Assembly (NCBI GenBank): GCA_012295275.1
Contig: CM022679.1
Location: 1,984,001 to 2,048,000 of the forward strand
From: Chrysomallon squamiferum
Lineage: Eukaryota > Animalia > Mollusca
Direction of reading: 5' to 3'
DNA length: 64,000 nucleotides
A model generated the notes under the pieces. It was given only the letters and a program-made list of their open reading frames with translations. It searched no databases and had not been told where the DNA came from. A program made the position numbers and the translations under genes. Shown here piece by piece: positions 1 through 64,000 of this stretch (within the stretch, counting starts at the first letter, position 1; every line of letters starts with the position of its first letter).

Positions 1-2209
1 TTAACATTATGTCTCTGCTGTCTGTGTATTTCATTCTCTGCTATAGAAAAACATTCATTCTTCTCATGCTTACAAGAAAGTGAAAACCTTTTGGGTGATG
101 GTCTTGTAAAAGAAATCTTTATAATCTGTAATATATAAATATTCTGTAGTTCTTTACTGTCTAAAATTAATATGGGATATTGTTGTAAAAGTTAAATAAT
201 GATCTTTGAGATGTCTTGCTATAGATTCTTTGTTTGTTGTTAGTTTTGTGAAATGTTAAATTTCTGTTTTATTAAGAAAGTGAATATTTGAATTGCGTGA
301 AACTGCTATTGTAAGCTATCTGATATTTTTGATAATAAATGTAGCTGACATGTTGGCTGTTTGCCATTTCTCTAACAAGTGTGTATGTACCCACTGCTAA
401 TTGACAAACCTATACAATACAGTATTATAAATAATTTATGTTTGTACAAACGTGTGTGTGTCTGGAGAAGAGGTATACTTCAGTGTTTGTTTCAGTATGA
501 TTGTGTAGGTAATGAATGAAAATGTTTCTGTTTATATTATATTACAGGGTGTATGTATGTGTGTTAGGTTTGTGTGAGTGTGTGTCTAGATATGTTAATT
601 TTTCAGTATAATGGTGTAGGTAGTAAATGAAAATGTTTCTGTTTATATTTTATACTGTTCATTATATTACAAGGTATGTCTGTATATAAGTGTAGGTGTG
701 TGTGTGTGTGTGTTGTTGTGTGTGTCTGTGTGTTTTTATGCATTTTTATATGCAAATCATCACACCACAGTGACAAATTAAAAGGTTCATTTTTTTAATT
801 ATTATTTTATTATTTTAATTTAATTTTTTTTTTTTTTTTTTGACAATTAAAGAGACAATACAGTGGGTGCTGCAGTGGCTGATGTTGTCAGATTAACAAT
901 TTAACAGTTGCTGCATTGTTTAATTACTCACACTGGAACAATTCCTCCTTGTTTACATACAGCTTCCATGGTGATTATTTTCAGGTCAAGAAAAATCAAT
1001 ATGTAGACAGTAAAACATTTTGTTTTCGTTTTGTTCTGTTACGAGAGCTGAGAACTTGAAAACCTTTGGTGCAGAGTTTTCTTATTTTCACTGGATTCAT
1101 ATTTCAGTGGGTTCAGTTATTAAAAACATGAATTAACTGAAAACTGTTAACAGTTCAGTAGTGTAAAGACATTTACACACTGTCTATAGTGTATCTATGC
1201 CAGAAGGGCATGAACACAAAATGGATATTTTTAACACTGTTATGTTCAGATTTCTAATGGACATTGCTGTGTTGATTTACAAAAAGAAAATTATTTGTTC
1301 CTGTGTGTTTGATGTAGAATACTGCAGGTAAAAATTTCACAGATTAGCTTAGACTGCTATAATGGTATATTTTCATGGCTTTTGTTTATGTCTGTTGTTT
1401 GTTTTTCAAGGTTGTCAGAATATTTTAGATGCGGTATAATTAGACAGAGATGAACTCTGTTGTATATTTGATTTTGTAATTAGACATTTTTAATTGTGTG
1501 TGTTTGTGTGTGTGTGTGGATGTGTATGCATTGTAGGCATGTGTGTGTTCTTAAAAATGTTAAATAAAAAAATGAATTAAATTTTTTAGATTAAAAACAT
1601 ATCTTTAAAAAAGAAATTATAATGAAAAGAAGCATTATGACTTGACACACTATTTTGTATTTGTGTAAAACCTTTGTGATTTTTTTTGTGGAAGTATGGA
1701 AATCATTAACAGGCAGTAAACAGATTTTTATGTTTTTCCTAGCTACAACATTAATATTTTTTTTAAATAAACCAAACCATCACTTTGTGAAAAAAATCTA
1801 ATTTTGTTTTAATTATTATTACTTTATTTTTAAAAAAAAAAAAAAAATTTATTTGTATAATTTTGTTTTATTTTATTATTTATTTATTTATTTATTTATT
1901 TATTAGTGTCCTTGATAAAATAATAATTTGTAATGACTACAGGTTGAGAATCACATTTTTGGAAATTCTAAAATCCATAAACTCTGTTTCATGCAGTTTT
2001 GAGGCTGTGTATCTAAGCAGTATATGATAAAACACAAATAAATGGATTCGTTATTTTGACTTGAGTCCAGTCGTCAAAATCACCTCATTATATTTTGAAA
2101 TCTGAGTCAGGTTTAGCCTGAAGGATTTTTGATGTAGGATGCTGAACCTGTGTTTACTGTTGTTGTCTTTCTTTCATATGGGTAATTAGAAATTTGTCAA
2201 CAATTTCAG

Positions 2210-5200
2210 ATAACTTTAAAATGCCAGAGAAGAATAATTCAAAGACTCCGAGGAAAGCAACGCGCTTGGCAGCACGACTGCATGCAACAGAGACTGACAC
2301 CTCTAAAAGGTGAGTTTACACTTTGTTCAGTTTGATGCTTTCCTGCTTTAACTGGTTTAGTTTTCTGTAAAACCATTCAAAACTCACTGACACCTAGTAA
2401 CTTACTAAAAAAACCTGTATTAATTAGCTCCATGTTTCATACTGTCATTTTAAAATCAACTTTGACATCTTATTATAAAAAATATATTGAGCTCTATATA
2501 ATTGTTTAGTGTTCCATACAGTCATTTTAAAATCAGGTTAGACATATAGTAACTTAATAAAAGACTCTCCTATGTTCCACTCAGTTTGTAGTATAAATCA
2601 TTTAATAAAGCAAACATTTTACAGTCTCACATAATGGGTGGAATGAAACATGCAGCTCTGGAGAGAAACTTAGAAGAGCAGTTGTCAGGAACTGTAAATC
2701 ATTTTTTTTTTTTTTTTTTTTTTTTTTATCATCATGTCATATTTTTGGATACATCTTGTTAAGATATTAAAATCCTTTCCCCTTTTTTTTCAGCTCAGAG
2801 CTTAAGATTTCGGCATCTCAGGAAAAGACAAGTTTAATTACACCAAGAAAGTCATCAGACAAGATGTCAGCCAGGTCAGTGAGTGAGAAGGAGGAGCCTC
2901 CTGCTCACCGCTCACACTCAGAATCTAGCAGCTCACCTCAGCGTGACAATCCAGACCAAGACGACAGATCTATGTTACAGAAACTGAAAGAAATGAAACA
3001 GAAGTGAGTAGCTTTTACTGGGTGTTTCATTCATTACTAAATAGTTCTTGCATAACAGTTGTGGATAGATCAGATCAACTGTATTTAAACTTATTAAATT
3101 TTAAACATTCTAGTTCAGCTTTTTAATGACATGAATCTTTTGAACTGAACATAAGTCCTCTTTATTAAATGTTTTATTATGTACTTTCTCTAGGTGAAGG
3201 TATGTATAAATAATTTAACACAAAAAATCTACTCAACCTGAGGACCCCCTTTCAAATTAACAGTGTTTTCTGTCCTATTCTGTCATTATCTTTTAAAAAC
3301 AGTTATGTTTGATAAATAGTTATTAACAATGCATTGTTGTTAACATGTGTTAAAATTTTAAACATATAAATATTATTAATTGCAGGGAACCTCAGAGGAA
3401 GAAAGATATTCCAACATGGCTGAAAGCTGGAGAAATTTCAGGTAACATCTAGTTTAATGATTTAAAAAAGTCCTATATAGTTATTTCATTTCTTAGTTCA
3501 TTTTATTAAATGTGTGTTCAAACCAGATAAATTTAATTATCTGAACACCAGAAGCAAACTGTAATTTATTTACCAATAAGTTGCTGAATGTGAAATACAT
3601 GTTTATTTATAAACGTAAATGGAATTAATATACATATACACAAACATGCATGCATACACATGAAGAAAGAAGAAAGTTTTAATTAAATAAAAAATTTTAA
3701 AACCTATAAAATATAATTATTACCATTTTAAAATGTCCATCATCATTAATTATCAAGCTGTTAGCAAAATACATAAACTTTATTGATTTGATTTCCATCC
3801 TTAAAGTAAAACACAAACAATTCTGTTATTTCTCTTGTTTCACATAGAAAACATGTCACAGACTGGAAACATAGCACAGACAGAAAACGGACGGACAGAA
3901 AGTCGTGGAGGCAAGAGCAGGCAAGCTGACCTTGACCTTGCTAATATGATAGTTGAGGAGTTGGAAGCATGGCCTCAGGCTGGGTAGATTTTGTGTTTAA
4001 CTTAGAGTGGTGTAATTCACCTCCCCCACAGTTCCACCCGATTCCACCTCTTGCACTGAGGGACTGTTTGGGTTGTGTTTTCAGCAGTCACTCACAGCAC
4101 ACAAATATTTCTGGGTGATGTTGTTTTGTATCACTCCACCCTTCCACTGAGTGACTGCTTCAAGTACAGATTTGTGTTACAGAATGTACACCTTTAACTT
4201 CATATCTCATTTGGCTTTTAATAGTTTTCAGTGAATGGGGCTGAGATTTATTTTTTACTAACAAAATATTCATCTTTTATCATTTATGTAACATAAGTCA
4301 GTCGTTGTTTGATCAGCATAAGATATCACTCAAAAGTCTGTAAAATAAATGTGAGTTTACATAATATAATGATAAGTCATGAATCAAGTCAGTTTTTTAT
4401 ATATAAATTTTCATTTCCTTCCGTTTCTTGTAAAATTTCATTTTTATTCTGTTGTAACCAAAAGTTTCTCATTATAATCATTAATTATCATGATTTGCCA
4501 ATTTCTAAAAATCCCTTTACTGCCAAATTAATTAAATTATTAATGTTTGAATGTTAGTTGGCACATCCAGTTAAGTTCAAAGACTATTATTATTAAGCAA
4601 TATCTAAATATATATATTTTTTTTTTTTACCCACAAATACTTATAAAATGGTTGCAATGGTTATAAAGTAATTCCGGTAGTTTGTTTTTGTTGGTTACAA
4701 CACACACTTATAACTGCATTCAACAAAGCTTGTTAATTTAGTTGAGTCATACAATATAGCAGTGAAACATTGTGCTCCTAACTTAACATCCATCTTTTTA
4801 TATATTCATAATAAAATAAGTGAAATCACAATAATGTCCATGATTTTATTTGAGTTGCCAAAAAAAATAAAATAAATAAAAATAATAAATAAATAAGTAA
4901 ATAAATAAATACTGCCAGTGTTAATTCTTTTGACTGCATGTCCCAGTTTTCTGTTACTGATGTATATCTTGTCTTCAGCAGCATAGAATTTCATTGTTAC
5001 TAGGAGATGGATTGTTTGTGTAGTTAGTCACAGACACAGCATAGAATGTATAGACTGATACACAATTTCACAGTTTTTGTGTTAATTTTATAATGACTAG
5101 AATCCAAATTGTTAGAATTTAAAAACTGCACCCCTCGGATCACACCTGACTAACAAAATCCTGTGAATACACAGTTTGAAGTGTGCACTCACTCACACAG

Positions 5201-7646
5201 ATAACATCTGGGTTTAGACTTGAATGGTTCCAGCTCACTCCAATCTGCTAGCACTGAGTTCTGTTTTTATCATCACTGAATAATTTTATACTGTTGTAAT
5301 TTTTAAATTAATGAATATATTACTACAAGAATTGTCAACAAATTAACATTACATCTCTATAAAGAGATATGTTCTTGGTTTTATAATTTCATGTTTTTAT
5401 TTATATCAACATGTTCTTCTAGGTAATTAAATTAATGTTAAATATGAATTACATTATTAAGTGACAAACATGAATATAAATTAAACATGAGTATTAACAG
5501 GTCTACTTTGGAAAGAACCATCAACAGCAGTAATGAAAGTAATTAAGTAAAACCACATCTCATTAGCTTCATCCAGAAAAGAATAAACATTTAATATATG
5601 AAAATCCTTTCTGCTAAATAATAAAATATCTCTTCCTTTTTTTTCAGATTAATTAAAGAGGTGCCTAGTCCAAGATCTGATAAGGGTAAAATTCTCTTTA
5701 GAAATGTTCATTAATTGCTAAATTTAAAAATTGTTATTTTATTAATTTTTATTAATTTTTATTAATCTGAGCTTTTCTGTTTTGTGTGAGTGCACTTGTG
5801 AGTGTGTGTGTCTGTGTGCATAAGAGAGATAGTAAGAGAGAGAGAGAGAGAGAGAGAAAGAGTAAGTAATTTAAGTATAAGTTAACAATACAAGTTTTTA
5901 GCATAACAAGACTTGGTTAAATTATACTTTATTTTTATTACTACTACTCCTACTATTCTTTGTCAGTTTGTTGTTGTTGTTGTTGTTATTAATTATTTTT
6001 ATTACTACTATCATTATTTTATTTATTATTATTATTACTATTGTTATTGTTGTTGCTATTATTATTATTGTTATTATTATTGTTATTATTATTAATAGGT
6101 GAAGAATTGGATGAAATAACTCCGATGCAGAAGATTCAGAAGAAGCGATCACAGTGGAAGAAAACACATGAGAATTTGGAGGAGGAGTGGGTGTGTCTCA
6201 ACTACTTCAACAAACAACAGAAGGGGCGACTGTCTGTCGACATGGGAGGTCTGTTCTGTCTGTCACTGATCAGTTTTATCACAGCTAAATTACTGTGGAT
6301 TTCAACAGCACTTTACTGATTTTATAGCAATTTAATCATCTTTCACTTTATCTCTCAGGTTTTTGTCTTAGCAGGTTCCATTGTATCCAATGAAATATGG
6401 AAATTTTCTTATGTATTTAAGTTTTTTTATTATAAAAAAATAATTTAAAATTTTAAAAAATAATAATAATTTAAATGATGATTTTATTGATAATGATATT
6501 TCAGATAATAATTTTGTTGACAAAAGACAATGATAATATTTCAGACGATGATTTTGTTGACAAAAGATGATAATATTTCAGATGATGATTTTGTTGACAA
6601 AAGATAATTTTTCAGATGATGATTTTGTTGACAAAAGATAATAATATTTCAGATGATGATTTTGATGAGTACCTAAGAGACATGGAGAAACCTTCTGCTT
6701 CGAAAATTTTAGATGTTAAAGATGAAGAATGGAATGATGAGTGAGTTTTATTATTTTATAAACTGCAATATTATTATTTTATTTCTTTTATAATATCTTT
6801 GTTTCATTTAGTTCCTAATATTAGTATTATGTTAAGAACAGCATTATTTTTTCTGTTTTAATTTTGTTTCACTTAAATGATATATTATTAGTGTTGTCAT
6901 TAATAATAACAACAATATTATTATTATTAATACTTTATTATTATATTTGTTAGTGTTACTTCATTTTAATATTATTGTCCTTACTTCAGTCCTTGTAATT
7001 AAACAGTTAACTATTTCATGAAATAATTGGATGTTTATCTGAAAGAGACCATTATTGGTTATTATTAGAGTCATCGTCAAATTGTAAAACACCTCAGTTT
7101 ATAATAAAGAATTTAAAATTGTTTAAACTGCAGTAAAACTCCTCAAAACCAAACATTACCATGTCCAAGAAAAAAGTTCATTATGGAGAGGTGTTTGATT
7201 TAGAGAGATTTATAATTTTAGTAAATCACAGTTTTGTGGGGATGTGGTTTGGAAAAGTTTCACTTGATTTTGTAAACAGTTTTTTTTTATTAAATGATTT
7301 TCTTTCAGGGAAGATGAGTTTGTGATCCCTGAACAGCCCTGTGGTAAGGAGTTAGTGATTAACATACTAACAACATGGGGGGATCGGCATTACGTCGGGC
7401 TCACTGGCATCGACATCTTCTCAACCTCCGGGGAAAGTGTCCCTGTCAAAAAGGTGTGATCAGTTTTATTTCCTATTTTTATTTCACATCTTCACCTTCG
7501 TATTTTACTAATCAGGTGACAACTTTTTGAAAGTTAATATAGTATTATAATAATAAAAATGAGTTTAGTAGCAGAAAAATTGATCATTATAAATATTTAT
7601 AACTTAAACTGTCTTTTATCCAGAACAGATTATTGTCAGAACTGAC

Positions 7647-7715
<69 letters not shown>

Positions 7716-10700
7716 TACTTGACACAACATTGTATCATCTGATCTTGATAAAAATAATAAAATAAGTTCAAATGTTTCTTAAAATTTAAAAATAACTTCA
7801 TGCAGGGATGTAATTAAGAATGTTTCACCATCAGAGTTTCCAGACCAATATTTTACTAACCAGTAAAGACAACAGTCATATATATTACTCATTAATTGTG
7901 TTAATTGTATTTTAAACACCTATTTAATATTTCAGAATAAATATATTTAATATTCTGCAGATAACAGCAAAGCCGCTTGACATCAATGAGCTAGAGGAGT
8001 ACAACAAAGACCCGCGTGTGATATCAAACATCATTGACGGTGTAAACAGGACTAGAGACGATGTTCACATGTGGCTGGCGCCGTTCACGCCAGGAAACAA
8101 TCATTGTGTGTTTTTGACATTTGACAAACCTCACAAGATAGCCATGATTAGATTCTGGGTGAGTAATCAATTCATGTTGTAAAATATAACATTTCTTCTT
8201 AATAAGGTTTCATTTAAAATCTCTTTATATAGAAGGTTCTTAATATTCTCTATCTTATTTTTTGGGTTTTTTTTAATTTTAATTTTAATTTTTTGTGCAG
8301 GGGGGAGGGAATGATAGAAACCTTTATGATCTATCAACAAATTTTATCAAAAATAAATCTATAATGTTACATTAAATCACAGTTTAATAATTGATATTGT
8401 TAAAAATGTTACAAAGATGTTGTAGTATTTAAATTACATAATTATTTGTTTTATTTAAATTACATATTTATTTATTTTATTTAAATTACATAGAATTAAT
8501 TTATTTAAAAAAAAGATGAGAAAGACTGAGATGTTAGAGTAGATTTATTTGGTCTGTCACTAGAACTATAACAAGTCTCGCATACACTCGTACCGGGGAG
8601 CCAGAGAAGTCGTCATGACGCTGGATGGAAAACAGATTTTCAAAGGAGAGATTGCCAGAGCTTGTGGAGGAATTGAAGGTGGCACAGAGGCATTCGGAGA
8701 TGTAAGTAAACAAACAAACAAACAAACAAATAAATAAATAAATAAAAATAAACAAAAAAATAAATAAGTAAACAAACATATAGATGAAGAAAGAAACAGA
8801 TAAACAAAATGTTTTTTCAAATAAACAAACAGACATTTAAATACAATTAATAAACAAAATATAAAGAAGAAATAAAGTAAATTAATTGTTAATTCATCGT
8901 ACGTATTATTGTGAATGTATAATTATACTATAAATAACCTGAATACATTATTTTATTCACTTTAGTAGTATTTTTACCTATTCTTTTTCTTTTTTTTTAG
9001 ACAATTTTGTTTACAACTGATGAGAATATTCTCGAGCTGGTGTCTAAGAATGACGAGGCGTTTGAAGGAGATATTTTTAGTAGTGATGAGGAGGATATTC
9101 CTTTTGAGCGACCCAGTACAGCAGACAACGACAGTGACGTTTGTATTCTCTTTGATATATTGTATTTTATAAACCTCTTACAGAATTGGACAGAAGAAAA
9201 ACATCAACAACCTGTTTAATAATCTCTCAACATGATTCATGGGTCTGACAGGAGAAAACATTAAAACCATAATATCTCAAAAATTTATTAACATTGCATT
9301 TATCAGATGTTGTAAATGTTTTACAAGCTTGAATCAGTTTTTAAGTACTTTCAAAAAGCTTTATTAAAGAGTGTATTGCTTGAACATTTCTTCACAGTGC
9401 ATTTATCAGATTTGTTCTGATTTTGGGTTGTATTTTATTTATTTAATTTTTTTATTATTATTATTTTTTTTTATCTGGTGAAATATTTCTGAAGTGTTTT
9501 ATTATTGCAGTACACAGTTGGAAACATCCTTCAGAATGTATTTATCAGTGTATTTTTAAATGTTTCCCAAGTTTAAATCATTTTTAAGATACGTTTGAAG
9601 AGTAATATTGCTACTGTATATTGTTATTAATTTTTAGGACAGACCCTTCACAAGAGCTGCGGGTGTTCCCCAGAAACCTGTCCCCACCACACCCAGACCA
9701 GGCACCAGCATCACAACCCTCGCTGGCGATGTTCTCGTTTATAAAGCGAGATGTATGTACAGACTTTTTATTGTTTAATACAACAACAATTCACTTCAAT
9801 GATACAGTGTTCACTTGTAAAATTTAAATTACTGAGGATTTATGTACATGAAGAATAAGACTTGTCATGTTTACAGCACTAGAGTTAAACTTCACTTTAT
9901 GTTTACAGCACTGGAGTTAAACTTCACTTTATGTTTACAGCACTAGAGTTAAACTTCACTTTATGTTTACATCACTAGAGTTAAACTTCACTTTATCAAA
10001 GTTTATGTTTACAGCACTAAAGTTAAACTTCACTTTATGTTTACAGCACTAGAGTTAAACTTCACTTTATGTTTACAGCACTAGAGTTAAACTTCACTTT
10101 ATGTTTACAGCACTAGAGTTAAACTTCACTTTATGTTTACAGCACTAGAGTTAAACTTCACTTTATCAAAGTTTATGTTTACAGCACTAAAGTTAAACTT
10201 CACTTTATGTTTACAGCACTAGAGTTAAACTTCACTTTATGTTTACAGCTCTAGAGTTAAACTTCACTTTATGTTTACAGCACTGGAGTTAAACTTCACT
10301 TTATGTTTACAGCACTGGAGTTAAACTTCACTTTATGTTTACAGCTCTATAGTTAAACTTAACTTTATGTTTACAGCTCTAGAGTTAAACTTAACTTTAT
10401 GTTTACAGCTCTAGAGTTAAACTTCACTTTATGTTTACAGCTCTAGAGTTAAATTTACAGCACTAGAGTTAAACTTCACTTTATCAAAGTTTATGTTTAC
10501 AGCACTAAAGTTAAACTTCACTTTATGTTTACAGCACTAGAGTTAAACTTCACTGCTACATGGGGAGACATGCACTACCTCGGGCTGACAGGACTGGAGA
10601 TTGTTGGCAAGGACGGTGACGCAATGCCACTCACGATGAAAATGATTTCAGCAAAACCTCGAGATCTGCACAGTCTTCCTGGTCACGAGAAAGATGACAG

Positions 10701-12025
10701 AACCCTCGACAAGTCAGTTACCTTTCAGTTTTATTTTTAAACAATTTCGTCTCTTTATTTTAGACCATTTATTGCTGTTTTGCACAAAATCCATCATTTT
10801 AGTAAACAGAAATCATTGAAAATGTGTCGACAGTTTGATACTGTTTGATTATTATTATTATTATTGTTTTGTTGTTGTTGTTGGTGTTATTGTTGTTATT
10901 ATTACTGTTATTATTTTATTATTATTACAGTTATTTTTATATTATTTTAATATTATTATTACAATTATTTTTACATTGTTATTATTATTTTGTTATCTTA
11001 TTATTACTGTTATTACCACTATTACTACTACTATTACTATTACTATTATTATTATTACTATTGTTGTGTGTACAGGCTGATAGATGGGGTGAACATAACA
11101 AGTTCAGATGAACACATGTGGCTGGTTCCATTCACAGAAGGTCAGGATCACACTGTCACTGTGAGTTTTACTCAACAGGTCCTGCTCACAGGACTCAGAC
11201 TATGGAACTACAACAAAAGTCCTGAAGACACATACAGAGGAGTAAGTGTTATATGTAGTTGTTTGTATGTAGGTCAGTCATTTATTTGGTGCTTATGAGG
11301 GGGATTGTGTATGGGGTGGATAGCTGTGTGTGGGTGGCCATTAGGTTTGCACTGGGGGATTGTATTTGTGTGTATTTGTGTTTGTGTGTTTGCATGTGTG
11401 TGTTTGTGTGTGTGTGTTTGTGTGTGTGTGTGTGGTGCATGAATATGCATATGGTCTGATAGGCTTTATAGTAATTTCTTGAGATATTTGAGAAATAGTG
11501 CAAGAGAGAGAAATAAGAAGGGAAAAGCTGATAGAAAGGAGAAGAAAGAAAGGTTTAAAAAATATTAGATTTAAATATATTAAGTTTTTTCATGTCAAGT
11601 AGTTTGAGGTAGTTTCATATAACATATTATTAGCATACAAATAAATTATTAGTCTTTTTTTTAAGCATGTATTATAAACAGTGACAAGATGACTGTTAAT
11701 ATTTAATATAGCATTATTAGTAACCGGCACTGTAATAAATATACTCGCATTGTATTTTTTATTTACTTCTATATATATATTAATTTGTTCATCCATCCAG
11801 TCATGTAAAATAATTTGTTGTTTCAGGCTCGAATTCTTCATGTAAAAGTTGACGGATGCCAGGTGTCGCCAGCAGACGGCTATCTGATCAGAAAAGGACC
11901 TGGCAACTGTCACTTTGACTTTGCCCAGGAAATCAACTTTCAGACATACCAGGCTCCACAAAACAGCTACCCTGTATCGTAAGTTAATTTTTGTTTTTAG
12001 TTTTTCAGTTTTTCTTTCATTTAGT

Positions 12026-12081
<56 letters not shown>

Positions 12082-15000
12082 TATTTTTGTACTTTCTTTT
12101 CCTATATTTTGTTTATACTTCTTGTTTTCTTTCTCTCTCTCACTTCTTTTTCTTTCTCTTTCTGACTCTTTTTGTCAAGTGTAGAGCTGTAACTGTCATA
12201 AAAATAAGATTGATAATAAATGTGTTATTTCTAATTTCAGAATGCCTGGAGACTCAGGACTGGAGTATGAAGTTGTACAGATGCCTTGTGGATGTATCCT
12301 TTATAAACTCTTCAGTAATATTTTTTAACTATCTTGTCCTCACTGTATGTGATAGGTGTCAGTATGGGGCATGTCTGTAAGACTATAAATCTATGCTTAT
12401 ACAAGGTGTGTGTGTGTTTCTGTATGTGTTTGAGTAAGTCCTGGTTTGTGTGTGTGGGTAAATGTGTGTTCATATTGCTATATATGTTATGAATGCTATA
12501 TTTCTGTGTAAGTGTATATTTCAAATACAAAGTGTGTTTCTTAACACAGAAAGTTATCTACCAACTGCAGCTGTTTTCTACGTGGGGAGATCAGTATTAC
12601 ATCGGTCTGAATGGACTCGAGTTCTACGATTCTTGTTTTAATCTCATACAACTGATGGACAACAGTAAGTTCTATATTATTCTTAATACTCTTGTTCTGT
12701 TTTTTATATTACTGTTGTTATTATTATTATTATTATTATTATGACTTCTTATTATTGATATGATTGTTATTATTATTATGACTGATCACTGTTATTGTTG
12801 TTGTTATGATTATTATTATTATTAATCTGACTCTGAAATTTTGTTTTGTCAGACATCACTGCATATCCAGACAGCGTCAACGTGTTGGATAACGTACACA
12901 ACGATGTGCGCACACCGGATAAACTGATTGACGGAGTAAACAGTACAACAGACGGAAGACACATGTGGCTGGCTCCAGTTCTACCAGGAACAGTCAGTAT
13001 TTTTATATTTATTATACAACATGGTATGTACATCACAGATCACAGTTCTACCAGGAACAGTCAGTATTTTTATATTTATTATACAACATGGTATGTACAT
13101 CACAGATCACAGTTCTACCAGGAACAGTCAGTATTTTTATATTTACAACATATAATGTACATCATAGATCACAGTTCTACCAGGAACAGTCAGTATTTTT
13201 ACATTTACAACATGGTATGTACATCACAGATCACAGTTCTTCCAGGAGTAGTCAGTATTTTTATATTTATTATACAATGTGTTACGTAAATCATAGACCA
13301 CAAAAGGTACCTATACTTATACATGCATATCATTTTAGTCTAATCTTTGCTTCTCTTACATTCTGTCTTTTTCAGTCTGACTCTCTCTATATCTCTCTAT
13401 CCACTCTTTGTCTCTCTGTCTGTCTGTCTATTATTTATCTGTCTCTCTCTCAGGTTCTAAAAAAAAAATTTTGATTAAAACAATAGCCCTTATTGAAGCT
13501 GATATATTTTTTAAGATGTTTTTGGATTATCTGTTTTTCTCACATTTTAGATGAATCGTGTGTATGTGATATTTGACCAGCCAACCAGCATTTCAATGAT
13601 AAAAATCTGGAACTACAGTAAGACGCCAACTCGAGGAGTGAAAGACTTTGCAGTAAGTTGTCTCTGTCTTTTAAACCCTGTGCTAATTTTATAACTGAGA
13701 ATAAGATCACTGACATGCTAAATAGTTTGTTACTTCATAAAATGTTTTTAGATGAAATATCTCATTTTAAATGTTTATTTAAAACTTACAGAATTTTTTT
13801 TTTTTTTTTTTTTTTTGTGACTTTCGTTTCCCCCTCTCCGCCTTTGGTTGATGATATATTGTACTTAAGTTTCTCAAAAACTTAAAATATTTAATAAAAT
13901 AACATTTATGTTCTTTAAAGGAAATTTAAAATGTGACAGTTTTTACATAACTTGAAGTTTTAAATACCTAGAGAACTTTTTAAACAAATGTTTAATTTAT
14001 AGCATTAATTTAAAAAAATAATAATAATAATAATAATAAATAATAAAAATAAGACGTTTTAAAATGTTCTGCCGATATTAACAACTAGTTTAGCATGTTG
14101 TAGTTTTTTATTAAAAAGAGTAGCTTCCATAATCATATAAAGACTATTGGGGTTGTTTTTTTTTGTTTAAATTGTCGTGGTGTAAAATTGTTTACGGGCA
14201 ATGTGTAAGAAGTTTAACTGTCTGTGCAGCTGCTGGTGGATGATCTGCTCATCTACAACGGCTGTCTGAGAATGGTGCCGCAGGGAGCACGCGGAATCCT
14301 GCCCACGTGCGAGGGCACGCAGCCGTACCACACTGTTCTCTTCACCAACAACAAGGAAATTCTTAAACGAGAGAAAAACACAATCATCAGGTATTTTCTG
14401 TTTAAGAAATTAATCTGTGCTCTGTGTTTGTATGAGTGAGAGAGACAGAAAGACAGACAGAGAGAGAGAAAAAGAGAACAGAAAGAAAGAAAGGGTACGA
14501 TAAGAAAGTAGTACGAAGATAAAAAAAAATATGAATATGTAGGCTGTTTTAGGTTGTTGGGGTTTTTCTGTTTTATCATTTCCTTAACTTTTTTCAATAT
14601 TTATTTTAACTTTCTGTTGCAGTAACCAGCCACAGGACCAGGACGTTCAGCTGTTAAATGACAAGAAAATTGTCACAAAGTATTCAGATCCTAAAACTGC
14701 ACAAATGGGAAAACCGGCCAACCAGGGTAAGAACTCAGTTAAACTTTAATAATAAAACTGACATTGTTCATTATGTTAAATTATTCTTTTCATTACCAAA
14801 CACAAATTAGAATTAAAAGAGAAACTTGCTTTCCTCCACTAATAAATTATATAATTTCAAATATATATATTATCTGGTGAATAGAAGACAACAGTAATAA
14901 GAATAATAATAATAAAAAACCATGAACAGCCATAATGGTAATAGAAATAACAATAAGAACAAGAATAATGATAATAAAATTATGTAGATTGGTTAGTTTA

Positions 15001-15642
15001 ATTAAGATTATATTTTTCTATTAGGGTACTGTGTGTGATTAAAAGCTAGAATGATTTGTATTACCGTAATATATTCAGTGTAGATGACCGGATGACTATC
15101 ATAAAATATGGATCATTATTTAAGATATTTAAGAAATTACAAACAAATGTGGAATCTTAGCTTAAAATGTTTTTAAAAATTCAGAATTTTCATATAAAAT
15201 TGTTTTATAATTTGGAATCTTCATTTATTGTATTTAAAATATTATATTAAAATATAGAATCTTCTTGAAATATTTTTAAAATTAAGTCAAAATGTGGAAT
15301 GTTTATCTGAAATATTGAAAAAATTATATATAAAATGTGGAATCTTTACTTCAGATATTTAAAATATTACAATAAAATGTAGAATCTTTACATAAGATAT
15401 TTTAAAAATTATATTAAAATGTGGAATCTTTACTTGAGATATTTAAAATATTATATTAAAATGTGGAATCTTTTACATAAGATATTTAAAATATTATATT
15501 AAAATGTTGAATATTTACTTAAGATATTTAAAATATTATATTGAAATGTTGAATATTTACTTAAGATATTTAAAATATTATATTGAAATGTTCACTTTCA
15601 GCTCTTCGTCCTAAAACCAGTGTGCCTCTGAAGAAAAGATGA
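2210..15642 (+). CDS. KATNIP: Katanin-interacting protein (KIAA0556/KATNIP, DUF4457 repeats), 3' portion; 5' exons lie upstream of the window
   Basis: 22 phase-consistent exons: 2210-2309, 2794-3003, 3386-3441, 3848-3983, 5648-5685, 6099-6248, 6653-6740, 7309-7453, 7961-8158, 8564-8701, 9001-9138, 9638-9752, 10535-10712, 11076-11241, 11827-11978, 12241-12293, 12554-12664, 12853-12992, 13551-13652, 14230-14390, 14623-14726, 15602-15642 (TGA 15640-15642). Three repeats of the KATNIP motif set TWGD-x-[HY]Y-x-GL-x-G, [IL]IDGVN...HMWL-x-P, WNY-x-K...RG. C-terminus ALRPKTSVPLKKR resembles vertebrate ALRPKT. The first five exons are low-complexity and are supported mainly by phase and splice sites. 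Confidence 0.93.
6490..6664 (+). repeat. Tandem array (~34-40 bp, 5 copies) spanning a KATNIP splice acceptor
   Basis: Unit ttgacaaaagataataatatttcag|atgatgattttg, with tttcag acceptors ending at 6504, 6544, 6581, 6615 and 6652. The last one opens the real exon (DDDFDEYLRDME). Confidence 0.9.
9867..10554 (+). repeat. 32-bp minisatellite (~21 copies) spanning a KATNIP splice acceptor
   Basis: Unit atgtttacag|cactagagttaaacttcacttt. Variant units carry a 10-bp atcaaagttt insert. The final copy continues into coding sequence SLELNFTATWGD. Confidence 0.97.
12294..12553 (+). other. U12-type (minor spliceosome) GT-AG intron in KATNIP
   Basis: 5' site GTATCCTTT (12294-12302) is the canonical U12 consensus. 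Branch-site-like TTTCTTAAC (12537-12545) lies just before AG 12552-12553, with no polypyrimidine tract. Splicing here restores MPCG|F-IYQLQLFSTWGD. Confidence 0.88.
12976..13277 (+). repeat. Tandem array (67,67,62,62 bp periods; 5 copies) spanning a KATNIP splice donor
   Basis: Unit cagttctaccaggaaca|gtcagtatttttatatttattatacaacatggtatgtacatcacagatca starting at 12976, 13043, 13110, 13172 and 13234. Confidence 0.95.
15090..15593 (+). repeat. ~42-bp intronic minisatellite ending just before the last KATNIP acceptor
   Basis: Unit aagatatttaaaatattatattaaaatgtggaatctttactt. Copies are increasingly degenerate toward the 5' side. Confidence 0.85.
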
Positions 15643-15845
15643 TCATCACAGTCCAAGAAATCATCAGTTTTACCATTTCTCATCCATCACACATCACTGA
15701 AATCCACTGGATTAGTTTTCGTCTGTATGTAAAAATATTGTCTCTGTTCTATTGTAGTCGTTTAAAAGTGATTATTCCTGCCATAACTTCCACAAGTGAC
15801 TTCAAATATTATTTTGAATATTTAATTTATTCTTCTTTTCTTTTT

Positions 15846-15877
<32 letters not shown>

Positions 15878-18589
15878 CTTGTTTTTAAAGCCATTTTTAA
15901 AATATTATAAATTTTTTGGAAGCTTCTAAGCTCTTGTAAATATAGCTACTCTGTGATAAATTGATTTGATTGCAAATGTTAACATTTTAATTACTCTTTA
16001 CCATTTCAAATATATTATTTCATTTGTTGTGACATAAATAACATGGTTGTCAGCTGTCTACAACAATGTGGTGGCAGAAATATATTTATATTTTTAATAT
16101 TACATTTTAATATTTATAATTTGCAACAAGTGTTATCAAAATGTATTTCTAACATCAACAACCAGTTAAGTGTTTTGTAAATGAGTAGCAACTATAATGA
16201 TGTAAATTTTGTACAAACCGCATAAATCACAATGAGACGTATGAATTTTTCTATTAAAAAACAACAAAAGACTTTGTTATTGATCCAAATACAAAATGCT
16301 GAGACAGAATGTATATGTGTATATATGTTAATATGTGTGTGTACATGAGTGATGTGTGAATGTGTGCATTTTCATGAATGTATATAATTTGAGGTTAAGA
16401 AAATTTTGTAAGTTTTAATTCAATCATGCTTAAAATGAAATAGTCTGACATAATAATAATAATCATACCCATGATTTTTATTCACTATGAAAAATTATCT
16501 TTACAATTCTTTTTATTTATATTTATATATGTTTCAAGGTTGTTGGTTTGTTAGGTGAAATCTCAGTGTGTATAGTTATTAAAAATGTGTTATCCTATCA
16601 AAACTTAATATGCAAATTGTTGTCTGCTGCTATTAAATGTATTTAATATTGTTACACACTGAAATGTGTCCTAGTTTCACACAGGGAATCAAAGGTTAGG
16701 TATTTTACAAATATTTGAGATGTTTTAAGTATCAGAACATAAGCTTTAAAGTGCTATAAGTGTCACTGATGTGCATCAAGAATCAAAATGAAGCCACTGA
16801 GTTTTATGTGTGGCTCTGTTAAGGGAACATTTTAGGATGTAACCAGGCAGTTTTCAACTTTGAATTCAGTTTTGTTAATCTTTGTTGAAAATTCATTAAT
16901 TAATCAAATCAAAATAGTTCATAATTATCAATGATTACTACTCAGTTCTGTACCTTTCAGAGAAACAGGTCTCAAGTATACATGAAATAATGTGTTACTA
17001 AAAACATCATGTAGATAAGGTTGTTATTCACAAAAATATACACATGTAGAATAATGTAATAAAAGTTGAAAATGTCTGAAACATGTACATGTGATACTGT
17101 ATTATAAATGAAAATATTTGTGTGTAAAAGTTAAATAATGTGTTGCTTGTTACTTAGCAGTATGTTACAGGTTTGTGACGAAAAATAAACACTGGGTTTG
17201 TGTAACATGCTAACTGCATGTTTCAGTGATATAAGATTTGATAGCAACACAATTTTCTAAATGCAGACATTTTGTACATTTTCATGAGTACGTGAACCAT
17301 GTAAAGTCACAGAGGTGAACAAAGAAGTCAGACGAGAACCTCATTAAAATGTTACACAGCTTCCTGAACAGGTGTTTATAAAACTGAAGTTACAACATAT
17401 ATTTTATATAATAATATATTACTCCAAATTAAATCCTACATCAAATAAATAAAACTTCCGGTAGAACAGATGAAGATTTATGATCAAGTTGTCTGTGTGT
17501 TGTAATTTTGAACTTGTTTATTTGAAAATGCAAATTTTATACACACTGCAGATATATTTACATTGTTCATTGCAGCTTGATCATTCTTAATGCAGTAAGA
17601 AATCCTTTATAACATTCATTCTGTTTGTACAAGATATAAATATTCACTATTGCCCACCCTATAACCAGTTTTAAATCAGAAATATTTATTTTCCTGTACA
17701 TTTAATATGTGTATATATATATATATATATATAAAATATATATATATATAAAAGATAAAAAATACATTTTTCACATAACTTCATAACCTACTTTACGACA
17801 GAATTTTAAAGACATAAATGTGATCCTGTAAAAAAAAACATTACAAGTATAAAAAATAAAAATGTTTTCACACACCTTCATAACACATTTAATGATATGA
17901 ATTTTAAAAAATGATGTTATCTTTTAAATTTTAGTTGTACAGTGATAAAAACAAACAAAATGCACTTAGCTGAAGTACATCACAGTGGCTTGAAATTAAT
18001 TTTTAAATTGTACAATGATACCCTTGGGCAATAGTATGTGCAGATGCAATGAAAACAAGAACTGTGTCAGACATAAAATAAATTATATTACATGTTATGA
18101 TTCATCAGGTTAGCTTCTCATTACATCAAACTATAAATATTCTGTGATATAATTATTAATTTTCTACATTCAAAAGGTTTAAATGTATCATATCACTCTA
18201 TCCCAAAAGGTCTGTCGTATTTATATTAGTTACTATACACTAAAGCATCAGATCTGAATTGTTTAAAGTTTAATTCACTGAACTGTACATTTTAAGCTGT
18301 TTATGTTGTCATTTTCAAGTGTTCTTGATTTTTAAATACATAACAGTGGACATTTTATTTGATGAAATCAATTTGTCTCCTAAGTTTGAAAATGTTTTTA
18401 ATTTTTTTAATGTTTTTTTTTTTATTATTACATAATAAGGTTAATCACTGAAATTTCTCCCAAATGTAATAAATTAATATATTAAATTTCCCTCAGAAAT
18501 AGAAACTGCATGGTTTTTTTTTGGTTTTTAAATTTATTTAGTTTTTTATTTGGTTATTTTTATATATATATATATATATATCATTTATT

Positions 18590-18621
<32 letters not shown>

Positions 18622-20905
18622 TAGAATATGAAACAGCATTATGACTTAAATGATCTGAATTTTGAAATCCTATGATTAGTATATTAGTTTGTATTATTTT
18701 ATATTTCTAATATCTATTTTAAATTTTTGATTAACATTGATCCGATGTCTGTTATCATATGTTTATTATATACATGGCATTATTATTCTTCATATTTTGT
18801 CCAATTAGAAATCCTTTAGCATTATCTTCATTTAGTACATAAAACATACACAAAGATATACAACACTTATTGGTTATAAATGTTATTTATTTTAGCAGGA
18901 ATTTAATAATTCATTGGGGAATAAATATTTACATTTGTCAATATAAAAAAGTAGTCCCATACAGGCTGTATTTAGATTTAATGTAAACAAACTATTGCTT
19001 ACAGCATCAAAGTCTGACACATGTGATCAGAATAATATATTTTTAACAAAAAAATAAAACTATAATTGCAGAATTTGTTAATTAGATTAATAAATTTCTT
19101 AAATATGAAATATAAATAAATAAATATAATATGTACATTATAAGATGTTTACTAACCGAATTAACAGTTAACAAATTATTGCCTAATCCTGCAATTACTT
19201 TTATTTTAATAATTATTATTATAATTTTTTGTTTTGTCAAAAATTGTAAAAATTAATAGTTTCTACAGTTTTCATAGCTTGGAGCTTCACAGGTGTATAA
19301 ATCCTAACATTAATCTGAATGAAGTATTGTGATTGTAGATGTCAGAAATTAACAGTATATTGTACATTGATCATTTTGAATTATTGTTAATTCTGATCAC
19401 ATCATAGTAATTGTTTATAAAAAAAAGAAAAATTTAAAAAAAAGTGTATTTTATTTCTGAGCCAGGTTGTTTTATTTTTGTTAGCAAAACTAGTATAAAC
19501 ATACACTACATTTTATTTATTTATTAACAGTAATAAATTAATATTAAATAATAAAGGACAGAGAACATTGGATATTGGGTGTCAGCATTAATTAAAATAT
19601 AATTTAAAATATAAATAGATAAATAAAATAATGTTTGATGTTTTAAAAAGTAATATGTGATATCCAGACATTACAGATACACCAGTGTGTCTAAAAGTAA
19701 AACAGAAATGTAATATCAAGTCTGTAATAAAAATTAATAACAGCATTGCAGTAAGTCAATTTATCTCAACAGTATACTAAAAATGTATTTTTAAAACTTC
19801 CTATGACTGAATTCCATCAAAACCTAACTATACCGAGTTCTATTCTGCAGAAATAAATTACACCGGTTTCTGTTAGCCATGAATTTTTCTTTTGGTTTTT
19901 GTTTTAAAATCACATTAACAAAGATGATCTTTAAAAATAAATAAATAAATAAATGCACTAAGTTTAAAAACAACATTTAAAAACATTTATCAGTGGTGTT
20001 GGAACAGAAAAAAGAATCAAAGAATTCAGAATGTTTTATTTTCTAATTACATACCAGTGATTTAGTATCTGCCATTTTTAAAACTAGTTTTCTTTGTGCC
20101 TTGTTTGTATGTGAAAAGTGCACATGCTGAGAAACTACATAACAAAGGAGTGACCCATAACATTTTTGAATAAACATTTAAAAAAGACAGAAATCTTAGC
20201 TGTAAAGTTATTTCCATGAAAGTCAATAGGACTTCCTGTAATTTAATCATTTTAACATGTACCCGATTGTTGATAATGGTACGTTCCATACAATAAACTA
20301 CAAATGTAGATGCATTTATACTGAATTCTGAAAACCGATAAAAGAAAACTTAATGTGGAAACTGAAAATCAAAGCAGTATTTATTTATTTATTTATTTTT
20401 TAAGAAATAAAATCAAAAAGTTAAAATAATGAGATCTCCCAGATACACAAGTGTTGACTGTCACTGACTTTCTGTGTCTGTTGTTGAAACAGTAATAAAA
20501 ATTACAGAATCAAGTGTTTGCAAGAAACGTATTTATAATGTATTATACTATTTTGTAAAACCAGGTCACACTGTCAAAGCCTATCATTTCAGATACTGAG
20601 CATATAATAAACACTTTTATACAAAACTGTTTTGTTTGTTTATTTGGCTCATCTGGTTTTGTTGCTGTTTTCTTGTGAAGTGAATATAGCCTGTCTAACA
20701 TGTTAATGTATGAAATAAAATTTGTGTTACTATACTTAAGAAACAATTTGTTTGAACTGAGTAGGCAATATGAATAATTATGACAATGAATTTAAAATAA
20801 ACATAGGAATAATGATCTTTCATATCTGTTGTGGGAAATATCCAGATTATTTAGACAATCTCATACTCAAGTTTTTTCTTTTTTTTTCCATTTCTTTTTT
20901 TTATT

Positions 20906-20968
<63 letters not shown>

Positions 20969-22071
20969 TATACATCTTTTATTACTTTTTTAAAATATAA
21001 TAAAAATATTAATCATGTTGCAGAACTTAATATTGTTTTTTCATTTTGACATTAAAAGTATATCCATAGGACAATATCACACAGAATGTACTTCTTGATT
21101 AAATTTTATTCAAAAACATATGAAGTCATGTTTACTGAACAACTGAAAAACACAAAACTAAAAAAAACAATTAAAAAAAAAATAAAATCTGACTAAACAG
21201 GTTGTATTTATTCCACCATTCCGTGTACCAGTTTATCAGCTTTTTTCTCTCATCAATCTTTCGTGCATCTTTTTAGCTGTGGAATGACTAATTTTTATAG
21301 CAACATCGCTTGCTTACAAGATTTTTTAAAGATGATTCATAATTTAAAAAAAAAAATCACTTAAGACTGGACATCCACAAAGAATAGATTTATATATGTA
21401 TTCTTTTTAAAGATAAACGCATGATATTACTGGTAAAATAAAAACTAAACTATATATACATGCACATAATTTACTATTTAGAACAAACTCTGAATAACTT
21501 TTTATTTGTTACTTTTACCTGCCTACATCAAAACAAAAATCTTCCATGTCCAAAAGCAAATATAAGACAGTTAAAACCTTTAACCGAGATATTTAGATTA
21601 TTTAAATGGATCCAAAAAATGTTGAACTGAGATTTAAAATCCTAAATTTTTTTTCATCAATACTGATATGTACTCTGAAAATAGCCATCCTCACTCTTTT
21701 CATCTTCCAAATCCAACCACCCACTCTTGTTTACATGTACATATATATTTTATAGAAGATACTAAAACTAAACAACAAAACAAGAATATTTCCAGTTTAG
21801 TTTACCAGTTTAATTTAATGACACATCAAGAATACGTGTGGCCACAAAACACACTTCAGTCTGACAAGAATATTTACACATGTGATTTAACTAGTTATGT
21901 TCCAAAATTATGAGCTAGATTGAATTTGCTTAAATTTTCTTTTTTATTTTATTAATTTGTGTACATTTCAGCTACATTCCCAATTAAAAAACCTGTGTAA
22001 AACTAAAAATAAAAATGTTCATGAAGGCTTCAAGCACACAACATGAATATAACCCTAAAAAAAATATCCTC

Positions 22072-22920
22072 TCATATTTTCCCTGCAAAGATTCCGTTTT
22101 CTCTCTGTTCGTCCCATTTTTCAATCTGTAAAAAAAAAAAAACAGTAATAATAATATTAACGATATAGTAATAATCTTAGCCAACAGCATATTCACAAAC
22201 ATACAGACTTTGAAAAATTAAGCCATCAACTACATAATTTTAAAAATAAAATGTAATTCAAAAGTCTTATCGTAACTCTGTGGAGGAAAAAAAAATCATT
22301 GTTTTCTCATGTTACTCCAACAGCCAAAGAATTTTGTAATTTTTTGCAGTCCATTATATAATCAACAGAAAATATAGAGAAATATAAAAGGTTTGTTAAC
22401 TGTACTGTACAAGTAAACTATCTTTCACCAGGTACAAAACTTTCTCAACAGATTCTTTTTCTAAATTAACTAAAAAAAAAATCTTTTTTCTATAATAACA
22501 AAGTAAACCCTACCATGATTCTTACTGCACATGAATCTTCACTGTCTAACTATTACATCTACATCAAAATAAAACTTCTAAATGTTATCAAGATTGGCTC
22601 ATTTAAATTAAATTTGAAAACTCTTCTGAAGGATAACTGATCTTTTTGAAAGAGACAAACAAAGAGGAAGAAAACATACCCAGGAATTTGGGCAAAGTGA
22701 TTTGTACACTCTCTTGAAGTAGTCACATGGAGCATAATCTTCACCCTTTATTTTGTGGCATCGATGAAAATCTACATAGTTCTGCCAGCAGTTTCTGAAA
22801 AGATCAAAAAATAAATAATTTTACTACTATGTGTATGTATATGTCTGTACATGCGTGTTTGTGCATATGTGTGTTTGTGCATATGTATGCATATGTATGT
22901 ATGTATGTATGTATGTATGC

Positions 22921-22951
<31 letters not shown>

Positions 22952-23105
22952 TGTATGTATGTATGTATGTATGTTTTTTTTTTCACATACTAACTGTCCT
23001 CCAAAATATTTAAACATACCTCGTCTGGTTTTGATTGGGAAACCGAGCATCAAACGGAACAGTCTTCAGTTCATATTTTTCTCCAGACATGATAGCTGTT
23101 GACAT
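22072..23105 (-). CDS. COX6B1: Cytochrome c oxidase subunit 6B (84 aa)
   Basis: Exons 23105-23020, 22794-22680, 22125-22072 give [84 protein letters not shown]. This has the signature [16 protein letters not shown] and the Cx9C/Cx10C cysteines. GT-AG sites and phases are consistent. The start could be the second Met. Confidence 0.96.
22880..22973. repeat. (TATG)n microsatellite in COX6B intron
   Basis: Directly visible tetranucleotide array. Many other (AT)n, (ATT)n, (CT)n and (CA)n tracts occur throughout the window, e.g. (CT)n at 12029-12078. Confidence 0.95.
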
Positions 23106-23999
23106 AATACTGAAATATTATTTTTAAAAATTAAAAGTAGCAAACTTTTAAAATAAATACCATTACTGCACCAAGCACAATTTATTTTTTTATAAATATA
23201 TAATTTTTTTAATAGGAACTTTGTTTGTAACAATGACATATTATTATGATAAACAAAATGTATACATTATTAATACTCTTTGTGTCTTTAGAAAATTTGT
23301 CTTCACTTTGATATGTAAAGTACATCAAAGGTCACCTCAAAAATATTGCTTAATAAAGTAAAGGTCAATAAATAAATTCTTCACATATCTTTTATAAACA
23401 AAATTTAAATAAGGTAAGAAATAAAAAGTCATTATACAGTTTTAAATTCATAATGTCAAATCCATAAATTTGAAGGGCAAACACCCAATACAATAAAACA
23501 CTGAAAATAATTTGTTTCCAAAAAACATTACATCCAACTAGTTTTTATTTTACTAGTACTTTACTTCCAAGTTTATTTTTAAAAAACATAATAATGAAAG
23601 AAAAAAAAAATTGAAAAACAAAACAAATATATAAAAAAATATTTAATCTGATTATAAACGAATGCCACAGACAATTTATATACATCATAAATTATGTCAA
23701 TTCTGTTAATAAAACTATCATGTACTGCAATTAAAAAATAATAAGTTTCAATAAATTTTATATTTTGGTATCACAAACATTTCTACTGAATTATATTCTT
23801 TACCCTTTACGATACACTGAACATACCTGGAAAACTTGTACAGTACACTCACTATTGTTTCATTACATGGAATTAATTTAAAGTAAATATTGCAAATCAA
23901 TGTAAATAGTTCAATTATTTTTCACATAAATGTGAAAGAATAACTCGTAATAATATTCTTAAATTAAAAATTATTTTAAATATTTATAGTAACTTCAAA

Positions 24000-24620
24000 T
24001 TATAAGCAAAAAATTCTTACGCCAACAGAAAACTAGCTCTACCGACAAAGTCGACCACGATTCTTCTATGAACGTGATTGCGATACGTGCTCAGTAGCAC
24101 GTTTAACAGAGTACTTGAATTTACAAGCCGGTACCGATTTTAACTACACCAAAATGCTAAAATGGAACAGAAATCGTCTGAAATATGTTCAAATTTTTTA
24201 ATTGCCATTCACTGAAAACCAAATACTTACGAAAGAAATGACCTTCACGACCAGATTCAACAAAACGGAAAAGTCAGCACCCGGAAGTTGTCGACAAAGA
24301 GAGATAACTCGGATGTAGGGGAGCTGTCAGCAATGGGGGAATGTATTAAGAAAAACAGTTTGTAGAATTCATTTAAAATTTAAAAATATACGAAACAACA
24401 AATGCCACAATATACCGTTTATACATAATTTCAACTCGGTAAATTATTTTATTAATAAATTAAATTAAAATATTATTGCATTGAAAATCTGTACGTGGAA
24501 TTACATGACGGGATCTTCCCATTTAGATTTAGTACTGAGTTGTGTTTGGGTTGCGAATTTGTTTTAGTGGGGAAAAGTATCTGCGGCATGATATGTACAG
24601 CTTTGTAGACGATGTGACAG
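24000..24620. promoter_or_regulatory. Putative bidirectional promoter for COX6B (-) and MFSD13A copy 1 (+)
   Basis: Local CpG enrichment between head-to-head genes. ETS/GABP-like CCGGAAGT at 24281-24288. Minus-strand donors gtaagta (intron start 24230) and gtaagaa (24020) suit non-coding COX6B first exons. Confidence 0.6.
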
Positions 24621-27600
24621 CCGTTGTAAGTTGATTTGACTAAACATAAAGACACTAGTAAACAGACAGTCTTAATTATACGCCAATATTAATACACTAA
24701 TGTGCTTGTTGTTTATTAGACAATGCGCTAATATTTTGTACCTTCACCATAAAAATGTTCAATGAATTTTGCACTTATTTATCCAGGTAACTTAAAGTAT
24801 AATTACGTTCTTGCATATCAGTAATTTGCATATTAGTCGCACAACATTCTAACAACTGCTCCAAGCGTTTATTTTTATAAGTCTTTATAAATACATTCCT
24901 GATGTTTATTAATATACTTAATATAGTTAATAGGATTTAAGGCCCGATTGATTGGTGATATTATTACATGCATCACTGAAACTCTGAATGCGTTCCTTTG
25001 TGACGGAAGCCAGCAACTGATGTGGTTTGCATATTTTCCATGACCTCAACTTACACAGCAGTGAACTGCCATTGTTAAAATATTTGCTTGGCTGATACAA
25101 GCAACTGAACATAAATTAATAAAATAGACCAAAAAACAAATATATATATATATATATACTATACTAGCCAGTATTATGATTATTACACTCTTATTACATA
25201 TGTAATTATTTTGCACAAAAGTTTCAAGCAATTGCTTTTTAATAAATATGTTATTTATAAATATGTGATAAATAATTTATCAGATGTTGAAATATAAAGT
25301 AATTCTAGAGTATAGGATAACAATAATATTTAATTCTTGTCATCACTGTAATTCTGTCTGAAACAGTAGTTATTAAGCTTTAATTATTATAATAATAATC
25401 ACTTTAATAATTATTTTATTTTCATTAACTTTTTTAAGAACTCTATAAATAATTTTGAAGGTTGGTACCATCTAAATTGATACTTGTCACAGACCTGCAA
25501 TGGATTATGTACACACACAGATAATGGTGAACCCTTGTGCTTATTGATATGTGTACAAACATATTACTGATAGGTATGAATTGCTGGAAAATGATTAACA
25601 TGCTATTATGCAACAGTATATAGATAGATAGATTGATATTGACATACCAAACCTGAAGTAAAATTAGTCAGACAGGAAATAAACAACCAAACATCACACC
25701 TTAATCATTGACACAGACACATAATAATAATTACTATAGCTTACCTTATCTGAAGTAAAGTGGCAGAACAAATAGCTGCCTCTCATATATTGTGCTGTTA
25801 AATCCAAAATGAGGTCAAATTCATATTATAATACTCTTACAGTTGATTACAGCTACAGTTCAGGTCAGTGACCAGCTTCAAAGAAAATAGGTCAAAACAG
25901 TAAAAGGTGGAGATTACAGTGCACTATTAATAGATTCATACAGAAATGTATCAGTCATAATTTTTAATTATGTTTATTTATATTAGTCTTCATCAGGTTA
26001 ATTCAATCAATGCACAGTTAGTTTGATGAAAATAAAATGGTTAAAAAATAAACTTATCACATAAACTTGACATATAAGCCTACTTCTAAGTAATATTTAC
26101 TGATGTCTAGACTTTTATAAGAATAAAGTTTGAAAATAAAATAGTATGGTTATGAGAAAGACATTACATACATAGAAAAGTAAAAATATCCCAATAATTA
26201 TTTTCTTTTCAGAGAGTGAAAAAAAAAGTTGGATGAAACTAAACATTACTCTGTTTTCAATGATGAATTTATTACTATTATTATATTTATCTTATTTTCA
26301 GAAGTTTAACAGTTGAAACCAACAAAAACTGGAAGGGAAATGCCATTTAGTAAATTAATTGATTCATCATGGACTCGAGAAGTTCAATGTTTGCATACTG
26401 TGCGACAAGCCTGGCGTTCACGATGTTGTCAAGCACATTCACATTTTACTATGTGAAAGTGTTTCTGAACCAGTACCACATTGACGAGAAATGGTTTCAC
26501 TTTGCTCAGATTCTCTACCTTGTCTGGAACGCCATCAACGACCCACTGTTTGCTTACTGCCAGGATACCTACCAGTCAAAATTCACTCAAACCCGCAGAC
26601 ACAGCATCCTGTACACAGCTCCGCTCTTTTCCATCTCCTATCTTCTAGCTTGGTTTCCATGGAAATCGGAAGGGATCGTCACTGGCTTGCACCTAATCCT
26701 GTCTCTGTGTCTTTATGACACAATGTTTACTTTCATTGGTTTGGCCATGTGTTGTCTGTTCACAGAAATTGCTATAAGTCAGAGAGATCGAGTTTTGTTG
26801 GTGCGTTACTCTCACATTGCAAGTCTTCCAGGGTCTTTCAGCGTCTCTTTGTGTGAATACTTCTCTGACAGTCTGAGAAACTACCAGGGTTTCCAGGTGG
26901 TGACTGTGGCCATTGCAGTTGTGTCATGTTCATTGATGATCTGGACTGGACTGTATGCTCACACACATTACGACATTCAAAAGATGGAAAAGAATGACAG
27001 AGAGATTGAAGTTCAGCATGAAAAAGCAAAATCCTCCATATTAAAATTGACTTGGAATATTCTGTCAAATCGAAACTTTCTTTCTTTTGTTATCACAAAC
27101 TTTTGTCAAGAATTCCACAGATCTTTTTTATTCAGCTTTATTGCCATTATTTCTGATCAGCTCATTTCTGAAACTGAGGTTCCACTACACATCAGAAGTA
27201 CCTTTTATGGATCTCTTAATATAGTGTCATCGGTAAGATATTTTGTTAGAAGTACTACATTTACTATGTAGTAGCCATAAATCTATATATCACTAATATG
27301 TTGTGTGTGTGTGTGTCTGTGAGAGAGAGAGAGAGAGAGAGTTTTATTTTTAATTCCAGTCAAAGAAGGCTTGTGAGTAGATTAGATGAGTAATTCTAAC
27401 AAATTTGACTGGAAGTGAATCCTATTAAAATATGTGATTATTTATCAGAATAAACTGTAATTATCATTTAATATTATGTCCAACAAACCAAAAACACAAA
27501 TATTTTATATAGTTACGATACTTGAAAAATGTACTGAAAGCCATGTCACTCCAGTCCCAAGCTCACCACATAAATGGTCACGTGCCAGTATTAACATTTG

Positions 27601-29744
27601 TACATTCTGTGTATTATTTTAAAATGTATTTCTTACATCATATCTTTAAGTTATGATATATTTATAACACAATATGTTGTTGTTGTTTTTTTACAGGTGG
27701 TTGTGATTTTTGTGTCAACAACTCTAGTTAGAAGATTTGGATATTTCACTGTTATTCGATCAAATTTTTACTGGAAAATTTGCTCCAGTCTCTGTATTCT
27801 GTGTGTCGGGAAAAACCATCCATGGATTCTCATGATTTATTTTCTTATTGAGAGGTAAGAAGATTATGTACATTTGTTTTTCAAATCAAACATTGAAATA
27901 AAATACATATAAATTCATTAACATTTTGATAAACTATTTGTGAATTAGTCTGATTAAAAATAAATATGTAAATAAATAAATAAATGAATGAATAATAATA
28001 TGATGATGATGATGATTAAATCATTGTATTTGCTATTTAATTGTTAAAAAATTACATGTATTTGGAGTGTAAAACTTGCTTATGTTTTCTAATTACCATT
28101 ATTATTATTATTATTATTATTATTAATCATTTATTGTTATTATTACTATATTATTATTATATATTTTACTTTATTTATTATTAGTAATTATTATTATTAT
28201 TATTAAAAATCAAATAATTTTGTTAGTGCTGTATATTCAGGTTGTTGAAGTAACATATTTATTTTTATTAAATTATCTCAGACATTACCTATAATTACTT
28301 TAAGCACAACAAATAAACATTTATTATTTTATTTTTCAGTGCGTTCACAAACAGCACATTTTCTCTGTTTAACATGCCACTGTCTGACGTTGTTGATGCT
28401 GACATGGCAAAACACAATCGTGCGTAAGTAACCTTTACGTTTATAACTGAAATAGATTTTTTTAATGTGAAATATATATAGCTGCATCAGTGTAAATAGT
28501 TTGTGAACTTTTGAACATAATAGTTTCTATAAATTAATTATATATCTAGAATTTTAAATGACAAAAGCATTTATATTATAATATATTATTGAAAACCAAA
28601 AATAGTATATAAAACAATAGAAAAAAAAACTTATTTGTAAGAAATGTTATTAAAAACCATAAATAACATCAATAAATAGCAAATGAACAGCTTTGGTTTT
28701 GTTGCTCGCTTTTATTTTTTAATAACACATAAAAAAAAAACATTCACTGGAGAAAAAGTATTTTGTAATACTAATAATTTATACATTAATCCAAATCCAT
28801 TTTTAGAAAAAATCCACAATATTAAGAACATTTATATATAAATCATAAAACCTAAAATCAATTTTAAATTTCTTTAAATTTCTACAAAAAGAAAAAAAAT
28901 CATTAGACAAAATATATTTTAAATCATAATAAATATATACATCAAAATCATTTTTATAAAAAAGTAAATACCTTTTATATATATATATATAAATCATAAA
29001 AACTAATATCATATTTCTAATACCTATTTAGACACCCACTTACATCAATGGTGTTTGGTACAAACGCTCTCGTCGTTAAACCAGCTCAGTCACTCTGTCC
29101 TATGATGGTTGTGGCCATAATCAACCGCTTTGGTTACGAGGATTTCCGCAAGAAGACTATCAGCTCTAGCCAACTGGAGGAGCTGAAGGATGGGATGTTT
29201 CTAATAGTGTGGTGTCTGCCGCTTGTTATTGGAATAATTCAGTTAGTATCGTGGTCTTTCTATACACTCAGAAACCAGTTTCAGACGACTGATGTTGTCA
29301 GTGTTGAAACGTAAACATTCTTCTGTAAACTGAATTTAATCAACTAAGTAGCTTTATAAAGTACTCCACTATAGTAAAATGCAGTTCAGTTGAACATTAT
29401 AACTTTTTTGTTTGTTAAGTATACACTTTCTGTACAGCTGAGATATTTGTTTGTGACTGTGTTTATGTATATACTTGTATGCGTGTATCACATATTATTG
29501 TTGATTTTTTATTTGGTTTTTCCTGATTTGTTTGGAGGTTTTTTTCCCCCAAAAAAGCATAAACCTAGGTTTTAATATAGAAAGGTGCTAAATTTACTTA
29601 TTATTTATTTATTATATTGATGATTATTGCAAGATTTTGCATTAATTTCTGAAGAATATATTAAATTTGAGACTAATCTAACCATTCCATTGCCTTGATA
29701 CCTATATTGAGACATTTACTATATACACACATACACACAAGCAT

Positions 29745-29786
<42 letters not shown>

Positions 29787-32700
29787 TTTTATATACATAT
29801 ATATAATCAATAAACATGTGACCTCAGATTTAATGAGTTGTCATTTTGGATATTTGTACTTTTAGTATTATAAAAAAAAATAATAAATAATAATAATAAT
29901 AATTGAATTACTAGTACTACAAATAATATTTATTTTTTTTAAATATGTTTTTGTAATTAAAATTTTACACAACATATGTACAGTAAAAAAATTCGAATAA
30001 TTTTACTTCATAACATTTACTGGGTACCAGTGATGTTGTTTGGGTTGTTTTTTTTTTTTTTTTTTTTTTTTTTTATTTTTAAGGATTATAGTATTAATTG
30101 GGGTAATCTGTTATATTTTTTAAATGTTTATACATTTTTATGGGTTATTTTAGACAAGGAAGTGTTTAGAATTGTTTTTTTTGTTTTTTTTTTATCTTTT
30201 GTTTTACAAAAATACTTGTTCATTGTTATTATTTAAGATTTATACAGCAAACTGTTTTAGGTATTTATATTTCACTGAAACATTTAATTTATTTTTATTA
30301 TTATTTAAAATTAATGACTGAGTTTTGTTAATGTTATAGTGATGGGTTTCTTTATTTGTTCAGTTTTGTTAATGAAACCACAGAAAACATTTAGTAATTT
30401 GATATTTCTGAGATTTGATCAAGTTTGTTTTATTTAATCACAATAGATTCAGAAAAGCTTATTCAAATTGAAAAGCTTAGAAATTTCAAACGTTTTCCCT
30501 GCGACAGAAATAATGCTATCTTACAGTTTTAACATTGTTTTGCATGCATAAACTTCATTTTATGTATAAAATTATTTAATTTGTTATATAAAAATCCTGC
30601 ATCCGATTTTTATGAGACCTTTATAAAATATAAATAGAATTCATATTCAGACTTCGATCTTATTCTCAGGCTCTCTCCATATATTCCAAAAAAACCAAAG
30701 TTCGGGAATCCAAAGCATTAACTGACCCAGGCATTTCAGATGAGGGATTCTATTCACCTGCTAGCTAGTGTCAGCCATTTTGTAATTTTAATTTAGTTAC
30801 TTTAATCTTACAGGATTTAGTTTGAATTCCAGAGATTATTTATGTAGAATAAATATAATTAGTTAAGTTTAGTATGTATATTCAGATATTAATTGAATCA
30901 ACTATATATATTATTATTACTTTTTTTTATTATTATTATTGTTATTATTTTAATTTTTATTATGTTGTTATTGCATTCATGTTATTTTTTGTTTTTCACC
31001 AACTCAGTATTTTAAATTTATTTTCTGTAATTTGTTTTAATTTAATAGACATTGCAGTAATTAAATTTAATTTAGGTCATGTTTGTCTCATGATAGGTTA
31101 TTTAAAAGTAAACTTGTTTTTGTTGTTTTTTTCTTTTTTATAACAATGATGTGATTTTCATTTGATATGTTAATGTTAATTCTTGGTCATAATGTTTTGG
31201 GGTTATTAATTGCAAATATGATGGCTTTTTTTGTTGTTGTTGTCACTGGGTTTTTTTTCTATAGTATACATTGTTTCTGACATTTTAGTTGGTTCTCAGA
31301 TTTTACTGCTTTTGTTGAGTTTTTTATAAAAATATTTATCATTATATCCTAACATACAGGTTTATAGGTAGATGTAATGTTTTGACAGGTGTGTAGATGC
31401 ACAAAATTAATGTAACATACTGTTTGTAATTATTTATCTATATATACACTAACATATATTTCATAATATTTAATTTAATTTTGTTATCTTCCCCACATTA
31501 GTTTCCATTATTGTTGGGCAGTGGTTTTTATTATAAGGTTCTGATCCAGGTTACATGGGAGGGTCTTCAATCCAAACCACAAGAGGTTTTCTAGTGTCTA
31601 AAATGTGAATATAAATATGTTTTAATGAAAACATATACAGGTAAATACAATGAATATGATGAGTTCACCTCTGCTGTGATCTCTATATAAATGCATATAA
31701 AAATGTTACTTTTGTTCAGAGATAGTTAACTATTTTAAAAATGTATTTTTAAACAAGAGACTATTATTTGTAAAGTATAATAATAATTAAAAAAACAAAC
31801 CCAACAGCATCATCGCAGGTTTTCTTTATTGTCATCATAATCTGTTGTTGGCAAAGAACAATCTTTTACAAATATACAAATAGTATTAATCTGTTTATTT
31901 TAAATTTCAGTTTATATTTAATGCTAAGGTCTTTCAAGATAATTTATTTTCAAGTTGTATATAAAAGAAACATATTTAACTAATATTTTTTATATAAATA
32001 TGTAATACATTAAATCTATTGGGGATATCTGTGGTCTGTATAAGAGGGTAATTTGTATGTTTTATGAGTTTGTAATATGCTGGGTTTACTCCAGTTATTA
32101 CAAAAATAAAAATATGAACATAAAATGTATTTTAATTATAAAACCACACACATTTATGACAACCAAAAGTATTTTTAGAAGCACAAGTTGATTAAGAAAA
32201 ATGTTAATGAAAATACAAGTGTTTAAATGAATACATCAGGGAAAAATAAATCTGTAGAAATTGTCATTTTGACTTTAAATAGAAATCATGTTTTAAACAG
32301 CAGAAAGATTTATTTTTTATGATGAATTTTTTTTAGTTAATAATTCTAGTAGAAGACACGGTTAGATTTCTGTAACAGATTGTCAGACATTAATTGTGTA
32401 CATTTTATATATGCTTTACAAAATCTGTTAATTAACATCCATAGTATATGTTGTTTATTTTGTATTAACTAGAAATTGGTTTCTGGGTCTTTCGGTCAAG
32501 TAGTATTCATTTCAAGTTATTTTTTGTTTAATAACATGCATAGAAAATGTATATTTCTTATTTCTAATGGTTTACTGTATTTGTGTCATGAAATTAAAAA
32601 AATATTTTTATAATCAGTAAATTCATTTTTTAACGGTGCTATTTCTTCTCATAATTATTTTTGTTAAATATTACACAAATTTCTTTAAAAATAAAACAAA

Positions 32701-34934
32701 ATGGATATTTTTAATATTTAATCATTTTATAAACCTTTTTATGCAAAAAGTTTATTTTTATATTTTTTGTTTAATTGCTAATCAGATTTATATTATATAA
32801 AAATAAATTATAGTAATCTAGAATCAGATGAACTCAAATATTTTTAATGTACTACTGTTTTAGATTTTGAGAATTTATACATTTAAATGCTCCATTTAGT
32901 AACATTTAAAATCATCACAATGTTTTTGTGCCTAAATAATGCAAAACAAAATGTAGAATACAAATTCATTTAGATTTTAGGTTTCATATCGGCATTATGA
33001 CCGTTTATTGATACAAGTTTGTATTTTTTTTATTTCCATAACTCTTTACATTTTTCTACACATTCCAAATGCAAAGATGGTGTATTAAAACAATTTTAAA
33101 CTTTCATTCAGAAATTATATTTGTATTTAATAACAAATGGTTTTAACTTTGTACCTAAATATACAAAGCAGCAAACAACAAGAGAAACTGCCATTTTTAC
33201 AATCATGAATAATATACCAAAGCATGTATTAAGAGCCATTTCGATGCATAAAATTATTCTTAAATAATAATATTAGGAAACTTCTTTTGTCAGCAGCAAG
33301 TTATCTCTTATAGACAATAAAATAAACATCCCCACATTTGTTAAATCGGATAATCACTAGTGTATTTCAAAGAACAAACTATTTTCAATTTAGCTGTACA
33401 CACAATACTGACCACTAGATGGACAGAAAAAAAAAATGTACAGTTTTATTAAGCAAAGTTCACTCAAAGTTTCTTTTAGATTAACACAATCTACAATATC
33501 TTGTTTGTATTTACATAATTTAAATTTGCAGTAGTATGGCTTGATGTCACTGAACATAATTCAGTATTTTAAGCCAGAGAATATATTTATACTTGCACAA
33601 GATTGATTCCTGGGTAATTTACATAAAATTAGATATAAATTAAAATTTCCTTCAACCAACAAGATTTTGAAAACTTGTGTAGATGGAGGTTTCTGTTTCA
33701 TATGCATTTTTATGTATTATTTATGCAATGGGATAAGTAAAATAAAATTGAATAAAACTTGTTTTTACTTGTTTTGTATCAAACCTCCATGAAGTAGGAA
33801 TCTGAGTTTTTACTTTCTTTTTTTCTTTTTTTACTTTTTATGTTATTAAAACATTTCTAGTACATATAGTTTGTTTCTACTCTGTTTTTATGTAGTATGT
33901 TAATCTGCATCTGTCATATTGTTTTATTTACCATAAATTCAGCCTACTACAACATTAATTAGCACATCAGTTACAGTGATTATTTATGTTAAAACAACTA
34001 TTATTAATTCTAGAAATATCTCACTCTTTGTTTACTGGATTCTGCTGTAAATTGTGCTACTGTTCTTAATGTCATACTTGTAGTGCACTTTCATTCACAA
34101 ACTCTGAAACGTCCACTGAAAACAAACACACAGTTTCACAAGTAAAAGTTTTATTTTTTATGCAGCCAGGTCCAGATACAAGCTCAGAAAATACATCATT
34201 TGAAATCAGTAAACATATATACATGCAATTTGTTGTTTTGCACATTGTGACAAAACAGAAGTGGCAGTGAGAATTTAAATCTGATATACACTGAGTCTCA
34301 ACAATAATGAAGTACTTTGTTAACAATGTGTTCCTAACTTCCTTGCAGGGTAATAAATAAATTGTTATAAAATCTGAAATGATTTTAAGTAAATAATATT
34401 TCTTCATTTTTTGGGGTGATTCAGCAAATTATAAACTGAAAATAAGGCTTATAATCCTTCTTACTATAAATTTGAAGAAAATAAATTTAGCCACTATATG
34501 TTTACAAAATTAACAAAAATACCAGACAAGAACATCAAGATTTTCATGGTAATTTAAAGTAAAAAAATGTAAAAATTTTCATTTCTGTATTATGTTTTAT
34601 AAAGATGGTAAATTGAATGTAGATAAAAAGTCTACACAGGACCAACCCTAAAATAAAGGCTATAATCAATAAATTATGTAGGTCTGTAATTTAATCTCTT
34701 TTTATTTTCAAAGTTAGCTTTATTTAACATGATTAATATTTAGACACAAATATGGCACTGTACAATCTATTAAAGATAATAATTTTTGAAAAAAACCTGT
34801 ATAAAATGTTTATTATGTTTAACAGAACTATGAAGTGAAAATGTTTCATTTTATTACTATTATTATATATATACTTTTTTTATACACCAGTTACCTAATT
34901 AGCATTTCAGATACAATTCAGTCATAGATGAATA
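24150..34934 (+). repeat. Tandem segmental duplication, unit A
   Basis: Colinear homology with 35075-44836: promoter (24150-24580 vs 35075-35440), MFSD13A exons, and downstream blocks (e.g. 34021-34187 vs 43571-43738; 34881-34934 vs 44783-44836). Confidence 0.9.
26369..29314 (+). CDS. MFSD13A: MFS transporter MFSD13A/TMEM180-like, copy 1 (462 aa)
   Basis: Exons 26369-27232, 27697-27854, 28340-28423, 29032-29314 (1389 nt, in frame). Motifs YYVKVF...WNAINDPLF, LCLYD, VDAD, FGTNALVVKPAQSLCP, QLVSWSFYTL match TMEM180-family MFS_2 proteins. Many hydrophobic helices. Confidence 0.88.
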
Positions 34935-35511
34935 TTCTGATTATTGTTACTTGTCAGTATTTGTTTCAATATTATCTTTTTTATGACTATATAAAAAGTA
35001 GTTGGAAATTATTGTACGATTGTGTAAAAAGTAATTAGAAATAACTGTATGACTATGTAAAAGTACTTAGAAATACAAAATGCTAAAATGGAATAGAAAT
35101 TGTCTGAAATATGTTCCTATTTTTTAACTTCCATTCACTGAAAACCAAATACGAAAGAAATTACCTTCACGACCAGATTCAACAAAACGGAAAATACCCG
35201 GAAATTGTCGACAAAGATAGATAACTCGGATATGGAAGCTGTCAAATAATATACGAAACAACAGATGCCATAATATCGTTACACATAATTTCAACTTGGT
35301 AAACTATTTTACTAACAAATTAAAACTAAAGCATTATTACACGGAAAATCTGAACGTGGACTTACATGACAGGATCTTCCCATGTAGATCTAGTAATAAG
35401 TTGTGTTTGTGTTGTGAATTTGTTTTGGTGGGAAAAGTACTCCTCATTTTCAGAAGTTTAACAGTTGAAACCAAAAAAATTGGAAGAGAAATGCCATTTA
35501 GTAAATTCATC

Positions 35512-38500
35512 ATGGACTCAAGAAGTTCAATGTTTGCATACTGTGCAACAAGCCTGGCGTTCACGATGCTGTCCAGCACATTCACATTTTACTATGTGAA
35601 AGTGTTTCTGAACCTGTACCACATTGACGAGAAATGGTTTCACTTTGCTCAGATTCTCTACCTTGTCTGGAACGCCATCAACGACCCACTGTTTGCTTAC
35701 TGCCAGGATACCTACCAGTCAAAATTCACTCAAACCCGCAGACACAGCATCCTGTACACAGCTCCGCTCTTTTCCATCTCCTATCTTCTAGCTTGGTTTC
35801 CATGGAAATCGGAAGGGATCGTCACTGGCTTGCACCTAATCCTGTCTCTGTGTCTTTATGACACAATGTTTACTTTCATTGGTTTGGCCTTATGTTGTTT
35901 GTTCACAGAAATTGCTGTAAGTCAGAGAGATCGAGTTTTGTTGGTGCGTTACTCTCACATTGCAAGTCTTCCAGGGTCTTTCAGCGTCTCTTTGTGTGAA
36001 TACTTCTCTGACAGTCTGAGAAACTACCAGGGTTTCCAGGTGGTGACTGTGGCCATTGCAGTTGTGTCATGTTCATTGATGATCTGGACTGGACTGTATG
36101 CTCACACACATTACGACATTCAAAAGATGGAAAAGAATGACAGAGAAGTTGAAGTTCAGCATGAAAAAGCAAAATCCTCCATATTAAAATTGACTTGGAA
36201 TATTCTGTCAAATCGAAACTTTCTTTCTTTTGTTATCACAAACTTTTGTCAAGAATTCCAGAAATCTTTTTTGTTCAGCTTCTTAGCCATTATTTGTGAT
36301 CAGCTCATTTCTGAAAGTGAGGTTCCGCTATATATCAGAAGTACCTTTTATGGATCTCTTAATATAGTGTCATCGGTAAGATATTTTGTTAGAAGTACTA
36401 CATTTTCTATGCAGTAGCCATAAATCTGTGTGTGTATGTTTACACATATACATAATTTTACTTTTAATTGCAATCAAAATAGGTCTGTTAGCAGATTTAA
36501 TTAGCAATGTGTGCAAATTAGACTCTGAAATATTGGGATTCCATCAAAACTGGTAGTGGAAACCAATTTTATAATATGGAAGATCTATTCAAAACATAAT
36601 TAAAAGAAAACAAATTATTTATTTTTTTAATGAAATTCATTGGCTTTAAATAAAGTAGGTGTTTATTCTTTTGTAATTCATTCTTCTAACAAATTATATT
36701 TGTGTCACTGGAATGATTAACAGTTTTTATGTGAATATATAGTATTGTTTGCTTTATCTCAACATGTATGCAATCTTCATGTTACATTAACAACAATAGA
36801 ATATAAAACATATTAACAAAATGTTTCTAAATAGTACAATCTATGAGGTATATTAATAACATCTGTACAATCTTTATATCAATTAACAATATATTTCAGT
36901 ATAAACATCTTTACATTCTGTGTGTTAATTTATCAATGTATTTTTATGTGATCTATTTCAGTTATGATATATTAATAACACTGCATGTTGTTGTTTGTTT
37001 TTTTACAGGTGGTTGTGATTTTTGTGTCAACAACTCTAGTTAGAAGATTTGGATATTTCACTGTTATTCGATCAAATTTTTACTGGAAAATTTGCTCCAG
37101 TCTCTGTATTCTGTGTGTCGGGAAAAACCATCCATGGATTCTCATGATTTATTTTCTTATTGAGAGGTAAGAAGATTATGTACATTTGTTTTTCAAATCA
37201 AACATCAAAATGAAATTCATATAAATTGAATAACATTTTGAAAAAGAGTTTGTGAATTAGTCTGATTAAAAATAAATATGTAAATAAATAAATAAATGAT
37301 AATATGATAATGATAATGACTAATCATTGTATTTGCTATTTAATTGTTCAAAAATTATATGTATTTGGAATATAAATCTTATTTATATTTTCTAATTACA
37401 ATACTATTATTATTATTAATTAGTCTGATCAAAAATAAATAAATAATAATAATATGATGATGATGACTAATCATTATATTTGCTATTATTTTATATTTTT
37501 TATTTATTATTATTAAATATTATTAATAATTATTTATTATTATTGTTATGATTATTATACATTATTATTATTATTATTACTAAACACCAAATCATATTGT
37601 TACAGATGTATATTCAGGTTATTGAAGTAACATATTTATTTTAAAAAAATCATCTCTGATATTAAGTATAATTACTTTTAAATAAACATTTATTATTTTA
37701 TTTTTCAGTGCATTTACAAACAGCACATCTTCACTGTTTAACATGCCACTGTCTGACGTTGTTGACGCTGACATGGCAAAACACAATCGTGTGTAAGTAA
37801 CATTTACATTTATAACTGAAATAGATTTTTAACTTAATGTGAAGTGTATTTCATGTGTACATAATATAAATTAATATAAACTGAAAAATCTGCATCAATG
37901 TAAATAGTTGGTAAATATTTAAACATAATAGTTTCTATAAATTAATTATATACATTAGATTTTAAGTGACATAAACACTTTGTTATAAAATATTGAAAAC
38001 CCCAAAAGAACAAAAATTACCAAAATTAGAGTTTTAATGACAAAAAATGTTTATTAGAATAAAATAATATTGAAAACCAAAAATGGTACATATAAAATAT
38101 ACAAACAGACGACATAACCAAATTACGTCAATAAATAGCAAATGAAAAGCTTTGGTTTTATTTTTTAATAACACATTAAGTATACATAAATCAAAATCAA
38201 TTCAAAAAAAAAAAAAAAAAAACACAACATTAAATACATTGTATATAAATCATAAAATAAAAAATCGATTTTGAATTTCTTTATAAATTTTTAATACCCA
38301 TTTAGACACCCACTTACAGCAATGGTGTTTGGTACAAACGCTCTTGTGATTAAACCAGCTCAGTCACTCTGTCCTATGATGGTTGTAGCCATAATCAACC
38401 GCTTTGGTTATGAGGATTTCCGCAAGAAGACTATCAGCTCTAGCCAACTGGAGGAGCTGAAGGATGGGATGTTTCTAATAGTGTGGTGTCTGCCACTTGT

Positions 38501-38585
38501 TATTGGAATAATTCAGTTAGTATCGTGGTCTTTCTATACACTCAGAAACCAGTTTCAGACCACCGATGTGACTTTTAAAAGGTAA
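35512..38585 (+). CDS. MFSD13A: MFS transporter MFSD13A/TMEM180-like, copy 2 (in-frame upstream ATG at 35491 possible)
   Basis: Exons 35512-36375, 37009-37166, 37709-37792, 38306-38585. Intact frame and splice sites. Near-identical to copy 1 with about a dozen substitutions and a different C-terminus (TFKR vs VSVET). Confidence 0.87.
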
Positions 38586-38769
38586 ACATTTTTATGTAAA
38601 CTGAATTTAATCAGCTAAATAGCTTTATAAACTACTCCACTTTATAAAATGCAGTTCAGTTATGTTATAACTTTTCACAGCAGGTCTCATCATCATCATC
38701 TGAGAAATCACTGTCTTGTGTTAAAATATCTTTAGCTTTTGAATTTCTGATGTACTAAGCTGTGGTTCC

Positions 38770-41286
38770 CTATTTTTTTGTTTTTTTTCTCGCTTCCTTT
38801 AAGCTGTGCATGTTACTGCCTGACTGTAAGCCTTGTAAATTGGTATCCTTGTCAACTGTGTTTGACTTCCTTGAACATGCAGAGTAAGTTTCAACTTTAG
38901 ATTTTTTGGTAGAAGACTCCAGAATATCTGTGTTACATTTTTCTGGCAAATGTGGTGGAACAAATTTTCTTTTAAGCTTCCATTTTGCACTTATAATGAA
39001 AGACTGTGGCTGCTCAGATGCTTGGTTGTTCTTGCATAATATCTTTTCCATGTCATTGGCTGCTGTTGTTACAAGCAAGTCCCACATTGAAGTTGGAGGT
39101 CCACTACAGTTTTCTGACTTAACATGACAATCCATATTACTGTCAATTGTGGAAGGAGCAATTTGTGATTTAGAGATAAAACTACTGTCAACTGGGTAAA
39201 TACCAGTCTTCTGAAATCCCGAAATTAAATTTTCTGATGTCAATGCTTTCATGTATGGTTTTGCAGTCAATCCAGCTACCTCATACCTGGAGATACTGGC
39301 TCCTGGATTTCTTCTTAAGTAGAGATGGCATTCCTTCTTGTAGATATTCTTGAAAGGACCAAAAATTGCCACATCCCAAGATTGTGTTAAATGACTGGTG
39401 TGTGGAGGAAGGACAAACAATATGACATTATGCTTTTTGGCCCAATCAGCCAAGGTAAGGTTAATATGGGACTTATGTCCATTATATATTACCAGAGTCA
39501 CTCGTTGGTCTTTTGTGTCTGTAATTCCTGCATGTTTAGCAAAGTGTTTGGTAATATATGTGTGAAATATTTCAGAGTTTGACCATCCTATTTCACTCAT
39601 TTCACCATCAGATCCTGGGGGGGCACCATTTAGCAGCTTATTCATCCACCGTTTACCAGCAAAAACATAGTAAGGTGGAATACAATAGCCAATAGCATTT
39701 CCTCCAGCAATAATTGTAACTGTAGATAATCTTTGTGATGTAATCGCCTCTTGATTTACAGCTTTGTTGCATACAATTTTGGGTGCAGAATGATCAGTAG
39801 TAATTCCAGTCTCATCAATAATAAAAATTCTTTCTGGTTTGTCTTCAAGACCGTGAGTAGAAATAATTTTTGAAAGCTCTTTGAAGTACATGGCAAAAGT
39901 TACCTTTGAAGCTGCTTTTGCCCTAACAAGAGAATGTTTTTGTGGTTTCAACAACCTGAGATCAGGCCACCTCTTTAAAAAGCCACAAAACCAATTATTG
40001 CTCAAAGCATCATTTTTTTCAGATTGTAATCTTTTTCCAAGTGACTGTGCATAATCTCTAGCCATACCTTTTATTGCAGTTCTGTTGTACTCATAGCCAA
40101 TAGAAGCCATATATTCAATATGATTAACAAGGGTCTGCTCCTCATCTTTACTGAATATATTTTGAAAGCCAATGTTTATACCTAATGGTACTTTTCCCCG
40201 TGTTCTATCTCTTAGTGTAGATTCAGGAACATGATATTGTCTTGCAGCCTGATACACAGAAAGTCCCCTACATGTTGCTTCATATGCATGCTGAAGATTC
40301 TCTCTGTCATACTGTAATCTGACGTGTTTGTATGGATTCTGTTAAAAAAAAATAATAATAATAATAAAAGAGTAACAATAAAATGTAAATAATATTTTTT
40401 TTTTTTAAAAGCAAACCTTTTATTTTATGGCTTCAGTGGTAAACATATGGTCATACTAATGTTTTCCCTAGCAGGTTTTAGCATGGTGCAGCACCATGCC
40501 TCAATAGTATAGCACCATCTTGCCTTAACCAGGACCATGCTTCCCTTTTTCAATAATTCTAAAATTGCCTTGATGAAAAACTCTAAAAATGTATTATTAA
40601 TGTAATAAAAATATTGTTATACGTTTTACCATTCATTTATTAAAACATTAATTACATTTATTTCAATTTAATTATTATTATTTTTTTTTTTTAAATCCAA
40701 AAACAAGGGTTACGTGAAAACGGTGAAAATGCCCCTAAAATGTTTTGCCTACCATGCCATGCGAAATTTCTAGGGAAAACAATGCATATTGTTATTATAG
40801 TTTATTTTTAACTGTTCATCATATTAGTATGATTCAATAGTTATATAATCAATATTTATCGAGTGAAACCAACAACAGAACATATTAAAAGTTATGTGTT
40901 GTTTAATTGTCAGTAAATGTGGGCATGACCCTTAAAAGTGTCCATACTTTTCTAGAGGTCGCTCGTTCTAAATATATTAACACAGTGATCGTGTATAGCA
41001 GTCATGGGCACACTGCGGCCCGCGCGCCTTTCTGGGTGGCCCGCCTAATTGTTCCATTTACAATGTAAATTAGCACCTGCGGCCCGCCTGAAGATGAGTC
41101 ATTTCTCATGCGGCCCAATTCTCGAAAAAGGCTGCTCATGCCTGGTGTATATCATCGATTTGATCGATTGCGTGTATGGTAAGTACAGAGACTATTTATA
41201 AGCGAAGGGGTGTCAGTAAAATCATACTTTCTGTTATTTTATAACCAAACAGTAAAACTGTGAATACTTGCCCGATTTTTTGACAT
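38770..41286 (-). CDS. Pogo-family DDE_1 transposase-like protein (~527 aa), probably inactive
   Basis: Predicted exon 1 41286-41272 (MSKNR, GC donor gcaagt) joined to exon 40338-38770 (NPYKHVRLQYDRENLQHAYEA...SVYQAARQYHVPESTLRDR; WFCGFLKRW; IDETG; YNGHKSH; LPPHTSHLTQSWDVAIFGPFK). The second catalytic Asp reads Asn. Exon 1 is less certain than the main exon. Confidence 0.75.
40457..40784. mobile_element. MITE with ~15-bp terminal inverted repeats inside the transposase intron
   Basis: taatgttttccctag (40457-40471) and ctagggaaaacaatg (40770-40784) are near-perfect inverted copies. Non-coding interior. Confidence 0.65.
40999..41144. mobile_element. hAT (Charlie-like) MITE
   Basis: TIRs cagtcatgggca / tgctcatgcctg (10/12 inverted match). 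8-bp flanking duplication gtgtatag (40991-40998) / gtgtatat (41145-41152). Internal gcggccc repeats typical of hAT non-autonomous elements. Confidence 0.8.
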
Positions 41287-42914
41287 TTTTTCAAAATCGT
41301 TCACCGGCAAAAGAACTAGTTGTCTATCATCACATTTCTATTAATAAACGTGCCACCAGGAGGCGTTGCGCGTGCTAAACCACAAACATGTAAAGGCCGC
41401 GTTATGGTGGAACCCGCGATATCGTGAGCAAGGCGTAATACTCTTTATTATGAGTGGTGCATGCAGTTAAATTTTGCGTTGTTAATGTTAACATGAATTT
41501 AACTGATATTCTGCAAAACAACAACAAAAATAATTTATATTTGAACTGTTTTACTTATAAACAGTTAATATGAATATTTTTTGTTATGGGCTACCAAAAA
41601 CAAATTTGGGCCACTGAATGTTTTTCATAATCAATATTTAGTGGTGCTGATTTGTTTTTCGGGGCACTATACATTTCAGTTGAGTTTTGAGCCCTGTATA
41701 TGTATTTGTCAATGTGTCAGTTTGTGTATGTACGTGTTGTATATCTGTGTACATATTTATTACTGAAAACAGTTTTAGCTAAAATAATATCAATTTACTT
41801 GCACTTTATTGAATTTATAACATATATATATTTTAGAAATATTTTATACCATTATTTATCCTCGAGGAAATGATATATATAAGTGTATTACATATTATTT
41901 ATTTTTGCTTGAGTTTTTATTTATTTGTTTTTGTTATTTTTTTATTTTCCCCAAAAGTATAAACATAGGTTTTAATACGGAAAGGGGCTAACGTTTGAGA
42001 AATATTTTTTATTATATTAATGATAATAAGTTAGCACTGTTGCACATAAAGCAGTTTTGAGATTATGAGTCTTTCAGCCGTTTTGAACAATGTTGGATGG
42101 GATAATGATTTGCTAACTATTCCATTGCCATTATTGCCTTGTTAGCTACACTGTGATATTCACCACACACACACACATAAAAATATATTATGGGGGGAGG
42201 AGGGCAGGTTTTGGGGGTTTTTTATTCATTTATTTATTTTATTTTTTATTTTTTTAAGGATGTATGGAATTAATTCTGGTATTCTAGTAATCTGTTACAT
42301 TTTTTAAATGTTTTATATTTTTGTGGGTTATTTTAGACAAGGAAATGGTTAGAATTTTTTTTTTTTTTTTTTATCTTTTGTTTTACAAAAATACTTGTTC
42401 TTTGTTTTTAATTAAGATTGGTGTAGTTTTCATTATGTAACAGTAAATGGCAAACTGTTTTAAATATTTGTATTTCACTGAAATCTAAAAAAAACAATTA
42501 TTATTTAAAATTAATGATTTGAGTTTTTCTTTATTGTTAGCAAAGAATGGTTGCTGGCATCATAAAACAATCTTTCACAAGTATATAAATTGTATTAATC
42601 TGTATATGTTAAATTTCTATTTCTATTTAATCCTATGGTCTTTCAAGATAATTTATTTTCAACTTGTACATAAAAGACACATTTAACTAATATTTATATT
42701 GTTTAGATTAACATTTTGTAATGTTTATAATATACATTTGCAATATTTTGGCTTGATGCTACTGTAGATAATTAAGTTTTTTAATGCAGAGAATATATTT
42801 ATACTTCAATACGATTGATTCCTGGGTAGTTTACATAAAATTAAATTTAAAATTCAAATTTCCTTTAACCAACTGGTTTTTGAAAACACATATGTAGATG
42901 GAGGTTTGTGTTTC

Positions 42915-43140
42915 ATATGCATTTTTATTTATTTACTCTATTTTATATGCACTTTTGATCATTATTTACTTTGTTTTATATGACTTTTGATCATTATTTA
43001 CTTTGTTTTATATGCACTTTTGATCATTATTTACTTTGTTTTATATGAACTTTTATGTATTATTTATGTTGTGTTTTATATGCACTTTTATGCACTATTT
43101 ACTTTGTGTTTTATATGCATTTTTATTATTATTTATGCAA
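42915..43140 (+). repeat. ~31-bp minisatellite specific to unit B
   Basis: Unit approximately gcacttttgatcattatttactttgttttatat, about 7 copies. The unit A homologue (33701-33732) is unexpanded. Confidence 0.8.
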
Positions 43141-46100
43141 TGGGGTTTATATTTCATAAAAGTGGTTTCAAAATAAAATTGAATAAACTTTTTTTTACTT
43201 GTTTTGTATCAAACCTTGATGAAGCAGGTGTCTGAGATTTTTCTATTTGTTCTACCATTTTAATTTCCTTTTCTTCTTTTTTTTTATAATTATCTTTATC
43301 ATATTAATCTTTTAATTTAATGCATATTTGTAAACAAGGACATTTAAAAATATTACAAGGTTAGTCAGTGGTGTTTTTCAGTCAAAAAATCCTGAAATCC
43401 TGAAATTTCCTATAATTTATCTGATTATTATTTATTATTATTATCATTAATTATTATTATTTATTATTTTTATTATTGCTAAAGCATTCATAGTACATGC
43501 AGCATTTATTTACTTTGCTCAGTGTTTTTATGTGGTATGTTAAAATAACTATTATTAAATCTAGAAATATCTCAGTCTTTTTTTTTGGATTCTGTTGTAA
43601 ATCGTGCTACTGTTCTTAATGTCACACTTGTAGTGTACTTTCATTCACAAACTCTGAAACATCCACTGAAAACAAACACACAGTTTTACAAGTAAAAGTT
43701 TTATTTGATTATGCAGCCAGGTCCAGATACAAGCTCAGTCAAGTATAACAGAAAATGTATCCTTTGAAATCAACATACACATTTACATACAATTTGTTCA
43801 AAACATGACTTTAGCACCGTATGAAATACAAAATGATTTATATATGATTAAACGATAAAAATATACACATGTATATGGTATATAAAAAAATTTTAAAAAA
43901 AATGATAATGTAATTTTTATTAAACTCAACAATGAGATTTCTTAAGTACAGGGATTTGTGGTTTACAATGGAATTCACAGTAGATAAAGAAATGTTTTTT
44001 TGAAAACAATTATTTCACTTCAGTATTTTGATGTCTTTTATGAGTGAGGACAGTCTTTTGTGCATTGTGAGAATGTGTGAATTTAAATCTGATATAAACT
44101 GGCTCTCAACAATAACAAAGTATTTTCTTAACAATGTGCTCCTTGCAACATAATAACTTGTTTTTTGACCAACAAGTTATCAAATTTGAAATATCTTTAA
44201 ATTTTATTTTAAATAAATAACTTTTCTTTTATTCCTGCATGATTCAGCATTCCATAAACTGAAAAGGTTTATTACTACAAATCTGAAGAAAATAAACAGA
44301 GCCATGCGTTTACAAAATTAACAAAAATACCATACAAGAACATCAAAATGCTGAATTTAACAAGGTTTTCTTGATAATTTACAAAATTTCATTTCAGATA
44401 TAGCTGCTATATTTTCACAATAAACTCGATTCATCAAAAAGTAAAATAAAATGTGTATTATGTTTGATAAAGATGGTTAAACAAAAATGTAGCTCATAAA
44501 GAAAGTAGAATGAAGAGATAAAAATTCTACACAGGACCAGCCGTAAATACAAAGATATGATTAATAAATTATGTAGATCTGTAATTTAATCTTATTTTAA
44601 TTTATTTTCAAAGTTGTTTTATTTAACATGATTAATATTTAAGCACAAATCTGGCACTGTAAAATATATTAAAGATAAAAAAACAACTTTATAAAATTTT
44701 TGTTGTGTTGTTTAACAGAATGTTTCAGTGTATTACTATTATTATTTTTATTATTATATATATGTGTATATATATATATATAAATACACCAGTTAACTAA
44801 TTAGCATTTCAGATACAATTCAGTCATAGAAGAATAATTTTCACAACCTTAACATGTGAAACATGAGGTAATTTTCCTCCATTGTTATTGATGTTACCTG
44901 TCAGTACTGTTTCAAAACATGTATTATTAAAAAAAAAATTAAAAATTTTAAAAATCCCCAACAAATTATTATGATCATTCAATGAAGCAAAAACACATTT
45001 TATACACTGGCACAAAATTTAAGAGATCAATAAAAGGGAGATAAATCTGAGGTTAAGAAGCTGTGGTTTCAGCATCATTCATGATAAGTTGCAAGTAGTT
45101 TTTTAATCCTCACCTTTGCCTCAAACTGAAAAACACATGAAATAAAGTCTGCGAATAGGCAACAGGCTTCATGAAAAGATTAAAAAAAAAAATTCTTTCC
45201 ATAAGCAATTATTATTAATCATTATGACTATTTATAATAGATTTCTTTACTTCCTGTTCAACACTTCAATCAAGTTATTTTAAAAACTTGTTCATAATGG
45301 ACTCCAATCAGACACAACACAAAATAAATTCTGAGTATTATGTGTTAATGAACTAAATAATAATTTCTATGACAACAAAACTAAAACAAAATAAAATGTG
45401 CAGTGTCTAAGTATTGCCTCAGTGTAAAAATAAAAAAATATAAAACTTTCTTTGGTGATTAGATTACAATATTACACAAAATGTCTGAAAGATAATATTT
45501 ATCTTCTTCTTTATTAATTTTTAGGAATATAATAAGTTAAAATAAAAATTCAAAAAATATGATGAACTTGCAAAATATCTTTCTTATTACTTTATTATTT
45601 TGAGTTTAAATTATAGTTTTCCTAAATATATTTCATATGAAACATCCAAGTTAAATGTGTATATACAAATATAATTATATGAAATTCAAAATTAGTTATT
45701 ATTAATATGTCAACAATATACATCAGTAATTACTATTGTAAGAAAGCAAAAAGCGAAAACAATAAAAAGATTTTATAAACGTTCTTTTTAAAATAAGTGC
45801 CACAATTCACAATGAACTAAAATTTATATTTTTCATAACTTCTAATTAAATTAGATATTATGAGGTTGTTTTTCTTTTTCTTTTGTGTGTGTGGGTGGTT
45901 TTTATTTTCATTATTATAAATAGAGTAATTAATACATAATAATCCTATACAGATTAATAACAAATTAATAATATAACTTTTTTCTTTTATTTCTTTGGGG
46001 GGAATTTGGATAAATTAAAAAACAAGGTAGATAACTCCAGTATGAGAGCCAATACTCAAGGACTAGTTGTATTCTAACTACTCTCAGATCTTGTTAACAA

Positions 46101-46869
46101 TCGACCATCCTGTGAGATTCATTCTTTAAAACAACAAATTTAATAATATATCTCTCTCATTAAATACAGACAAGATAATAACAATAAAAGAAAGAAATAA
46201 AGAAAATTAAAATTTGTTATGAACTTAACAAAACCAGCATAAAGATAATTTTGTTACTGGTGCTATAAAAATGGTGTTTTGTACCAGATGCGGTCTCCTG
46301 TTCAACAGAATCAGTCACTGTCTTGGAATACAGAGAATATATTTGTTCAATCTATGGTTAAAATTATTAATTTTTGCCTTTATAAAAATGTTTCTTTTCG
46401 AAAATATTACTGGATAATTTTATGGTTCTAGAAAAATGAGACATATGTAGAAGTAACAGCTGTAATAATGACCAGCATCTCTGAAAAGACCATCTACAGA
46501 AGTCTCTTTCAACTTTGAACAGTTTTGGAATCAACAGATAGATAACCTGAATTTTTTTATTAAATGCTCATGTTTCTTTATTTCATTTTCTTTTTTTTAA
46601 TTATTTTTTTATTTTTATCTTCACATATAATTATTAATATATAATCATCATCCAATTTTATTATTATTAGAAATATTTTTAAAAAGAAATAAATAATAAA
46701 ATAAAATGAAACTACTTTCTGTATAAGTATCAGTGTGACTGATTTTGTTAGCCAGGGTCACACACTTCAGATCTGACAAATACAGGAGGTAATCTCAAAT
46801 CAGTGACTTACTCATTACAACAACAAACTTTTTCCCATCCACAACAAATCACATACTGCAACAAGATAA

Positions 46870-49800
46870 CTATTCTTCTGGATTGAGGGAACATGGACGT
46901 CTAAACTCCTGGCCTAGTTCATGAATCCACTTGTTAGACACCCACTTTGTTCCAATAAGAACTGGACAGGCAGCATGTCGAGTGTCATAGATACCCTCAC
47001 CATTACGATACAAGTTGTGCCAGAATGCAGCAGAACCCTGGAAAGTACAGAAAATACTAGTAATGTACAAATAACAAAATACTAGTAAAGCAAAGTACAG
47101 AAGATAACAGCAATGTACAACATAGTAAATACTAGCAATGTAAAATATAGAAAATACTAACAATATAAAATATAGAAAATGTCAGTAATTTTAAATGTAG
47201 AAAATACCAGCAATGTAAGATGTAGAAAATACCAACAATGTAAAAATATAGAAAATACAAGCAATGTAAAATATAGAAAATACCCACATTGTGAAATATA
47301 GAAAATATTAGCAGTGTGAAAGTACAATTAAAACATGAGAAAAATAAATGCTGGCTCTTAATTTGCATCAGTACATACCTCACAAGTAACTTTCTGAACA
47401 GTAAAATTACATAATACATTTTATAGGTGTGTAGTGATCTCTAATATGGATTAATGTGCACATACATATATATATATTTTTTTTTTTATTGGTGTTTATG
47501 TGACTTGCTGTAAATTGTACCTTTCTAGGAAACACTTTTACTCCAATGTATGGGAAAACTGTGGCACCTCCAGCATCCACATCACTCATCTAAAAACATT
47601 TTTAGTAAGTTTAAAAAAACCCAGATATGTTTTAATACTTTCTTCTAAATAATATCTTTCTAATAATATAGACAACCTTTTGGTTAACGCTTTAGATATT
47701 TGTATGATGGACATTATTCTTATCAAATAAATTGAAAACATAATATTTTTATTAAACAATGAATAAGCTAATCCTTATGATGTTAAATATACTAAAAACA
47801 GATTTCAAAATAAAAACATGCCCTAAAAAAAAAAACTTACATAATTTAACCATGTAGCAATTCTGTTGCCAGTTCCTAATGATTTGAAAGCATCTTTTTC
47901 TTCTTTCTGCAAACAAAAGTGATATTTTGGATTTAAATAAAATATATATACTGCATTATTTTTCAAAGTAATTAAGATTTAGTGACTGAGAGTAAGAAGC
48001 AAATTATCCAACGAAAAATACATTTATAAATGGTAAAATTATAAAAATTAACAGAACTTCAAAAGGAAATAAAAACTGTAATGATCAAAATTAATATTAT
48101 TATTGTATTAATATATATAAATCTATGAGCAATTTCTAAAATGTGGATAAATCAAAAAAATATCTGTATAGATGCAAAAAAAACGTAACAGAAGAGTTAA
48201 AATATTTCAAAAACTGTATACAGTAATATTCTAAGAAATGTTTTATATTAAATACTGAGGCACTGTTTTGTAATTTATCGTATCCAGCAGTCTAGAAAAA
48301 GTACAGCTTCCCGTATCTATACACAACAAACATTGTATTCTAGAAATGCCACTGAAAAACTATTTTACTTTGTAACAAAAAGACTGGATGTTCTTACCCT
48401 AGCAAAGTCATAATGAGGTTCATAATGTCCACCAATTCCATAGTTTGCTACCTGGAACATAAAGTAAACTTATTAAGGAAATGGAATTATGAAAACATCA
48501 GGTTAATATAAATAACAAGAAAAATTTGTTTTATATTTCATAATGTACTCACAGACATTTGATCTAACTTCAGTTATTTTCTTTTGTAACTGCCATTTTC
48601 AAACAGCAGTGTTATAACAATACAGAGGTTGTAAGAACTTTAAAAACATCAGCCGATATTGAAATACCACATGTATACTGATAACCTGATTTTAGATACA
48701 TACACACACACTTAAATGTATATATAAGAAAGCATTGTCTTTGATCACATTGGCTTACTGCATAATGCAATATTGTCTTTAAACAGACTGGAACAATGTG
48801 ATTAATTATGTGTTGTGCCATGTTTGGCATGTAAAGGAATGGCCTTATCCTGGATCTTAAATGATGACTGCTCATGTCAGTGAGATTTTCTTTATTGTCA
48901 CTGTCTACAAGTTTATTAACAATCACAGACTGGTAAATAACTGTATGACAATATAAAAAATAGTTACAAAAAATATCTATATGACTGTGTAAAACAGTAA
49001 TTAAAAATACCTGTAAGTATTCAGCAGTGTCCAGAGTAAGACCAGTTATCGCTTCAATTCTTTTACAGATTCTCTCTACTATAGGATGATCAGATGACTT
49101 GAGCCAAGCACTGAAATACAAGTAACAGTGTGAAATTATATTCATCCTGAAAAAACACATATATACATGCATAGAGATACACAAAAAGGCATTCACACAC
49201 ACACACACACACAAACACACACATACAGGCACACAAACACAAAGACACATGCATGAACAAATAAAATAAATTCAGTTGTACAGAAAATCTTTTTTTTATT
49301 AAAAGACATATTCTGCCAAAATTAAACATCAGTATATAAAATAATATCCCCAAAACAAGCAGTAAATAAATAATGTAAGTTGTATAGTTGTGTACCTCTT
49401 GCTAACTCTGTAGGAAGCAGTTTCTAACTCTCCTGTTTTGGAGTTCTGAATTGTGGCTCTCATCAACTGAAAAACACAAAAACTAAACATTAACCTTAAA
49501 TTTAATTTGTCTCCTACTGTCCATAGAACCATTTATGAAAAATGTGATTGGAGGTAATGATAAAAATTATATCTTCCATGTTACACGTGCTGTGATAGTA
49601 GATAATGATGATAATGATATTAAATAATTTTAAAACATAAAAAACATCTGAGCATGTTATGCGTTCTGTGATGGCAGTAATGATAAAAGTTATAACACCT
49701 TATACAAGCTGTTACAGGACACTGTGATGAAAATGATTTCTTGTTAGAAATAAAAACTTTATATGTTACACATGCTGTGATGGAATTAATTATGAAGATT

Positions 49801-50297
49801 ATATCTTATAAGAAACAAAAATACCATAACATTTTACACATGCACTTATGAGAGTATTATAAGGAAGTAGGTTAAATACCTTAGGCATGGCCAGTGACTT
49901 GATGACCTCTATCTCTGTGTCACTTATTACATCGTGGTACATAACAATCTGAGGTGACAAATACACATCCTCCTCTTTAGCTGGCCTGATCACCAGGATT
50001 GGGTGGCGGTTGTTGTCAGTGTAGCGGCATCGTAACTTATGCTGGTCCTTCACCTCCTACAAGTAATCACAAAAATAGTGAGAAGAATTCTCAAAGTGGT
50101 GTGATTAAATAAGGATGGGATTTTGTTTTATGCTGGTTAATTCTCAATTAAATTTGAATTTGAACATACTGTTATGTTGTATAGTTTGTTACATATATAT
50201 ATTTTTATATTATTTTATAAATATTTTTATGTTATTTTATTATTATCACTTTGTTTTGATTTTTTGGGGTTTTTTTTTTTTTTTTTTTTTTTAAGGC

Positions 50298-50352
<55 letters not shown>

Positions 50353-50866
50353 ATAATAATAATAATAATAATAAAATAATAAAATAAAAAAATAAAAAAA
50401 TAATAATAATAAAAAAAATACAATAAAAAAAATAAATAATAATAATAATAAAATAATAAAATAATATAAAAATAATAATAAAATAATAATAATAATAATA
50501 ACATAAAATAAAAGTAACAATAATAATATTTAGAATTAAAAAGATCTGAGACCCAACACTAACATAAAACTTGCAAAACGAAATACTTTATTCTAGGTAA
50601 TCCATAGTAATAAAAGATAAAATAACATCTGGAGGCAATTTAATTACAAAGTTATTATCAGTATTAATTTACAACCTTTTAACTGTGATACCCAATACTC
50701 CAAGTTATCAAAACTCCAGACTTAAAGCAGACAAAATTTAATTTTAAAATCTGGAATGCTGTTTTGCATTATAATGTACTTAAGATTAAGAAACTTAAAC
50801 TGTTTTCGGTTTAAGTATTTTTAATTTATTTATTTATTTATTAATTATTATTATTATTAATTTTAC

Positions 50867-50911
<45 letters not shown>

Positions 50912-53900
50912 TATTACTATTTTTTGGGGGGGATTTGTGGTTTATTATTACTGTATCATTACAGCACTGTATATATATTGTTATCATTATAAACTGAGAG
51001 ACAGACTGTAGTCCTTCTCCATTCCTTTCCTCTAACTCTTTACGGATACCTGAAGCTTTAAAAAAATATTTTACCAGAACATCCTCCCCGCGACACAGAG
51101 CTTCATAGTGCTTGAATTCTGCTGATCTCCTGTATTCATCGATGTTTGGTTCATTCTTGATAGGAACATCTTCCATATCACCTCGTCTTCCAGTCTTTTT
51201 TTCCTCATCCTCAATCATCTGTTCATAATACTTCTTGTTGTTCAGCGCCCTCTCATGGGCAGGATCTGTCAACAAGTGACATTCATATTTAGTTTAGTTA
51301 CAAGCATATACAAATTAAAAATATATAAAAAGATTTAAATAAGGCCCTAAGCTAGTGAAAACTCTGAAAGTTTAATTAAACATGTATTAACTGAGTATTA
51401 TGAGAAACAGCAAACTTTGAAGACAAATACTAATATAAAATATTGTGTAATATGTGCTAGAGAAATCATTAAAGGCCTAATATAACAAGTAAAAGATTGA
51501 GTATATACAAGATACAGACAACATGGAAGATCTAAAATAACAAGTACCAAAAGTAGTAGCTTGTTTAGTCCTGATTATAAGTAACAGATGAGAAAAAGAT
51601 AATGACTGAATCTGTCTGCTGCATCAGTTACTTTCAATGTGGACACATTTTTTGGCTGCTAAAGGAATGACTATGTAAAACACATTAAACTGCTAACAAT
51701 AAGGTTTTGTATATATCCCTACATTTAATATTCTGTCATTAAAAATATTCTAAATTATAGATTTATTATGCTGGATCTAGTTTTGGTTTTTATGTGTAGA
51801 TTGTTTCTGGAATGTTTTGGTTTTCTGTTTTTTTGTAGTTTGTTTTGTTTATTTTTGTGGGGTGGGGGTTTTGGCTGTGTTTTTTTTTCTCTTTTTTTTG
51901 TGATTTTTTCATGCAAAAACAATTTTTGTAAAATCTTACCCAGCAGTAATAATTCATTTGTCAAAGACAAAGCATGTCTCAGATTTCCTTGCTGAAAAAT
52001 AAAAACAGAGTGCAATTAATAATAAATGTTTTAAATATTATGCAATAAAAAATAAAAATAAATACAAAACAAACAAAAAAAAAATAATAATAATAAAATG
52101 TGTCTAAGCATTCATTTTGAACATTTAATTAAGAAAAATATACATATAATAATAAAATAGAAAACATTTTTTTATTATTAAATTATTTTATTTTACTTTT
52201 TTTTTTAACTAAATGACAACAAAGACTCTACATTCAAGTCATTTGAAAAAATAAATATCAGCCAGTTTTATGAAAAGTTCTGTAACAAGAACGAATTGGT
52301 GTCAAGAGTCCCACTGTACAAACAAGAGAGGAAAATGATCCAGGCTGATAACTGTAAATAATAAAAAAATTTATTCTAACAATCTGCTTCACTCAGCTGC
52401 ATTCTTTTTCTGCTTGTCTTGAAAAATGCAGACCGTAACATCAAAAAAAGAATGACGAACCACCTTCATCCATATTAATCGTTGATGTTGTTTGAAACAT
52501 AAATAATAAAATTCTACACATCAATATTTTATATTCTGAATACTAACAGATGCATTATAAGATATTCAGTATTATTATTATTATTTTTTTTTTTTCAATT
52601 ATTATATTGTTGTTATTGTTGGGGGTTTTTTTCATTGTTAGATTCAGCTTTCAACTTAACCTTTTTGTTATTTTATAACTAAGTCATAAGCTGTGACCAA
52701 AAGACAACTGAAAATTAGAATTATGAAACATTAAAAAAAAAAGAATATTTAAAACAAATTGTATATGGTGATTCTAATAATCAGAAAAGAACAAAAGCAA
52801 TTAAAGTAAAGATTTAAATGAAATGGTTCAAACTGAATTGTATGTTTTCAAATACAGTGATGTTTTGAATTGTAGGTGTGGTTGAAAAAGGTGGACAGTG
52901 TTTAATACAAAGGAGATCTCATAATGCAGTGCTAAGTTACAATGTTAATGAAAAGAGTGTTATCCAAGGAGGGGGATATGGTGAGGATGATGATACTTAT
53001 ATGTCTTAGTTTGTTTATCTTTTGAATGATTACTGTATACATTATTGTATAAGCATTAATTAATGGTAATGACAACATAAATTCCCAGTACATTATTCAA
53101 ATTCTGTCAATTAATAAATGAAAGTCAAATCACAAAGTATTTTATAAAGCTATTGTCAAAAATTATATATGGAAAATTTAATTTGATCTTAACGACGACA
53201 AGATTATATATACATTATCCATAAACTCCAAATCAATTATAATATTTTGAAATAAGACACATGTCAGAGCAAACTGAATATTAACCTTATTATATAGATA
53301 TTTTATTTTAGAAATGTAGGCAATGACTATACATTTACAACAATAATTATTATACATGGTAAACCAAATCCCCTTTCTTTTTTAGTTCAATAAACCATTA
53401 AAACAGTTTTGTAGATTAACAAGAGCTGATATTGAGTATAAATAGTGTTGTACTCTTGGCATTGACTGTTCCTGCAGGTGATCAAGGCTTACCATTGCTG
53501 TAGCATAGGCCGAGTAATCAAGAAGTTCAAATCGAGAAATAGTTTTGTTTTCCTCTTCTCTTTCCTTGTCAAGTGCTGCCTGCATCCACATGTACGTGTG
53601 GTAGTAGTCTTCAGAGTTGTAGGCAAAGCGACCCAACTGAAAACAGTCTTCCGCTGAACATGAGCAGAGAGAAGCCGAATGAATGAAAACAGTTGATGAC
53701 AACACTGAGGCAAACCATGCACTGTCTGCAAACCAGGGTCCAAAATGCAACAGAAGGGAATGCTGGGAAAGGGGAATGCTGGAGAGGGTATTGGTTGATA
53801 AGGAAATGCAGGATTGAATGGACAACCAGCGTTTATGGACAGGGGGCCAGAAGGAATGGTTTGGTTAGTTGATAAAAGCAGTTAGCAATGAGATGGGAGA

Positions 53901-55831
53901 TGTTTTCCCCCTTCTAATTTATCTTCTGTAACTAGTTTATGCAAACCTCAGACCGATGTTTTAAGCATTCATATTAGTCTTCTGTTATAACTAAACATGC
54001 AGGTACCAGTGTTGTGGTTAACTGTACAATCTAAAATTAAACCATTTCACAAAGAAGGATATAATCCAATGCAGAACTAGAAGATTTTAAATTGACAGGG
54101 ATTTAATATTTTATTTCATAGTTTGTGTTTGGCAGTATGTTTGTGTTCCTAGATGTGTACACGTGAAAGAAAACTTTAATGCCAAAATATTTTATTACCA
54201 ATATCTATGATATATTAAACAAGTTTTTTGTACGTGTATAACAGAGAGGAAACTTGCTTAAATTATTACATCACTGTTGTAATCAGCAGTAAGGACTATT
54301 ATTTTTATGTCAGCACTTTCCTAAACTCACACCACAGCCTTTCAGAAACCAGTAAAACAACAAAGACTGGGATGAAAACTAAGCCCTTGTAGAATTGATC
54401 TGACAGTCTGTCACATGTAATGAATGACATGTTAAGCATGTTTTCAGTAATTCTTATATTCAGTCATAATATCTGGATATTAATAATTCTATTTTAATTC
54501 TCTGTTCCAAATATACAGTTTTGAATGCATCAAATAATGTACATTTAATAATCAGAAGCAAACACACAAAAAACAAAAAAACCCAGTATTATCCATTTAT
54601 AATATTAAATGAATAAACATATTTTACCTGCAACAAAAGAAAAACAATTCCCTGCTTTGATTAAAGATAAAATAAAATAAAATTGTTATTAGGAAAAAGA
54701 CAATGTTATAAAACCAGGGTCACCAAAAACGAACCTTAAACAAAGAGAAAGCCATGTAATCAAGAATTTCGAGTTTTTTCTGCCTGTAATCCGACTGGTT
54801 GCTATCAAGACTTTTCAGTGTTTGTTCCATCCACAAAATAGAGTGTCGATAGTCGCCATCAACATATGAAAGTCTGCCAAGCTCAAAACATGAGTCCGCT
54901 GAAAATAAAGTAACAAATGGGAGGTGGGGAACATGCTCATACAGGCAAACCAACATGCTTGTACAATCTGGCAAACTGAACAAGGCTGGGATATCTGTAG
55001 GGTTTTTAGTAAGATATTCTCACACATAAAAACAACTAAACAAATTTGTATTTATTTCACAATACCTAAATTTTATACTCTTTTTTTTTTTTTTTGTTTT
55101 GATTACAGCTTTTTCTTTCTTTTTAGTCTGTTTTATGTTTTCAATAGTTTTATTTTTTTTTTATTCCATTTTTTTTTTTTTCTTTATATATAATGACAGA
55201 ATAAGAAATATGTTTATCATTTAACAACAGGTATATTTCATAAACACCCTTCCCAATCAAATATTTACACAGGAATTAATTTATAGATCATAAAAAAAAT
55301 GTTCATAGTTTCATTAAATACAGTTTCAAAATTATCTATTTAAAAAAAACACAAAAAAAAACAGCAACAAAAAAACAGAAAGCTACGATTTGAACTGTTA
55401 TTCCACATATTATTAATAAATATTTATTTTCAGAAAGACCGAACAATGAATTCTGCATCAGTTTTCCCACAGCTACATTTAATGTAATTATTTAACAATA
55501 TTAACAGTTAGTATTCTCACACATCACATTAACACAGGTTTACACACAGCATGCTTTAAACATGCATTATCTGACAAATGTTAGAAAAACAACAATTCTA
55601 TGTTAAACACTATTTGACAATGATTATAGTAATAATATCTGCCTATAATGTTTATAATAATGTTATACATAATTGATATAATTATTACATTTGCTATTTA
55701 TTAACATTTAAACATGAAAATACTGCTACATAATTTCACATATTAACACTTAGTATATTTTATATTAATTTATGATCTACTGTTATAAATAATGCTTAAA
55801 AATTAAGACTATTGCTATCAACTGTAATATA

Positions 55832-55862
<31 letters not shown>

Positions 55863-58800
55863 TATATTGCAATTAATAACAGACACACAAATATTTATAG
55901 ACTCTTCTAATTAACCTGCTGACTACCTCAAAAGTTTATTTTTTCATTAGACTTTCCAAGACATTAATAATAAACTTTTTTGTTGATCGCAAAATCAATG
56001 ATTATATTAAAATACACTAAGCTGAATAATTTTTCTAATTTATAATGTCAATAACATACAGCATTATTCTACTTTAAAGTAAAATCTCTCTCACTCACAC
56101 ACACAAACTGTTCAGAACATTAATCTACTGGTTTACTGCAATCTCTACCTGTCAGTGCAGATATCTGTCTGCCGTTGATGTCACCCTCTGCCAGTCGAGA
56201 TGTGTCCAGCTGGTAGGTGTCCTGTAGTCGCATGAACGCTGCAGCTACTCCGGCCAGGTCTTCGTAGTTTGGAAGGCTTTGACGGGAATTTTCTACTTCA
56301 CTCAGCAGAACTAGAACGAAGTAATAAAGACACATTTTGATATTAACATTCAACATATACTACAAGCAATAAGTTAAAAATGTTTTAACAGATATATACT
56401 AAAAGCAATATTAAATCTGCTCCATAAACAACTTTATTAGTTAGCTGTAAGAAATCATCTAAATGTAACTTCCTACAAACAGGAAAGCATATACCATAGC
56501 CTTTGATATCCAACTAAGTAAGGTAAGTGGACATCAACAGGAATTGAATCTGCAAGCCACAGACTGATAAACAATAATTATAATTTACTAATACCAATAT
56601 TCATTAAATCTTAAACTAAACTAAAATAATGTTAATCTTATATTTAAAGTACCCAGATTTTGTTAATTATTTTTTTTATGATGATGCTAATCATCATCAT
56701 TATTGCTGTTTTGTTCTTATTGTTGTTGTTGGTGTTGGTGTTGTTATTGTTATTTATGTTGTCATTGTTTTATTTTCATATTCTGTCTTTTATAAAGATT
56801 GCACAATAGGAAATATGTCATATTATTTACCTTGGTACATCTGATTGTCATTCAGTATGCTGGCAACATTTCTATCCCAGTCGAGAGTGAAACGTTTGAT
56901 AAATAAAAATGCACCGATTGGGTTGGCCATGTAACGTACTGGGTCTTTCAAAGCATTATTACTATGAGTTTCCATGTCATCAGCAATTCTGTGTGAAAAA
57001 AGGAAAAACAAGGATGAAAATATCTGTTATGTGTTACTACAATCACTTTCTGTATCTTCAGATACCACTACACACATTTCACAGACAGCCTCAATTCTAA
57101 GAATTATTAAATAATTTTGCTGGTCATGTTCTTTTTTGTTTATTGTTTTTAAGATTACTAAATTTTTACATTATTTCTAATGAAAACTTTGAAAATTACC
57201 TAGTAACTCTAGAGGTACACAAATGCACTATATTCATTTTGTGGAGGTCTTTTTTGTTGGTTTTTATTTTACTGAATAAAATACCAGGTAGACTAATGGT
57301 TGCACTTATTTGGTAGTATAGAAATTATGCTAATTTCTAACAATTTTTATAATTTATAATTCAAACCTTATTCTTAATTTAATCTCTCTCTTCACAGATA
57401 CCATCGTAACAAGATAAATAAATTTTAAGAATCATTTTATAAAAAACTTTGTAACATAATATTCCAAAATAATAATAATAAAAAAATTTTAAATTCCTAA
57501 TTTCAAAGATTTTATTCACTATAATGAGCCACATCACCATTCAGAGATTATTAGAACAATAAATATTGTAATAATCTCCTTTCTATTACAGTATAATGAC
57601 AAATATGGTTTATTATAAAAACAATCCTACACAGATGCATGCGAGGAAATGAGTTACACCTCTTCTATTTATGAAAGTAATTTATTAACAAACAGCCCAT
57701 TACACAGATAATTCACAGCAACATAAAAACGACTGTTAGCGATATCAGCTAGCAAGGAAATAATTTCCTGTCAACTGCCTCCGAGCATTCTTTCCCATCA
57801 ATCTAAAAACTGAGACATCTTCATTCATGTCATTATATACAACCTATTATTAATATGTCATTACACACAGCCTGTTATTAATTTAATACAGTTACTTTAG
57901 ATTTGGCCTCAAGCCTGGTTATAACTAATTTTCTCAAGAAAAAAAAAAACCTTAGGTGTCTGTCAATGCACGTTTATGGCAATGTTACATGGGATACTTT
58001 GATATAATGCTAATGTTAATTATTATCATGTAATTTTCTCTTTTTAAACCGGATTATAGTTAACTAATCACAATGCTGTTTTTAAGAAGTATTGTACCTT
58101 TTTTTATGATTTAGGAGAAAACTATTTGCAAAAAAATAATAATAATAAAATATGTATTATTATTATTATTTATATTATTATTATTAATCATTTAATTTTG
58201 TTATTATTTTGTTTGATATTGCCGTATTATGAAAATCAATGATATAAAGTGTTATTGTTTAATGAGGTTAAATATAAAACATTTACATAAATCACACAGA
58301 CAAACACACACACACACACACACACATATATTCAATTGGTTTATTTTATATATAAGTTACAACAGTTATATATATATATTAGATTGTTTTAGCTTGTACT
58401 AAATTGGGGGAAGGTGAAGGACATACTGCTAAAAATGATCCAAATGCATATAAGCATATAGTAGCTTTTTTCACAATAATAATTAATCTTGTTTTTAATA
58501 ATTATTTATCTTACTTAAAAGTATACATGCATGAATGAGTTCTACATATGTCAAACTGTCCTTCATCAAATTCCCAACTGTTCTGTTACCTTGGTTAACT
58601 CAGCGTAAGCACATCAAACATGTAGTCAAAATAAAGTTATATTTTCCAGATGGCTGTTTAGACTAATTACTAATTACTGTTTAGATTTATCTAAGAAATT
58701 TTATTTATGCTGGTACTAACAATCATTTTAACTATATTTTTGTGATCACTTACTTCTGATTAATGTTAGCGTGTGTTATTAAACAAATACATTTTGCAAT

Positions 58801-59653
58801 CTTGAATAAGATTGTTTCATTATCCTATTTTCAAATCAGTTTCAAATCAAACTTTTATCTTCTGATGAACACTTCTGTAGGATAAACATGGCTGGCTTTG
58901 TTCTGCATGTACTGTAATAATCTGTATGTTTTAAACTGTTTATTTACTTGAAGAAAATCAATAATATATGACACAGTAAGTGTTTTAAACATTTCCTAAT
59001 ATTAGTATTTTGAAATTAGGTTTTATTTAAAGTTCTGTTTGTTTGTAATATTTAAGCTGTGACTGAATTTCATGTTACTCATAATTATTAAAGTGTACCA
59101 GCAAAATATCTAATTTTATTTACAAAAAAATAATATGTTCATTCATTTACTAAAGGTATTGTTAAAACTGTCTAGAAGGCCAAACTGTTAATTATGAAAC
59201 AACATATCAATCAATTTTAAAAACTACAATTTCTCAATTTCTTAAAGGAAAAACACGGCTGCATATCAGGATACCAGTACAACGTTGCATAACAATTAAT
59301 TGTTTGGTAATCTTATAGTCTTGCCACGCATAAAACTAATTATACTCAGTTTAAAAGTATTATGAAGAAAGTCTTTATTTTTAAAATTGTGAATAAATAA
59401 ATAAATAAATAACATCTGTAAATTTTATAAATTATGTATATTTATTTGTAATTTTTTATTAAAGAAAAATGCAATTTTACCTTTTTAGTTTTTCCAGTTT
59501 TTCTTCTTCGCTGTGTATATAATTCTTCATTGTTCTTGCAATGTCTCTTTCGGCATATAATGCATTTTCTAGGTGTGCAACAGAAGTAAATATTTCGGCC
59601 TTTGCTAAAACAATTACCCAAAGCAATGGTAAAATTCGTTGGTACATGTCCAT
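46870..59653 (-). CDS. P4HA1: Collagen prolyl 4-hydroxylase alpha subunit (P4HA1/2-like, ~533-534 aa)
   Basis: Exons 59653-59481, 56988-56831, 56310-56149, [54898-54735 or 53653-53493], 51991-51940, 51265-51075, 50056-49880, 49466-49396, 49110-49011, 48451-48398, 47906-47841, 47589-47521, 47037-46870; all phases are consistent. Signal peptide then EIFTS; LQDTY; NYGIGGHYEPHYD (HxD); TRHAACPVLIGTKWVSNKWIHE (distal His and 2-oxoglutarate-binding Lys). The paralogue assignment among P4HA1/2 is nominal. Confidence 0.95.
47042..47330. repeat. ~29-bp degenerate minisatellite abutting the last P4HA acceptor
   Basis: Repeated aaaatactagcaatgtaaaatatag-like units run up to the pyrimidine tract of the acceptor at 47038-47039. 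Confidence 0.8.
53493..53653 (-). CDS. P4HA alternative exon 4b (peptide-substrate-binding/TPR region)
   Basis: tgttcag|...|gtaagc, 161 nt. Encodes AEDCFQLGRFAYNSEDYYHTYMWMQAALDKEREEENKTISRFELLDYSAYATAM. Confidence 0.9.
54735..54898 (-). CDS. P4HA alternative exon 4a (peptide-substrate-binding/TPR region)
   Basis: ttttcag|...|gttcgt, 164 nt. Encodes ADSCFELGRLSYVDGDYRHSILWMEQTLKSLDSNQSDYRQKKLEILDYMAFSLFK. Confidence 0.85.
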
Positions 59654-59699
59654 GATTTTTAACAATCGTAAACAGGTTCAGCTGAGAAAATACTAGAAA

Positions 59700-60050
59700 A
59701 AGACCTTTACAAATTATACACTTTGTATCTCTGCTTCCGATAAAGTTGCAAAAGTTAGATAATTATTACCCTTTCACAAAGAACCAGCCTTTTCGTCGAC
59801 CACTCGATGCTTGTCACAATCTTAACGACTGAGAGAATGTACACGTTGTCATTTCTGTCTACGTGCAATCAGTTGCATTAGCGATGCCCGAAAACTGAAA
59901 TGGTTCCAAAGCTTCAAGTCTTGGGAAAAAGAACCGTATCGCCTTACCTCTTTTTAGTAATAAGTCCCAAACGAGTTGTCTCCCTTCTTTTGTTAAATTA
60001 AGTTTGTTGTGTTCGTAAATATTCCGGTTTTTGTTGTGCACGTTTTATTG
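59700..60050 (-). promoter_or_regulatory. Putative P4HA promoter / non-coding first exon region
   Basis: CpG-enriched patch upstream of the acceptor of the ATG exon (exon start 59681). Minus-strand donor-like gtaat (~59769) and gtaagg (~59947). Confidence 0.5.
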
Positions 60051-60744
60051 ATTTTCATATTAATAAATATGGTTATTTAATTTGGTTGTCTTAACAATTA
60101 TAAATTGATTAAAATATATATATTTATATTTATTACATTTCATAAACCAAAGTCACAAACAATAAATGTCCTAAGCACATTTTAAAAAGTTGTAGATAGT
60201 AAGATACAAAATTATTGCATAAATTTAATGATTATATAATTTTTGGATATAATAATTAATATCAATAATTTTGTTTATAAAACCATAAAGCTTATATCTT
60301 GCATGCAATTAAAAAGACATTAGCATTTTCGCAGCTTCTTTAAATAGCCGGGAGATATAAGACGTTTCTTCGCCGAAATTAATATTTGATGTTATTGGTA
60401 TTACATTAAACAGCATGCTCACAATATAATTACTCTGATTAATGTTTGCATGTTGAATGTTAACCCTGGGCGATCGGCTATAGTAATTAATTCACTGTTC
60501 AAAAATATGTTTTATATTCTCTGGAACTGTAGTTTTATAAGGGTAAATTCACTGTTGTTTAATATTAACTGATAATACTGTGGTTATTAATCAATAATTT
60601 ACGAAACAAAGAGTAGCACATTAAAATGTTGGTTTGCAAGAAGGGTGATGGTCACATGATCAGCATTTGAAAGTAACCCGTGAAATGAGTCGGTGTTACG
60701 TTAACGTTTTGAATAAACTGTTTTCTTCTTTTTCTTCTTCTTCT

Positions 60745-60786
<42 letters not shown>

Positions 60787-61115
60787 GAAATAACAAACAA
60801 AAAATCTATGGTGTGTATCTGTTTTTCTTTTCTTAAATATTATTATTATTATTATTATAATGAGTGAATATTTTCGGTTACTTTTTGGAGGTGAATGAAG
60901 TTAGATAATTTTTAATGATTTTAAATGAAAATTGATCGATATTTTTAAATAATGTTCTAGTATTTTTATTAGAAAACTGGAACTGTTTTACTTCAGATGG
61001 ATGGGGATTGTAGCTGTGCGCTGCATGCGTGGTGCTATTTGCTTATTATTTAAATATTATTATTATTTTAAAATATATTAATCAAGTGAAAATTTCTGTG
61101 ATTTATATTTCGTCA

Positions 61116-61146
<31 letters not shown>

Positions 61147-61149
61147 GTT

Positions 61150-61321
61150 TTATGTTCAGTACCTTTTCTGAACATTCCCCATGAAACGCATTTTCAAGTA
61201 TGAGTTCCCGTAGTAGCCACACTGAGGTGGGGATGTCATCACTCACCAGGTAGTCACTGTTGCTGCATTTAAGGTACAGATTATAAATAATGGTGAGGAG
61301 TTAAAAAAAAAAAAAAAAAAA

Positions 61322-61369
<48 letters not shown>

Positions 61370-61770
61370 CGAATTATTATTATTATATTAAACTTTTATT
61401 TTTTTTTATTTTATTTTTTTTTTTTTTATATTATATTATATTATATTATATTATATTATATTATATTATATTATATTAGTATATTAATTGAGTGAATATT
61501 TTCTGTGATTTTTGGAGTTAAATATATATGGATAATATTTAATGTTTATAAATGATGACTATATTTTCCTTCTAATTTTTTTGTTTGTTTTATTTTGTTT
61601 ATTTATTTATCTGTTATGTTCTGTACCTTAGGTGAACAGTCCCCCAGAAACACATTTTCAAGTATGAGTTCCCGTATTAGCCACTCTGAGGTGGGGGTAT
61701 CATCACTCACCAGGTGACTCACTGTTGCTGCATTTAAGGTACAAATTATAAAAATAATGGTGAGGAATTA
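61150..61770. repeat. Direct repeat of a ~150-bp GC-richer block (61150-61300 and 61613-61768)
   Basis: Shared cattttcaagtatgagttcccgta...ctgaggtgggg...catcactcaccagg...cactgttgctgcatttaaggtaca. Flanks 60861-60950 and 61490-61570 are also similar. Confidence 0.85.
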
Positions 61771-61799
61771 TTTTAAAATAATTTTAAAAAATATAATAA

Positions 61800-62913
61800 T
61801 AAAAGGTCTTCTTTCTTCCATCTAGGGCGTATTCGTGTATTATGCGTGATGCGGAAGATGAAGAAGAAATAATAAAAATAATAATAAAAAATAAATTATA
61901 AAAAATTAAATATTATAAAAATTAAATATTATAAAAATTAAATAATATAAAAAATAAATAAATAAATAAAAGAGAAGAAATCAAAGTTAAATAATAAAAT
62001 TAAAATAAAGAACAAATTTTAAAGTAATATTAATATTATAATAATAATAATTACAATAACAATAATAATAATAATAATAGCATAATTTTAAAAAATAATA
62101 AAATAAAAATAATAAGGTAGAAAAAGGTGTGTAAAGAAGATGTTTGTATGCAGGAAGAAGAAGAAGAAATAAAAAAAAATAATAATAATAAAAAATAAAT
62201 TATAAAAAATTAAATATTATAAAAATTAAATAATATAAAAAATAGATAAATAAATAAATAAAAGAGAAGAAATCAAAGTTAAATAATGAAATTAAAGAAG
62301 AAATTTTAAAGTAATATTAATATTATAATAATAATAATTACAATAATTAATTTTAAAAAATAATAAAATAAAAATAATAAGGTAGAAAAGGTGTGTAAAG
62401 AAGATGTTTGTATGCAGGAAGAATAAGAAAAAAAAAAAAATAATAATAAAAAAAATAAATTATAAAAAATTAAATATAAAAATTAAATAATATAAAAAAT
62501 AAATAAATAAATAAAAGAGAAGAAATCAAAGTTAAATAATAAAATTAAAATAAAGAAGAAATTTTAAAGTAATATTAATATTATAATAATAATTATTACA
62601 ATAACAATAATAATAATAATAATAGCAGCATAATTTTAAAAAAATAAATAAAATTAAAATAATAAGGTAGAAAATGGTGTGTAAAGAAGATGTTTGTATG
62701 CAGGAAGAAGAAGAAGAAGAAGAAATAAAAATAAAAAACAAAATATAATAAAAAATAAATTATTTAAAATTAAATATTATAAAAAATAAATAATATAAAA
62801 AAATAAATAAATAAATAAAAGAGAAGAAATCAAAGTTAAATAATAAAATAAAGAAGAAATTTTAAAGTAATATTAACATTATAGTAATAATAATTACAAT
62901 AACAATAACAATA

Positions 62914-62955
<42 letters not shown>

Positions 62956-63360
62956 GAATAATTTAAATAAATAAATAAAACAAAAATAATAAGGTAGAAA
63001 AAGGTGTGTAAAGATGATGTTTGTATGCAGGAAAATGGCAGGGGCATCATCCATCTCTCGAGTCTTCTTTCTTCTTCTTGGTCTTTTTTTCTTTCATCTA
63101 GGGCGTATTAGTGTTGTATGCGTGATGCGGAAAAAGAATAATAATTAATTAAAAATAAATAAATAAATAAATAAATAAAATTATTGCTTTAAAAAGGCAT
63201 TTAAAATATATATAAGACAGAAAAAGATTTTTGAAGATGATGTTTGTATGCAATGGCAGTGGGATCTTCCAACTCTTGAACTCTTCTTTCTTCTTCTTGA
63301 TCTTCTTTCTTCCATGTATGGCGTATTCGTGGTGTATGCATGATGCGGGGAAGAACATTT
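61800..63360. repeat. Complex AT-rich higher-order tandem repeat (~260-310 bp period)
   Basis: Recurrent aaggtagaaaaaggtgtgtaaagaagatgtttgtatgcagg and aaaagagaagaaatcaaagttaaataat (4 copies each, plus a diverged fifth). The motif tctagggcgtattcgtg...tatgcgtgatgcgg occurs at ~61821, ~63097 and ~63318. Confidence 0.85.
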
Positions 63361-63369
63361 TTTTAATAA

Positions 63370-63700
63370 TTTAGAAGCGTCGGCCGAAATGATTTTTAAA
63401 AATAAATAAATACAAATTTAGACGCAGATTTAGACGGTTCGCCAAAATAGTGAAGATCGGATTCTATATTTTCAGAAACCATGCCGAATTTGATGAAAGT
63501 AACCTGAATGCCGAAATCAAAACTTAATTTCCGATCGAGAACCTCTTACACGTTAAAATTGATTTCTGAAAGTCACAACTGGTTGTCACTGACGACGTTA
63601 TTTATAATGTCTGCAGATGTAAGGCGGACGTGACGGAAAACACAAGGGAAATGTGACGTCTTCGTGTTAAATGACGTTAATTTGTGTTTGTTTCGACAGA
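63370..63700. promoter_or_regulatory. CpG-rich promoter-like segment, target gene not in window
   Basis: Dense CpG against a depleted background. Several TGACG/TGACGT CRE half-sites (63590, 63631, 63654, 63672). Confidence 0.4.
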
Positions 63701-64000
63701 AATTAAATTAATTTAAAATTTGTTATAAATTTTTTATTTGAAATGCGGATTAAAGTATACTGCAAGCCACTTTTAGTTTCAGTTTATCACATTTATACGT
63801 ACGTTGAGCGGATGTTTAATATAGAATTCTATAAATTTAAGGTGTCAAAAAGAAATTTTACATTGTATATGGCATTTAATTGCCTATTTGATAAAATGTT
63901 TAGTCCAATATTTTCATATTTGTAGTTTAATAATATAACAAATTATCATGTGCAAAGTTTGTAATTAAGAAGACATTTTCTGACTTCGTAATTACAGGAT

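Follow-up and report, generated by a model that had tools for sequence, protein, structure and literature searches.

Gene Organization and the Tandem Exon Pair

The minus strand of the window (the whole 64,000-nucleotide stretch analysed, from the gastropod Chrysomallon squamiferum) carries a 13-exon gene encoding the alpha subunit of collagen prolyl 4-hydroxylase (Table 1), a class of enzyme known as alpha2-beta2 tetramers with PDI that act on X-Pro-Gly triplets. The Gigantopelta orthologue, 85% identical, matches Pfam PF08336, PF23558 and PF13640 in this order, corresponding to the N-terminal, peptide-substrate-binding (PSB) and 2OG-Fe(II) catalytic domains, and its isoforms match PDB entries 7zsc, 4bta and 6evl. 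In the window translation, exons 10 and 13 supply the HxD...H iron ligands, aligned to 7zsc through the orthologue; the iron-binding role of the HxD motif is described as established (bioRxiv 2023.06.28.546674). At the 5′ end of the gene, the coding part of exon 1 is identical to the Gigantopelta protein at 42/57 positions, and the sequence of exon 2 is reached by a loose RNA end running beyond exon 3.

Table 1. Exons of the prolyl 4-hydroxylase alpha gene, in window positions. Groove residues follow human mature alpha(I) numbering; those of exon 6 come from an alignment of PDB 2yq8 and 4bta with the Gigantopelta orthologue.
Feature	Positions	Strand	Remarks
Exon 1, coding part	59481..59653	-	Start codon and hydrophobic stretch at the N-terminus; dimerisation domain begins
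Exon 2	56831..56988	-	N-terminal domain
Exon 3	56149..56310	-	Common upstream exon; donor 56149 joined to 4a or 4b
Exon 4a, type A	54735..54898	-	164 nt; PSB helices H7-H9; Tyr158, Asp192, Tyr193 kept; Phe196 (54749-54747), Phe199 (54740-54738), Lys200
Exon 4b, type B	53493..53653	-	161 nt; PSB helices H7-H9; Tyr158, Asp192, Tyr193 kept; Tyr196 (53507-53505), Ala199 (53498-53496), Met200
Exon 5	51940..51991	-	Common downstream exon; helix H10; premature stops of products with both or neither exon
Exon 6, shared	51075..51265	-	Helix H11; Arg223, Asn227, Tyr230 equivalents; Gln233 as in human type II
Exon 7	49880..50056	-	Start of catalytic domain
Exon 8	49396..49466	-	71 nt; single in window
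Exon 9	49011..49110	-	Internal exon
Exon 10	48398..48451	-	Iron-binding HxD motif
Exon 11	47841..47906	-	Single in window
Exon 12	47521..47589	-	Internal exon
Exon 13, coding part to stop codon	46870..47037	-	Distal iron-binding His

Exons 4a and 4b lie in tandem, separated by an intron of 1081 nt. Each is bounded by an AG acceptor and a GT donor, has an open frame, enters in phase 1 and leaves in phase 0. Being adjacent, homologous, similar in length and equal in phase, they form a tandem exon duplication. Their peptides are identical at 17/54 positions, with an alignment score of 94, where none of 5000 shuffles exceeded 41, and each matches Pfam PF23558 (TPR_P4H) above the family cut-off. 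The pair spans helices 1-3 of the five in the PSB domain, so the location in the N-terminal part of this domain given in an earlier note on this DNA is correct, as are its exon lengths, phases and homology. The product is 534 aa with 4a and 533 aa with 4b; joining both exons leads to a stop after 276 aa and joining neither to a stop after 176 aa, both in exon 5. Thus a full protein arises only from 4a or 4b, as the note had proposed, and its observation of two tandem one-or-the-other exons is confirmed. The incompatibility of the both and neither forms is a matter of reading frame; their removal by nonsense-mediated decay is a predicted means of enforcement.

A homologous twin was sought for every other internal exon of the window gene and none was found. 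For the 71-nt exon 8, which had been described beforehand as single, no second copy appeared in the flanking introns (best alternative -21, against 110 for the exon itself). With regard to the splice choice, a candidate docking-site/selector RNA duplex at the start of intron 3 scored no better than shuffles (20/40). The inverted repeats of the region are low-complexity A/T runs. GCATG, which we take to be an Rbfox-type motif, is seen 6 times in three introns against 2.4 expected (p 0.03), a weak excess picked after looking.

RNA and DNA Support for Both Exons

Support at the RNA level comes from the assembled contigs of one study, which carry no tissue or stage labels. Junctions 3-4a and 4a-5 occur in 4/4 runs and junctions 3-4b and 4b-5 in 2/4 runs, all at the exact predicted coordinates. 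The 4b joints carry the tag 'between: not known', and their shorter sides measure only 26 and 29 letters, below the 31-letter bridging rule. Neither a 4a-4b nor a 3-5 joint is listed for the contigs of the four runs, contigs being prone to drop rare forms. The mutually exclusive use put forward in the earlier note is supported by these junctions, and the possibility raised there that 4a is missing from spliced RNA fails at the contig level. In two runs both forms occur within one sample; neither the contig depths nor the lack of 4b from runs X2 and X4 is taken as a measure of expression.

It could be argued that one of the exons is a duplicate that is decaying or has never been used, or that the tandem is an assembly artefact, an explanation fed by the lack of 4b in 2/4 runs and by the short flanks of its joints. 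This reading is largely refuted and has negligible probability, since both exons are spliced in RNA, isoforms exist in other species and a single contig from a DNA-like run spans both exons. The latter is independent of the window assembly, so the tandem is no artefact; it differs from the window at 24 positions, none of them inside 4a or 4b (P about 0.03 if differences were uniform). Moreover, 4b is identical to the matching Gigantopelta isoform at 47/53 positions and 4a at 43/54, levels of identity also seen among the constitutive exons.

Conservation and Origin of the Pair

Isoforms exchanging the PSB segment are found in 5/5 of the multi-member mollusc clusters examined: Gigantopelta (XP_041362601/602), Littorina (XP_070185458/459), Saccostrea (XP_062599117/118), Ylistrum (XP_060074823/824) and Argopecten (XP_069123787/788). 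The A and B labels of these five species were assigned from sequence; exon order is established in the window and in two gene models only. A third cluster look-up returned non-mollusc proteins only, and isoforms there were left out of the comparison. In Aplysia and Bulinus, the gene models fuse both segments in one protein, A before B, which to judge from the sequences is probably a mis-annotation that the exon pair now flags. The long-term retention of both exons, as claimed beforehand, is supported by these isoform pairs. Prior annotation, named in the earlier note as something that would count against it, does exist in part, as the automatic NCBI models of the five molluscs contain both isoforms, although unlabelled; on the other hand, our literature search found no published description of the exon pair, its conservation or its function. 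The isoforms as such had been present, unnoticed, in automatic annotation.

The reach of the homologue searches was uneven. A word-based search gave 0 homologues for exon 4a alone (6 candidates) and 2/12 for exon 4b, and among the 48 matches of a full-length search, which was sparse, there was no cephalopod, chiton, brachiopod or additional annelid. An annelid-like metagenome contig, L007, carries this exon twice in tandem, each copy being 161 nt long and having the splice phases of the snail pair. Elsewhere in the gene, the exon 8 segment has two alternative versions in scallops, and exon 11 has two versions in oysters and three in L007.

A single ancient origin of the pair, before the snail-bivalve split, is likely. 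Without the end columns, like-with-like pairing beats cross pairing in 26/28 species pairs, which are not independent of each other, and in 13/15 gastropod-bivalve pairs. The best exon tree sorts the sequences by type (78/88 and 81/87 for A and B), and no branch joining every A or every B is starred. On the other hand, several independent duplications in gastropods, bivalves and the annelid lineage, with the shared residues being convergent, would fit with AU tests on 53 columns, which rejected no separate-duplication tree (p 0.14-0.26) at low power and leave gastropod-only and bivalve-only clades standing. They would also agree with the higher A-B identity of scallops (31-32/53) relative to the window (17/53), with the single copy in 7/8 of the genomic loci spanning the region, with the readiness of this gene family to duplicate other exons, and with the L007 pair, which does not follow the mollusc division into A and B (3/8 comparisons positive without end columns). 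Repeated duplication is nevertheless quite unlikely, as it has to account for the covariation of four positions (152, 196, 199 and 200) between A and B in 8 mollusc pairs, as well as for the gastropod-bivalve pairings and for a best tree that groups exons by type.

Groove Residues and the Possible Role of the Switch

Type A has Phe196, an aromatic residue at 199 and Lys200 in 8/8 mollusc pairs, and type B has Tyr196 and a non-aromatic 199 in 8/8, while the P8-pocket residues 158, 192 and 193 are kept in both. Attention had been drawn in the earlier note to the LDYxxF motif of 4a against LDYxxY of 4b. The switch is real, but Phe196 is not unusual, being carried by 82/142 family segments. Position 199 is aromatic in 129/142 segments and non-aromatic in 13/142, and annelid-like proteins such as P0009 and P0012 lack the aromatic as well, so its loss may be tolerated. 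The larger and rarer of the two changes is the loss in type B of the P5-pocket aromatic 199. Type A resembles single-form insect proteins (F196, Y199), B being the derived state.

According to structural work, Tyr196 stacks on a peptide plane of the substrate (PMC12433258), and Phe196 could presumably do likewise. Residues 196 and 199 form part of the wall of the P5 pocket, and groove Tyr-to-Ala changes raise the Km (PMC12433258, PMC13377042). The groove mutagenesis in the excerpts of these two reports covers Tyr193, 196, 230 and 233 and does not name 199. What the loss of this residue would do is therefore read from structure only, and the position is a candidate tunable site outside the mutagenesis those excerpts describe. 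Both Gigantopelta isoforms, used as stand-ins for the window proteins, were modelled confidently with the same helices, which speaks to fold only. Foldseek of the type-B model lists isolated PSB entries, which are absent among the matches listed for type A.

We consider it probable that the pair arose once before the snail-bivalve split and yields two enzymes with one catalytic site and a different grip on proline-rich chains. Type A, with Phe196 and an aromatic 199, would keep a complete P5 proline pocket. In type B, a small or aliphatic 199 would open or weaken P5 with Tyr196 kept, and the P8 pocket would stay intact through Tyr158, Asp192, Tyr193 and the shared Arg223. The splice switch would thus adjust how tightly long Pro-Pro-Gly and polyproline chains are bound, rather than the chemistry on the active-site triplet, and with it which collagens or collagen-like proteins get anchored.

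Alternatively, both exons may be old and used but tune stability, folding or contacts with neighbouring domains or partners instead of peptide binding. Of about 54 positions, 36 are changed between the Gigantopelta isoforms, most of them elsewhere than at the five pocket positions that the exon encodes; the connector between H8 and H9 is unequal in length and in its modelled structure, with long acidic inserts in heterobranch type A; and the conservation of the P8 residues in both types would be expected as well. This alternative is nonetheless unlikely, given that the residues telling A and B apart in every one of the 8 pairs (196, 199 and 200) include two of the P5 pocket, and that the connector varies freely within each type.

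It is also conceivable that type B serves secreted proline-rich proteins that are atypical or not collagens (shell, byssus or venom peptides), with type A acting on ordinary collagen. The derived state of B has been counted in its favour, together with reports that a cone-snail prolyl 4-hydroxylase hydroxylates a conopeptide precursor (PMC10455749) and that conoidean venom components include two forms of the enzyme, 573 and 564 aa long (PMC11359391). Yet both forms share a sample in two runs, and B retains Tyr196 together with an entire P8 pocket, like collagen-binding human domains, which makes such a secretory division of labour very unlikely. A broader proposal, that the groove switch dates from the mollusc-annelid ancestor or arose twice, and that dropping the P5 aromatic gives a second enzyme for non-standard proline-rich proteins, is doubtful.

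If this broader proposal is right, nature would offer an enzyme pair with an identical active site that could reveal the purpose of the PSB domain. The mechanism class, mutually exclusive exons, is itself ordinary. The two natural forms differ only at about 54 residues of the groove-forming helices and both have been kept in snails and bivalves, so the question of what the PSB domain does becomes directly testable, whereas the human isoenzymes differ in PSB and catalytic domains, which confounds the two effects.

Comparison with Known Systems

The closest parallel within the same gene family is human P4HA1, with mutually exclusive exons 9a/9b (also numbered 9/10), and P4HA2, with exons 12a/12b (PMC11868403, PMC9676403, PMC8373072), where one-or-the-other exons likewise give two full-length alpha subunits. 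As the earlier note had stated, the vertebrate pairs belong to the catalytic domain (PMC9676403): they alter the catalytic hairpin loop and the betaII-betaIII loop, in contrast to the snail pair, which swaps PSB helices H7-H9, and both catalytic-loop exons duplicated in human are single in the window. The NCBI isoform models of other molluscs exchange the same segment with the same two residue patterns as the window. In the annelid-like L007, known from DNA alone, the downstream copy also lacks an aromatic 199, like mollusc type B; in contrast to the molluscs, both copies have Tyr196 and Met200, and the next exon is duplicated too.

Human P4HA1 and P4HA2 provide, as PSB-I and PSB-II, likewise two versions of the TPR-like groove. 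The difference between them has been tied to Tyr233/Gln in helix H11 (PMC12433258), and triplet specificity has been traced to the catalytic site (bioRxiv 2023.06.28.546674). Position 233, switched between the human types, is Gln in both snail isoforms, since it lies in the shared exon 6. To say that splicing does here what vertebrates do with paralogues, as the earlier note did, is therefore an overstatement, and its interpretation as a whole is partly supported. Human type II has Phe199, as exon 4a does (PMC13377042); neither human form lacks an aromatic 199 or carries Phe196, the states found in snail types B and A, respectively.

Two Interchangeable Exons in the Binding Domain

The collagen prolyl 4-hydroxylase (P4H) alpha gene of the window carries a real pair of alternative exons; both forms are transcribed, and the pair is conserved in two classes of mollusc. 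Its protein is identical to the Gigantopelta aegis model at 453 of 533 positions and pairs with it inside a mollusc clade (supports 100/100 and 99/98), which makes a gastropod the most probable source. The first half of the peptide-substrate-binding (PSB) domain is encoded twice, by the homologous exons 4a (type A) and 4b (type B). The introns before, between and after the two measure 1250, 1081 and 1501 nt. Full proteins of 534 aa and 533 aa result from exon 4a and exon 4b, respectively; inclusion of both leads to a stop after 276 aa and omission of both to one after 176 aa, each in exon 5. At 17 of 54 positions the peptides are identical, and their alignment scores 94 against a maximum of 41 in 5000 shuffles. 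Exon 4a matches Gigantopelta isoform X1 at 43/54 positions and exon 4b matches isoform X2 at 47/53. A twin search over all other internal exons of the gene found no second duplicated exon, which bears out the earlier note's view that the 71-nt exon 8 is single here.

All four splice junctions that the earlier note had predicted are present at the exact coordinates in assembled contigs from four RNA runs of one study, those of exon 4a in 4/4 runs and those of exon 4b in 2/4. Among the joints listed for these runs, whose contigs drop rare forms, there is none between 4a and 4b or between exons 3 and 5. In run X1, a single 216-nt contig contains 4b plus 26 letters of one neighbouring exon and 29 of the other, flanks that fall short of the 31-letter rule of the tool for joints; in two other runs, contigs of 1357 and 2888 nt cross exons 3, 4a and 5. 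A DNA-like run, from which spliced joints are absent, contains one contig covering both exons. Across 2445 nt this contig departs from the window 24 times, never within 4a or 4b (P ~0.03 if uniform). One RNA-run difference listed within 4b is silent, since it falls at the third position of a threonine codon.

The default explanation for exclusion is frame incompatibility together with decay of mis-spliced forms. Simple steric exclusion would be unlikely because 1081 nt separate the exons, and a candidate long-range RNA duplex was no better than shuffles. Two intronic motifs, picked by eye, each occur twice around the pair, and neither does so in any of 300 shuffles. In protein P0002, the reading frame that precedes exon B suggests that a relative may have similar intron sequence.

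Positions of features in the window and, where stated, in the annelid-like locus L007
Feature	Position	Strand	Remarks
Exon 4a	54898-54735	minus	164 nt, AG/GT ends, phase 1 in, phase 0 out
Exon 4b	53653-53493	minus	161 nt, AG/GT ends, phase 1 in, phase 0 out
Joints of exon 4a	56149-54898 and 54735-51991		canonical ends
Joints of exon 4b	56149-53653 and 53493-51991		canonical ends
11-nt motif, first	54722-54712	minus	approximate; just after 4a
11-nt motif, second	53740-53730	minus	approximate; before 4b
10-nt motif, first	54951-54942	minus	approximate; before 4a
10-nt motif, second	53717-53708	minus	approximate; before 4b
DUF4457 gene exons	~2771-14436	plus
COX6B gene exon sequence	22820-22611	minus
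MFS_2-family transporter gene	26363-29311	plus	tandem
MFS_2-family transporter gene	35221-38582	plus	tandem
Unbroken frame	40341-38773	minus	523 codons; HTH_psq, HTH_Tnp_Tc5, DDE_1
L007, exon-5 equivalents	4669-4720 and 5154-5205		52 nt, AG/GT
L007, exon-11 equivalents	11037-11637		three copies

Among the neighbouring genes, the first large exons of the two transporter copies are 96% identical in protein; either the gene was duplicated recently or one copy is a product of the assembly. The 523-codon frame is either a transposase or a domesticated transposase.

Residues Changed by the Swap

Both exon 4a and exon 4b match human PSB domain structures and Pfam TPR_P4H. AlphaFold modelled both Gigantopelta isoforms (pLDDT 87.7 and 86.7), with three helices falling in the swapped exon and two more in shared ones, and the type-B model matches human PSB-I entries at ~2 A. 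With human numbering taken from alignment to 2yq8, the pockets, as defined in PMC12433258, are P8 (Tyr158, Asp192, Tyr193, Tyr196, Arg223), P5 (Tyr196, Tyr199, Asn227, Tyr230, Phe231) and P1 (Tyr230 and Tyr233). Residues 158, 192 and 193 are retained in both types, with one Phe193. Throughout the eight mollusc pairs (8/8), type A has Glu152, Phe196, Tyr or Phe199 and Lys200, and type B has Tyr196, with Ala, Gly, Met or Leu at 199 and Met or Val at 200.

A survey covered 142 segments from 141 of the best 150 matches to exon 4a, a query that biases the set towards type A; Phe196 occurs in 82 segments, Tyr196 in 59 and an aromatic 199 in 129. The Tyr/Phe contrast at 196 put forward in the earlier note is real, holding in every mollusc pair, but it is the milder change, because Phe196 is common in the survey and an aromatic 199 commoner still; the unusual change is the aromatic lost by type B at 199. 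The best inference is that the swap would alter the anchoring affinity for long proline-rich chains, and its predicted effect on the PSB domain is directly testable.

Spread and Origin of the Pair

Isoforms were compared among members of 11 protein clusters (5 mollusc, 6 other). The segment is exchanged in 5/5 mollusc clusters, between isoforms X1 and X2 of Gigantopelta, Littorina, Saccostrea cucullata, Ylistrum and Argopecten, and in 0/6 of the other clusters (Dimorphilus, Menopon, Glandiceps, Cimex, Ctenocephalides and one further) among the members compared, a negative that falls short of showing that the pair is missing there. Gene models of Aplysia and Bulinus hold both segments in tandem, A first; in Plakobranchus type A alone was seen. 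Two reading frames, one of each type and each from a 7686-nt contig, probably share that contig. The type-A exons of heterobranch gastropods (P0005, P0006, P0016, P0017) bear acidic inserts, ~10-45 residues long, in the stretch that joins helix H8 to helix H9.

A single origin of the pair is favoured, though not proven, over separate duplications. The exon tree (50 rows, 53 columns, 7 near-duplicate rows removed; A/B labels assigned from sequence for five species) has a branch that separates the 10 A rows from the other labelled rows (78/88; 84% of bootstrap trees; unstarred) and another that does so for the 9 B rows (81/87; 82%; unstarred). In AU tests with 35 of the tree's rows, no alternative was rejected (gastropod-only duplication p 0.26, bivalve-only p 0.18). 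After the last six columns were dropped from the pairing comparison to limit circularity, like-with-like exceeded cross pairing in 26/28 species pairs, and in 13/15 gastropod-bivalve pairs, the pairs not being independent. The gastropod-bivalve split is Cambrian.

Among 80 loci in metagenome contigs, two carry two copies of the PSB exon: L007, and L011, whose second copy lies at the contig end with an in-frame stop nearby. Eight genomic loci span exon 3 to exon 6, with two copies in L007 and one in the other seven. L007 groups with Dimorphilus (100/99) and is annelid-like on that account; its copies, each 161 nt with AG/GT ends, share 95/161 bases, and the downstream one has Ser at 199. Its exon-5 equivalent is doubled and its exon-11 equivalent tripled, and this P4H alpha gene may contain three clusters of alternative exons. 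Other annelid-like contigs are of two gene kinds, possibly paralogues (L049 and L038 versus L065 and L071), with a single PSB exon where the region is spanned; the exon ends in F196/F199/K200 in L049 and in Y196/Y199/M200 in L065 and L071.

Comparison with Vertebrate Enzymes

The full-text literature searched, with few subscription papers among it, yielded no account of alternative exons in the PSB domain. Within that scope, a familiar mechanism operates here at a place not described before, and automatic gene models already contain the pair unremarked. Like exon 4a, human type II has Phe199, according to PMC13377042. The human I/II difference has been linked to Tyr233 versus Gln, whereas in the window gene 233 is Gln and lies in shared exon 6, so that it is common to both isoforms, and the triplet specificity of the human isoenzymes has been traced, in bioRxiv 2023.06.28.546674, to the catalytic site. 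The earlier proposal that splicing does here what vertebrates do with paralogues is therefore probably an overstatement, as the swap is unlikely to copy the vertebrate I/II split. The earlier note's placing of the vertebrate P4HA1/P4HA2 exon pairs in the catalytic region agrees with PMC9676403 and PMC11868403, where known splice variants of both genes change catalytic-domain loops. In scallops (Ylistrum, Argopecten; P0059-P0064) the exon-8 segment exists in two versions, as does the exon-11 segment in the oyster Saccostrea (P0052-P0057); in the window both segments are single. These versions are consistent with the antiquity of the P4HA1 event reported in PMC8373072, and the bivalve alternatives apparently lie where human P4HA1 and P4HA2 have their exon pairs.
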